Of a stretch of 41,646 bases of DNA, positions 1 through 41,646 are shown in pieces. Location of the stretch: positions 1-41,646 of the forward strand of contig JAEEML010000018.1 of the NCBI GenBank assembly GCA_016283195.1. The letters are read 5' to 3'. Under the pieces are notes generated by a model. That model did not search any database and was not told the origin of the DNA. It saw only the letters and a list, made by a program, of their open reading frames with translations. The position numbers and the translations under genes are program-made. How positions within the stretch are numbered: the first letter of the stretch is position 1; each line of letters starts with the position of its first letter. The stretch is from Deltaproteobacteria bacterium (GTDB taxonomy: Bacteria; JAEEML01).

Positions 1-326
1 AAGGTGGCTTCCCCCGGCTCTTCCATGGCCATAAGCCCCTTATAGAGGCTGTAACAGGAACCATAATCCCTAAAATGCTCGTTATAAACCAAACTAATTT
101 TATCGCCGTAACTTTTAAGATGCTCTTTTACATATTCGGTAAGGGCCGCATAGAGATAGCCGCCGACAATGATATATTTGTCATAAGGGCCACAATTTTC
201 CAAAAGCTGATTTAAGAGCGTAAAACGCGGCGAATCCTTATAATAAAGGCACTTTAAGGTCTCTTTTTCCGTATCTTTGTTAAAGCGGCTGGCTGTGCCG
301 GCCACGGTAATAATGAGGTATTTCAT
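1..326 (-). CDS. LicC/PntC-like nucleotidyltransferase (N-terminal part; runs off the window edge; missing from the ORF track)
   Basis: Manual translation from ATG at 326: MKYLIITVAGTASRFNKDTEKETLKCLYY...IIVGGY...VYNEHFRDYGSCYSLYKG, open to base 1. Resembles the GT-A NTP-transferase start (IIxxAGxxSR..KCL). ATGA overlap with the upstream SDR stop. Confidence 0.75.
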   Translation of the reverse strand, partial: MKYLIITVAGTASRFNKDTEKETLKCLYYKDSPRFTLLNQLLENCGPYDKYIIVGGYLYAALTEYVKEHLKSYGDKISLVYNEHFRDYGSCYSLYKGLMAMEEPGEAT

Positions 327-1321
327 TTTTCGATACTCTTTACGCACATAGTGAGCCCTTCATCAAGCGAAATAATGGGCTGCCAATTGGTGCGGGTGCG
401 GATTTTCTCCGTATTTAAAAGGCGGCGCTCCGGATCCGACTTGCGGTAGCCCTCAAAACGGATTTTTACCTCAGGAATGCCCATCTTCTTGGCAATGAGT
501 TTTACCAAATCGACAATGGAAATCTCCTCATCGGTTGCCACATTATAAACGGTGCCGTCTAAGGCCTTAGGCGTCTCCATGAGCGCCATCACCGCCCGGC
601 AGCTATCAATATTGTGCAAAAAGGTGCGCCTGTTTACTTTGGAATTTTCGAGCAGGGTAACTTCCGGTTTTTCGAGGAGATTATCAATAATATGCGGAAT
701 AATGTGCTCGGCAAAGCGCTCGTGTTTGCTATAGACATTGGCAAAGCGGATGGAGCAGCCCTTGATTTTGCCTTTATCTACAGCATCTTTCATAAAAAAT
801 TCGGTTAAGAGCTTGCCCACCGCGTAACTCGTGCGCTGGCTGTGCTCCGCCGTGGCCATGAGTAAAAAGTCATCTTCGCGCACACCGCCCTTTTCGTTCC
901 ACGACTGCATGGAATAGACCTCGGAAGTGGAGCAATTTATATAAGTATCGGCCCCCAGGCTGATGGCCATATCCAGAAAAGTTTTCATGGAGACGACATT
1001 GGTGGTAAAGGTGTGCTCAACTTCATAAAAATGTTTGGTGTGCACCACAGCGGCGCAATTGATAAAGATGAGGCGGCCGGAGTAACTCCCTTTAAGGCTT
1101 TTCACCTTTTCGGCAATGGCGGCCATCTCTTCGCCGTTATTGATATCATATTCAAAAAAGAGAAAACCAGCGCGCCCTAAAAGGTCTTTTACCGTGTCGA
1201 TGGAGCTGGCAAAGAAATTGTCAAAACCGATGACCATGTTGCCATCTTTTAAGAGCTCCCGGGAAAGCTGGCTGCCGGTCATGCCGGTGGCGCCGCTAAT
1301 GACATAAAGATTGTTAATCAT
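323..1321 (-). CDS. NAD-dependent epimerase/dehydratase (extended SDR, UDP-glucuronate decarboxylase/ArnA-like)
   Basis: GATGMTG Rossmann motif, STSEVY, RTSYAVGK (YxxxK), RFANVY, RTFLH, YNVAT. Confidence 0.85.
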   Translation of the reverse strand: MINNLYVISGATGMTGSQLSRELLKDGNMVIGFDNFFASSIDTVKDLLGRAGFLFFEYDINNGEEMAAIAEKVKSLKGSYSGRLIFINCAAVVHTKHFYEVEHTFTTNVVSMKTFLDMAISLGADTYINCSTSEVYSMQSWNEKGGVREDDFLLMATAEHSQRTSYAVGKLLTEFFMKDAVDKGKIKGCSIRFANVYSKHERFAEHIIPHIIDNLLEKPEVTLLENSKVNRRTFLHNIDSCRAVMALMETPKALDGTVYNVATDEEISIVDLVKLIAKKMGIPEVKIRFEGYRKSDPERRLLNTEKIRTRTNWQPIISLDEGLTMCVKSIEK

Positions 1322-1333
1322 AAAAACTCCTTT

Positions 1334-2062
1334 TTAAATGCCCAAAGAGAGGCGATCGCGATAAAAGGCATCCACTTCAATGCTATAAAGTTTTTGTTCG
1401 GCCGCAAAATCATAAGGAATAGCCAGATGGGTATATGCCGTGGTCTTGGTATCGAGAATACCAAACTGGGCGCAGGGATTAATATTTCTGGGCTGGCCCA
1501 CCGAACCGGGATTGATAAAGATAGTTTTTTTCTTATTTCTGGTGGTGGGGCTATCGGCCGCAAAGAGCACTTCAAAATAGTGCGGCACGTGAGAATGGGC
1601 CGTTAAAACATAGTCATAAGGCGCATATTCGGCCCGCGTAAGCTCAGCCGGCGTAAATTTGCCCCAATAGGGGTCGCCTAAAATGCCATGCAGCAAAAGA
1701 AACTTTTGGCCGGAAATATTAAGCAGCGCCTCACCCTTGGGATTCATGCGCTCATTTATATAAGAGAGAGAGGCCGGCGTGAGCTTTTTTTGCGTATAAT
1801 GGAGCATCGCCCGCCCGCGATCGCTCGCAAAGCGCGTAGTGTCGTTATCCAGCACTGCCTTCTCGTGGTTGCCCCAGATTTCGGCCAAAAAGTCGTCATC
1901 TAAATCTTTAATTATTTCGATAACTTCATTGGGGCGCATGCCGTAGTCGATGAGGTCGCCCAAAAAGATAAATTTTTCCACCTGCCGCGCCCGGCACTCT
2001 TTGAGCACCGCGTTTAGAGCGGTCACATTGGCATGGATATCGGCCAGGATAGCCAGCAGCAT
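1334..2062 (-). CDS. Calcineurin-like metallophosphoesterase (YfcE/MJ0912-like)
   Basis: ADIHAN, LGDLIDYG, GNHE, LHG, AHSH and NPGSVGQPR motifs. Confidence 0.9.
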   Translation of the reverse strand: MLLAILADIHANVTALNAVLKECRARQVEKFIFLGDLIDYGMRPNEVIEIIKDLDDDFLAEIWGNHEKAVLDNDTTRFASDRGRAMLHYTQKKLTPASLSYINERMNPKGEALLNISGQKFLLLHGILGDPYWGKFTPAELTRAEYAPYDYVLTAHSHVPHYFEVLFAADSPTTRNKKKTIFINPGSVGQPRNINPCAQFGILDTKTTAYTHLAIPYDFAAEQKLYSIEVDAFYRDRLSLGI

Positions 2063-3190
2063 TTACTTCCTCAAAAATTCCATCAGCGCCTTTTTGTTCT
2101 CTATGGGCGTGGTTGTCGGCCGGCCCAGGTCCGGGCGGTTCCCTTTTTTGACCTTTATTTCCAAAAGGAGCGGGCCCTGGGTGTGGGCGACTTCTTCTAG
2201 CGCCGCGGCCAATGTTTCCCGGCTATCGGCACTAAAAGCGGCGCGGTAGCCCAGGGCGCGGGCCACCGCCGGGAGGTCGATTTTCAGCCCCACCGTGGGC
2301 TGGCCACCCACGGAATCATGGGCCCCGTTGTTGAAAATTACATGCACATAGCCGGCCGGCGCGTTTTGGGCCACAATAGCCATGGAGCCCAGGTGCATAA
2401 TGGCCGCGCCGTCGCCGTCGAAGCAAAAGACCCGGCGGTCGCCCTTATTAAGGGCGATGCCGAGCGCGATTTGTGAAGCGTGCCCCATAGAGCCCACAGT
2501 TAAAAAATCGCGCTCGTGGCCCGCGCCCGTTTGCACCCGGTATTCAAAGAGCTCACGGCTAATCATACCGGTGGTGGAGACAATTACATCCTTTTCACCG
2601 AGAGCGGCGGCCACCTGCTGAATAGCCTCTTCGCGGCTAAGAGTGAGGCCGTTTTCCTGCGCTTTTTGCAACTTATAGTCGCTAAAAGTGCCCTTCTCTA
2701 TAATGAGAGCATATACTTCGCCGCTCTCCTGCATATATTTAGCCGCCTTGGCAATTTGCCCTGCCGCCACCTCTTCTTCTTTGCTCAAAATGTCATAATT
2801 TATGCCCATGACATTCAAAAGGCCGCTCGTTATTTTGCCCTGCTTAATATGCTGCGGCTCATCGTGCACACCGGGGCGGCCGCGCCAGCCGATGAGGAGG
2901 AGGGCCGGAATATTATAGACTTCTTTATCGGTAAGCGAAGCTAGGGGGTTAATGATATTGCCCTCGCCAGAATTTTGCATATAAACAGCGCCGATTTTGC
3001 CGCTGGCGAGATGATAACCGGCGGCAATGGCCAAAGCCGCCCCTTCGTTAGCGGCTATAATATTGTGTTTTTCGTCAATATTATCGGCTATATAGGCGCA
3101 GATATTTTTGAGTAGCGAATCGGGCACACCGGCAAAAAAATCAATGCCGCATTTGGCCAGGGTAGTAACAAAAAACTTGGGGTCTAACAT
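2063..3190 (-). CDS. aepY: Phosphonopyruvate decarboxylase (TPP-dependent)
   Basis: GVPDSLLK, ANEG, YMQNSGEGN, DEPQH, VGSMGH, DGDGA...NNGAHDSVGGQPT. Directly follows the PEP mutase. Confidence 0.95.
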   Translation of the reverse strand: MLDPKFFVTTLAKCGIDFFAGVPDSLLKNICAYIADNIDEKHNIIAANEGAALAIAAGYHLASGKIGAVYMQNSGEGNIINPLASLTDKEVYNIPALLLIGWRGRPGVHDEPQHIKQGKITSGLLNVMGINYDILSKEEEVAAGQIAKAAKYMQESGEVYALIIEKGTFSDYKLQKAQENGLTLSREEAIQQVAAALGEKDVIVSTTGMISRELFEYRVQTGAGHERDFLTVGSMGHASQIALGIALNKGDRRVFCFDGDGAAIMHLGSMAIVAQNAPAGYVHVIFNNGAHDSVGGQPTVGLKIDLPAVARALGYRAAFSADSRETLAAALEEVAHTQGPLLLEIKVKKGNRPDLGRPTTTPIENKKALMEFLRK

Positions 3191-3192
3191 GA

Positions 3193-4500
3193 TTATTTTT
3201 TGGTTCCGGGAATGAGGTTTAAAATTTCCTTAATCGGCATACAGTATTCATTAGAAGCTTCCAGGCTGCGGCTATGAATGAGAATGGATTCGGCGCACTT
3301 TTTCATGGCCGGGTAAGCCGAGCGCAACATGTGGTTGGCATAAATCACAATATTGATACCCCAAGAAGCGAGCTCCTCTTCGGTAAACTGGTTATAAGTG
3401 GTGGGCACCGCCACAATGGGGGTATGGGCATCCTTCTCGCGGAAACGGCGGCAAAATTCCTTAATATCTTCGCCGCTTTTGTTTTTAGAGTGAATCATTA
3501 TGCCATCGCTACCGGCGGCCACATAGGCATGGCAGCGTTCCAGGGCGTCATCAACCGATTTTCCGGCAATCAGCGACTCACAGCGCGAAATAACCATAAA
3601 ATCATTGGTAACCTGAGCAGCTTTGCCGGCGCGTATTTTGGCCGCAAAGCCCTCAATGGTATCCTGCAGCTGCACGGCATCGGTGCCAAAAAGGGAATTT
3701 TGCTTGAGCCCCACCTTATCTTCAATGATAACGGCCGAAATGCCCAGGCGCTCCAAAGTGCGCACCGTAAAGCCGAAATGTTCCACCTTGCCGCCGGTGT
3801 CGCCATCAAAAATCACCGGTTTAGTGGTGACTTCCAAAGTGTCGTTGAGGTCGTGCAGGCGGGTTGTTAAATCCACCGCTTCGATATCCGGCTTGCCCTT
3901 ACTGGTGGAATCGGTGAGCGAAGAGGACCACATGCCGTCAAATTCGCGCACTGCGCCATTAATCTCCACGCTGGTATGCTCGGCAATGAGGCCGGTAAGG
4001 CCATTATGCGATTCCAAAATGCGCACAATGGGCTTAGCGGCAATCAGGCGGCGGAGAGCTTTTAAGCGCGCCTCCGGCGTGGTGCCCAAAGCGTCCATCT
4101 CTTTTTTGAGCCCGGTGGAAGTAATGCCCTTTGTATAGGGAATCTCAATCACCTCTCCCCCCTGGGCCGCCATCACCTTAAAAACCTCATCGCGAATATA
4201 TCTATCCGCGCCCTGACACCAGTCATCGCCGTGAATAATGTAATCGGGTTTATATCTTTTGAGGTTTTCTACATAGCTCCATTCGTCTTGCGGCACCACC
4301 CGGCTCACACCCTTAATATTCTCGATAACATTTTTGCGCTGCTCATAGTTCAGATAAGGCAGGCGCTTGTGGGTGGCAATGGCTTTATCGGTAAAAAGGC
4401 CGATCATTACTTCGCCGTATTTGGCGCCCTCATTAATGATATTGATGAGGCCGGGGTGCATGATGTCCCCAATCATTCCTAAATAAACTGTCTTGGCCAT
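3193..4500 (-). CDS. aepX: Phosphoenolpyruvate mutase with N-terminal cytidylyltransferase-like domain
   Basis: Diagnostic EDKxxxKxNS motif (EDKVGLKQNS), DGDTGG, YANH. The first ~130 aa are TagD-like (DIMHPG, HGDDW, IPYTKGITST). Confidence 0.95.
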   Translation of the reverse strand: MAKTVYLGMIGDIMHPGLINIINEGAKYGEVMIGLFTDKAIATHKRLPYLNYEQRKNVIENIKGVSRVVPQDEWSYVENLKRYKPDYIIHGDDWCQGADRYIRDEVFKVMAAQGGEVIEIPYTKGITSTGLKKEMDALGTTPEARLKALRRLIAAKPIVRILESHNGLTGLIAEHTSVEINGAVREFDGMWSSSLTDSTSKGKPDIEAVDLTTRLHDLNDTLEVTTKPVIFDGDTGGKVEHFGFTVRTLERLGISAVIIEDKVGLKQNSLFGTDAVQLQDTIEGFAAKIRAGKAAQVTNDFMVISRCESLIAGKSVDDALERCHAYVAAGSDGIMIHSKNKSGEDIKEFCRRFREKDAHTPIVAVPTTYNQFTEEELASWGINIVIYANHMLRSAYPAMKKCAESILIHSRSLEASNEYCMPIKEILNLIPGTKK

Positions 4501-4711
4501 AGAACCCTCTTCCTCCCGCGAGACTTATAATATAAAAGGCCTTAACTTGGCCACCAGATTTTCTTGGCCGGCCGGCGCTTATTCTTCTAAGCTGCCTTGA
4601 GGCCCGGAACTTCCATTTGCAAAGAATTCGTCAGGTATTATATAAGGGTGGCTCGCGGTTGTCCCTAAGGTGCCGGGACTAACGCTAAGGAAGTTAATTG
4701 GTTGATATTTC

Positions 4712-6187
4712 ATGGATAATAATTCTAGCCAGAACAATTCAGCTCTGCGTTCCAAAGCCTTTGGCGGCTTTTTCTGGCGTTTTTTGGAGCGCACCGGAGC
4801 AGAACTGGTTACCTTTGTTGTCTCCGTTATTCTAGCCCGCCTTTTGGATCCGGATTATTACGGCCTCGTGGCTATGGCCTCCGTTATTGTGGCCATTTTA
4901 AATGTTTTTGTGGATAGCGGTTTCGGTAATGCCCTAATTCAAAAGAAGAATGCCGATGAATTGGATTTTTCCACTGTCTTCTTCTTTAATATCGGCGCCT
5001 GCATCTGCATGTATTTATTGCTTTACTTTACCGCCCCGTATATGGCTTCTTTTTACAAAATGCCGGATTTAACTTATGTTATAAGGGTGCTTGGCTTAAT
5101 CCTGATTATCTCTGGCCTCAAAAATATCCAGCAAGCTTATGTTTCCCGCCACATGCTTTTTAAGCGCTTCTTTTTTGCCACTCTCGGCGGCACCCTCGGC
5201 GCGGCGGCTATAGGTATTTTCATGGCCTATAAAGGTTACGGCGTTTGGGCTTTAGTGGCGCAAACACTTTTTAATACCATCACCGATACCGTCATTTTAT
5301 GGTTCACCGTGCCTTGGCGCCCCAAGCTTATTTTTTCTTTTAATCGCTTAAAGGGGCTCTTTAATTACGGCTGGAAAATGCTGGCCTCGGCCATCATTGA
5401 TCGCGCTTACAATGAGCTGCGCACTCTCTGCATCGGCCGCCTCTATCAGCCGGCCGATTTAGCTTATTACCGCAAAGCCGGCTCTTTTCCAAAAATGATT
5501 GTCACCAACATCAATAGCGCCATAGCCAGCGTGCTTATGCCACTTTTATCGCAAAAGCAAGACGACACAGAGAGTGTGCGCAACATAACCAGCATGGCTA
5601 TAAAGACCACCACTTTTCTTATCATGCCGGCAATGATGGGCCTTGCTATCTGTGCAGAATCTTTTGTGCTTTTGCTCTTAACGGAAAAATGGCTGCCTTG
5701 TGTGCCCTTTATCCGCATTGCCTGCTTTACTTATGCCTTTTATCCTATCCACACCACTAATCTGGTAGCCATTCAGGCTCTGGGGCGCAGCGATATTTTT
5801 TTAAAGCTGGAAATATTCAAAAAAATATTTAATATCATTATATTAATTATCACCGTCAATTATGGCGTCTTGGCCATTGCCTACGGCGGTGTAGCCATTT
5901 CCATCGCCAATCAGCTCATCAACTCCTGGCCCAACAAAAAACTCTTAAATTATAGCTATTTGCAGCAACTAAATGATATGTTACCCCAAATAATTCTCTC
6001 CCTGGTAATGGGCGCTATAGTTTATCCTTTTACCTTTTTAAAGCTCTCCCCGCTCACTACTCTGCTAATCCAAATACCCTGCGGTATCTTCGTTTATTTT
6101 GCCATGGCCCATATTTTAAATTTAAAAACTTATAATTATTTCAAAAAAATAAGCCGCGAATTTATAGCCAAGAAGTTTAAAAAATGA
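4712..6187 (+). CDS. wzx: Wzx/WzxC-type polysaccharide flippase (MOP family)
   Basis: W..LER....FVVSVILARLL.P..YG, DSGFGNALIQKK; many hydrophobic helices; 491 aa. Confidence 0.9.
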   Translation: MDNNSSQNNSALRSKAFGGFFWRFLERTGAELVTFVVSVILARLLDPDYYGLVAMASVIVAILNVFVDSGFGNALIQKKNADELDFSTVFFFNIGACICMYLLLYFTAPYMASFYKMPDLTYVIRVLGLILIISGLKNIQQAYVSRHMLFKRFFFATLGGTLGAAAIGIFMAYKGYGVWALVAQTLFNTITDTVILWFTVPWRPKLIFSFNRLKGLFNYGWKMLASAIIDRAYNELRTLCIGRLYQPADLAYYRKAGSFPKMIVTNINSAIASVLMPLLSQKQDDTESVRNITSMAIKTTTFLIMPAMMGLAICAESFVLLLLTEKWLPCVPFIRIACFTYAFYPIHTTNLVAIQALGRSDIFLKLEIFKKIFNIIILIITVNYGVLAIAYGGVAISIANQLINSWPNKKLLNYSYLQQLNDMLPQIILSLVMGAIVYPFTFLKLSPLTTLLIQIPCGIFVYFAMAHILNLKTYNYFKKISREFIAKKFKK

Positions 6188-6215
6188 TTTTTATAGTAAG
6201 GCGCTGGAGATTGCC

Positions 6216-7232
6216 ATGATTAAGCCGCTTGTTTCAGTAAAGTGCATGACCTATAACCACGGCCCCTATATAGCTGAATGTCTCGATGGTTTTATGGCGC
6301 AAAAGACAAATTTCCCCTTTGAAGTGCTGGTGCACGACGATGCCTCAACCGATGACACTGCCGCCGTTATCCGCCGCTATGAAAAGAAATATCCCCAGAT
6401 AATAAAGCCGATTTACGAAAAGGAAAATCTCTATTCCAAAGAGGATGTCTCGGTACACACCGGCATAGATGCCCTTATTAGCGGCAAGTATTTGGCTATC
6501 TGCGAAGGCGACGACTATTGGTGCGACCCTTATAAATTGCAAAAACAGGTAGATTTTTTAGAGAGCCATCCGGATTATTCCCTGGTGCACAGCGCCAAAA
6601 AAGTTTATGTGCAAAAAAATCGGCGCTTCGCCATAAAACTTCCGGTCCATGTTCCTAAAGATGATGAATATTTTAACTATTTACTTACCGAGCGCAATTG
6701 TATTTCCACTCCCACGGTGATGATGCGCTCTGCTATGTATAAAGAGTACCGCCGGGTGATAAATCCGGCTGTCAAAGAGGGCTGGATTTTAGGCGATTTG
6801 CCCATGTGGCTCTATGCCGCAAGGAAAGGCAAAATTCACTTTATGCCGGAAAAAACGGCTGTTTATCGCCAGCTTACACATTCGGCCTCCCATTTTTCCT
6901 CCACGGAAAAATACTGGACTTTTGTGTGTTCGGTGCGCACAATCCGCGAATTTTTTGCCGAAAAATATGGCGTCGCTCTGCCCCCCTGGAATAAAGAACT
7001 GGCTTTTTATGAAGCCGCTTGCAACTCGCTGGGGAGTTCTTATTCCGAAGCCAACCGGGCAACCCTTTTAGCGGCCTTCCGCGCTTTAAAAAATGAGCAA
7101 AAAAAGCTTTCGCTCCTTATACCGCTTGCGGCCTCAGTGAGTAAAACAAGTTATAAATTCTGGTATTACGGCCGCTCGGCCCAAAAATTTTATAGCCGCA
7201 AGCTAAATTCGCTCTTTAAGGCCATTTTTTAA
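6216..7232 (+). CDS. Glycosyltransferase family 2
   Basis: PLVSV...TYNH, HDDASTD, CEGDDYW...KLQKQ. Confidence 0.9.
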   Translation: MIKPLVSVKCMTYNHGPYIAECLDGFMAQKTNFPFEVLVHDDASTDDTAAVIRRYEKKYPQIIKPIYEKENLYSKEDVSVHTGIDALISGKYLAICEGDDYWCDPYKLQKQVDFLESHPDYSLVHSAKKVYVQKNRRFAIKLPVHVPKDDEYFNYLLTERNCISTPTVMMRSAMYKEYRRVINPAVKEGWILGDLPMWLYAARKGKIHFMPEKTAVYRQLTHSASHFSSTEKYWTFVCSVRTIREFFAEKYGVALPPWNKELAFYEAACNSLGSSYSEANRATLLAAFRALKNEQKKLSLLIPLAASVSKTSYKFWYYGRSAQKFYSRKLNSLFKAIF

Positions 7233-7288
7233 CGCCCACTAAGTTCTCTTAAAAATAATTTCTAGCACTTTAGGAAAGGCCGGCGGGT

Positions 7289-7328
7289 AAAAAAAAGACC
7301 CGCAAGGCTGGGAGTTCCTCACGGGCCT
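7289..7328 (-). terminator. Rho-independent terminator
   Basis: Minus strand AGGCCCGUGAGG-AACUCCCAG-CCUUGCGGGUCU followed by a U-run. The 12-bp stem is complete only with G:U pairs on the minus strand, which fixes the orientation. Confidence 0.8.
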
Positions 7329-7419
7329 AAAACCAAAGCTGAGTCATCCTTGCTCAGCCATCGCAGAGAGAGCGGATTGCCAGGGGACGCCTTTCTTTTA
7401 ATGTTAAGCCCCGCTCCGC
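7289..7419 (-). ncRNA. Candidate sigma54-dependent small RNA (~130 nt, three stem-loops)
   Basis: Lies between a consensus -24/-12 promoter and an intrinsic terminator. Stems: GAGCGG/CCGCUC, GCUGAG-CAAGGAUG-A-CUCAGC, and the terminator hairpin. No credible ORF. The 5' end is estimated from promoter geometry. Confidence 0.65.
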
Positions 7420-7429
7420 TATTTTTTAA

Positions 7430-7445
7430 TGCAAGTAGCGTGCCA
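7430..7445 (-). promoter_or_regulatory. sigma54 (RpoN) -24/-12 promoter
   Basis: Minus strand TGGCAC-GCTAC-TTGCA matches the TGGCAC-N5-TTGCW consensus exactly; intergenic. Confidence 0.85.
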
Positions 7446-7460
7446 CAATGGCCATTTCAG

Positions 7461-7575
7461 CATCTTATTGATAATAAAAGAAAATAAGCGTTTTTGTGTT
7501 TGAAAAAAACAGCCCAAAATCCCTAAATTTCCGTAAAGTACGACAAATATGTCATAATGAAGTGACAGATATCAC
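7461..7575. promoter_or_regulatory. IHF-like site and candidate activator (UAS) palindromes upstream of the sigma54 promoter
   Basis: Minus-strand TATCAA-TAAG-ATG at 7461-7473 (one mismatch to WATCAANNNNTTR). Palindromes GACA-AATA-TGTC (7542-7553) and GTGA-CAGATA-TCAC (7562-7575) lie about 100-130 bp upstream of the promoter. Confidence 0.5.
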
Positions 7576-7593
7576 AAGCGGAGGGCGTAATTT

Positions 7594-10341
7594 TCACGAG
7601 CAACCGCTGGTGGTGCCGCAGTTAGGGCAGAGGTAGCAGCTACCGCTTCTTACGGTAATAGAGCCGCAATTTATGCAAGCCGGCGCATCTATCGCCGTTT
7701 CGTAAGTTTTTTCGCGCTTTAAGCCAGAGAAATTGGCCTCTTTGGGCGGCGTAAGAGCCGGTTTAATGGCCGCTTCGCCAGCGGCGATGGGCTGCAAAGT
7801 GCGGCTCTCCTCAGCCCCGGGCAATAAGAATTTTTGCTCCAGCCAGCGGAAGATATAATCGGTGATAGATTTGGCAATGGGCAATTTGGGATTGCCGGTA
7901 AAGCCCGAAGGCTCAAAACGGGAGTGGGAGAATTTATCAACCAGTACTTTAAGCGGCACGCCGTATTGCAAAGCCAGAGAAACAGAGGTGGCAAAGTTAT
8001 CCATCAGGCCGCTTATAGTGCTGCCCTCTTTGGATATAACTATAAAAAGCTCTCCCGGCTGGCCGTCTTCATACATGCCCACTGTGAGATAGCCCTCGTG
8101 GCCGCCTATGGAGAATTTATGGGTAATGGCCCGGCGCTCCGGCGGCAAGCGATGGCGGAAACCGTTTGGCGGTGTTTCGGCAGCCAAAAGTTCGGCCGGT
8201 TTTTCGGCCTGAGTTTGGGTGGAAGTGGCCTTTTGCTCCTCTTCTTTAACATTTTTGGTATTTAAAGGCTGCGTCCTTTTGGAGCCGTCGCGATAGAGAG
8301 CCACAGCTTTTAGGCCCAGTTTCCAGGCGGCCATATAAGTATCGGCAATATCTTTAACCGTAGCGCTGCTGGGCAAATTCACCGTTTTGGAAATAGCACC
8401 GGAAATAAAGGGCTGCACGGCGGCCATCATTTTTAAGTGGCCGAGCGGTGCAATAGAGCGCTGCCCTTTGGCCGGCTTTAAAGCACAATCAAAAACAGCC
8501 AAATCCTCATCTTTTAGGCCGGGTGCACCTTCAATGGTGTCACTCGCGCGCACATAAGCCAAAATTTCCTCTATAGTCTCCCGCTTATAACCAAGGTGGA
8601 GCAGTGCCGGTTCAATAGAGCTGTTACTCATTTTAAAGACACCGCCGCCTACCAGCTGTTTATATTTTACCAAGGCGATATCCGGCTCAATGCCGGTGGT
8701 GTCGCAATCCATCAAAAAGCCGATAGTGCCAGTAGGGGCCAGCAATGTCGTTTGGGCATTACGCACTCCATGACTTGCCGCCTCTTCCAATACTTTTTGC
8801 CAAACAGCATGACAAACTGGCAAAATTTCTTTGTTTTCCGCGGTTTCCTCAATTTGTTTTTGCCTTATGGCGTGCTTGGTGAGCACTTCCAGCATACTTA
8901 GGCGGTTTTCGTCATAAGCGGCAAAGGGCCCTTTTAAAGCGCTAAGACGCGCGCTCGTAAGATAGGCGGTGCCGGTAATAAGGGCGGTAACAGCGGCTGC
9001 CAGCTGCCTTGCTCTATCGGAGTCGTAAGGGAGGCCGAGAGTCATGAGATAGGCGCCCAAATTGGCATAGCCCAGGCCGAGCGGCCTAAATTTAATAGAA
9101 TTTTTGGTAATGCGCTCCGTGGGGTATGAGGCTTTATCCACCAAAATTTCCTGGGCAGTCAGGGTTATTTCCACGGCGTGCATCAGCCCTTTTATATCTA
9201 TCTGCCCCGCTTCATCGGTAAAACGCAGTAAATTCAAAGAGGCCAAATTACAGGCCGCATCATCCAGAAACATAAATTCACTGCAAGGATTACTGGCATT
9301 TATGCGCCCGCTGGCTTTACAAGTGTGCCACTCGTTGATGGCTGTATCAAATTGCAAACCGGGATCGCCGCAAATATAGGCAGCCTGCGCTATTTGCTCA
9401 AAAATACGGCGAGCCGAGACTTTCCGGGCAACCTTGCCGTCGGTAATGCGAATTAAAGGCCACTCGGCATCTTTTTCCACCGCTTGCATAAATTCATCGG
9501 TTACCCGCACCGAGTGATTGGCGTTTTGAAAGAAAACCGAGCGGTAAGCTTCACCGTTAAAAGAGCCGTCATAGCCCTCCTCAATCAGAGCCCAGGCCTT
9601 TTGCTCCTCGTGGGCTTTGGCATCGATAAACTCCTCAATATCGGGGTGGTCCACATTTAAAATCACCATTTTGGCCGCCCGCCTGGTTTTACCGCCGCTT
9701 TTAATAACACCGGCAAAGCTGTCAAAGCCGCGCATAAAAGAGACCGGCCCGGAAGCCGTACCGCCGCCGGAGAGAGTTTCGCAGGATGCGCGGATGGTGC
9801 TCATGTTGGTGCCGGTGCCGGAACCGTATTTAAAGAGTTTACCCTCGGTGACAGCCAGGTTTAAAATGCTATCAAGATTATCTTCCACCGAATTGATAAA
9901 ACAAGCGGAAATTTGCGGCTTTTCTTCCAAACCCAAATTAAACCAAACCGGGCTGTTAAAGGCCATGTACTGGTTTAAAAGGAGGTAGGCGAGCTCATCG
10001 TGAAAAGCGCTTTTCTCTTCCTCGTTTTGCAAATACCCCTGAGAAAGGCCCCAGGCGGCAATGGTATCCACAATACGGCTAACGAGTGTTTTTAAGCTGT
10101 CCTCGCGCTCCGCTGTACCCGGCTCACCGCGAAAATATTTGGAGGCGGCAATATTGGTGGCCATTTGCGACCAAAAAGAGGGCATTAAAATGTTATCCTG
10201 TTTAAAAACCGGCTTACCGTTATCGCCCATTATAACGGCGCTTCTCTCTTCCCATGTCACTTCGTCAAAGGGGTCCTGGCCGCTTTTGGTATAATAGCGC
10301 TCTACCCACCCCCGGTGTATGTTGTCTATCTCTGTACTCAT
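7594..10341 (-). CDS. nrdJ: Vitamin B12-dependent (class II) ribonucleotide reductase with C-terminal TSCPD-type domain and Zn ribbon
   Basis: FNSPVWFN, SACFI, GGKTRRAAKM, NPCSEF (thiyl Cys), APTGTI; C-terminus CINCG..CYLCPNCG..SGCS. Start placed at ATG 10341 (AAGGA RBS) rather than GTG 10383. Confidence 0.95.
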   Translation of the reverse strand: MSTEIDNIHRGWVERYYTKSGQDPFDEVTWEERSAVIMGDNGKPVFKQDNILMPSFWSQMATNIAASKYFRGEPGTAEREDSLKTLVSRIVDTIAAWGLSQGYLQNEEEKSAFHDELAYLLLNQYMAFNSPVWFNLGLEEKPQISACFINSVEDNLDSILNLAVTEGKLFKYGSGTGTNMSTIRASCETLSGGGTASGPVSFMRGFDSFAGVIKSGGKTRRAAKMVILNVDHPDIEEFIDAKAHEEQKAWALIEEGYDGSFNGEAYRSVFFQNANHSVRVTDEFMQAVEKDAEWPLIRITDGKVARKVSARRIFEQIAQAAYICGDPGLQFDTAINEWHTCKASGRINASNPCSEFMFLDDAACNLASLNLLRFTDEAGQIDIKGLMHAVEITLTAQEILVDKASYPTERITKNSIKFRPLGLGYANLGAYLMTLGLPYDSDRARQLAAAVTALITGTAYLTSARLSALKGPFAAYDENRLSMLEVLTKHAIRQKQIEETAENKEILPVCHAVWQKVLEEAASHGVRNAQTTLLAPTGTIGFLMDCDTTGIEPDIALVKYKQLVGGGVFKMSNSSIEPALLHLGYKRETIEEILAYVRASDTIEGAPGLKDEDLAVFDCALKPAKGQRSIAPLGHLKMMAAVQPFISGAISKTVNLPSSATVKDIADTYMAAWKLGLKAVALYRDGSKRTQPLNTKNVKEEEQKATSTQTQAEKPAELLAAETPPNGFRHRLPPERRAITHKFSIGGHEGYLTVGMYEDGQPGELFIVISKEGSTISGLMDNFATSVSLALQYGVPLKVLVDKFSHSRFEPSGFTGNPKLPIAKSITDYIFRWLEQKFLLPGAEESRTLQPIAAGEAAIKPALTPPKEANFSGLKREKTYETAIDAPACINCGSITVRSGSCYLCPNCGTTSGCS

Positions 10342-10516
10342 GATATTCCTTAATATAGTAAAGGCAGGGTAATTTGTCTCCACCTGCTGAATGCGCCCTT
10401 ATTCTTGACAAAAAAAACAGCCTGGCAAGAGCGAAAATATTGAATAAATTCGCATTGATGAACTCTTCGCTCAGAAAGCCGTCAATTTTAAAGGTAATTT
10501 TTTTAACTCTGCTTTA

Positions 10517-11323
10517 TTATTGTGCTTTTTGCTGTGTAGGTAGATGTGCGTAAGGAGCTAACATTTGTTCAAAAATAGCAGCACTTTTAATCCGCCGCTG
10601 AAAATGGCTGCTTAAAAGTTCCCGCGTAATATTGAGAGCGCCAAAGCCAAGAACCTCTTTAGGTGGGCGTGCGCCTTTAAATAAAAGCGCCAAAGCCAGG
10701 CGTTCCTCTTCCGGGCAAAATAGAGCCGGATCTACCGGCAAGAAATATTTACAGCAAGAGCCGATAATACCATCGCCAAAAGGCCAGATGGGCCCTGCCG
10801 GCAGCGGCTTTTGACAGTGATTGCAAGTGGCAAAATCGGGGCAAATACCGTGGATTTGCAAGAGGCGCAGTTGAAAACGGGCGGCAAATTCCAAAATATT
10901 CGGCGCGCTGCTTAAGTGATTCATCGCCAGCATAGCAAGAGAAAAGAGGCGCTCATCGGCTATGGCCGCGGGCGAAAAGCTATTTAGAAGGTCCAATAAA
11001 TAGGCCCCGCAGAGCTTTACCGGCAAGCGTTTTTCCTCGGCACTCATCCAAGGGAAGTGGTTTATTTGGGTGGCTTCTTTTAAACGCCAGAGATCGCTAC
11101 CGGAACTCGGCGGCGCGAGAATAGCCAGGGCCTCGGCTCCGGCGCTAAGGCCGGCAGGAAAGCGCTTGCGACTGTTTTTGCCGTTTTTGGCAAAAGCGCT
11201 TATGCGCCCGTTTTCGGCACTTATTAGCGAGAAAATGAGATCGTTATCGCCATAGGGCATAGTGCGCAAAACAAGCACATGGTACTGGAGGCTTTTATGA
11301 CTTAAGAGCGCGGCGTAATTCAT
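10517..11323 (-). CDS. recO: DNA repair protein RecO
   Basis: VLRTMPYGDNDLI...GRISAFAKNGKNSRKRF N-terminal OB fold; F.LRLL..G..P...CxxC Zn module. Confidence 0.85.
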   Translation of the reverse strand: MNYAALLSHKSLQYHVLVLRTMPYGDNDLIFSLISAENGRISAFAKNGKNSRKRFPAGLSAGAEALAILAPPSSGSDLWRLKEATQINHFPWMSAEEKRLPVKLCGAYLLDLLNSFSPAAIADERLFSLAMLAMNHLSSAPNILEFAARFQLRLLQIHGICPDFATCNHCQKPLPAGPIWPFGDGIIGSCCKYFLPVDPALFCPEEERLALALLFKGARPPKEVLGFGALNITRELLSSHFQRRIKSAAIFEQMLAPYAHLPTQQKAQ

Positions 11324-11327
11324 TTAT

Positions 11328-12062
11328 TTAAATAGCTGTTATATCTGCACTTTTGCCGGTAAGAAGAGCTCTCGGGTTATCTTCCAGCAGCTTTTTAACC
11401 GCTTTTTCTCCCAGCTCTTTTTTCAGCGCGGCGATGGTGGCGCCAAATTCCGCGCACATAGTCACATCATGGCTATCGGAAGCGGCCAAATGGGCCAAAT
11501 GATTATCTATGAGCTCACGCACGCGGGTTTGCGCCTTTTTGCCGTAATAGCCGCCAAGGCTGCTGGCCTCTATTTGCAAAAAAAAGCCCCCGGCCGAAAC
11601 GCGCTCGGAAAGCCATTCCAAAGAATAGCCCGGGCTGCGCTCCGGATGCGCGAGCACCAAAGTATAGCCAAGGCTTTGCAATTCAAAAATCATGGCCGAA
11701 AGGCGCTCTTTGGCCACTTCTGTCCAGGGTAATTCAATTAGAAGCGCCTCTTCGCCGGGCACGCCAAAGGGCACAATATAGGAAGCGACATCTTGCAATA
11801 TAAGCGGATCCAAATTGTGCTCGGCCGACATATGCAATTTGAGCGGCAGGCCCTCTCTTTTTATGGCGGCGCTTAGTAGCTCATAGCGATTTGCGATAAC
11901 TTCGCGCTTTAGCGGCACCAGCGAAAGGCCTGGCAGGTGCGGAGTGGCAATAACTTCGTCAATACCGGATGCCAATAGAGCTTTAGCCATGGCCAGGCTG
12001 GTTTCCAGGCTATCGGAACCGTCATCTATTTGCGGGAGAATGTGGCAGTGAATATCAATCAT
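11328..12062 (-). CDS. CpsB/CapC-family PHP protein-tyrosine phosphatase
   Basis: MIDIHCHILPQIDDGS, ATPH, LIELP, AHPER, ASDSH, NP. Confidence 0.9.
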   Translation of the reverse strand: MIDIHCHILPQIDDGSDSLETSLAMAKALLASGIDEVIATPHLPGLSLVPLKREVIANRYELLSAAIKREGLPLKLHMSAEHNLDPLILQDVASYIVPFGVPGEEALLIELPWTEVAKERLSAMIFELQSLGYTLVLAHPERSPGYSLEWLSERVSAGGFFLQIEASSLGGYYGKKAQTRVRELIDNHLAHLAASDSHDVTMCAEFGATIAALKKELGEKAVKKLLEDNPRALLTGKSADITAI

Positions 12063-12072
12063 TATCTGCCTC

Positions 12073-13041
12073 CTAAAAGCCGCCGCGTTCCGGCAAACTC
12101 ATTTCCGGTTTAATGCGGGCTTCGCCGTTTTCGGTAAGCGGATTTTGTTCATTATATAAATCGAGATCCAAAGTAAAATGGCAGCGCCGCATCTCCTCTT
12201 CCATGGCATCAAGATAACTTTGGGCAGTAAAATGGCGAGAGACTTCCTGGCAAAGAGGGCGAATTTGCTCTTCGTGTTCCCAAGTATAAGGCTCGCCGTT
12301 AAGCCGCACACAGCCCAAATATGTGGCCCAGCTTAAGGGAGCGAGCCCAAACTTTTTTAAATCACGCCAGAGCGCTCTGAGGCGCCCTTCGCGCGCCGGA
12401 TCAAGGTAGAGAAATTCCGGATGATACATAAGAGCATTATGACAAAATTCCGGGCAGTTGGTAATGAGCTTAAAATTATTATAAACACCTATACCCACCA
12501 GCATCTCTTTGGTGCGGTTGCCAACCCCCAGGCCGGGGTATTTTTGGCCGGGGAGAGCCGGCCTTTCCGGGGTAAAACTGAGCAGGGGATTTTGCAAACG
12601 AATCCACTGGATAACGAGGGCTTTAAAATTCTGGCCGCATAAGTCCGGTGCTTCGGCGCCAAAAGTTAAATTCTCCTCGGAAACGATAATATCGCTGAGC
12701 AGCATCACGCGGCTCTCTTTTAAGGCCAGGATTTTAAGCCGTTGCCGCCCGTTGTCACTGGGCAAAATTCTAATTTCTATCCGCTCAAAGCCCAGTTTGG
12801 TAACTTCTTGATAAATACCGTATTTTTTAAAGGTTTTATAAATAGCGCCTTCTTTGTAACGGCCCAAGAATTTGGCTTCCGGTGCCCGGCCCGGCCGCCC
12901 TTCCATCAGGAGATAATCGCCCTCATCAGGCAAAAAGCTGGAACTGGCTAGGTTTTCTTTATAAGTACCGAGGCGCCTGGCAAGATGCAAGCGGCTCCAT
13001 AAACCGGCTTTTTTCTCTCTTGGCATTTCTAAGCCGGGCAT
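12073..13041 (-). CDS. Conserved hypothetical protein (LPGQxxPGLG motif; possibly acyltransferase-like fold)
   Basis: 322-aa ORF with an RBS, tightly packed in the operon. Motifs W..LQNP...F...RP.LPGQKYPGLG and P..HNA.MY. Confidence 0.7.
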   Translation of the reverse strand: MPGLEMPREKKAGLWSRLHLARRLGTYKENLASSSFLPDEGDYLLMEGRPGRAPEAKFLGRYKEGAIYKTFKKYGIYQEVTKLGFERIEIRILPSDNGRQRLKILALKESRVMLLSDIIVSEENLTFGAEAPDLCGQNFKALVIQWIRLQNPLLSFTPERPALPGQKYPGLGVGNRTKEMLVGIGVYNNFKLITNCPEFCHNALMYHPEFLYLDPAREGRLRALWRDLKKFGLAPLSWATYLGCVRLNGEPYTWEHEEQIRPLCQEVSRHFTAQSYLDAMEEEMRRCHFTLDLDLYNEQNPLTENGEARIKPEMSLPERGGF

Positions 13042-13051
13042 AAGAGTTTCC

Positions 13052-13336
13052 TCAGCGGGATATATCGTCCAAGAGTTTTTTCAAATTCTGTGAACGCTTT
13101 AAAATATTTTCTTTAAGTAAGCGATTTTCTTTGGCTAATTTTATATAATCGCTAGCGATGTTTATAGCTGTCAAAAGCGCTGTTCTGGTGGGACCCACAT
13201 TGTGGGTGGCCTCAGACACTTCTTGCAATTTTTTTTGAATATAAGCGGCGACTTCCTGCAAATGGCCGCTTTCTTCGCCGCCGATGCTAAGCTGCTGCCC
13301 CAAAAGCTCAATCTGAATAGTTGCCTCGTTACTCAC
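13052..13336 (-). CDS. zapA: Cell division protein ZapA
   Basis: IQIELLGQQLSI...HLQEVAAYIQKKL...ALLTAINIASDY plus a coiled-coil tail; 94 aa. Confidence 0.85.
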   Translation of the reverse strand: MSNEATIQIELLGQQLSIGGEESGHLQEVAAYIQKKLQEVSEATHNVGPTRTALLTAINIASDYIKLAKENRLLKENILKRSQNLKKLLDDISR

Positions 13337-13622
13337 CGGAGCCCCGCTTTCTTTGCAGACAAAAACCTATTTTAGCCAGTTCCGCCAAAATAATTTCCGC
13401 TTTTTTATCGAGTTTGTTACGACTAAAATTATCAAGTTCGGCATAAGGGAGGAGGAGGCCGTTACAATGGTTGCAATGGATCATATCCTCCAAATCTTCG
13501 GCTTCATCTTTGCCATGTTCATAATTGGGGCAGAGTTTTGGTAAATGAAAACCGGCCGCTTTCTGCTCGCTGATAAAGAGTTCTTGTAAAACGGAGGCCA
13601 GGGCAGTTTTTTCGTCAGCCAT
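13329..13622 (-). CDS. Hypothetical protein with CxxC motif
   Basis: 97-aa ORF filling the pepD-zapA gap and overlapping the zapA start; CPNYEH and HCNHC. Confidence 0.6.
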   Translation of the reverse strand: MADEKTALASVLQELFISEQKAAGFHLPKLCPNYEHGKDEAEDLEDMIHCNHCNGLLLPYAELDNFSRNKLDKKAEIILAELAKIGFCLQRKRGSGE

Positions 13623-13631
13623 GTAAATAAC

Positions 13632-15080
13632 CTATGCTGCAATTTTGGCGATAAGGGCTTTTAAAAAGAGATAGAACTTTTGCACGCTTTCAATACCAAC
13701 CGACTCATCGGGGCTATGCGGGCTCTTTAAATCCGGGCCAAAGGAGATTTTATCGAGCCCCGGTTTTTTGGCTCCCAGAATTCCGCATTCGAGACCGGCA
13801 TGAATGGCGGCGACGGCAAAAGGCTTACCAAAGAGCTCCTCACTGACTTTTAGCGCGGTAGCCAGCACTTTTGAGGAGGCATCCGGCTTCCAGCCGGGAT
13901 AATTCACTTTAGTGGCTACTTTGGCTCCGGCCAAGCGGCCGATAGCGGCGATTTGCTCTAAAACGGTACAGAGCTCTTCATCCACAGCCGAACGCGGGCT
14001 GCACTTTATAATGAGCTCCCGCTCCTCGGTGCGCACCACTGCCAGGTTATTGGAAGTCTGGATGAGACCGGGAACATCAATAGAAGTAGCCAGCGGCCCA
14101 TGGGGGAGAGCTTTTATAAGGTTAAGCACTTTTTGCGAATCGCTGCCGTTTAAGAGAGCTGCCGGCGCGGCGCTTTCGGCAATTATTTTAAGTTCGTGCC
14201 CCTTAGCCAGCTCCGGTTCCACTTGGGCCGTAAAGGCCGCCAAAGCACTATTTAAATCACTTAAAGAGCCATTTACGGCCACAAGCGCTTTGGCCGCCCG
14301 CGGCAGAGCATTATGCTTATCGCCGCCCCCTATAGCGGCGAGGCGCAAATCCATATCCTGCGGCAAACTGGCCAAAGCTCTGGCTAAAAGCACTACGGCA
14401 TTGCCTCTTTGCAAAGCAATATCGAGGCCTGAATGGCCGCCTTTAAGGCCGGTAAGTTCCACACTAAAAAAGCTGCGCCCGCCGGCGCTTTCGCCAAAAT
14501 TAAGCGGCAAGGTAATATCGGCCGAGCCGCCGCCGGCACAACCAACGGTAATATACCCCAGCTCTTCGGAATCCAAATTGAGCATTATGGTGCCTTTTAA
14601 TAAAGAGGCATCAAGACCGTTAGCTCCCGTAAGGCCAGTTTCTTCCTCAACAGTAAAGAGGAGCTCAAGAGGACCGTGCAAAAGAGTTTCATCGGTGGCG
14701 GCGGTCATAGCGGAAGCCACACCGATACCGTCATCAGCGCCCAAAGTAGTGCCTTTGGCTGTCACAACCGGGCCGTCAATTATAGCTTCTATGCCGTCTT
14801 TTAAAAAATCAAAATCTTTGCCGCTCTCTTTTTCGCAAACCATATCCATGTGGCCTTGCAAAATAACCGTGGGCTTATCTTCCAGCCCTTTGGAAGCCGG
14901 CACATAAACAATTACATTGCCGGTTTCATCGGCTCTTGCTTTAAAATTATGCTCCTTAGCCCAGGCTAAAAGATGGCTTCTTATCCCGGCTTCATTGCCT
15001 GAGCCATGGGGTATGGCACATATATCGAGGAAGTAATTCCATAGGGCTTTTGGTTCTAACTCACTAACTTTATTAGTCAT
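13632..15080 (-). CDS. pepD: Aminoacyl-histidine dipeptidase (M20)
   Basis: IPHGSGNE, LQGHMDMVCEK, GTTLGADDGIG, EETGLTGA, NLDSEE, GGHSG, HAGLECG, HSPDE. Start at 15080 or 15095. Confidence 0.93.
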   Translation of the reverse strand: MTNKVSELEPKALWNYFLDICAIPHGSGNEAGIRSHLLAWAKEHNFKARADETGNVIVYVPASKGLEDKPTVILQGHMDMVCEKESGKDFDFLKDGIEAIIDGPVVTAKGTTLGADDGIGVASAMTAATDETLLHGPLELLFTVEEETGLTGANGLDASLLKGTIMLNLDSEELGYITVGCAGGGSADITLPLNFGESAGGRSFFSVELTGLKGGHSGLDIALQRGNAVVLLARALASLPQDMDLRLAAIGGGDKHNALPRAAKALVAVNGSLSDLNSALAAFTAQVEPELAKGHELKIIAESAAPAALLNGSDSQKVLNLIKALPHGPLATSIDVPGLIQTSNNLAVVRTEERELIIKCSPRSAVDEELCTVLEQIAAIGRLAGAKVATKVNYPGWKPDASSKVLATALKVSEELFGKPFAVAAIHAGLECGILGAKKPGLDKISFGPDLKSPHSPDESVGIESVQKFYLFLKALIAKIAA

Positions 15081-15230
15081 TTTCCATAACCTCATCTAAG
15101 TAATTATTTGGCCGGCAATTTTCGCCACTCTTGCCAAATGCCTTTTAGCATAGTAATTATAATAAGTCACTAGGGCGCTTTTCAAAGATGCTCAAGATAA
15201 TTGGCAACATTTGGCGTATTGGGAGCTGTA

Positions 15231-16925
15231 ATGAAAGAAAAAAGTAGCTTTTTTTGGGCTATCATTTCGGCGACTTTTGTTTTAGCTGCCTGCTCGGCAA
15301 GTGGAGATAATATCCCTAATAGTCAGCCCAAAGCCGATAATCCGGCTCCGCAAAACAATAATCATACCGATGCTTTTAGCGATGCCGCCAGCGACTCAGT
15401 TATAGATGAAGAATTTCAGATAGATAATAAATTTTATGACGACACTTTAACCGATTGCCTCTTTTACAGCGCTTTCGGCGCCGTGGGTGACGGCAAAACC
15501 AACGATATGGCGGCCATTGTGGCAACGCACCAAGCGGCTAATCTGGCCCGCCGCTGCGTAAAAGCCGATAAGGGAGCCACTTATTACATTAGCGCCATAA
15601 GCGAAAGCGCGATTATTCAGACTTCCACCGATTGGCGCGGCGCCTCTTTTATTATTGATGATTCGCAAATCACCACCGATAACCGCTCCAATCATATTTT
15701 TGCGGTAATTTCCGCCATGCCGAGCTACTTTCTCATTGCCGGTGGGCAAAAACTGGTGGATTCGCTGCCTATTAATTCTATCGCCCGCCAGCAAAAGAAT
15801 ATCGGTTTTGTTTTGCCGCAAGACGCGGTGATAGCCCTCTTTGATACAACTACCAAGCGCTATATTCGCGAGGGGCAGAACGCCAACAAAGGAGCCTCGC
15901 AAACGGATTTTATCCTGGTGGATAAAGATGGCAATGTAGCCGATACTTCGCCCATTATCTGGGATTATAATATTGTCACCGATTTGCAGGTTTTCCCCGT
16001 GGACAGCGAGCCGCTGTACCTCGTAGGCGGCACTTTTACCACTATCGCCAACCAGGCGGCCTCACTGGTTGATGTTTATTATAATCGCGGCATTAATATT
16101 ATGCGCTCCAATGTAGTAGTTGACGGCTTTACTCACTATATCGAGGGCGAATTAAACCATGGCTGCCCATATAACGGCATTTTGACCATGAATTATGCTG
16201 CTAATATCACCGTAAAGAACAGCATTTTTACCGGCCACAAGCTTTATATGAGCGGCGCTACGCAACTTGGTTCTTACGATATTCAGCCAACAGGCGTTAT
16301 CAATCTTACTTTAGAAAATTTAAAGCAAACCAATGATATTATGGACAAAAACTTTTGGGGAGTTATGGGCTCCAACTATTGCAAAAATATTATTTTGAAA
16401 AATTGCGAACTTAGCCGTTTTGATGCCCACCAGGGCGTGGCCGGCGTCACAATTTTAAACTCCAAACTCGGCCATCAGGGTATGCTGGTCATCGGCGAGG
16501 GCGATTTGATAATGAAAAACACCACCGTTTACGGCTCGCTTTACACCGGCTTTATAACTCTGCGCGATGACTACGGCTCCACCTGGCGCGGCAATCTTTA
16601 TATTGAAAACTGTTCTTGGGAGCCCCCCAAAGGGCTCAGTATAATGCCTGTTATCTTTGCCTCCAATAGCGGCAACCACAACTTTGGTTACGAATGTTAT
16701 CTCCCCGAAACCATTACGATAAATGGCCTTTATATTAATAAGACCTCTACTACTTATCTCTTGCCGGATACCATTCCCGATAACAATACAGCCGCCTATC
16801 CCTACCATATTCCCCGGGAAATCAGCATTAAAGATTTAAAAACCACTAGCACGGCCGGCTGGGAATTATACCAGCCCCAAAGTGGCTACAAATACTCCGG
16901 CATGGAAATACACCAGGAAAATTAA
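15231..16925 (+). CDS. Lipoprotein with pectate-lyase-like right-handed beta-helix
   Basis: Signal peptide with lipobox LAAC from ATG 15231 (GGGAG RBS). FGAVGDGKTND motif and Asn/Ile-rich beta-helix pattern; RFDAHQG. Confidence 0.7.
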   Translation: MKEKSSFFWAIISATFVLAACSASGDNIPNSQPKADNPAPQNNNHTDAFSDAASDSVIDEEFQIDNKFYDDTLTDCLFYSAFGAVGDGKTNDMAAIVATHQAANLARRCVKADKGATYYISAISESAIIQTSTDWRGASFIIDDSQITTDNRSNHIFAVISAMPSYFLIAGGQKLVDSLPINSIARQQKNIGFVLPQDAVIALFDTTTKRYIREGQNANKGASQTDFILVDKDGNVADTSPIIWDYNIVTDLQVFPVDSEPLYLVGGTFTTIANQAASLVDVYYNRGINIMRSNVVVDGFTHYIEGELNHGCPYNGILTMNYAANITVKNSIFTGHKLYMSGATQLGSYDIQPTGVINLTLENLKQTNDIMDKNFWGVMGSNYCKNIILKNCELSRFDAHQGVAGVTILNSKLGHQGMLVIGEGDLIMKNTTVYGSLYTGFITLRDDYGSTWRGNLYIENCSWEPPKGLSIMPVIFASNSGNHNFGYECYLPETITINGLYINKTSTTYLLPDTIPDNNTAAYPYHIPREISIKDLKTTSTAGWELYQPQSGYKYSGMEIHQEN

Positions 16926-17057
16926 CCTTACACAGTACCAGACTACATTTTTCAGTTTTTTTAAAACACATATAATATTTATTGACACATTCTGTAAAAA
17001 TGTGCTTTAAGATCCCCTCGTGTTTTTGTAACACCAAACACTTAAAGGAGTTTTAAA

Positions 17058-17681
17058 ATGGAAGTTAAGTACATGGATTTAGTCAAAGAGAGCTGGGCAC
17101 TGGTCAAATCAGATATCGCCTTCTTCGCTTTGGGTTTACTCATTGCCGAATGTGTCGGTAGCTTTACCGGCGGTATTTTGACACCGGCTCTTATGGTTGG
17201 TTATATCATGGCTATCATGAAGAAAATGAACGGCGAGAAAGTTGCTCTCGGCGATATCTTCAACATGGGCTTCTCCAAGTTCGTACCGGCTTTCGTGGCC
17301 GCCATTATTATTGGCTTTGCCGTTTCTATCGGTAGCGTTTTGCTCATCGTCCCCGGTATCATTGCTGCTTATACCGGTATGCTGGCTATGTTCATCATCG
17401 CCGATGAAGATAATATTCCTTTCATGGATGCCATTAAGAAAGGCTTCGAGCTCTTCAAAGCTAACTGGAAAGTCATCGTTATCGCTTCTATCGTAGCCGG
17501 CTTCTTCGGTTCTTTGGGTGCAATTGCCTGTGGCGTTGGTGCTTTTGTAACCATGCCGATAACCTTTGTCGCTATGCTCAAAGTTTATCAAATGATCAAA
17601 GGCGATGCCGCTCCTGCCGCCGCTGCTGCCGAAGCCCCCGCTGCTGAAGCTCCTGCCGCCGAAGCTGCTGCCGAAGCCTGA
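17058..17681 (+). CDS. Integral membrane protein with Ala/Glu/Pro-rich tail (DUF975-like)
   Basis: Strong AAGGAG RBS, several TM segments, LLIVPGII motif, codon usage typical of high expression. Confidence 0.8.
   Translation: MEVKYMDLVKESWALVKSDIAFFALGLLIAECVGSFTGGILTPALMVGYIMAIMKKMNGEKVALGDIFNMGFSKFVPAFVAAIIIGFAVSIGSVLLIVPGIIAAYTGMLAMFIIADEDNIPFMDAIKKGFELFKANWKVIVIASIVAGFFGSLGAIACGVGAFVTMPITFVAMLKVYQMIKGDAAPAAAAAEAPAAEAPAAEAAAEA
17620..17678 (+). repeat. Imperfect 15-bp coding tandem repeat (AAEAP units)
   Basis: gctgccgaagccccc gctgctgaagctcct gccgccgaagctgct gccgaagcc. Confidence 0.7.
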
Positions 17682-17695
17682 TTTCCCCATCTTAG

Positions 17696-18757
17696 ATGGT
17701 CTCTTCTTTAAGCAACCAAGCGGTTGCTCCTAATGCACTGCCCGAAAATCCCATAGATTATCAAGAAGACGGTGATGCCGATACTCCTGAGCTTATTGAT
17801 GTGCGCCTTACTGTAGATAGCCGGGCAGCCGGGCTTAGAGCCGATATCGGCCTCACCAGGCTGATGCGCCGCATGCGCCGCCACACTGCCCGGGCTGTTT
17901 TGGAGCAACTTGGCGTTACCGGCTATTTGGGGCGCACCGTGCGCCCGGGATCGCGCCTCATATTGGGCGAAGAGCTGCATTGGCAAAGGCGCCTTAAAGA
18001 AGAACCACCGCTCCCGGAGCATATCCCCATTATCTGGCAAGATGAGTGGAGCATAGCCGTCAATAAGCCGGTGGGTATTCCCGTGCACGCCACAGCCCGC
18101 TATTTTCGCTTTTCTGTCATGGCTTATATGCATAAGCATTTTCCAGAAAATACGCCGCAAGTGGCTCATAGGCTGGATATGGATACCACCGGGGTTCTCT
18201 TGCTCTATTTGCCGGGAAACGGCCACTATTTTAAAAATCTCTTTGCCGAGCGCCTCACTAAAAAGAGCTATATTGCTATTGTCCAGGGGGTAGTGAGCGA
18301 AGATAATTTTACCATAGATGCCGATATTGCCCAAGACCCCGATACCCGCCTTAAAGGCATTCGCATGAAAATTGTGCCCAAAGGCCAGGGTATGAGCTCT
18401 TTAACCGAGGTAAAAGTACTGGCAAGAAGTGATAAATATACTTTGGTCCACTGCTTTCCGCGCACCGGCCGCCAGCACCAAATCCGCCTGCACATGTTCC
18501 ATGCCGGCTATCCCTTAGTGGGCGACCGCCTATATGGCCAAAGCGACGACTTTTTCAAAGCCGCCGCCGCCGGCCTCATAAGTGAAGAAGACATTGTAAA
18601 AGAGGTCTTTATGCGCCGCCAGGCTCTTCATGCCTATTCGCTCTCCTTCCCCCGGCCGAATGGCACTACGGCTACTATTTATGCCCCCTTGCCTGATGAT
18701 ATGAGCGAATTTTTAGCCGAGAATTTTTCCGGCGGAGTGCCTGACCTTACTAAATAA
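17696..18757 (+). CDS. RluA/RluD-family RNA pseudouridine synthase
   Basis: VNKPVG.PVH, HRLDMDTTG (catalytic Asp), TGRQHQIRLH, GD.LYG, RQALHA. Confidence 0.92.
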   Translation: MVSSLSNQAVAPNALPENPIDYQEDGDADTPELIDVRLTVDSRAAGLRADIGLTRLMRRMRRHTARAVLEQLGVTGYLGRTVRPGSRLILGEELHWQRRLKEEPPLPEHIPIIWQDEWSIAVNKPVGIPVHATARYFRFSVMAYMHKHFPENTPQVAHRLDMDTTGVLLLYLPGNGHYFKNLFAERLTKKSYIAIVQGVVSEDNFTIDADIAQDPDTRLKGIRMKIVPKGQGMSSLTEVKVLARSDKYTLVHCFPRTGRQHQIRLHMFHAGYPLVGDRLYGQSDDFFKAAAAGLISEEDIVKEVFMRRQALHAYSLSFPRPNGTTATIYAPLPDDMSEFLAENFSGGVPDLTK

Positions 18758-18762
18758 AACTC

Positions 18763-21072
18763 TTAAGCCTTGTGCTTATGCCCATGCTTCTTCTCGCCGT
18801 TTTCGCTGCCCTCCTCGGAATAAGCGGAAGAATAAGCCGAAGAATAGCTGTAATAATGATAACCGTAGCGATAATAACCGCCGCGCGTATAAGCTGATTT
18901 CTTCGGTGTGGCGTTAAAGACAAAGCCAATAAGAGGCGCATTCATCTGCTGCAACTGGGTGGCAATAGAGCGCAGGGCCACCCTGTCGGTGAGGCCCGGA
19001 CGCACCACCAGGAGCAAATTATCCACCACTCGCGAGATAATAAGCGCATCGCCTAAAGCCATGAGCGGCGGGCTATCAAAAACCACATAATCAAAACGAT
19101 TTTTAAGCTCGGCTACCACATCGCGGAATTGCGGTGAACTCAAAAGTTCGGCGGAATTTGGTGGCAAGGGGCCGCTTGTTAGCACCGAAAGCCCGGGAAT
19201 ATCGCTCTCTCTAATGGCTTCATCCAGCGTTTTACGGCCGGTAAGCACCGAGCTGATACCGATATTATTTTTTAAATCATAAATACGGTGCACCATCGGC
19301 TTATGTAAATCGGTATCAATAACAATAACTTTTTTGCCAAGCGCAGCCAGGCTTGCGGCCACAAAATTAGTAACCGTACTTTTGCCCTCTTTGGGATTGG
19401 CCGAAGTTAAAAGCAGACTTGAAGGGGTATTTTCCATGCCGGCGGCCAAAAGATTGATGCGGATAAAGCGGATAGATTCCGCGAGTGAGCTTTTGGGGAA
19501 AAATTGCGGAAAATATTCCACGCGCCGCCGCTCGTTAAGAGCCAGATAGCGATTTAGCTCTTCTTCGCTGATGTTCAGCGATTTATCAACAGCCGGGTCA
19601 AAATCATGCTCAAGCTGCGTTAAAGCCCCCAGCATAGGACGGTGCACCAGCTTTTCCGCCTCTTCGCGGCCGCTTAACTTGGTGTCGAGAGTTTCAAGAA
19701 TAAAGGCCAGAACAATAGCCATAAAAAGGCCAAGGACAAAAGAGAGGAGTATATTTATTTTAACCCGCGGCGATATGGGAAATTGGGGAGTAACCGCGTG
19801 TTCCACTATCTCCACATCCACAAATTGGGCCACACCTGACAGCTGCGTCTCTTTACTGCGTTTGATAACCAGAGCATAAAGATTGCGATAATTGGTGAGC
19901 TCGTAATTGCGCCTTTGATATTCCACTGTCAGGCTGTTTAAGCGGAGAGCCTCTTGCCTGGTGCGGGCAAGTTCCTGAGAAATAATATTTACTGTGCGGT
20001 CGAGCTCTATTTTGCGCTGCTTGGCTCTATTCACCAAAAGTTTTAATTCGTCCTTCAGCGAGTTTTCCACGGCCTCCAGTTGCTCAAGTGCGGCTTTATA
20101 AGCCGGATGCTTGGGGCCATATTGAGTAACTACTTGGCTAAACTCCTGCTGCCTGGCCAAAACCACCTCGCGCAAATTATCCAGAGTGGCATTGCCGAGT
20201 GTTAAGGGACTTGCCAGCATGGCCTTGTAATCATTTTGAAAATCGGTGAGCGTTTTTAGCTGCACGTCGGCCCGCCACAAGTCGGTTTTTACATCCATCA
20301 GCTGGCTGCTAAGGCGCTTTTGCTTATCGGCAATAAGACTTTCATAGGCTTCAAAAGAGGTGGCCTCAATATTATTGGCCTTTTGAAAATCCAAAAGATT
20401 TTTTTCGGCCTCATTTAATTGCGTTAAGAGGCCGCCTTCCTGCTCAACAAGCCAACTGGTGGCTGAGCCAATCATGGAAATTTTATTTTCGCGGCGCAAG
20501 GTGTTGTAGCCGTTAACCACTTCTGTGGCAATCATGCGGGCAAGCTCAGGATTACGATTTTTTACTGTAATGGTGGCAAGGTCAGAATCACGGCTCAAAG
20601 AGACAGCTACCTGGCGGGCTAAAATATCAGTGGGGTTTAAGCGGCTTAAGGCCTTTTCGGCCTCTAAGGGCGGCAATTTATCAATGCCTAAAAAGCTATA
20701 ATTAGTGGCTAGTTGCAAATTGGCTACCACTTTTTCCAAAACCGGGCGGCTGGTAATTACTTTGGCCTGGGTGTTGCGGTAATCTTTATTAAAAAGGTAA
20801 TAAGAGGCCGTGGATTCCAGCCCTTCTACCTGGCGGCCCAAGGGGCGCAGAGTCTCATTATTGAGCACTATAACCGTGCTGGCCTGATAAATTTTTGGCT
20901 GGCGCATAGTGTAAATCACACCCAGCGCGGTAACCATAATAATGGCCAAAAGCATAAAAGGCCAGCGGCGGCGCAAAATAGCCACATATTCCATAATATC
21001 AAAGGCATCGCTTTGAACAGCCCTGACATCGATGGGAGCTTCTAAAGATTTATGCAAATTGGTGTCGCTCAT
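18763..21072 (-). CDS. wzc: Wzc polysaccharide co-polymerase / BY tyrosine autokinase
   Basis: Two TMs flanking a periplasmic coiled coil; Walker A (SANPKEGKST), IDTDLHKP, DSPP; C-terminal Tyr cluster GGYYRYGYHYYSY. Confidence 0.93.
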   Translation of the reverse strand: MSDTNLHKSLEAPIDVRAVQSDAFDIMEYVAILRRRWPFMLLAIIMVTALGVIYTMRQPKIYQASTVIVLNNETLRPLGRQVEGLESTASYYLFNKDYRNTQAKVITSRPVLEKVVANLQLATNYSFLGIDKLPPLEAEKALSRLNPTDILARQVAVSLSRDSDLATITVKNRNPELARMIATEVVNGYNTLRRENKISMIGSATSWLVEQEGGLLTQLNEAEKNLLDFQKANNIEATSFEAYESLIADKQKRLSSQLMDVKTDLWRADVQLKTLTDFQNDYKAMLASPLTLGNATLDNLREVVLARQQEFSQVVTQYGPKHPAYKAALEQLEAVENSLKDELKLLVNRAKQRKIELDRTVNIISQELARTRQEALRLNSLTVEYQRRNYELTNYRNLYALVIKRSKETQLSGVAQFVDVEIVEHAVTPQFPISPRVKINILLSFVLGLFMAIVLAFILETLDTKLSGREEAEKLVHRPMLGALTQLEHDFDPAVDKSLNISEEELNRYLALNERRRVEYFPQFFPKSSLAESIRFIRINLLAAGMENTPSSLLLTSANPKEGKSTVTNFVAASLAALGKKVIVIDTDLHKPMVHRIYDLKNNIGISSVLTGRKTLDEAIRESDIPGLSVLTSGPLPPNSAELLSSPQFRDVVAELKNRFDYVVFDSPPLMALGDALIISRVVDNLLLVVRPGLTDRVALRSIATQLQQMNAPLIGFVFNATPKKSAYTRGGYYRYGYHYYSYSSAYSSAYSEEGSENGEKKHGHKHKA

Positions 21073-21203
21073 AAACCTCCCTCGGCCGGGTAGGTTGTCA
21101 GTTTATTGGGGGAAAGTCAATAAATGTGCAAGAAATATGGCAAACCGCTTCTTATGCCACATGCGCCAATTTAATATCGGAATATTGGCCGGCTAAGTCC
21201 TTA

Positions 21204-23570
21204 TTAAGGATAACAACCCAATGGCTGACCGGAAACAAACCGCTTACAACTTGCGGTGCTTATACAATCACTGCTGCCTGTACAGGATGTTTTGCAACTT
21301 GTACTTGAAGCGCACTTATAGTAACCGCACGAAGTGTTATAAAATTTTGTAGTGCTTCCGCAGCTATATGTTTTGGTTACATCTCCCTGGCCACTGCAAG
21401 TAGTGCTTATAGGAGAACTTGAACAGCATACACCATCCATACAGTGTGAACTCTGGCAATGGCTGTTATCGGAGCACGATCCGCCGTTGGATCGGGGGGA
21501 AACACATTGTTCCCCAATGCAAACATAATTATCGGAGCAATCGTTGTTGCTAGTACATGAAGTTTTACAACTTGTATCACCGCAAACATAAGGGGCACAG
21601 GATGAAGTATCTTGCACACAAGTGCCTCTTGAGTCGCTTTTATCGCAACGATAGTGGGTTTCTGTAATGCCACTACAAGATGGATTACTATTGCAAGCTG
21701 TATCGCAGCAAGTATTGTCAGCGCAAAATCCGTGTAAACAATCACCGGGATTATTGCATGATTCGCCGTCTATCTTTTTACAAGCACCAAAGCCATCGCA
21801 GCGGTAGGCCGATTGTTTGCAATCTGTACCCTGTTCACCAAGCTGGACTAAAGTACAAGTGCCTTCGCTGCCGGCTACATTGCAAGCTTCGCAGGTATTA
21901 CATCTGTTTTTGGTGCAGCAAACGTCGTCAACGCAGCTACCATTAAGACAGTCATTGTTGTCATTGCAGCTTTGACCTGGCACTTTTAGGCACACTCCGT
22001 GGCCGTCGCATTTTTGTGTTTCCCCCTCACAGGTGCCTTCGTCATTGTTGTTTTTACTGACAAAATCGCAAGTACCGTGGCCATTTATATTACAAGCTTC
22101 ACAGGTTCCGCATTTATCGGTATTACAGCAAACACCGTCAACACATTGCTTGTTTTTGCACTCGTTGTTATGGTCACAGGTTTCTCCCAGTTCCAAGAGC
22201 ATGGCGCAGTGACCAGCATGACAATAAGTGACACTGTTACATTCTCCATCACCAGAGCAGGCTTGTCCCACTACTTCAGAAGTACATATATGTGTGTCTT
22301 TATTGCAAACAAATTCCGCCGGGCAATCGGCTACTTCATCACAACATTCTCCATTTTTGCAACAGCGGCCGGTTTCTGGACCATCGCTTGAGGCGTCGCA
22401 GTGGTTACTTTGGCAGGCATCGTCACTTTGACAGCCGGTTTTGCCGTCTTCAATTTTGAGTTTGCATGAGCCCTGATGGCAATAGTGGGTTGAAGCGCAG
22501 TCGTCACTATTTTTGCAGGAAGTGCGGCAACCTGAGTGGTCTTCTTTGCAGGCATAGCCATCGTCACATTGGGTGGCCGAAGTTGTAGAACAAATGGCGC
22601 TATCTTGATTGGCTTCATCGGCTAGAACACATTTGCCACCATTTTCAGGATAATAAAAATTATTATCACATTTAGCACCGCAAGCGGTATCTGGTACAAA
22701 TTCATGTCCACAATGGTTACTTTTGCACACAGCTTTATAACATTCTTTCCAAACAGAGGAATGTTCCGGTAAATTTTGGCAATCCTGATCTTTAAGGCAC
22801 TCCACACAAGTGCCGGAGCTACAAACACCGCTAGAATCCTTGGTACTGCATGGTATTCCATCGGCTTTATTAACCACTTTGCATGGCTGATTCTCTTTTG
22901 AATTGGGGTCACAAATAGCTTCCTCGCAATTATTTTCCGGCTGAGTACAAGCCACATTTTGACAAAATCCCAGGCAGTTTTCGCGACAATTTGGACAGGC
23001 TTTGGTGCTTTCCGTATAGACGCAGCCTTTGTTGCTAACCGACTCACATATTCCGGTTTGGCTATAAGTATAATAAGTGTCGTCATTTTCGTTACAGTTG
23101 GCAGCAGGCGGGGTGTCACAAATTTTGGGTGTTCCTACACAACGCCCTTCGCCATCGCAAGCGCTAACGGTACAAATATTGCCGTCATCACATGGGGTAT
23201 CTTTTGCTTTAGGCATATAATGGCAACGGGCCGCTTCACAATAAGCTCCACTTAATATTTCACAAGCACCCGGAAACTGACAGTCCGCATCCTCTACGCA
23301 AAGAGGATTGGGCACATCAAGGCAAATATTATTAGTGCAAGTTTGCTTTTTAGCACACTCACTATCCTTTTGGCATACCAGGCGACAAATGCCTTCACTA
23401 CAAGTTAAAGGAGATGGGCATGTTTCACCGTCTTCATCACTCGAAAAGCAGGATTCGCCTTCTTGGATATCCTCAAGGCTAATTTCTTTCGGGAAGGAGG
23501 GGCCGGCTATTGGGCAGGCACTAAGAGGTATCACTGTGACAATGAGTGCAAGTAAGCAAAGCTTTTTCAT
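21204..23570 (-). CDS. Cys-rich repeat lipoprotein (myxobacterial-type surface protein)
   Basis: Lipobox LSAC, GGAGG RBS, Cys every few residues, repeated G.xC....xC..x.CxDxVCC modules. Confidence 0.85.
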   Translation of the reverse strand: MKKLCLLALIVTVIPLSACPIAGPSFPKEISLEDIQEGESCFSSDEDGETCPSPLTCSEGICRLVCQKDSECAKKQTCTNNICLDVPNPLCVEDADCQFPGACEILSGAYCEAARCHYMPKAKDTPCDDGNICTVSACDGEGRCVGTPKICDTPPAANCNENDDTYYTYSQTGICESVSNKGCVYTESTKACPNCRENCLGFCQNVACTQPENNCEEAICDPNSKENQPCKVVNKADGIPCSTKDSSGVCSSGTCVECLKDQDCQNLPEHSSVWKECYKAVCKSNHCGHEFVPDTACGAKCDNNFYYPENGGKCVLADEANQDSAICSTTSATQCDDGYACKEDHSGCRTSCKNSDDCASTHYCHQGSCKLKIEDGKTGCQSDDACQSNHCDASSDGPETGRCCKNGECCDEVADCPAEFVCNKDTHICTSEVVGQACSGDGECNSVTYCHAGHCAMLLELGETCDHNNECKNKQCVDGVCCNTDKCGTCEACNINGHGTCDFVSKNNNDEGTCEGETQKCDGHGVCLKVPGQSCNDNNDCLNGSCVDDVCCTKNRCNTCEACNVAGSEGTCTLVQLGEQGTDCKQSAYRCDGFGACKKIDGESCNNPGDCLHGFCADNTCCDTACNSNPSCSGITETHYRCDKSDSRGTCVQDTSSCAPYVCGDTSCKTSCTSNNDCSDNYVCIGEQCVSPRSNGGSCSDNSHCQSSHCMDGVCCSSSPISTTCSGQGDVTKTYSCGSTTKFYNTSCGYYKCASSTSCKTSCTGSSDCISTASCKRFVSGQPLGCYP

Positions 23571-23729
23571 TGGGACCTCCTAAAAAAGAAAGCTAATGGC
23601 GCTGTTAGATACTTTAAAGGCAATCTAACAATACTTTGTTAATTTTACATTTTTGTTAGGTCAGGAAGCAATCAAAAAAAGAGGAACATGAGCTATTTTG
23701 TAATTTACAGCTTATTCCGCAACATTTGG

Positions 23730-25559
23730 CTATTCTATATACCCTAGTGCCTTAAGCTGAGCCGCCGTTTCCGGGGAAAGTTCCCCCTCTTCCGCCGCGC
23801 TGCCACCTTTGGCAAAGATCTTTTCATAGCGCAATAGTTCATCGGCAGTAGAGCGGTATTTCTCGGTAGCGGATAAATCATGCTTTTCGGCGCTATCGGC
23901 CGCAAGATCATAAAGTTCCAGCGGTTTTAGCCCGCGCGGATTATCTTTATTGGCTTTAATCAGGCTATAAAAGCCGCTGATAATGGCCGTTAGTTCATGG
24001 CCCTGGTGATCCTCTTCGGCGAGGTGAATAGTGGGCGCAGTGCCGCTAAAAAGGTCCATACCGGCCCACATAGGATTAGCCGCCAGATTGTTAAGCGCGG
24101 CCAATGTGGGCAAAATATCGCTCTGCCTGGCCATCGTAACCTGGCGCCCGGCGGCAATATCCGGCCCAAAGATAATAAACGGCACCTTAAGTTGCTCTTC
24201 ATAGAGGCTGGTACCATGGTAAAAATGGCCGTGTTCGGCAAACTCCTCGCCGTGATCAGCCGTAAATACTATTTGCACTTTTCCCCATAAGCCACGCTCT
24301 TTCAGGCCGGCAAAAAGAGCGCCAAGCCCCTCATCCAGGCGCTCCACTTCATCTTTATAAGCGCCATACATCTCTTTAGCCATAGCCGCTGCAGGAAAGG
24401 GGGTGGCCACTCTGGCATAAGAAGCACCGTTTTTCGCAAAATAAGGGTCGTGAGGATCCATATAGTGTAAATACAAAAAGAAAGGCCGCTCATCGCTCCT
24501 GGTATCCAGCAAATTCAGGGCTTCCAAACTCACTACTTCGGCCGGCTGATAAAAATATTCCGCTCGGCGCCCAAAGGGCAAATAGCGCTCTCTTATGAGG
24601 CGATACATATTATAAACGCTAAGGTTTGTGGCACTCTGCGGGGCACCGAAATAGCGCCTGGCCTTAAGCTCCCGATATTCGTCAAACCCCTGGTTAAAGC
24701 CAAAAGCGCTCCCAAGATTACTGTTATTACTGACAGCCAAAGTATTATAACCGCCTTTTTTAAAGAGCTCGGCCATAGTCTCATGCTCTTCTTTTAAAAG
24801 CGCTTTTTTGGAAATTGCCTGATGTTGGCGCGGCAAAAGGCCGGTCATAATGGTGGCAACTGCCGGTTTAGTCCAACTGGCTGCGGCATAACTATTTTCA
24901 AAAACCAACCCCTCCTTGGCAAGAGCAGCTAAATTTGGCACCTGAGCTGGCGCTCCAAGGGCATTTTGGGCACTATAAAAAGGCAAGACATCGGCCCGCA
25001 AGGTATCGGCAATAATTAAAATAGTGCCTCCCGGGTGCTGGGCAAAACTCTTGCTCTTCGCTTGGCCGTGCACCTCTTCCCCTCGGAGAAGAAAAGCCAG
25101 CGTACCAAAAATAAATATCAGGGGAATAATATAACTAAAACTGAGTACACGGGCGCTTAAATGACGCTCGGTAAAGCTCACTAAGCTATAAATAACCAAA
25201 GAGCTGATTAAAGCAAAAAGAAAGGCCAAAAGCGATGCCCGACCGCTCTCTGCCTGGTGCTCGGCAAAATAGTTGCGAAAGATCAAAAAGCGCCCGACAA
25301 CCAAAGCCGGAATGCCCCAAAAGAAAGTAGCCAAAAGGCGCAAAATACGCTCGGTTAAAGCCTTATCGCGCTTTTTGGGGCACAAAAAGCCGCTGATAAA
25401 AAGCAAAAGCCCGCCCAAAAGAGCAGCTATGGCTCCGTAAAAAAGCGCGGCAAAGAGGGGATCAGCACCAACTAAAAGTGCCTCCAAAAGCCCCACTAAA
25501 AAGGGGCCCAGGCTAATGGCGAGAAGCCCTCTTTTTAGCAAGATATTGGGGTCATTCAT
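23730..25559 (-). CDS. Membrane-anchored sulfatase/alkaline-phosphatase-superfamily protein
   Basis: About 5 N-terminal TMs, then DTLRAD, SWTKP, GFNQGF, HYMDPHDPY, TADHGE, ELYDL. Confidence 0.85.
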   Translation of the reverse strand: MNDPNILLKRGLLAISLGPFLVGLLEALLVGADPLFAALFYGAIAALLGGLLLFISGFLCPKKRDKALTERILRLLATFFWGIPALVVGRFLIFRNYFAEHQAESGRASLLAFLFALISSLVIYSLVSFTERHLSARVLSFSYIIPLIFIFGTLAFLLRGEEVHGQAKSKSFAQHPGGTILIIADTLRADVLPFYSAQNALGAPAQVPNLAALAKEGLVFENSYAAASWTKPAVATIMTGLLPRQHQAISKKALLKEEHETMAELFKKGGYNTLAVSNNSNLGSAFGFNQGFDEYRELKARRYFGAPQSATNLSVYNMYRLIRERYLPFGRRAEYFYQPAEVVSLEALNLLDTRSDERPFFLYLHYMDPHDPYFAKNGASYARVATPFPAAAMAKEMYGAYKDEVERLDEGLGALFAGLKERGLWGKVQIVFTADHGEEFAEHGHFYHGTSLYEEQLKVPFIIFGPDIAAGRQVTMARQSDILPTLAALNNLAANPMWAGMDLFSGTAPTIHLAEEDHQGHELTAIISGFYSLIKANKDNPRGLKPLELYDLAADSAEKHDLSATEKYRSTADELLRYEKIFAKGGSAAEEGELSPETAAQLKALGYIE

Positions 25560-27292
25560 GGACGAGCTCCCGCTGCTGAGAGCGAAATTACATAAGGATC
25601 ACGCGGGTTTGACAACGCCTTTTTACCACCTCTTGTCACCACGGCATAATACACTTTCTTTTCCAAAGAGAGGCTGAGTTTTACCGGATCTTTATCCATC
25701 TGCTGCTCTTTGGCCGCCACTTCGTTGCCCTCTTCATCAACTACGGAAGCTTTAAGCGGCACCACCGGAATACCAGTAACTTTAAGCTCAAAATCGCCAG
25801 CCTTGCCAGCGGTATTATCGATTTTATAAAAATCGCTGTCCTCTTTGGGATGGAGCCAGCCGCTTAATCCCTCGGCGCCGATTTCCAAAACGGTGGCCTT
25901 TTCTTTGCTGTTATTGGGCTCCCGCTCCAACTTAGCCGCTCCTTCATAGGGGCGAATTTGGAGTTCATAGGGGCTTTCGGCGTTAAATTGGTTTTTATTT
26001 TTGGCACTAACCAAAAAGAGCGCTTCTTTTAGCAAAGTAGGAGCAATAATTTCGCCCTCTTTTTTGGCATTATCATTAACTGTTATCCATTTTTCGCTGC
26101 CGTCACCGTTATATAGTGAGAGCACCAAGTCCACCTCTTCCAAACCGGAGAGAGTCACCATTACCGGCCGTTCTTCCGGCAGGGAGATTTTGAACCAATC
26201 TTCATCGGCTTTGCGCCAAGGCGCTTTGTCCAAAATCTTGCCTTGGTCGATATGGCCGCGAATAAACATCGACTCGGTAATAGCTGTGGCTTCAACCGGG
26301 CGGTCATTGGACTCTTCTTCAAAAGCCACATCCAGAGCCACAAGCTCAGCCGTTATTTGGTAAGGCTCACTGTTATTAAAAGTCCAGCGGCTATTGAGTT
26401 CCACAAAGAGCGGCCCTTTATTTTCTTTAATAACAAAAACGGGGATAGTCATAGTTTCGCCTTCATCCTTCATGGCGCCAATCTCTTTCAATATCTCGCC
26501 GATATCGGTGGTGATTTTCAGTGAAGGCTTAACTTTTTTGGGAATAACAACACTCAGTTTCAGTGCTTTGCCGCCGGCATCTTCCGGCAATTCGATTTTA
26601 TACCAATCGGCATCGTTTTTCACCGCCAAATAGCCCTTTTTGGCCTCACCCAATGTAAGTGGCAGAGCATCGGCCTGACGTTCATTGGGCTCTTTTTCCA
26701 TAGCTTCATCAAGCGGCTCTTGGCTGATAGTCAAATTATAGGCATGCTCGGCATCAGAGAGGCTCTTCTCTTTGCTGTTCTTCTTAAATTGATAGACTTT
26801 TACAAAATAAGTGCCGGCATTAAGTTTTAAGCCCGGGTAGGTTTCCCCCTGGCTCGCCAGCTTTTCTTTCTCGCCGTCGCTGTTGGAATAAGCCTTAATA
26901 ATAGCGTCATCATCCTGGCTGCCGTGCAAAGAAAAAGCCACATCCAAAGTAGGCAGGCCGCTTAAAGTAATGGTCACCTGAGCCGGTTCTTGCAAAGTAA
27001 AACGCCAATAATCCACATCGGCTTTATCATCGGCCGCGTTTATATAGCCTTCGCCTTTTTGATCTATCTCTATGGCTGTAGCCTCTTTTTGACTGTTATT
27101 GGGTTCTGCCTCTTTGATGGTCTCAAAAGAACCGCTTGCTATATTAGCAGCAGCTTTTTCTTCAGGTGAAGCCTCTTTAGCCTCTTTGGTGGCTTCTTGC
27201 TGAGTAGCGGGTGCAGCAGATTGATTGGGCTTTTCTTTTTTACAACTGGGGACAAGGGCACAAGCCAGGAGCAATAAAAGCGCTTTTTTCAT
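25556..27292 (-). CDS. Lipoprotein with four PPC-like (pre-peptidase C-terminal) repeats
   Basis: Lipobox VPSC. Repeats begin EAEPNN, EKEPNE, EEESND and EREPNN, each followed by D.D[YWF][WYF][RK]. ATGA overlap with the sulfatase-like gene. Confidence 0.8.
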   Translation of the reverse strand: MKKALLLLLACALVPSCKKEKPNQSAAPATQQEATKEAKEASPEEKAAANIASGSFETIKEAEPNNSQKEATAIEIDQKGEGYINAADDKADVDYWRFTLQEPAQVTITLSGLPTLDVAFSLHGSQDDDAIIKAYSNSDGEKEKLASQGETYPGLKLNAGTYFVKVYQFKKNSKEKSLSDAEHAYNLTISQEPLDEAMEKEPNERQADALPLTLGEAKKGYLAVKNDADWYKIELPEDAGGKALKLSVVIPKKVKPSLKITTDIGEILKEIGAMKDEGETMTIPVFVIKENKGPLFVELNSRWTFNNSEPYQITAELVALDVAFEEESNDRPVEATAITESMFIRGHIDQGKILDKAPWRKADEDWFKISLPEERPVMVTLSGLEEVDLVLSLYNGDGSEKWITVNDNAKKEGEIIAPTLLKEALFLVSAKNKNQFNAESPYELQIRPYEGAAKLEREPNNSKEKATVLEIGAEGLSGWLHPKEDSDFYKIDNTAGKAGDFELKVTGIPVVPLKASVVDEEGNEVAAKEQQMDKDPVKLSLSLEKKVYYAVVTRGGKKALSNPRDPYVISLSAAGARP

Positions 27293-27390
27293 ATATACCT
27301 CGCATAACTAAAATTACACCGACAAAAGCGGCGCAAGTAGTAATAGAATATATTGCGTAAAAAGAAAAGGAGGGAACTAAAAATATAATC

Positions 27391-27813
27391 TCACTTCTCG
27401 GCGTTTTCGGCCGGAGCGGCTGCTTCAGCAACAACAGCTTTGCGGTCAACCAGTTCAATAAGAGCCATCGGAGTATTGTCGCCAATGCGGTTATTGATTT
27501 TCAAAATTCTGGTATAGCCGCCGTTACGGCTCGCATAGCGCTCGCGGAGCTCACCAAAAAGTTTTTGGGTAACAACGCGATCGTTATTGAGCTTGCTGGC
27601 TGCCACTCTGATAGCTGTAAGTTTTTCGGCATCAGAGCCGCCTCTTTTAGCCAAAGAGATGAGCTTTTCCACATAGGGGCGCAAAGCTTTGGCTTTAGGC
27701 AAAGTGGTGGTAATTCTCTCATGAGTGATGAGCTGAGCAGAAAGATTGCGCAGCAAAGCCAAACGATGAGAGGTCGAACGGTTTAATTTTTTGGCATTAA
27801 TCTTATGGTTCAT
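27391..27813 (-). CDS. rplQ: 50S ribosomal protein L17
   Basis: KKLNRSTSHRLALLRNL, ITTTLPKAKALR, RNGGYTRI. Confidence 0.98.
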   Translation of the reverse strand: MNHKINAKKLNRSTSHRLALLRNLSAQLITHERITTTLPKAKALRPYVEKLISLAKRGGSDAEKLTAIRVAASKLNNDRVVTQKLFGELRERYASRNGGYTRILKINNRIGDNTPMALIELVDRKAVVAEAAAPAENAEK

Positions 27814-27843
27814 GGCTAACCTCGATACCTTTCGTTAATATAA

Positions 27844-28869
27844 TCACTCTTTGTTCAAAGGAGCCGCCATGGCAACTTGCCGCTGCTTCAACTCCGGCGG
27901 CGGCCAATTGTCCGGCTTCATACCCAAAGAGAGTCCCATTTCGGACAAAAGCTCTTTGATCTCTTTCAAAGACTTACGCCCAAAGTTTTTAGTTTTGAGC
28001 ATTTCCTGCTCGGTGCGCTGCACCAAGTCACCTATATATTTAATATTGGCCGCTTGCAGGCAGTTGGAAGCTCTGACAGAAAGATCGAGCTCATCCACAC
28101 TACGCAATAAGTTCTCGTTAAAGGGCATTTCCTCTTTTTCGAGTTCCGGCATCATAAGCTCTTCTTCTTCTTCGATGCTGACAAAGAGAGCCAGTTGTTC
28201 GCGCAAGATACGCGCACCGTAAGAGAGAGCTTCTTCCGGAGTAATACTGCCATCGGTCCAGATTTCCAGCGCGAGGCTTTCATAATCGGTGCGCTGGCCG
28301 ACACGGGCATTGGTCACCTTGTAATTTACGCGGGTAACCGGAGAGAAAAAGGCATCCATAGGAATCCAGCCGACTTCACCCAAATTGGTGCGGTGCTTTT
28401 CCGAAGCCACAAAACCGCGACCTTTCTTTACCACCAGCTCCATATTGAGGCGGCCGCCTTCAGCCACTGTGGCGATATGCTGCTCGGGATTCAAAATAGT
28501 GATACTCTCATCACAAATCAAATCGGCGGCGGTTACCACTTTGGGGCCTTTGACATCAAGACGGATGGTTTTGTTTTCAAAACCGTGCATCTTCATGCGG
28601 ATTTCTTTTAAAGAAAGGATTATGTCGGTTACATCCTCTTTCACTTCGGGCAGAGCGGTAAACTCATGGAGTGCTCCATCGAGCTTCATGGCGCAAATAG
28701 CCGCCCCGGGCAGTGATGAAAGCAAAACTCTCCTTAAAGAATTGCCGATAGTAATACCGAAACCGCGTTCCAGCGGTTCAGCTACAAACTTGCCGTAAGA
28801 GCCGGTCATAGTTTCCTGATCGAAAACCAGGCCCTGCGGCTTAATTAATTCAAGCGCATTACGCTGCAT
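27844..28869 (-). CDS. rpoA: RNA polymerase alpha subunit
   Basis: [47 protein letters not shown]. Confidence 0.99.
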
Positions 28870-28902
28870 TGAGTCCTCCGCCTAAACAAATTAGGGAGCT
28901 AA

Positions 28903-29529
28903 TTACTTGGAGTAAAGTTCGACGACGAGCTGTTCTTTAAACGCACTGCTAATATCTTCGCGAACCGGCAACGCTCTGATGGTCCCTTTGAAAGCAGCTT
29001 TATCCAGCTCCATCCACCCGGGGACTCCGCGTTTATCTACATTCCCCATAGCACGCACTATCGGGGCAATTTCCCGGCTCTTTTCGTTTACGGTCACCAC
29101 ATCGCCGGCTTTTAAAATATAAGAAGGTATATTCATCTTCTTATCGTTAACCCGGAAGTGGTTATGGCGCACCAATTGGCGTGCCTCAGCCCGTGAATCG
29201 GCAAAACCGAGCGAGTAAACAACGTTATCCATGCGGCGCTCCAAAAGTTGGAGCATATTTTCACCGGTAACGCCTTTGGTTCTGGAAGCCTTGTCATAAA
29301 CCAAGCGGAATTGTTTTTCCAGAAGGCCGTAAGTACGGCGCACTCTTTGTTTGGCCCGAAGTTGAAGACCATATTCCGATTCCTTGGTACGATTTTGGCC
29401 ATGCTCACCTGGAGCATAATTAATTCCGCTATCCAGCGGGCATTTAGAATAACAACGTTCGCCCTTCAAAAAGAGCTTATCGCTTTCTCTACGACATTTT
29501 CTGCACTTGGCATCACAATCTCTAGCCAC
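28903..29529 (-). CDS. rpsD: 30S ribosomal protein S4 (Zn-binding Cys form)
   Basis: CRKCRRE..KLFLKGERC, SEYGLQLRAKQ, LERRMDNVVY, EQLVVELYSK; GTG start. Confidence 0.98.
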   Translation of the reverse strand: MARDCDAKCRKCRRESDKLFLKGERCYSKCPLDSGINYAPGEHGQNRTKESEYGLQLRAKQRVRRTYGLLEKQFRLVYDKASRTKGVTGENMLQLLERRMDNVVYSLGFADSRAEARQLVRHNHFRVNDKKMNIPSYILKAGDVVTVNEKSREIAPIVRAMGNVDKRGVPGWMELDKAAFKGTIRALPVREDISSAFKEQLVVELYSK

Positions 29530-29570
29530 TTTATAACCTCCACTCGTAAAATATGCGAGCAGTCTTTATA

Positions 29571-29954
29571 TCAGACTCTACGGCGTTTCGGGGGACGGCA
29601 ACCGTTATGGGGTACCGGAGTCACGTCCTTAATCATAGTAATTCTAAGGTCAGCTGCCTGAATAGCACGGATAGCCGCCTCGCGACCGCCGCCCGGGCCT
29701 TTCACAAAAACAGCAACCTTTCTAAGGCCTTGTTCTTTGGCTTTGCGAATAGCTTCCTCAGCTGCCACCTGAGCAGCAAACGGAGTGCTCTTGCGGGAGC
29801 CGCGGAACCCCTTGGAACCAGAACTGGACCAAGAAATACCGTTACCTACAGGATCGGTAATAGTAATAATAGTATTGTTAAATGTTGCTTGTATATGAAC
29901 AACCCCTTCGGGGATATTCTTTTTAACTTTCTTGCCACGAACCTTAGCTGGCAT
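29571..29954 (-). CDS. rpsK: 30S ribosomal protein S11
   Basis: [40 protein letters not shown]. Confidence 0.99.
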
Positions 29955-29993
29955 TCGATGCTCCTTACCTACGGCCTACGCCGAAGATCTTAA

Positions 29994-30353
29994 TTATTTT
30001 TTAATTCCGCGACGGGGGCCTTTACGGGTACGGGCATTGGTGCGGGTTCTTTGACCGCGCACGGGGAGGCCGCGCCGATGGCGCAGACCGCGATAACACC
30101 CGAGATCCATAAGCCGCTTAATGTTCATCGACACTTCGCGACGCAGGTCACCTTCAACTTTGAAATTAGCTTCGATACAATCACGGATTTTGGCTACATC
30201 GTCTTCGCTCAGATCATCAGTGCGCTTAGCGGGATCGATACCGGTCATTTCCACGATCTTAAGCGCATTGGCCGGGCCAATACCGTAAATGTAGCGCAGC
30301 GCATAATCAATCCGCTTTTTGCGTGGAAGATCCACTCCACTGATACGTGCCAC
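29994..30353 (-). CDS. rpsM: 30S ribosomal protein S13
   Basis: [41 protein letters not shown]. Confidence 0.99.
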
Positions 30354-30419
30354 GTTATACTCCCTTGGGCAACTTGCTCCGTTATGGGGATTAATATCCC
30401 ACTTGTTTAATTAATTTAA

Positions 30420-30533
30420 TCAACCCTGACGTTGTTTGTGGCGAGGATTCTCGCAAATAACACGCACAATACCACGTCTTTTGACCACTTTGCATTTCGG
30501 ACAAATCTTTTTAACCGATGCTCTAACCTTCAT
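30420..30533 (-). CDS. rpmJ: 50S ribosomal protein L36 (below the ORF-track cutoff)
   Basis: Manual translation: [37 protein letters not shown]. Confidence 0.98.
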
Positions 30534-30598
30534 TTCTGAACCTCTATGCGGCAACACCGGGCTCCTTGCCAGGCGATTTAGCCCCATTCACGGCGGCC

Positions 30599-30627
30599 TA
30601 TATACCACCTGTTTCAAAATTAAGCAA
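30599..30627 (-). promoter_or_regulatory. sigma70-type promoter of the rpmJ-alpha operon
   Basis: Minus strand TTGCTT-17 nt-TATATA with a TG extended -10, followed by a GC-rich discriminator (GGCCGCC). Confidence 0.6.
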
Positions 30628-30856
30628 GTTCTTTTTTACGCATATTCAAAAAAAATGCAAAAAAGTTTAAATTATTTTGGATTATTACCAGCTATTCAAT
30701 GCCTGACGGCTGATCCAAAATTCACTTTTAAAAAATATTGGCATCTCTTTTGCAATTTCTTGACAAGCGGGGCGAAAGTGTGGCCAACTAACCGCTGGTC
30801 TTGTGTGTTGCCTTAAACTATGACGGCAAAGCCGTCTTAAAAAAAGGAGATATACC

Positions 30857-32914
30857 GTGGCTATTGACCTCTATTTCTATCTGGTTCCTGTAGTTGGTCT
30901 TCTTGCCCTTCTCTATGCTTTCTTAAGAAGTAAGGGTATAGACAAAAAGGATCCGGGCAACACGCGTATGGTAGAAATATCCGGCTTTATCAGAGAAGGC
31001 GCTATGGCCTTTCTGAAGAAAGAGTATAAGGTACTGGCCATTTTTGCCCTTGTAGTGGCTTCGGCTCTGGTGGCCGCTTATTGGTCCAGCGAGTCCAGCC
31101 ACCCCCTCATCGGTCTATCTTTTATTTGCGGCGCCATCTTTTCTTCGCTGGCCGGCTTTTTCGGTATGCGCGTAGCCACCAAAGCCAATGTGCGCACGGC
31201 CAATGCTGCCCATAAAGGGTTAAACGACGCTCTAGCCATTGCCTTCAGCGGCGGCTCGGTCATGGGCATGACCGTGGTTGGACTCGGCGTTTTAGGCATT
31301 AGTTGCCTCACTTTGTTATTCTGGAAATCCGGCATTTTTGATGTCTCCGGAGCTACTGATTGGGGACGCATTTTGGCTGTGCTTTCCGGCTTCTCGCTGG
31401 GCGCCAGTTCCATCGCTCTCTTTGCCCGTGTGGGCGGCGGCATCTATACCAAAGCGGCCGATGTAGGCGCCGACCTCGTCGGTAAAGTATTAAAAGGCAT
31501 TCCCGAAGACGACCCGCGTAACCCCGCTGTTATTGCCGATAACGTGGGCGACAATGTTGGCGATGTGGCCGGCATGGGAGCCGATCTTTTTGAATCTTAT
31601 GTCGGCGCCATCATCAGTGCAATGGTTCTGGCCGCCGCCGCCGGCAATATTCCGGCCCTCTTCCTGCCGCTACTCCTGGCCGCTGTCGGCATTTTAGCTT
31701 CCATCATCGGCAGCTTCTTTGTGCGCACCAAAGAGGGTGGCAATCCGCAGACCGCCCTCAATATCGGCACTTTTTTGGCCGGCGGCTTAATGCTTATCGC
31801 CGCTATCGGCCTCTGCTATTTCTTCCTCCCCGAAGGTTATACCTGGGCCAATGGCACAGTGTCAGAATGGTACCATATTGTCATTGCCGTAGTGGCCGGC
31901 CTCATCGTGGGCATTTTGGTGGGCGTTGTTACCGAATATTACACCAGCGACGAAAGTAAGCCCACTCAGGAAGTGGCCAAAGAATCGCAAACCGGCACTC
32001 CAACTAATATCATTGCCGGCCTGGCTCTCGGCATGAAATCAACCTGCATTCCAATTATCTTAATTGCCATCGGCATTATCGTGGCTTACCTTTACGGCGG
32101 CCTTTACGGCATTGCCATGGCCGCTCTGGGCATGCTTTCCACCACCGGCATTCAGCTGGCCGTTGATGCTTATGGCCCCATTTCCGACAACGCCGGCGGT
32201 ATTGCCGAGATGAGCCACCTGCCCAAAGAGGTACGTCAGCGCACTGATAAACTGGACGCCGTCGGTAACACCACCGCCGCTATGGGCAAAGGTTTTGCCA
32301 TTGGTTCAGCTGCCCTCACTGCTCTGGCTCTCTTTAGCTCCTTTATGACCGCCGCCGGCATTGATTCCATCAATGTAGCCCAGCCCACCGTTATGGCCGG
32401 CCTCTTAATCGGCGCTATGTTGCCTTATCTCTTCTCTTCCATGTCTATGAAAGCTGTGGGCAATGCTGCTCATGATATGATTCTGGAAGTTGAGCGTCAA
32501 TTTGACCAAATTCCCGGCCTGATGGAAGGCACCGGCCGCGCCGATTACGCCCGCTGTGTGGCCATTGCCACCGGTGCCGCCATCAAAAGAATGATCGCCC
32601 CCGGCCTTTTAGCGGTTTTAGTACCTTTGATAGCGGGCTTTATTGACAAAAACATGCTTGGTGGGTTACTAGCTGGTTGTACGGTCTCCGGCGTTATTCT
32701 GGCCATCTTTATGGCCAATGCCGGTGGCGCTTGGGACAATGCCAAGAAGCATATTGAGGGCGGAAATTACGGCGGCAAAGGCAGCGATGCCCATCATGCG
32801 GCCGTGGTTGGCGATACCGTTGGCGACCCCTTCAAAGATACCGCCGGCCCCTCCATCAATATTCTCATCAAATTGATGAGCGTTGTGGCTCTCGTCATTG
32901 CCCCTTTGCTCTGA
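30857..32914 (+). CDS. hppA: Membrane pyrophosphatase, K+-dependent (probably Na+-translocating)
   Basis: [33 protein letters not shown] (Ala marks K+-dependence), [20 protein letters not shown]. Confidence 0.96.
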
Positions 32915-32933
32915 CAAGCAAAGGAGATTTATC

Positions 32934-33416
32934 TTGAAAAAAGCACCGTTTAAATTGCTTCCTGGTTTTTTAGTCTTTGGCCTTACAGCTTTTGCTTTCG
33001 GCCTTTACAGCAACTCTTTGGTGGCCCAATCTGCCGATATGTACATCGGCAGCGAAAGCTGCGGTGAGTGCCACCCCAAAGAATATGAAGTGTGGAAAAA
33101 TTCGCACCATGCCAAAGCCACCGGCGTACTTCCGGAAAGTCGCCTCATGGATAAGCGTTGCACCCAGTGCCACACCACTTTGGCCCCTGGACTAGACCAA
33201 GCCAAGGTAGAGGGCATTAGTAATATTACTTGCGAACGTTGCCACGGCGCCGGCAAGTATTATGCCCAAAGCAATGTGATGAAGGACAAAGAACTGCGCC
33301 GCCTCACAGGGCTTAAAACCCCCGATGAAAAAATGTGCACTATTTGTCATTCTGATGCCTCTCCTTCAGTAAGGCCCTTTAATTTTAAAGAACACTTTAG
33401 CCGCATAGCTCATTAA
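32934..33416 (+). CDS. Periplasmic tetraheme c-type cytochrome (c554-like)
   Basis: Four CxxCH motifs (CGECH, CTQCH, CERCH, CTICH) and a signal peptide. TTG start at 32934 after AAGGAG. Confidence 0.88.
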
Positions 33417-33439
33417 CTACGCATTTTTAAAGAAATATC

Positions 33440-34312
33440 ATGAAAAATTGGTCCACTATCAAAGTCTATTTGATTTTGTTATTAGGTGTTATTGCCGGCG
33501 CCCAATCGGGCAATCTGGTGCGCCTGGGAACAGCTTCTCCGGTCGCCATTGCCGCTTATCGTCTTTTAATCGCCGGGCTGATTTTAGCCATTTTGGCCGG
33601 CCGCGGATTTAAGCAATTAAAAAACCTAAATGGCGGCAAAATCGCCCTCCTCTTTTGCGCGGCTTTGGCCCTCGCCCTCCATTTCATCACCTGGATTGCC
33701 GCCGTGCAGCACACTACAGTTGCCAATGCGGCTATACTTTTTGCCACCAATCCGCTCTTTACTTCCATCCTAGCTATCTTTTTCTTTAACGAACATTTTT
33801 CCAAAAGAGCTTTGATTGCCCTAATCCTGGGTATCGGCGGTACAGTAGTCATTTGCATGGGCGATTTTGGGCTTAGCCGGGAAAATTTAATGGGCGACGG
33901 GCTAGCCGTTATCTGTGCGCTCTTTTTCACTACCTACTTCTTGCTCAGCAAAAAGATGCGCACTTACCTCGATACCGATGTTTACATGGCCTCAATTTAC
34001 CTCATCGCCGGTATCTCCTGCGCCAGCGCCATGCTTATCATGAATATACCCTTCACCGGCTATAGCGACCGCACCTGGCTCTGCTTTTTGCTAATGGCCC
34101 TTATCCCCACCATTTTGGGCCACACCAGTATTAATTACAGCGTGCGCTATATGAAAGCCAGTACCGTTTCCATTGCCACTCTGGCCGAAGTACCCATTGC
34201 CACTCTGGTTGCCGCTTTGGCCTGGGGCGACCCGGTTACTCTGCTAACTATTTTGGGTTTTCTGCTGGTTATTGGGGCAGTAGTAATAATTTACACGGAG
34301 AAAAGCACTTAA
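33440..34312 (+). CDS. DMT/EamA family transporter
   Basis: About 10 TMs in two repeats; AAYRL, ALHF..W, GD.LA, PTILGHT..N. Confidence 0.9.
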   Translation: MKNWSTIKVYLILLLGVIAGAQSGNLVRLGTASPVAIAAYRLLIAGLILAILAGRGFKQLKNLNGGKIALLFCAALALALHFITWIAAVQHTTVANAAILFATNPLFTSILAIFFFNEHFSKRALIALILGIGGTVVICMGDFGLSRENLMGDGLAVICALFFTTYFLLSKKMRTYLDTDVYMASIYLIAGISCASAMLIMNIPFTGYSDRTWLCFLLMALIPTILGHTSINYSVRYMKASTVSIATLAEVPIATLVAALAWGDPVTLLTILGFLLVIGAVVIIYTEKST

Positions 34313-34315
34313 GTA

Positions 34316-34957
34316 TTAGTTCTTTTGCGCCACGAGGTGCAGGCGGAATTTTCTTTGCCGCTCCAGCTTAAGTACTTTGAGCCCGGCTTTTTGGCACATT
34401 TCAGCTACTTCTTTTAGTGAAGAAAGACGCACATCGCCATGGCCAAACAGGTTGGCCAGCGGCATTTCCAGATGATTTGCCACCCACACAAAAAAGTTAT
34501 TTGATGTGTAATCACGCAGAATTAAATAACCGCCCGGCCGCAAAACGCGCTCTGCTTCGGCCAAAAAGCGCTCGGGATTAGGGTAATGGTGAAAGCTGTT
34601 GGCGCAGATGAGAGCGTCAAAAGAGCTGCTCTCAAAAGGCATATTTTCGCTGTCACCAACCACAAAATTGCTGTTTGGCAGCTTTTTAGCTTTGGCCACC
34701 TCAATCATTTTTGGCGTAAGATCCAGGCCGTTAAATTCCCTCTCTGGGAACTCTTTGGCTAAAAGTTCCAATGTCGGCCCGGTGCCGCAGCCCACATCGA
34801 GGATGTTATGCCACGCTATTTTTTTAAGCTCCTCAAGTATCGGCGGATAGTCATCTTTGCAGCGCTCATAAATACCGGCATGGCCGCTGTCGTAAATATT
34901 GGCGGCTTTGCTAAATTCTTTTACCGAAAGATCTTTGTAATACTCTGATGTTTTCAT
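34316..34957 (-). CDS. Class I SAM-dependent methyltransferase
   Basis: ILDVGCGTG, GLDLT..M, GDSENMPF, SFHHYP, RVLRPGG. Confidence 0.92.
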   Translation of the reverse strand: MKTSEYYKDLSVKEFSKAANIYDSGHAGIYERCKDDYPPILEELKKIAWHNILDVGCGTGPTLELLAKEFPEREFNGLDLTPKMIEVAKAKKLPNSNFVVGDSENMPFESSSFDALICANSFHHYPNPERFLAEAERVLRPGGYLILRDYTSNNFFVWVANHLEMPLANLFGHGDVRLSSLKEVAEMCQKAGLKVLKLERQRKFRLHLVAQKN

Positions 34958-35017
34958 TTTTTTGCTTCTAAAAGCTGAAGGGTTCTAAATTTTTCTAAAC
35001 TATATCATAGAGGGGCC

Positions 35018-35731
35018 TTAAAAGGCCAGGATGAGGCCGGCGTTAAGTCCCATGGTGAATTTTTCGCCGTCCACCGGCAGGTTGAAACCCAGCTCTGTCA
35101 CCAGCTCGATGTTGTCATTCAGCATGACATTGTAACCGGCGGCGATGGTGCTGCCTTCAAACTCCCACCCCGGCTGATGATGGAGAGCCATGGAGTAGCC
35201 CAGGAGAATCTGGTGCGTCTCTTTAATGGTAAAATAGGTGCCCACATCAATTTCCGTAGCCAAAGTAAAGCCCTCTCCGGCCGCCCCGCCGATGGATTCA
35301 CCGGCTAAAAGATAGAGCCCCCAGGTGCGCTCCTCGTTGAGATCAAAAGTGAGCTCCAAATAGGGCTTGGCATTCATGCTCATACCATAGATATTAGCGC
35401 CCACTTCCATACCCACATCAATATCAAAATGCAAAGTATCCAAAACCGGATAATAGGCGCCGATGGTGAGACCGGCATCGCGGCTAGCGATATCATTACT
35501 CACAGCAATTTCACTGGCCAGGTAGAGCGAAAATTTATCGGTAATACCGTAATCAAATTGGAAATTTTGCGTAAATACGCCGCCATCTTTGGCCTTTTTG
35601 CCAATGCCGTCATAGCCTAAATAAAATTCTACCGAGCTGGCCTTCTCCGGAAAAGGCTCTAAAGTATCGAGCGCCAATGCCGGAGTGGCGGTGCAAAGTA
35701 AGAGGGCCAGGGTTAACAAAGATTTCTTCAT
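35018..35731 (-). CDS. Putative outer-membrane beta-barrel protein
   Basis: Cleavable signal peptide (ALA-LD), alternating amphipathic strands rich in G/Y/F, C-terminal strand ending in Phe (GLNAGLILAF); acidic. Confidence 0.7.
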   Translation of the reverse strand: MKKSLLTLALLLCTATPALALDTLEPFPEKASSVEFYLGYDGIGKKAKDGGVFTQNFQFDYGITDKFSLYLASEIAVSNDIASRDAGLTIGAYYPVLDTLHFDIDVGMEVGANIYGMSMNAKPYLELTFDLNEERTWGLYLLAGESIGGAAGEGFTLATEIDVGTYFTIKETHQILLGYSMALHHQPGWEFEGSTIAAGYNVMLNDNIELVTELGFNLPVDGEKFTMGLNAGLILAF

Positions 35732-35779
35732 AATTTCTCCTTTTTCTCTCCCAATGGGAGCGTTAAATACAGCTTAATA

Positions 35780-35797
35780 AATTAGCTGCGTCTAAAT
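35780..35797. promoter_or_regulatory. Metal-regulator-type operator upstream of the OM protein
   Basis: AATTAG-CTGCGT-CTAAAT; same pattern as the boxes upstream of feoA. Confidence 0.6.
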
Positions 35798-35847
35798 CAA
35801 CCAAAATATCTATCCCTTAAACATAAGCCATACATTATTTTAGGGAT

Positions 35848-35997
35848 TTAGTGACAAGAACCGTTTAAATGATGCGGGCAGTGGCGACAAGAACCGCCGC
35901 AAACAGGGTGCTTACCAGCTTTTTTATCTTTCACCATGGAATAACCGGCGAGCCCCAAAATAGCGCTTAAAACAGTGCCAACCAAAAAAGTAGCCAT
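35848..35997 (-). CDS. FeoB-associated Cys-rich membrane peptide (49 aa; missing from the ORF track)
   Basis: MATFLVGTVLSAILGLAGYSMVKDKKAGKHPVCGGSCRHCPHHLNGSCH*; GAGGAG RBS right after the feoB stop. Confidence 0.85.
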   Translation of the reverse strand: MATFLVGTVLSAILGLAGYSMVKDKKAGKHPVCGGSCRHCPHHLNGSCH

Positions 35998-36009
35998 TAT
36001 TCTCTCCTC

Positions 36010-38136
36010 TCACTTTTCGGCCGTTTTTTTAGCCGGCCTAAAGAGCATAAAGCCCATAAAGCCCAGAGCGATAGCGGCAAAAATCACGCCGACCACACTG
36101 GCTTCGCCGCTAAAAAGCATACCGAATTGGTAAATAATAAAGGCGATGAGGTAAGCAAAAACGCACTCGTAAGCAATGGCAAAAGCCGTCCACTTGCCGT
36201 TATTCATCTCGCGTTTAATGGCGCCGATAGCGGCAAAGCAGGGAGCGCAGAGCAAGTTAAAGACGAGGTAGGAATAGGCAGCCAGCGGGGTAATGGATTC
36301 GCGGAGGGCAGCCCACATTTCGGCACCGTCTTCGGCCACTTCGCCAAAGCCATAAAGTACGCCCAAAGTACCAACCACATTTTCTTTGGCAATGAGGCCG
36401 GTGATAGCCGCCACAGCCATTTTCCAGTTACCCCAGCCAAGAGGAGCAAAAATGGGAGCAAAGAAGTTGCCGATGGCCGCCAAAATGCTCTCTTCCATCT
36501 CCACCATGCCAAAGCCCTCGGCGCCAAAACCGAAGCTGGAGGCAAACCAAATAAAGATGGTGGCAAAGAGAATAACGGTACCGGCCTTTTTAATGAAGGA
36601 CCAGCCGCGTTCCCACATGGAGCGCAAAATATTGGTAACAGTGGGCCAGTGATAAGCCGGGAGTTCCATAACAAAGGGAGCCACATCGCCTTGGAATGGT
36701 TTGGTTTTCTTCAAAATAATACCAGAGATGAGGATAGCCGCCACACCGATAAAGTAGGCGCTCGGGGCCACCCAGGCCGCTTCATCAAAAAGCGCGCCGG
36801 CAATGAGGGCGATAATGGGCAGTTTGGCGCTACAGGGAATAAAGGTGGTGGTCATAATGGTCATTTTGCGGTCGCGGTCGCTCTCGATGGTGCGGCTCGC
36901 CATAACACCGGGCACGCCGCAGCCGGTGCCGATGAGCATGGGGATAAACGACTTGCCGGAAAGGCCGAATCTTCTAAAAATTCTATCCATAATAAAGGCC
37001 ACGCGGGCCATGTAGCCACAAGCTTCCAAGAAGGCCAAAAATGCAAAGAGTACCAGCATTTGCGGCACAAAACCGAGGACGGCGCCCACACCGCCGATAA
37101 TGCCGTCAACGATGAGGCCAGTGAGCCACTCGGCGCAGCCGATGCCGGAAAGCCAGCTCTGCATACCCGGGCCAATCCATTCGCCAAAGAGGGTGTCGTT
37201 GGTCCAGTCGGTGAGCCAGCCGCCGACGGTGGTGATGGAGACATAATAGACCAAAGTCATCACGGCGGCAAAGATGGGGAGGCCCAACCAGCGGTTAGTG
37301 ACTATGCGGTCGATTTTATCGGAAATAGTCATTTCTCCGGCTTTGGCTTTTTTATAACAGCCCTTAATTATTGAGGCAATGTAAATATAACGCTCGTTGG
37401 TGATGATGGATTCGGCATCGTCGTCGAGCTCTTCTTCGGCCGCCTTGATATCGCCTTCGATATGTTCCAGAGTATTGGCGGGAATAGCCAGCCTCTCCAG
37501 CACTTTGGCATCGCGCTCGAAAATTTTGATGGCATACCAGCGCTGCTGCTCTTCCGGCATATCGTGGAGCACCGCTTCTTCGATGTGAGCAATGGCATGC
37601 TCCACCACCCCGCTGAAGCTGTGCTTCGGCACCATTGGCCGCGCCGCTTTGGCGAGCTCAATAGCTTTATCGGCCGCTTCTTTGATGCCCGTCTCTTTTA
37701 AGGCGGAAATCTCCACCACCGGGCAGCCAAGCTCATTTGAGAGCTGCTTGGTATTAATCTCATCGCCATTTTTCTTAACAATATCCATCATATTGATGGC
37801 CACAACCACCGGAATGCCAAGCTCAACCAGCTGAGTTGTGAGGTAAAGGTTGCGTTCCAGGTTAGAGCCGTCAACGATGTTCAAAATGGCGTTTGGCCGC
37901 TCCAAGGTGAGGTAATTACGCGAAACCACTTCCTCCAAAGTATAGGGAGAAAGGGAATAAATACCTGGTAAATCGGTAATAATCACCTCTTTATTGTGTT
38001 TAAGTTTGCCCTCCTTCTTCTCCACCGTCACGCCGGGCCAGTTGCCCACAAACTGGTTGGCGCCGGTTAAAGCATTAAAAAGCGTGGTTTTGCCGGCATT
38101 GGGGTTGCCGGCTAAAGCTATCTTGATCTCTTGCAT
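36010..38136 (-). CDS. feoB: Ferrous iron transport protein B
   Basis: GNPNAGKT, VGNWPGVTVE, DLPGIYSL, NMMD, GYMAR, GCGVP, PCSAKL, FVMELP, PCFAA. Confidence 0.98.
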   Translation of the reverse strand: MQEIKIALAGNPNAGKTTLFNALTGANQFVGNWPGVTVEKKEGKLKHNKEVIITDLPGIYSLSPYTLEEVVSRNYLTLERPNAILNIVDGSNLERNLYLTTQLVELGIPVVVAINMMDIVKKNGDEINTKQLSNELGCPVVEISALKETGIKEAADKAIELAKAARPMVPKHSFSGVVEHAIAHIEEAVLHDMPEEQQRWYAIKIFERDAKVLERLAIPANTLEHIEGDIKAAEEELDDDAESIITNERYIYIASIIKGCYKKAKAGEMTISDKIDRIVTNRWLGLPIFAAVMTLVYYVSITTVGGWLTDWTNDTLFGEWIGPGMQSWLSGIGCAEWLTGLIVDGIIGGVGAVLGFVPQMLVLFAFLAFLEACGYMARVAFIMDRIFRRFGLSGKSFIPMLIGTGCGVPGVMASRTIESDRDRKMTIMTTTFIPCSAKLPIIALIAGALFDEAAWVAPSAYFIGVAAILISGIILKKTKPFQGDVAPFVMELPAYHWPTVTNILRSMWERGWSFIKKAGTVILFATIFIWFASSFGFGAEGFGMVEMEESILAAIGNFFAPIFAPLGWGNWKMAVAAITGLIAKENVVGTLGVLYGFGEVAEDGAEMWAALRESITPLAAYSYLVFNLLCAPCFAAIGAIKREMNNGKWTAFAIAYECVFAYLIAFIIYQFGMLFSGEASVVGVIFAAIALGFMGFMLFRPAKKTAEK

Positions 38137-38185
38137 AAGTCACTCCTATTGTTTTTATATGCGTCTAATTCACAAAACAAAAAAA

Positions 38186-38407
38186 TTACTCCACTTCAAT
38201 AAGCTCGGCATCCTCTTTACGCAGAGAGAGCTCATAGCCGCGCACGGTTATTTCGATGGGGTCACCCAGGGGCGCCACTTTGCGCACATAAATTTCCACC
38301 CCTTTGGTAATACCCATATCCATAATGCGCCGCTTAAGAGCCCCGGCGCCGCCCAGCTTTTTTACTTTTACCGTTTCACCGATTTTCACATCTTTTAATG
38401 TTGCCAT
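38186..38407 (-). CDS. feoA: Ferrous iron transport protein A
   Basis: RRIMDMGITKG, APLGDP, RGYELSLR. ATG at 38407 after AAGGAG. Confidence 0.95.
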   Translation of the reverse strand: MATLKDVKIGETVKVKKLGGAGALKRRIMDMGITKGVEIYVRKVAPLGDPIEITVRGYELSLRKEDAELIEVE

Positions 38408-38418
38408 TTTCTGCTCCT

Positions 38419-38631
38419 TCAAATCATGATTTTGCTGGCCATTTCCTCCGAAACAGCCACGCGTGATTCTTTAATGTTTACAATGAGATTGCCGCCGGTG
38501 CGGTTAACTATGGTCACCTGACCGCCGGCGACAAAACCGAGGCTTTCCAAAAACTTGCGCATCTCCGGCTTGCCGCCCACCTTCTTGATGGTATTTACTT
38601 CGCCCGCCGAAGCCAATGTTAGAGGCATCAT
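38419..38631 (-). CDS. feoA: FeoA family protein (second paralog)
   Basis: MMPL...G...IKKVGG...FLESLGFVAG...IVNIKESRVA...ASKIMI. Confidence 0.92.
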   Translation of the reverse strand: MMPLTLASAGEVNTIKKVGGKPEMRKFLESLGFVAGGQVTIVNRTGGNLIVNIKESRVAVSEEMASKIMI

Positions 38632-38650
38632 ATTCTCCTACCTTTGTTAC

Positions 38651-38714
38651 GAGAATTAGCCATATCTAATTCTCCGCGGTTTCACCTTTTAGACATATCT
38701 AATTTGATTGTCAA
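38651..38714 (-). promoter_or_regulatory. feo promoter with two palindromic operators
   Basis: Perfect inverted repeat GAGAATTAG-CCATAT-CTAATTCTC (38651-38674). A second box, TTTTAG-ACATAT-CTAATT (38687-38704), overlaps the minus-strand TTGACA-17 nt-TAAAAG promoter. Confidence 0.75.
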
Positions 38715-38761
38715 ATCTTTTTTTTGTGGGGCTGATTATTTCTTATTTTTCTATATAAAAT

Positions 38762-39697
38762 TTAGCGTCCGCGGAGCAGAATCAGTAATTCGACATTGGT
38801 TAGAAATTTGCTGCCCCACAAATGATATTTATTTAATATTCTTAGTTTTTCTTGATATGAGCAGCCAGGCAATTTGCTAAAAGCCATAATCTTTTCTTGG
38901 GCTATAGAGGGCAACACATCTTTATACTGCTCTAAAAAAGCCGCAGCTTGCCTAGCCCGCCTGGTTAAATCATGGTTACATTTTTCCGGCAACTTTAATA
39001 TTTTGGCCGGGTTCAAATGATAAGCTCCGCCCAGACTATTATGGCCATGTTGGCGATAATACATGGTTTTTGTATCAATAAAAGCTACTTTTCCGCAAGC
39101 GGCGGCCAAAATGGCCAGCCAGTAGTCATGCATTAAAGCCTCCTTCGGTAACGGCCGCAGCAAAGAAAAGAGGGCTTTATTAATGGCCATCGTGCAACCG
39201 GTGACAACATTTTGTTGCAATAAAGAGCCCAGTGAACGCGAACCACGAGCCTTTTCACTATCCGTAAGGCTGGATAAAGAGGGCTTATATGGTTTAAGGC
39301 GCTCATCACTCAAAAAGTAAGCAGTGTGAACTAGCAAAGGGCCGAAATATCCATTTTTCTCATACTGATTAAACTTTTGCAAAGTGAGCTCTATCTTGTT
39401 TGGCAGCCAAACATCATCTTGATCGCAAAAGAAAATATAATCAGCCGGTGGCACATTGGCCAGGAGGTAAGCAAAATTGCCCATAGCTCCTTTATGACCT
39501 CCTAAGCGCCTGGGCAAAAGTTGCAGGCGGCCGGGATAAGAGGTCTCAAAATGGCTGATAATAGAAAGAGTATCATCACTTGAGCCGTCATCAGCCACAA
39601 AAACAGTAAAATCCTGTATCGTTTGCGCAAAAAGTGAGGCCAGCTGCTCTTTTAAAAAAGCCGCACCGTTATAGGTAGCCAGAAGAATATTTATCAT
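38762..39697 (-). CDS. Glycosyltransferase family 2 (rhamnosyltransferase-like)
   Basis: ILLATYNG..FLKEQL.S, DDGSSD, CDQDDVW, TGCTM, HDYW, YRQH. Confidence 0.9.
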   Translation of the reverse strand: MINILLATYNGAAFLKEQLASLFAQTIQDFTVFVADDGSSDDTLSIISHFETSYPGRLQLLPRRLGGHKGAMGNFAYLLANVPPADYIFFCDQDDVWLPNKIELTLQKFNQYEKNGYFGPLLVHTAYFLSDERLKPYKPSLSSLTDSEKARGSRSLGSLLQQNVVTGCTMAINKALFSLLRPLPKEALMHDYWLAILAAACGKVAFIDTKTMYYRQHGHNSLGGAYHLNPAKILKLPEKCNHDLTRRARQAAAFLEQYKDVLPSIAQEKIMAFSKLPGCSYQEKLRILNKYHLWGSKFLTNVELLILLRGR

Positions 39698-39746
39698 GCC
39701 GTAACCTCTTAATTTTCGCTATGTTACCAAAATCAAACTACTATTC

Positions 39747-40691
39747 TTAATATTTTGATTTATGTTCTCCGCGCTGGCGCCAGCGGTCGTGCAGCCACAT
39801 CCATTCCTCAGGATGCGCGCGGATAACATCTTCATAAAAGTTATTAATGCGCATATTTAGCTCATGCACGAAAGCCGCTTTATCTGCTGTCTCCGGCCTT
39901 TTAATGGCAATAACCGCCATTTCGTAGCCGCCGCCAGGTTTTCTCAGCATAGAGACGCCCAAAACGGCCGCCCCGCTTGCGTAAGCCAGCTCGGCAGCTC
40001 CTGTCGCCGTCCAGGCCGGCCGGCCGAAAAAGGGCAAATATTCGCCTGGCACCTTCATGCACTGATCATTCAAAATGCCGATGATGTGCCCCTCTTTTAA
40101 AAGGCGCACCATCTCCGGGCGCAGGGAGTGATGGCGCTCCCGCCACAAGATGGTGAGGCCACTTTGGCCGCGCCAGCTCTCTACCAATTCTGTTAGGCGC
40201 GGGTCATAGAGCTTTTTGGCTACAGCGTAAAGCGTGCCGCCCAGTTCCGGCGCCACCTGGGCCAAAAGCTCCCAATGGCCAAAGTGGCCGGTCATGGCCA
40301 GTACTCCCCGCCCCGGGGCCCGGGCCGCATTCCAGCACTCTCCGGCCCCCGGGGCAAAGGTCACCCAGTTGGCATCAAGAGCGCGTTTTTTGGGGGCGGT
40401 AATGATCTCCGCCGCCGCTTGGCCAATATGAATAAAAGATTTTTTCGCTATTTGCCGCTTTTCCCGCCGGCTATAGCTCTCGCCAAAGGCCAGATTGAGA
40501 TTTTTAATGGCGCGGCGGCGGTCGGGAAAGTCCAAATAATAGCCCAGAAGGCCCAAAAAACGGCCCAGCGCGGTAATGAGCGCTATAGGCAAATGGTGCA
40601 CCAGCCACAAAAGCGCGCAAATAACCGCGTAAATAATATTATTTTTGAATCTTTGTAATGGCCGCCAGTTAGCGGGGCTCCTTGCCATCAT
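39747..40691 (-). CDS. Lipid A late acyltransferase (LpxL/HtrB family)
   Basis: NLNLAF, GHFGHWEL, NDQ, FFGRPA, PEEWMWLHDRW; adjacent to kdsC. Confidence 0.88.
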   Translation of the reverse strand: MMARSPANWRPLQRFKNNIIYAVICALLWLVHHLPIALITALGRFLGLLGYYLDFPDRRRAIKNLNLAFGESYSRREKRQIAKKSFIHIGQAAAEIITAPKKRALDANWVTFAPGAGECWNAARAPGRGVLAMTGHFGHWELLAQVAPELGGTLYAVAKKLYDPRLTELVESWRGQSGLTILWRERHHSLRPEMVRLLKEGHIIGILNDQCMKVPGEYLPFFGRPAWTATGAAELAYASGAAVLGVSMLRKPGGGYEMAVIAIKRPETADKAAFVHELNMRINNFYEDVIRAHPEEWMWLHDRWRQRGEHKSKY

Positions 40692-41229
40692 GAGAATGAA
40701 CCTTGGCTATAATAGAGGTGATTTCGTCCCAATGGCCCTGGGATTTTAAAATAAGATTGCACACTTCGCGCACTGCCCCAAAACCGCCCGGGCGGCTGGT
40801 GACATAATCAGCAGCCGCTTTTACTTCATCTTCGCCGTCAGCGGGGCAAAAAGTAAGCTGCGCCACCTTAAAGGCGGCGAGATCCGGCAAATCATCGCCC
40901 ATATAGGCAGCTTCGCTCGCCTTAAAGCCATGTTTGGTGAGCAGCTCATTTAAAGCCACTCCTTTATCCAGGCGATTGGTAATGCAATCCAAAAGGCCAA
41001 GAACTTCCGCTCTTTTGGCAAGAGCCTCACTATAGCGGCCGCTGATAACAGCCACCCTTACCCCGCTTCTTTGCAGCATTTTAATGCCGAGGCCATCGCG
41101 GGCCGACATGGAAATAAGCGGGCTATCAGTGCCGTTTAAGAGCATTTGCCCATTGGTCAGCACGCCGTCGCAATCCAAAACCAGGATTTTAACGGCTTTT
41201 AATGATTCATCCAACAGAGCTTTATCCAT
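40669..41229 (-). CDS. kdsC: KDO 8-phosphate phosphatase (HAD)
   Basis: LDCDGVLTNG, DGLGI, ISGR, YMGDDLPD, GGFGAVREV. Start placed at ATG 41229. Confidence 0.9.
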   Translation of the reverse strand: MDKALLDESLKAVKILVLDCDGVLTNGQMLLNGTDSPLISMSARDGLGIKMLQRSGVRVAVISGRYSEALAKRAEVLGLLDCITNRLDKGVALNELLTKHGFKASEAAYMGDDLPDLAAFKVAQLTFCPADGEDEVKAAADYVTSRPGGFGAVREVCNLILKSQGHWDEITSIIAKVHSHDGKEPR

Positions 41230-41300
41230 AATAATTCCCGCCGCTATAGAGCGGCTCAATTCATTTTGTTTAAATAGCTATTAGGAAATTTTTGCAACTG

Positions 41301-41646
41301 TCAATTGCAACTGCCGCTATGAGAATCGCAACCTTCCGTGCATGGATAACTACTTAATTGTTCATAGGTTGTGCCGGCGGTAGTCATTACGCATTTAACG
41401 GTAATGGCATTCCAGTCCTGACAATAATTTCTCACTTCTCCTTCGGTGCATCCGGCGCTTTCCTCGTCGGCACAAAAAGCAAAAGTGTCGGCAGCTCTAA
41501 TCAGGCATTTTTTATCCTTGGCACCGCAATCCAAAGCACGCACACTGTCGCCTTCGCAATAATAGGCTTTTTCATCAACACAGCGCTCTTTAAAAAGAGG
41601 CGTACATTCATCGCCGGGTTCCAAATCTGTACCTTGGTCGCTGCTA
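41301..41646 (-). CDS. C-terminal part of a Cys-rich secreted-type protein (start outside the window)
   Basis: Frame is open to the window end; regularly spaced Cys (CTPLFKERC...YYC...C...C...C). Confidence 0.7.
   Translation of the reverse strand, partial: SSDQGTDLEPGDECTPLFKERCVDEKAYYCEGDSVRALDCGAKDKKCLIRAADTFAFCADEESAGCTEGEVRNYCQDWNAITVKCVMTTAGTTYEQLSSYPCTEGCDSHSGSCN

Follow-up and report, generated by a model that had tools for sequence, protein, structure and literature searches.

A phosphonate operon in a rumen Fibrobacter raises the question of what becomes of phosphonoacetaldehyde when neither an AEP transaminase (AEPT) nor an iron alcohol dehydrogenase (Fe-ADH) follows Ppd. The window, the whole 41,646-nucleotide stretch that was analyzed, is an entire contig of a metagenome-assembled genome (190 contigs, estimated completeness of 100%). 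Five genes occupy its left end on the minus strand: a cytidylyltransferase (CyTase)-PEP mutase fusion (pepM, 3193..4500, 435 amino acids), Ppd (2063..3190, 375 amino acids), a metallophosphoesterase (MPE, 1334..2062, 242 amino acids), an extended SDR (323..1321, 332 amino acids), and the start of a DUF6564 nucleotidyltransferase (3..326; 108 residues), whose reading frame is open at the contig end. The initial annotation described them as one coupled unit that extends past the window, and both points held. The pepM/ppd junction reads TAA-TC-ATG (gap of 2 nt), the ppd/MPE junction is TAAATG (0 nt), TAA and ATG of the MPE and SDR genes are separated by 12 nt that include AAGGAG, and the SDR stop and DUF6564 start overlap in ATGA, with the latter gene cut by the contig edge after residue 108. 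The sequence GGAGGAAGAGG is found 7 nt upstream of the pepM ATG, within the intergenic region, read from the sequence (4501..4711), that separates the operon from divergently transcribed glycan genes. The latter, on the plus strand (4712..7232), are a Wzx-type flippase (4712-6187; PF13440, E = 1.3e-95) and a GT2 glycosyltransferase (6216-7232; PF00535, E = 2.1e-17).

The fusion protein combines a cytidylyltransferase-like domain (residues 12-131; PF01467, E = 2.6e-11), in which D12, H15, and G17 are kept in at least 90% of 65 sequences, with a PEP mutase domain (residues 149-433; PF13714, E = 3.1e-53) that includes the motif EDKVGLKQNS at residue 260. The PEP mutase scored 400.9 bits against TIGR02320 (cut-off, 319.55), and Ppd, composed of TPP_enzyme_N and TPP_enzyme_C domains, scored 506.7 bits against TIGR03297 (cut-off, 312.5). 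Since both enzymes are encoded, the module produces phosphonoacetaldehyde, as had been stated before.

What lies past the left edge could be learned from relatives, in which a sixth gene, encoding a 393-amino acid dehydrogenase, directly follows DUF6564 at its 3′ side; in the window's own genome, the operon is not contiguous. In this genome, the dehydrogenase gene is located on another contig (C183:595-1776; 82% identical to the copy in the related locus L009), preceded by the end of another gene and a repeat, not by DUF6564, and followed by a LicD gene; further LicD genes are on contig C120. MPE relatives numbered at least 582, and 80 loci with MPE were taken from them and examined. DUF6564 and the 393-amino acid gene were each present in 75 of these 80 loci, followed by SDR (74), PepM (64), Ppd (63), and LicD-like genes (43). 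By record title, the loci included 45 from Clostridia, 15 from Bacteroidota, 12 from Fibrobacter, 5 from Treponema, and one each from Thermoguttaceae (a planctomycete) and Thermoplasmata (an archaeon). The MPE-SDR-DUF6564-dehydrogenase set spans at least five phyla together with pepM and ppd, and LicD-type transferases and glycan genes flank the module. The initial annotation proposed to look for its five-gene order across pepM neighborhoods; adjacency was seen in 67/70 (MPE-SDR), 64/69 (SDR-DUF6564), and 66/71 (DUF6564-dehydrogenase) of the examined loci. A second clade, at only 25-35% identity, keeps similar gene sets: 15 of 16 metagenome loci had a dehydrogenase that is only 31-37% identical to that of the window's genome next to further members of the set. 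Its members, approximately 23-50% identical to those of the window's genome, were SDR (12 loci), PepM, Ppd, and MPE (8 each), and DUF6564 and LicD (6 each); all six genes were visible only in L102 and L115.

The absence of AepZ and of a clustered Fe-ADH, first noticed in the window, was borne out by a search of the genome. No protein reached the TIGR03301 cut-off for AEPT (360.8 bits), and the single clear Fe-ADH lies on another contig (C45), behind a TetR gene and away from the phosphonate genes. The top TIGR03301 match (39.6 bits) was a NifS-like desulfurase adjoining ThiF/JAB and not an AEPT. In the 80 loci, a true AEPT was found in four and a weak look-alike in three, and the other 73 had none. 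It was also missing from all 16 metagenome loci and, above cut-off, from the whole genomes of four of five cultured isolates carrying the module. In L074 and L082 the true AEPT belongs to the operon itself, so that some organisms may form AEP as an intermediate or as an additional product. These two operons, together with a DegT aminotransferase cluster present in 16 of the 80 loci, would fit a reading in which AEP is made by an unlinked or non-canonical aminotransferase, such as the DegT-type enzyme of a neighboring Fibrobacter glycan operon, and the four genes merely tailor AEP or CMP-AEP. However, DegT is missing from most loci, the module is complete without AEPT in the 73 loci, four of the five isolates have none above cut-off, and the C120 and C183 ORFs scanned with Pfam were either assigned to LicD or left without a family, which makes this explanation improbable. 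Homologs of the convergent operon of L009 were not found on these two contigs, apart from LicD.

The partial DUF6564 protein matched PF20202 (97.3 bits, profile positions 1-81 of 230), and a full-length relative shares 79% identity over the window's 108 residues. The predicted model of this relative (pLDDT 93.6) resembles PntC (6pd1; Z = 22.3, rmsd 2.8, 218 residues aligned), with GlmU tying, and LicC (Z = 20.2); profile comparison with LicC gave E = 6.7e-5. The PF20202 match and the PntC-like fold agree with the earlier proposal of a second, LicC-like nucleotidyltransferase. As described by Rice et al. (2019), the phosphonyl tailoring (Pnt) pathway (Ppm-Ppd-AEPT-PntC-LicD) shares with the module a nucleotidyltransferase-PEP mutase fusion, Ppd, the PntC-like fold, LicD, and a glycan context. 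In contrast, the module has no AEPT in the window's genome and in 73 of the 80 loci, adds three conserved enzymes (MPE, SDR, and the dehydrogenase), and has a DUF6564 protein under the PF12804 cut-off (21.1 bits versus 27).

The dehydrogenase matched no named family, and neither of the Pfam families Ldh_1_N and Ldh_1_C matched it; among 18 distant relatives, 16 lacked any NCBIfam match, and the dehydrogenase was found in none of 60 unrelated genomes (E ≤ 1e-30). Its predicted model (pLDDT 91.3) resembles the LDH/MDH superfamily, including L-2-hydroxyisocaproate dehydrogenase and GH4 glycosidases, over the whole chain (Z = 22.6 to 18.8) and in GxGxxG; malate dehydrogenase 9sc9 gave Z = 22.6 and rmsd 3.3 over 285 residues, and saccharopine reductase a Z of only 9.9. 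Residues R111, D163, H186, R190, and H215 are invariant, and most are retained in distant relatives. In our own mapping, which combined a low-confidence profile alignment (probability of 2.9% in hhalign) with a reading of secondary structure, a conserved His after a strand would correspond to His195 of LDH and an Arg to Arg171, and a His takes the place of LDH Asp168. The protein also differs from LDH by approximately 70 extra residues and by an Arg, not Asp, following the second strand. The fold and the conserved His/Arg positions, like those of carbonyl-reducing lactate/malate dehydrogenases, could point to a non-iron phosphonoacetaldehyde reductase that forms 2-hydroxyethylphosphonate (HEP). 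DUF6564 or the Fom1-like domain would then produce CMP-HEP, as in fosfomycin, SDR and MPE would act on the CMP conjugate by tailoring or editing it, and LicD would install a HEP-type group. A putative reductase gene abutting a cytidylyltransferase gene (66/71) is reminiscent of TarJ/TarI, the pair responsible for CDP-ribitol synthesis. Furthermore, the PEP mutase bears PF01467, exemplified by Fom1, a HEP cytidylyltransferase (Rice et al. 2019). Nonetheless, the HEP route leaves no necessary role for SDR or MPE, and HEP alone cannot explain the nitrogen-containing phosphonate of F. succinogenes, reported with this cluster type and without AEPT by Li and Horsman (2022; PMC8942020). We consider this route plausible but rather unlikely.

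The SDR matched PF01370 and PF16363 (positions 2-331 of 332) and is below every NCBIfam cut-off (top, TIGR01181, 90.8 bits versus 365.1). Its top PDB matches were RmlB (6bi4, E = 1.3e-16) and UXS (E = 4e-14). GxxGxxG, DNF, CSTSE-Y, and YxxxK are invariant in 34 sequences, and the motifs STSEVY, YxxxK, and the nucleotide-binding DNFF align with hUXS1 and RmlB. We take this pattern to be typical of UXS/RmlB-type enzymes, which keep NAD+ bound and oxidize the substrate transiently, unlike plain or net reductases. Although the protein resembles UDP-glucuronate decarboxylase (UXS/ArnA) and dTDP-glucose 4,6-dehydratase (RmlB) as an extended SDR with these aligned motifs, solved members were reached only at E = 1e-16 to 1e-13, and it is far under all NCBIfam cut-offs. 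SDR sequences are 62-87% identical across phyla, only inside phosphonate clusters; no orthologue was found in 60 unrelated genomes (E ≤ 1e-40), nor in two genomes otherwise carrying the module. Judging by sequence, the SDR is of the nucleotide-sugar type and forms a distinct orthologue group.

The MPE belongs to PF12850 (67.7 bits)/PF00149, with D8, H10, D36, N65-H66, H125, H156, and H158 invariant in 17 sequences. Profile matches to 3rqz (E = 6.1e-28), 3qfm (E = 2.7e-17), which we take to be the Ap4A/phosphodiester hydrolase SapH, and YfcE (E = 4.8e-8) assign it by homology to this group of dinuclear metallophosphoesterases, and removal of CMP by it is possible. The early steps of Streptomyces fosfomycin synthesis (Fom1, a CyTase-Ppm; Fom2; FomC; Fom3; FomD) have in common with the module the fusion of CyTase (PF01467) to PEP mutase, as well as Ppd and a reduction step; a transient CMP handle that is later hydrolyzed may also be shared. 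However, the module operon has neither an iron alcohol dehydrogenase nor a radical SAM gene, its hydrolase is a dinuclear metallophosphoesterase presumably outside FomD's family, and its proposed product would be directed to a glycan through LicD and not to an antibiotic. The initial annotation suggested that the SDR reduces CMP-activated phosphonoacetaldehyde and that the MPE removes or proofreads CMP, as FomD does. The complete nucleotide-sugar-type architecture of the SDR, the phosphodiesterases among the closest solved MPE relatives (YfcE; 3qfm), and the presence of two cytidylyltransferase-type proteins are consistent with this scheme. It leaves out the conserved sixth dehydrogenase, however, gives a net reduction to an enzyme with the presumed transient-oxidation pattern, requires an SDR that was not found in two genomes holding the rest of the module, and likens the MPE to a family to which it presumably does not belong. 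This scheme is very improbable, and the dehydrogenase is as likely as the SDR, or more so, to be the enzyme acting on the aldehyde. Should it be a phosphonoacetaldehyde reductase, the arrangement would be the one that the initial annotation itself named as contradicting its scheme.

Ordinary sugar-nucleotide genes (Glf, RmlA/C/D, GT2) are abundant at the loci, and the SDR resembles UXS, RmlB, and UDP-GlcA epimerase. SDR, DUF6564, and MPE could then build a separate nucleotide-activated, non-phosphonate part of the same glycan, with the 393-amino acid enzyme alone being phosphonate-specific. Yet the three genes are found in conserved order next to pepM/ppd across phyla and in the deeply divergent second clade, and the SDR orthologue is absent from the 60 unrelated genomes. 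In addition, 16 loci had no pepM in the locus, but all five genomes tested had a single PEP mutase elsewhere. The chances of this explanation are slim indeed.

The structure of the F. succinogenes phosphonate glycan was reportedly first described by Vinogradov in 2001. Conservation of the gene set across phyla agrees with the initial description of an uncharacterized route, but Li and Horsman (2022; PMC8942020) already list the cluster type among unclassified 'post-Ppd other' ppm neighborhoods (F. succinogenes GCF 60 and archaeal GCFs 869 and 685). Like the module, these combine Ppm and Ppd, without AEPT, with a PF12850 phosphoesterase and a GDP-mannose-dehydratase-type SDR, and they include a Fibrobacter host. 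In two sentences, the paper ties the cluster type to the N-(2-hydroxyethyl)-AEP exopolysaccharide of F. succinogenes, a product link drawn from this one paper's statement, and proposes reductive amination with ethanolamine, naming no enzyme for the step. New beyond that work are the six-gene definition, including DUF6564 and the LDH/MDH-fold enzyme, its extent over 80 loci in at least five phyla, the second deep clade, and the fold assignments.

Our preferred reading, tentative and at somewhat less than even chance, is that the window contains the first five members of a conserved six-gene module, which converts PEP to a phosphonate head group, activated by a cytidylyl moiety and destined for surface glycans, with neither AEPT nor Fe-ADH taking part. 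The 393-amino acid NAD(P)H enzyme would act on phosphonoacetaldehyde. We know of no lactate/malate dehydrogenase-fold enzyme that carries out reductive amination. Nonetheless, since N-(2-hydroxyethyl)-AEP is produced by F. succinogenes, a carrier of this cluster type that lacks a transaminase, the enzyme would most likely couple the aldehyde reductively to an amine, either ethanolamine or a precursor of it. CMP would be added by DUF6564, by the Fom1-like domain of the PEP mutase, or by both, and LicD would move the phosphonyl group onto a sugar. The roles of the other two enzymes are guesses: the SDR may remodel a nucleotide-linked intermediate via transient oxidation, and the MPE may cleave an intermediate or by-product that carries a nucleotide or phosphate. 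Because the usual amino-transfer or alcohol-forming enzyme is missing, a new biochemical route is likely, and this widely shared gene set would serve the carbon-phosphorus decoration of cell-surface sugars without either of them.

The window covers contig C149 from end to end, and open reading frame calling placed five ORFs on its minus strand, from position 4500 to the contig end. The first encodes a single 435-aa protein (PepM) in which an N-terminal cytidylyltransferase-like domain (PF01467, residues 12-131) is joined to a PEP mutase domain (PF13714, residues 149-407), the same fusion that is found in the fosfomycin-type enzyme Fom1. The protein includes the sequence EDKVGLKQNS at residue 260, which agrees with EDKxxxxxNS, the motif defining Ppm in the accessible part of Rice et al. 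2019. The following genes code for Ppd, a metallophosphoesterase (MPE; PF12850), an extended nucleotide-sugar-type SDR (PF01370/PF16363), and the first 108 residues of a DUF6564 family protein that is cut at the contig end. The initial annotation had identified the first two genes as aepX and aepY, and both identities were upheld by the scores against TIGR02320 (400.9 bits, cut-off 319.55) and TIGR03297 (506.7 bits, cut-off 312.5). The tight spacing that it had described was also read identically in the sequence: the junctions are 2 nt, 0 nt, 12 nt including AAGGAG, and an ATGA overlap. Among the matches listed, the nearest relatives of PepM, Ppd, MPE and SDR are encoded by Fibrobacter MAGs, with 91-93%, 77-80%, 71-75% and 85-88% identity, respectively. 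Upstream of the operon, and facing the other way, lie genes for a Wzx flippase and a GT2 glycosyltransferase. Capsule-type genes are scattered further along the window at 11328-12062 (a CpsB/CapC phosphatase), 18763-21072 (a Wzz-GNVR-P-loop tyrosine-kinase-type protein) and 23730-25559 (an LtaS/sulfatase-family protein), and the last of these proteins may serve to attach a phospho-alcohol to a surface polymer. A 929-aa class II (B12-dependent) ribonucleotide reductase, whose C terminus carries a TSCPD domain, is encoded on the minus strand (7594-10383), with the glycan genes on one side and recO on the other.

The expectation that the operon continues beyond the window proved right. In Fibrobacter relatives a 247-aa DUF6564 protein gene is followed within ~6 nt by a gene for a 393-aa protein, and the end of the operon abuts convergent LicD genes. 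In the genome of the window (190 contigs, 3.2 Mb, completeness estimate 100%) this sixth gene was located at 595-1776 of C183, a separate contig of 2.7 kb, with a convergent LicD gene after it; its product shares 82% identity with the copy of a Fibrobacter relative (L009). Further LicD genes are found on contig C120, where two ORFs with no Pfam match (853 and 255 aa, at 588-3149 and 3146-3913) lie upstream of three LicD paralogues. The 3′ part of the DUF6564 gene was absent from the whole assembly. What precedes the sixth gene on C183 is not DUF6564 but a ~124-nt element (458-581) and the end of a cysteine-rich ORF. This element recurs three times on contig C45, with 87-90% identity, at 608-660, 5151-5218 and 5770-5893, one of the copies being at the very end of the contig. 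The break between DUF6564 and the sixth gene may be an assembly artefact at a dispersed repeat or a real rearrangement. The ORF that occupies the place of DUF6564 on C183 (3-323, plus strand) encodes the last 106 residues of an EGF-like protein very rich in cysteine.

The conservation of the six genes (pepM-ppd-MPE-SDR-DUF6564-393-aa dehydrogenase, hereafter the module) was assessed with a scan based on an MPE alignment in one genome per species. The scan matched at least 598 stretches, of which at least 582 code for a relative; the analysis went on with the best 80 loci. A gene was considered present when blastp against the proteins of the window's genome or of L009 exceeded 80 bits. Besides the MPE, present in 80/80 loci by selection, DUF6564 and the 393-aa gene were each found in 75 loci, the SDR in 74, PepM in 64, Ppd in 63 and a LicD-like gene in 43; several of the missing genes fall on short contigs (L018, L037, L039). 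The gene order, which the initial annotation had proposed to examine, is kept: MPE and SDR are neighbors in 67/70 cases, SDR and DUF6564 in 64/69, and DUF6564 and the 393-aa gene in 66/71, often with overlapping stop and start codons. These 80 loci include 45 from Clostridia, 15 from Bacteroidota, 12 from Fibrobacter, five from Treponema, and one each from Thermoguttaceae and a Thermoplasmata archaeon. Five of the 16 loci that are missing pepM were tested (L054, L057, L064, L072, L087), and each of these genomes has exactly one PEP mutase elsewhere. One Prevotella MAG contig carries two complete six-gene modules ~20 kb apart (L021 and L030), each with pepM and ppd, the phosphoesterases of which share 53% and 49% identity with that of the window. 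In a background control of 60 unrelated bacterial genomes, neither the 393-aa protein (E<=1e-30) nor an SDR orthologue (E<=1e-40) was detected in any genome, the latter despite 2-23 extended-SDR candidates in each.

A profile of the 393-aa family recovered 566 representatives at E<=0.001, and 73 at E<=1e-30, among 1.84 billion sequences. Seven distant members, sharing 31-37% identity with the dehydrogenase of the window's genome, were used to sample a second clade, which yielded 16 metagenome loci (L102-L117). In 15 of them other members of the module lie beside the distant dehydrogenase gene, the 16th being a contig that starts within the gene. The SDR was found in 12 loci, PepM, Ppd and MPE in eight each, and DUF6564 and LicD in six each; L102 and L115 are the only ones with all six genes together. 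Identity to the proteins of the window's genome is ~23-50% (MPE 29-37%, SDR 28-32%, DUF6564 23-26%), with PepM and Ppd reaching as much as 50% in L102 and L109. PepM is longer in this clade (~530 aa), and a locus may have as many as four LicD paralogues. The SDR retains DNFF, SSSE-Y and YxxxK and the phosphoesterase its metal motifs. Since the partner genes were kept in such a deeply divergent clade, they have travelled together over a long evolutionary distance. Judged from these sequence comparisons, this is the strongest argument that all the genes of the module would serve a phosphonate pathway and not a neighboring sugar pathway.

The module must be compared with the two pathways in which phosphonoacetaldehyde is usually processed. 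The AEP pathway consists of Ppm, Ppd and an AEP transaminase (AEPT). Ppm and Ppd were found here but an AEPT was not: with TIGR03301 and TIGR02326 as the criterion, the best match in the window's genome reached 39.6 bits against a TIGR03301 cut-off of 360.8, a negative result that in an assembly of 190 contigs leaves the absence unproven. The three weak matches are ordinary class-V enzymes, the best of them a NifS-like gene product encoded beside ThiF and JAB. The 2-hydroxyethylphosphonate (HEP) pathway consists of Ppm, Ppd and a group III Fe-ADH of the PhpC/FomC type, and no Fe-ADH clustered with ppm and ppd was found in this fragmented assembly; its sole clear Fe-ADH gene lies on contig C45, where genes for a TetR and a metallo-beta-lactamase-fold protein precede it. 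The observation in the initial annotation that neither enzyme follows Ppd was thus sustained by the search of the whole genome. Similar results were obtained elsewhere. An AEPT over the cut-off occurs in 4/80 related loci (L043, L059, L074, L082) and a sub-threshold look-alike in another three (L031, L038, L045), weak Fe-ADH-like ORFs occur in two (L043, L049), each beside extra pepM copies, and the 16 loci of the second clade have no AEPT-like or Fe-ADH ORF. Four of five module-bearing cultured isolates have no AEPT over the cut-off genome-wide: Prevotellaceae HUN156, Eubacterium ruminantium ATCC 17233, Hoylesella saccharolytica JCM 17484 and Roseburia sp. 1XD42-69. The fifth, Bacteroides sp. 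GD17, has one AEPT, on a separate contig from the module.

In two loci the transaminase is part of the operon. L074 has an AEPT gene at 7292-8413 (TIGR03301, 462 bits) in the order Ppd-AEPT-...-MPE, and L082 has an AEPT-nucleotidyltransferase fusion at 3986-5806 (467 bits) directly before Ppd and MPE. This arrangement suggests that two head groups are made from one phosphonoacetaldehyde pool, or that AEP is an intermediate in some lineages. A DegT aminotransferase is encoded in the convergent glycan operon of the Fibrobacter loci, and this DegT protein cluster is represented in 16/80 loci.

The 393-aa protein was modelled with high confidence (pLDDT 91.3, pTM 0.92). Structural searches placed it closest to malate/lactate dehydrogenases (9sc9, Z 22.6, rmsd 3.3, 285/314 residues aligned), with which Foldseek concurred, followed by L-2-hydroxyisocaproate dehydrogenase (Z 21.6) and GH4 glycosidases (Z 19.4-18.8). 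Its sequence has no match to Ldh_1_N or Ldh_1_C (Pfam, E<=0.001). The only Pfam hit was PF03435, in the Rossmann part, with 23.8 bits for the L009 copy and 27.4 bits for the copy in L040, another related locus. No NCBIfam family includes the protein, and of 18 distant relatives, two gave sub-threshold noise and the other 16 matched no family at all. A sequence search of the PDB returned nothing under E 0.2, and the closest ESM Atlas clusters are all labelled "hypothetical protein", LDH-family clusters appearing at 0.83 only. A saccharopine dehydrogenase was rejected, as the weak PF03435 match covers residues 22-114 only and the Z scores of saccharopine reductase 1e5l and of 5l76 (9.9 and 9.8) compare poorly with 22.6 for malate dehydrogenase. 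The carboxyspermidine dehydrogenase 8deb was likewise discarded (profile E 0.39, non-significant, with the fold search against it). The invariant positions of the family are GxGxxG, G53-R54 after the second strand, R111, R127, D163, H186, R190, H215, H217 and D218. Throughout the distant clade R54, R111 (R110 there), D163 (D162), H186 and H215 (H221) stay the same and R190 is nearly invariant; H217 and D218 are not retained, which argues against a GH4-like metal site made of H186, H215, H217 and D218. Secondary structure and a weak hhalign alignment (probability 2.9%) suggest that H215, R190 and H186 may correspond to His195, Arg171 and Asp168 of LDH, of which we take the first to be catalytic and the second to bind the substrate. 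A complex prediction of the dehydrogenase with DUF6564, as a TarJ/TarI-like pair, scored 0.00 and weighs neither way. No match to Ldh_1_C, the family of classical lactate/malate dehydrogenases, was found in the genome of the window at E<=0.001 (completeness estimate 100%), while 13/14 control genomes have one.

The model of the DUF6564 protein (L009 copy, pLDDT 93.6) has a nucleotidyltransferase fold. The top structural match was the phosphonate-specific cytidylyltransferase PntC (6pd1, Z 22.3, rmsd 2.8 over 218 residues). GlmU ties with it to within 1 Z, and LicC followed at Z 20.2. LicC is also the only significant solved relative by sequence profile (E 6.7e-5). The N-terminal (A/G)GxGxR nucleotide loop is present, with A9, G10, R14 and F15 invariant. 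A full-length relative scored 303.3 bits against PF20202 and fell short of PF12804 (21.1 bits, cut-off 27). Eight fusions, mostly singletons, were found (Acyl_transf_3 three times, SDR, PepM and racemase once each) and gave no reliable Rosetta-stone signal. No paper on DUF6564 was found in a literature search that covered sources other than subscription journals.

The SDR is 62-87% identical across phyla, and its best score against curated NCBIfam equivalogs, 90.8 bits for TIGR01181, is far from the cut-off of 365.1. It has the UXS/ArnA-type motifs S-T-S-E-V-Y and YxxxK, plus DNFF; S131-T132-S133-E134 and Y166-x-x-x-K170 are invariant (n=34) and align with STSEVYG and YxxGK of hUXS1, the Ser/Thr-Glu, Tyr and Lys positions being presumably the catalytic residues. 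Going by these motifs, the SDR looks like a transient-oxidation enzyme acting on a nucleotide-linked substrate. It was not found in two MAGs, Thermoguttaceae L031 and Christensenella L035, in which the other module genes are present. In otherwise intact modules it is truncated in Bacteroides intestinalis AF14-32 (L065, 10730-11206) and split into two ORFs in an Alistipes MAG (L032, 10741-11731). The damaged copies and the two genomes without the gene hint that the SDR step may be dispensable. For the phosphoesterase, PF12850 (67.7 bits, cut-off 27) and PF00149 were the only Pfam matches at E<=0.001, and its dinuclear site is complete, with D8, H10, G35-D36, G64-N65-H66-E67, H125, H156 and H158 invariant (n=17; motifs DxH, GD, GNHE, H, GHxH). 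The closest solved structures are the uncharacterised 3rqz (E 6.1e-28), 3qfm, which we take to be the Ap4A/phosphodiester hydrolase SapH, and YfcE.

The accessible text of Li and Horsman 2022 (PMC8942020) describes, citing Vinogradov et al. 2001, an exopolysaccharide of F. succinogenes (GCF 60) with an N-hydroxyethyl derivative of AEP, takes the missing AEPT to favor reductive amination with ethanolamine, and notes that archaeal GCFs share PF12850 and GDP-mannose-dehydratase-type domains with the F. succinogenes cluster type. Two NAD(P) enzymes of the module, the SDR and the 393-aa dehydrogenase, would be the candidates for a reductive entry of nitrogen. We infer such an entry because PEP mutase is, to our knowledge, the starting point of every biological phosphonate of this type, and no transaminase appears to be present in the organism. 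The 393-aa enzyme is favored for this step since it is the most pathway-specific protein, while the SDR resembles a transient-oxidation enzyme and was not found in two genomes, both MAGs. The lactate/malate-dehydrogenase-fold enzyme would then bring nitrogen in reductively, DUF6564 and/or the Fom1-like domain of PepM would activate the product by cytidylylation, and LicD would transfer the activated head group. This order of cytidylylation and LicD transfer follows the logic of the Pnt and Lic systems, as outlined in the part of Rice et al. 2019 that was accessible. As a whole, the scheme is offered tentatively, as a possible route that stops just short of being probable. We know of no LDH-fold reductive aminase, which counts against it, as do the true AEPT in the operons of L074 and L082 and the DegT gene in the convergent glycan operon of Fibrobacter. 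Its link to N-(2-hydroxyethyl)-AEP is second-hand, through the accessible portion of Li and Horsman 2022.

An alternative explanation is that the 393-aa dehydrogenase simply makes HEP; this we consider unlikely, and the remaining alternatives were given smaller weights still. UXS catalyzes a redox-neutral oxidation, decarboxylation and reduction on UDP-glucuronate. A quite improbable scheme would have the LDH-fold protein couple phosphonoacetaldehyde with L-serine by opine-type reductive amination, or with O-phosphoserine that the phosphoesterase then frees; a cytidylyltransferase would add a CMP handle and the UXS-like SDR would carry out the same redox-neutral sequence on the serine arm, giving CMP-N-(2-hydroxyethyl)-AEP for LicD. 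If true, this would account for the conservation of a decarboxylase-type SDR among phosphonate genes and for its need of a nucleotide-linked substrate, as well as for the few genomes without SDR, where the head group would keep its carboxylate. No earlier reductive aminase would then be known from the LDH/MDH superfamily, nor any earlier UXS-type decarboxylase with a non-sugar substrate.

The cluster type is already in print, in the accessible part of PMC8942020 solely as an unclassified neighborhood, and the supplementary GCF tables of that paper may list further members. Compared with that text, what is new is the sixth gene with its fold, the resemblance of the DUF6564 fold to PntC, the cross-phylum breadth, the deep second clade and the specificity controls. 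The module is a variation on known phosphonyl-tailoring systems. Beyond Li and Horsman 2022, searches of literature outside subscription journals for Fibrobacter AEP or hydroxyethyl-AEP, reductive amination of phosphonoacetaldehyde, Ppd with a metallophosphoesterase, and LicD with phosphonates found nothing. According to the same portion of PMC8942020, ~13% of pepM neighborhoods fall outside the seven known branch points, and the module is one of those unassigned. Many anaerobes of the rumen and gut have it, the phosphoesterase alone having matched at least 582 genomes at species level. It includes an annotation-less protein family, that of the 393-aa dehydrogenase, and DUF6564 as its one Pfam DUF. 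Because the genes form a small, self-contained set, the question is directly testable by expression and 31P-NMR. Solving the chemistry of the module would give phosphonate biochemistry one more early branch point, explain the origin of N-(2-hydroxyethyl)-AEP in Fibrobacter glycans, and identify a surface decoration of abundant gut bacteria such as Prevotella, Bacteroides, Roseburia, Ruminococcus and Treponema.

Follow-up and report, generated by a model that had tools for sequence, protein, structure and literature searches.

A conserved, probable sigma-54-dependent small RNA gene downstream of nrdJ

Introduction

Small RNAs (sRNAs) that depend on sigma-54 have been described in a few model Proteobacteria and in myxobacteria. 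The DNA analyzed here, a stretch of 41,646 nt termed the window, carries a perfect sigma-54 promoter between nrdJ and a convergent GT2 gene. The question raised by this locus is what the promoter transcribes. The original prediction was that it drives an unannotated regulatory sRNA with three hairpins, similar in architecture to the myxobacterial sRNA Pxr.

The reading preferred here is that the locus carries a conserved, very probably sigma-54-dependent sRNA gene of a new family, stand-alone and about 131 nt in length. From the sequence comparisons, a probability of roughly 0.7 is assigned to this reading. Sigma-54-dependent sRNAs are an established class, and the RNA described here is a new instance.

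The sigma-54 promoter and its surroundings

Positions of the features are given in Table 1. The window contains a single copy of the 11-base pattern TGGCAC-N5-TTGCA, where 0.04 would be expected, and 4 of 100 shuffled sequences contain one. The 3.22-Mb genome shows 15 exact sites, with approximately 1.5 expected by an estimate from its 47.8% G+C content. At the nrdJ locus the TGGCAC box occupies positions 7445–7440 of the minus strand and is followed by the 5-nt spacer GCTAC and the TTGCA box at 7434–7430. The sequence TTAAAAAAT is situated between the TTGCA box and the predicted start. A shorter form of the pattern, TGGCAC-N5-TTGC, has 27 genome sites, many of them directly 5′ of genes; Pfam identifies among these genes one for a PilA-type pilin, rtcB and a PDDEXK_2 nuclease gene present in several copies. 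Because many sites sit just 5′ of genes, pilA and rtcB included, this consensus marks true promoters in the genome. Both of these genes are classical sigma-54 targets, as is lpxC, which has a two-mismatch form of the consensus in front of it.

The assembly comprises 190 contigs, with a completeness score of 100% and a contamination score of 4.2%. It contains a single rpoN (one Sigma54_DBD gene) and seven full Sigma54_activat proteins, all above 208 bits, as enhancer-binding proteins; five further Pfam rows are weak AAA matches.

Table 1. Features of the locus, in coordinates of the window, and genes of the genome that display the palindrome together with a sigma-54 promoter
Feature	Position or contig	Strand	Remarks
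nrdJ gene	7594–10383	−	upstream neighbour, Pfam-confirmed
TGTGA-N6-TCAC block	7562–7576	−	CRP/FNR-like in form; 16 nt past the nrdJ stop; conserved in L103
Palindrome GACATATTTGTC (GACA-W4-TGTC)	7542–7553	.	putative enhancer-binding-protein site (UAS); centre at about −128 from the predicted start
AT-rich block TTTATTATCAATAAGAT	7462–7478	−	IHF-like core TATCAA-N4-AT[G/A]; centre at about −49; conserved between window and L103
Sigma-54 promoter TGGCAC-GCTAC-TTGCA	7430–7445	−	−24 GG at 7444–7443; −12 GC at 7432–7431
Predicted sRNA transcript, about 131 nt	7289–7420	−	from the +1 (about 7420/7419) through the U-run
SL1	7371–7420	−	arms AGCGGAG/UCCGCU, also GGGGC with GUCCCC; accessible A-rich loop; from MFE fold and unpaired probabilities
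Candidate seed AGGCGUCCCCUGGCAAUC, 18 nt	7375–7392	−	sRNA nt 29–46; perfect complement of C23:5661–5678
SL2, 6-bp stem GCUGAG/CUCAGC, loop CAAGGAUGA	7338–7358	−	loop contains GGA and is SD-like; identical in L103
Intrinsic terminator, 12-bp stem, loop AACUCCCAG, U8	7289–7328	−	stem 7328–7296 with three G.U pairs; U8 at 7296–7289
GT2 gene	6216–7232	+	convergent, downstream neighbour, Pfam-confirmed
sRNA of the nrdJ locus	C149		palindrome and exact promoter
Fib_succ_major lipoprotein	C136		palindrome and sigma-54 promoter
240-aa lipoprotein, no family	C69		palindrome and sigma-54 promoter
Secreted protein, gene cut by contig end	C151		palindrome and sigma-54 promoter
44-residue membrane peptide	C68		palindrome and sigma-54 promoter
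LpxC (Pfam, 347 bits)	C174		palindrome and two-mismatch promoter

The original prediction had described an exact promoter of this form and had seen no gene on the same strand for it to serve. Both observations hold: the promoter is found at 7445–7430 of the minus strand, the GT2 gene is convergent, and one has to go 2.9 kb to reach the start of the next minus-strand open reading frame of 100 aa or more. Farther out past the GT2 gene, Pfam assigns flippase and phosphonate (PEP mutase) genes, and a variable glycan gene cluster borders the sRNA locus. The locus thus displays the parts of a stand-alone sigma-54 sRNA gene, i.e. a −24/−12 promoter with its spacing, rpoN and activators in the genome, a putative upstream activator site at approximately 80–150 bp, and no coding gene between promoter and terminator.

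The predicted start of transcription from this enhancer-dependent promoter is at about 7420/7419 of the minus strand, and the transcript would end at the terminator at 7328–7289. An activator of the NtrC family may bind GACA-W4-TGTC at about −128, with activation assisted by DNA bending at the IHF-like block near −49. The core of TTTATTATCAATAAGAT has one mismatch to the IHF consensus. The TGTGA-N6-TCAC block, by comparison with an estimate of chance, shows no enrichment genome-wide, with 16 sites being about the number expected.

Conservation of the promoter-to-terminator unit

The metagenome scan gave a sole relative, the 2,662-nt contig L103, in which the C-terminal 353 residues of NrdJ are 84% identical to those encoded in the window. 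L103 carries the promoter-to-terminator unit at the same place, downstream of nrdJ, and the promoter-plus-hairpin unit of the original prediction is therefore found again in a related genome. An alignment of the window with L103 that begins one base ahead of the start and runs through the U-run has 131 identical columns out of 134; for the 3′ coding DNA of nrdJ (last 1,056 nt) the figure is 858 of 1064 columns, or 80.6%. Differences are confined to three columns: the −1/+1 base (A/G), a base past the U-run, and G7320, which is A in L103. This last is the only change within the RNA body, and it converts the terminator pair 7320–7304 from G.U to A-U.

The surrounding DNA presents a different picture. 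Past the terminator there is no meaningful alignment with L103, and the spacer between nrdJ and the promoter has diverged except for three blocks, the TGTGA-N6-TCAC sequence (7576–7562), the palindrome (7553–7542) and the AT-rich block (7478–7462). The palindrome is conserved in L103, where it reads GACATTTTTGTC. The conserved block extends from the promoter to the U-run, which is the extent of a transcription unit.

Two contigs from the Logan collection add to the comparison. X3, which aligns with positions 7077–7616, shows 23 differences in 539 nt and one gap, and none of these is found in 7285–7435; under an even spread of differences the chance of this is estimated at about 7e-4. Its palindrome is unchanged. 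X1 displays the L103-type promoter and keeps the G at 7320. Of the metatranscriptome contigs, X10 matched over 38 nt, inside nrdJ, and X6 gave no match. A search for RNA datasets containing positions 6200–10400 found none.

All three lineages (window, X3 and L103/X1) retain the −24 and −12 boxes without change, and the spacers are GCTAC, GCCGC and GACTT. Fixed boxes, a fixed spacer length and a free spacer sequence are what a used −24/−12 promoter predicts, and neither an RNA element nor a coding frame would readily account for the pattern. Judged by its conservation, the promoter and hairpin unit is functional DNA. The comparison spans two or three close lineages, and the near-total invariance could in principle come instead from the recent exchange of a short DNA block.

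The conserved block might also be read as nothing but the 3′ UTR and terminator of nrdJ, with the sigma-54 match arising by chance and the conservation reflecting a cis role in 3′-end formation or stability of the nrdJ mRNA. Transcripts of nrdJ probably do reach the hairpin: in the window and in L103 alike, folding of the DNA from the nrdJ stop (7594) to the promoter gave no convincing terminator. Because none other is present there, the terminator of the sRNA probably also ends the nrdJ mRNA. In addition, of the gene order around the unit only its link to nrdJ is retained. However, a terminator requires approximately 40 nt and the invariant stretch is 130 nt, and the boxes are exact while the 5 nt between them vary three ways, a pattern of a used promoter and not of an RNA element. 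Moreover, the upstream palindrome is common to other sigma-54 promoters, and the remaining 3′ UTR, from the stop codon to the promoter, is far less conserved. With both sides weighed, a role confined to the nrdJ mRNA is improbable, and an sRNA transcribed from its own promoter is the reading followed below.

Predicted secondary structure

The three hairpins of the original prediction (SL1, SL2 and the terminator) are all present in the sequence, but a fold above chance is displayed by the terminator only. The terminator shows a delta G = −18.9 kcal/mol (z = −3.87), and 1 of 200 shuffled sequences folds as well. It is the only thermodynamically exceptional part of the RNA. The whole RNA does not fold better than its shuffles (z = −0.77, with 44 of 200 as good), and neither SL1 (z = −0.29) nor SL2 (z = −1.16) beats shuffled sequence. 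As structures, SL1 and SL2 are unsupported by the folding model, and the two or three close lineages show no covariation.

The SL2 loop is of importance for a second reading, in which the RNA acts by binding protein, e.g. as a sponge that displays the CAAGGAUGA loop. We take this loop to resemble a CsrA site. Its GGA has SD-like surroundings, the loop is fully exposed, and the whole RNA is invariant, well beyond the candidate seed, as would be expected where many surfaces matter. However, no family match to CsrA, Hfq or ProQ was found in the genome, which is scored 100% complete. The RNA also differs from sponges of the CsrB/RsmZ type, which work with CsrA/RsmA and carry many GGA loops; here there is one clean GGA loop (SL2), together with one GGA at the junction of the terminator stem and loop. 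The single gene copy likewise counts against a sponge. Action through protein binding is thus unlikely, and a role as a CsrA sponge was dropped for lack of a CsrA match in the genome.

Downstream genes and coding potential

The GT2 proteins encoded downstream of the terminator in the window and in L103 are 24% identical and are not orthologous. The window has the gene in convergent orientation, L103 in the same direction as the RNA. Because the genes past the terminator are not orthologous, the RNA is the only product common to both promoters.

These genes bear on whether the unit might be a cis-acting leader or attenuator, with the sigma-54 promoter driving downstream surface-polysaccharide genes by way of a regulated terminator. 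The co-directional GT2 gene of L103 begins approximately 120 nt past the terminator, and the adjoining glycan gene cluster is variable; both points favour such a role. However, the next genes in the window are convergent, so that read-through would be antisense to them, and the two GT2 genes do not correspond. The terminator is strong with its U8, and no alternative anti-terminator fold is evident in the folds made. A leader function has a low probability.

That the region encodes a small protein is very improbable: in the window and L103 an antisense frame of 73 codons stays open over the whole block and has the same stop, but it shows no conserved start or ribosome-binding site (the first start is TTG 7350 in the window, and the TTG of L103 lies outside the conserved block), its last 22 residues, past the promoter, differ at 8 positions while its middle shows 100% identity at first, second and third codon positions alike, which is a non-coding pattern, and the sense frames within the sRNA have only 5–6 codons without SD. 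One of these sense frames is the 5-codon ATGGCTGAGCAAGGATGA (MAEQG), the sole open reading frame noted in the original prediction. L103 has a 78-aa sense open reading frame, which is missing from the window.

Comparison with known RNA families and sigma-54 sRNAs

A search of the whole window gave no Rfam family at the gathering threshold. A permissive scan of positions 7150–7650 (E-value up to 10) gave 10 weak rows, none of which is Pxr, Qrr or GlmY/GlmZ (presumably RF00128/RF00083). The best of these, anti-hemB, reaches 18.1 bits, where the gathering score is 49.5. We take Rfam 15 to include a Pxr model. The original prediction had left room for a match to a family already described, Pxr among them, and no such match was found. 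A search of one open-access library for work on sigma-54/RpoN-dependent sRNAs and on Pxr yielded nothing on an sRNA adjoining nrdJ.

The proposal of a new regulatory sRNA stands insofar as there is an orphan promoter-to-terminator unit which is conserved and matches no Rfam family, but a likeness specific to Pxr does not go beyond the promoter and the three hairpins. Pxr has a sigma-54 promoter, a similar size and three predicted hairpins, all of which are shared with the sRNA described here (PMC5568312). However, Pxr of Myxococcus xanthus and its relatives gives no sequence or structure match. The pxr gene always adjoins the activator gene nla19 and is situated between it and an NADH dehydrogenase gene, whereas the present sRNA is found between nrdJ and the GT2 gene on a contig that carries none of the seven activator genes. 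The genes pxr, qrr1, glmY and nrsZ all adjoin activator genes, and in this respect the sRNA differs from each of them.

GlmY and GlmZ of the Enterobacteriaceae come from stand-alone genes in which a sigma-54 promoter is combined with an IHF site and with activator sites made of TGTC/GACA half-sites, and they are tied to the synthesis of cell-envelope precursors. The sRNA resembles them in promoter architecture, in the half-sites and, plausibly, in an envelope tie. In contrast, GlmY/GlmZ have three activator sites and the present locus has one, arranged GACA-N4-TGTC; in addition, there is no Rfam match, no glrK/glrR-like neighbor, and no Hfq or known adaptor.

Qrr of Vibrio is an RpoN-dependent sRNA that forms the non-coding arm of an activator regulon. 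Qrr sRNAs have a conserved 32-nt core, depend on Hfq and are usually present in several copies, whereas the gene described here is single-copy in a genome with no Hfq match and the RNA shows no Rfam match. NrsZ of Pseudomonas and GlnZ of the Enterobacteriaceae are likewise RpoN-dependent and form the non-coding arm of an activator regulon (PMC9731577). Neither yields an Rfam match to the present sRNA. GlnZ is cut from the 3′ UTR of an mRNA, whereas the sRNA described here has its own promoter.

The sigma-54 regulome of Desulfovibrio vulgaris Hildenborough includes four ncRNAs; DVU1419 controls envelope-stress genes together with an ncRNA, and lpxC has a sigma-54 promoter under the control of DVU2934 (PMC4641369, PMC3333781). 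The likeness is that, at the present locus and elsewhere in the genome, one palindrome joins the sRNA, lpxC and lipoprotein genes. However, the Desulfovibrio ncRNAs are found mostly beside their own activator gene, and they belong to another organism, with a sequence relation to the present sRNA not established.

Search for homologues and placement of the host lineage

No homologue of the sRNA was found in the 40 genomes listed as relatives in the species collection, all of which share only the domain with the host, and the host genome is alone in its own phylum group there. Five named MAGs and 208 Fibrobacterota genomes also gave none. A search of 401 sampled Myxococcota genomes showed only six matches, of 19–33 nt with E-values of 0.002–0.009, which is chance level, and 401 Bdellovibrionota genomes gave one 24-nt match that covers the promoter only. 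No match was found on viral contigs or on plasmids.

A covariance model was run over 100 of 139 nrdJ loci and found only L103; the L048 locus gave 13 bits with an E-value = 0.97. Run on the host genome, the model found the sRNA itself and nothing else, and thus this is a single-copy gene. Sigma-54 sites are present at 9 of all 139 nrdJ loci, with L103 alone carrying the sRNA unit. Among the best 80 of 142 matches in 185,579 species genomes, the closest nrdJ sequences are approximately 45–64% identical, and close relatives are therefore absent from the species collection.

Alignments of an RpoB fragment give an indication of the host lineage. Over its full length the fragment is 59–64% identical to three Myxococcota MAGs and one Bacteriovoracaceae MAG, with 60–64% for the Myxococcota. 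Eight further named MAGs were compared, and six of them (Fibrobacteres, Verrucomicrobia, Planctomycetaceae, Omnitrophota, Krumholzibacteria and Raymondbacteria) align with it at 48–55% in two pieces; the alignment with Armatimonadota was broken into several short segments, and an Acidobacteria MAG did not match. From these RpoB alignments the lineage therefore looks delta-like and deep, and it may be distantly myxobacteria-like. RpoN of the genome is assigned to Myxococcota or Pseudomonadota (Atlas).

The palindrome and a candidate envelope regulon

Thirteen perfect GACA-W4-TGTC palindromes are found in the genome. There are 78 near-consensus sigma-54 promoters with one mismatch or none, and five of them, including that of the sRNA, display a perfect palindrome 78–122 nt upstream. 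No one-mismatch copies of the palindrome are found upstream of those 78 promoters. A sixth case is lpxC, where the two-mismatch promoter TGGTAT-N5-TTGCA has a perfect palindrome 156 nt away. The probability that a random site has such a promoter nearby is estimated at about 0.007.

The same palindrome may thus serve, besides the sRNA promoter, the sigma-54 promoters of two lipoprotein genes, a secreted protein, the 44-residue membrane peptide and lpxC, which encodes the committed step of lipid A synthesis. Plausibly, and at about even odds, the sRNA belongs to a cell-envelope regulon, of which it would be the non-coding arm.

For seven of the 13 palindromes there is no sigma-54 promoter in the vicinity, and two pairs among these seven flank Fib_succ_major lipoprotein genes. 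The binder may therefore act elsewhere too, or need not be a sigma-54 activator. The contig with lpxC also encodes a hybrid histidine kinase and an activator of REC-AAA-HTH architecture (C174:8266–9663), and because of this location that activator is a weak candidate for the palindrome binder, a guess at best. None of the seven activators has an equivalog-level NCBIfam name.

Candidate targets

With no match to Hfq, ProQ or CsrA in the genome, any base pairing by the sRNA would be chaperone-independent. To our knowledge, almost nothing has been described of riboregulation in uncultured gut lineages that have none of these three classical RNA chaperones. Pairing of the sRNA with mRNAs in this manner is the weakest step of the proposed mechanism.

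An ungapped pairing scan of 3,185 predicted start regions (−70 to +30) gave as its top site the complement of the candidate seed on contig C23, with a score of 48 against 37.5 for the next. The site is situated in the 5′ UTR, at −33 to −16 of an open reading frame with a GAGGTG ribosome site. A BLAST search of the whole genome with the 18-mer gives an E-value = 0.042, which becomes approximately 5e-4 by estimate when only start regions are considered. A second collinear block of 8 nt, UCUGCGAU (7367–7360) in the sRNA with AUCGCAGA as its partner, is found upstream of the 18-nt site.

The target open reading frame runs for 169 codons to the contig end and has no Pfam or NCBIfam assignment; we take it to resemble the N-terminal part of a Fic-domain protein. 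The seed appears partly accessible, with an unpaired probability of 0.4–0.8 over nt 29–39 of the sRNA. Predicted full-length duplexes on three targets are unrealistically long. A perfect match of 18 nt is unusual for a trans-acting sRNA, and it comes from one genome in which the contig ends within the target gene. Tentatively, the Fic-like 5′ UTR may be considered a statistically unusual candidate target. Pairing at this site, with 18 pairs at −33 to −16 and 8 more upstream, would lower translation or stability of the mRNA.

A fuller proposal joins these parts and, as a whole, is doubtful. The sRNA would serve as non-coding arm to a sigma-54 envelope regulon not described before, with GACA-W4-TGTC as operator and with lpxC, lipoproteins of the Fib_succ_major type and the membrane peptide among its members, in a deep uncultured gut lineage without Hfq, ProQ or CsrA; it would silence the Fic-family gene by the 18 + 8-nt duplex, and possibly Lon and DUF2147 genes by way of UCCCCUGGCA. 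If this were true, remodelling of the outer membrane would be linked to control of a protein-modifying enzyme. Confirmation would extend the idea of one non-coding arm per envelope regulon to a new lineage and a new pair of sigma factor and activator, with no principle changed. The locus is a concrete, testable case in which promoter, probable operator, envelope genes and candidate target are all defined by sequence.

The DUF2147 and Lon genes are only suggestive as extra targets, because the 10-mer on which they rest was chosen after the matches were seen. This 10-mer, TTGCCAGGGG, has six other genomic copies, and three of these are found 22–45 nt before predicted starts, a count in which the 10-mer was picked post hoc and one open reading frame is doubtful. 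Shorter matches of the UCCCCUGGCA core are situated before the DUF2147 gene and the Lon gene.

Surroundings of the small RNA

A surface-glycan cluster with phosphonate genes (window 2063–7232) adjoins the sRNA. It encodes a PEP mutase–cytidylyltransferase fusion along with a TPP decarboxylase, a flippase, and a GT2. This cluster differs between the two lineages, i.e. the window and L103, a metagenome contig carrying the sRNA unit downstream of nrdJ. It is therefore a variable locus, the edge of which lies directly after the sRNA terminator.

The sRNA covariance model also gave a hit directly at the nrdJ end in an uncultured Fibrobacteraceae MAG (L048:6698–6791, plus strand; 13 bits, E-value = 0.97). 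The match is at chance level, and there is no sigma-54 site at this position.

Sigma-54 promoters and palindromes elsewhere in the genome

Two copies of the same sigma-54 promoter, each preceding a lipoprotein gene, have an (AG)n tract immediately 3′ of them. Tract length is strongly different between the C68 and C19 copies, roughly 13 and 4 units, respectively. This 5′UTR may be prone to slippage. The sRNA linker CUCUCUCU is complementary to the (AG)n tract.

Further lipoprotein genes adjoin pairs of the GACA-W4-TGTC palindrome spaced 92–104 bp apart, with no sigma-54 promoter nearby. Their 5′UTRs share a GTCGC...GCGAC hairpin directly before the ribosome site.

The palindrome also occurs upstream of lpxC, together with a sigma-54-type promoter, TGGTAT-N5-TTGCA. 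Besides lpxC, the 11-kb contig (C174) encodes a PP2C phosphatase, a hybrid histidine kinase, and an NtrC-type activator. The arrangement is reminiscent of DVU2934-lpxC regulation in Desulfovibrio (PMC4641369 and PMC3333781).

Several copies of the PDDEXK_2 gene (PD-(D/E)XK 'transposase', Rpn/YhgA-like) display near-identical sigma-54 promoters approximately 45 nt upstream, with the sequence TTTGGCACGC[G/A]ATTTGCAT. Sigma-54 control of a multi-copy nuclease family is an uncommon arrangement.

An exact sigma-54 promoter is separated from rtcB by a leader of approximately 300 nt, which contains a 14-bp inverted repeat (GGAGTCCAAGGTTG...CAACCTTGGACTCC). An Rfam search of this leader matched no family. 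This leader may constitute a structured RNA belonging to the rtc operon, perhaps one resembling Y RNA.

Features in the analysed genome (GCA_016283195.1)
Feature	Contig and position	Strand	Remark
lpxC	C174 (L157:3384–4391)	-	
Promoter + (AG)n, lipoprotein gene	C68:38822–38836	+	
Promoter + (AG)n, lipoprotein gene	C19:294–308	-	
PDDEXK_2 promoter	C27:32486–32500	-	
PDDEXK_2 promoter	C82:46706–46720	+	
PDDEXK_2 promoter	C19:4738, C72:5906, C88:28161		contig-end fragments
rtcB promoter	C182:13737–13751	-	exact
rtcB	C182:12124–13428	-	
Palindrome pair	C28:8271/8363		lipoprotein gene, no family
Palindrome pair	C167:20959/21063		lipoprotein gene, Fib_succ_major (Pfam)
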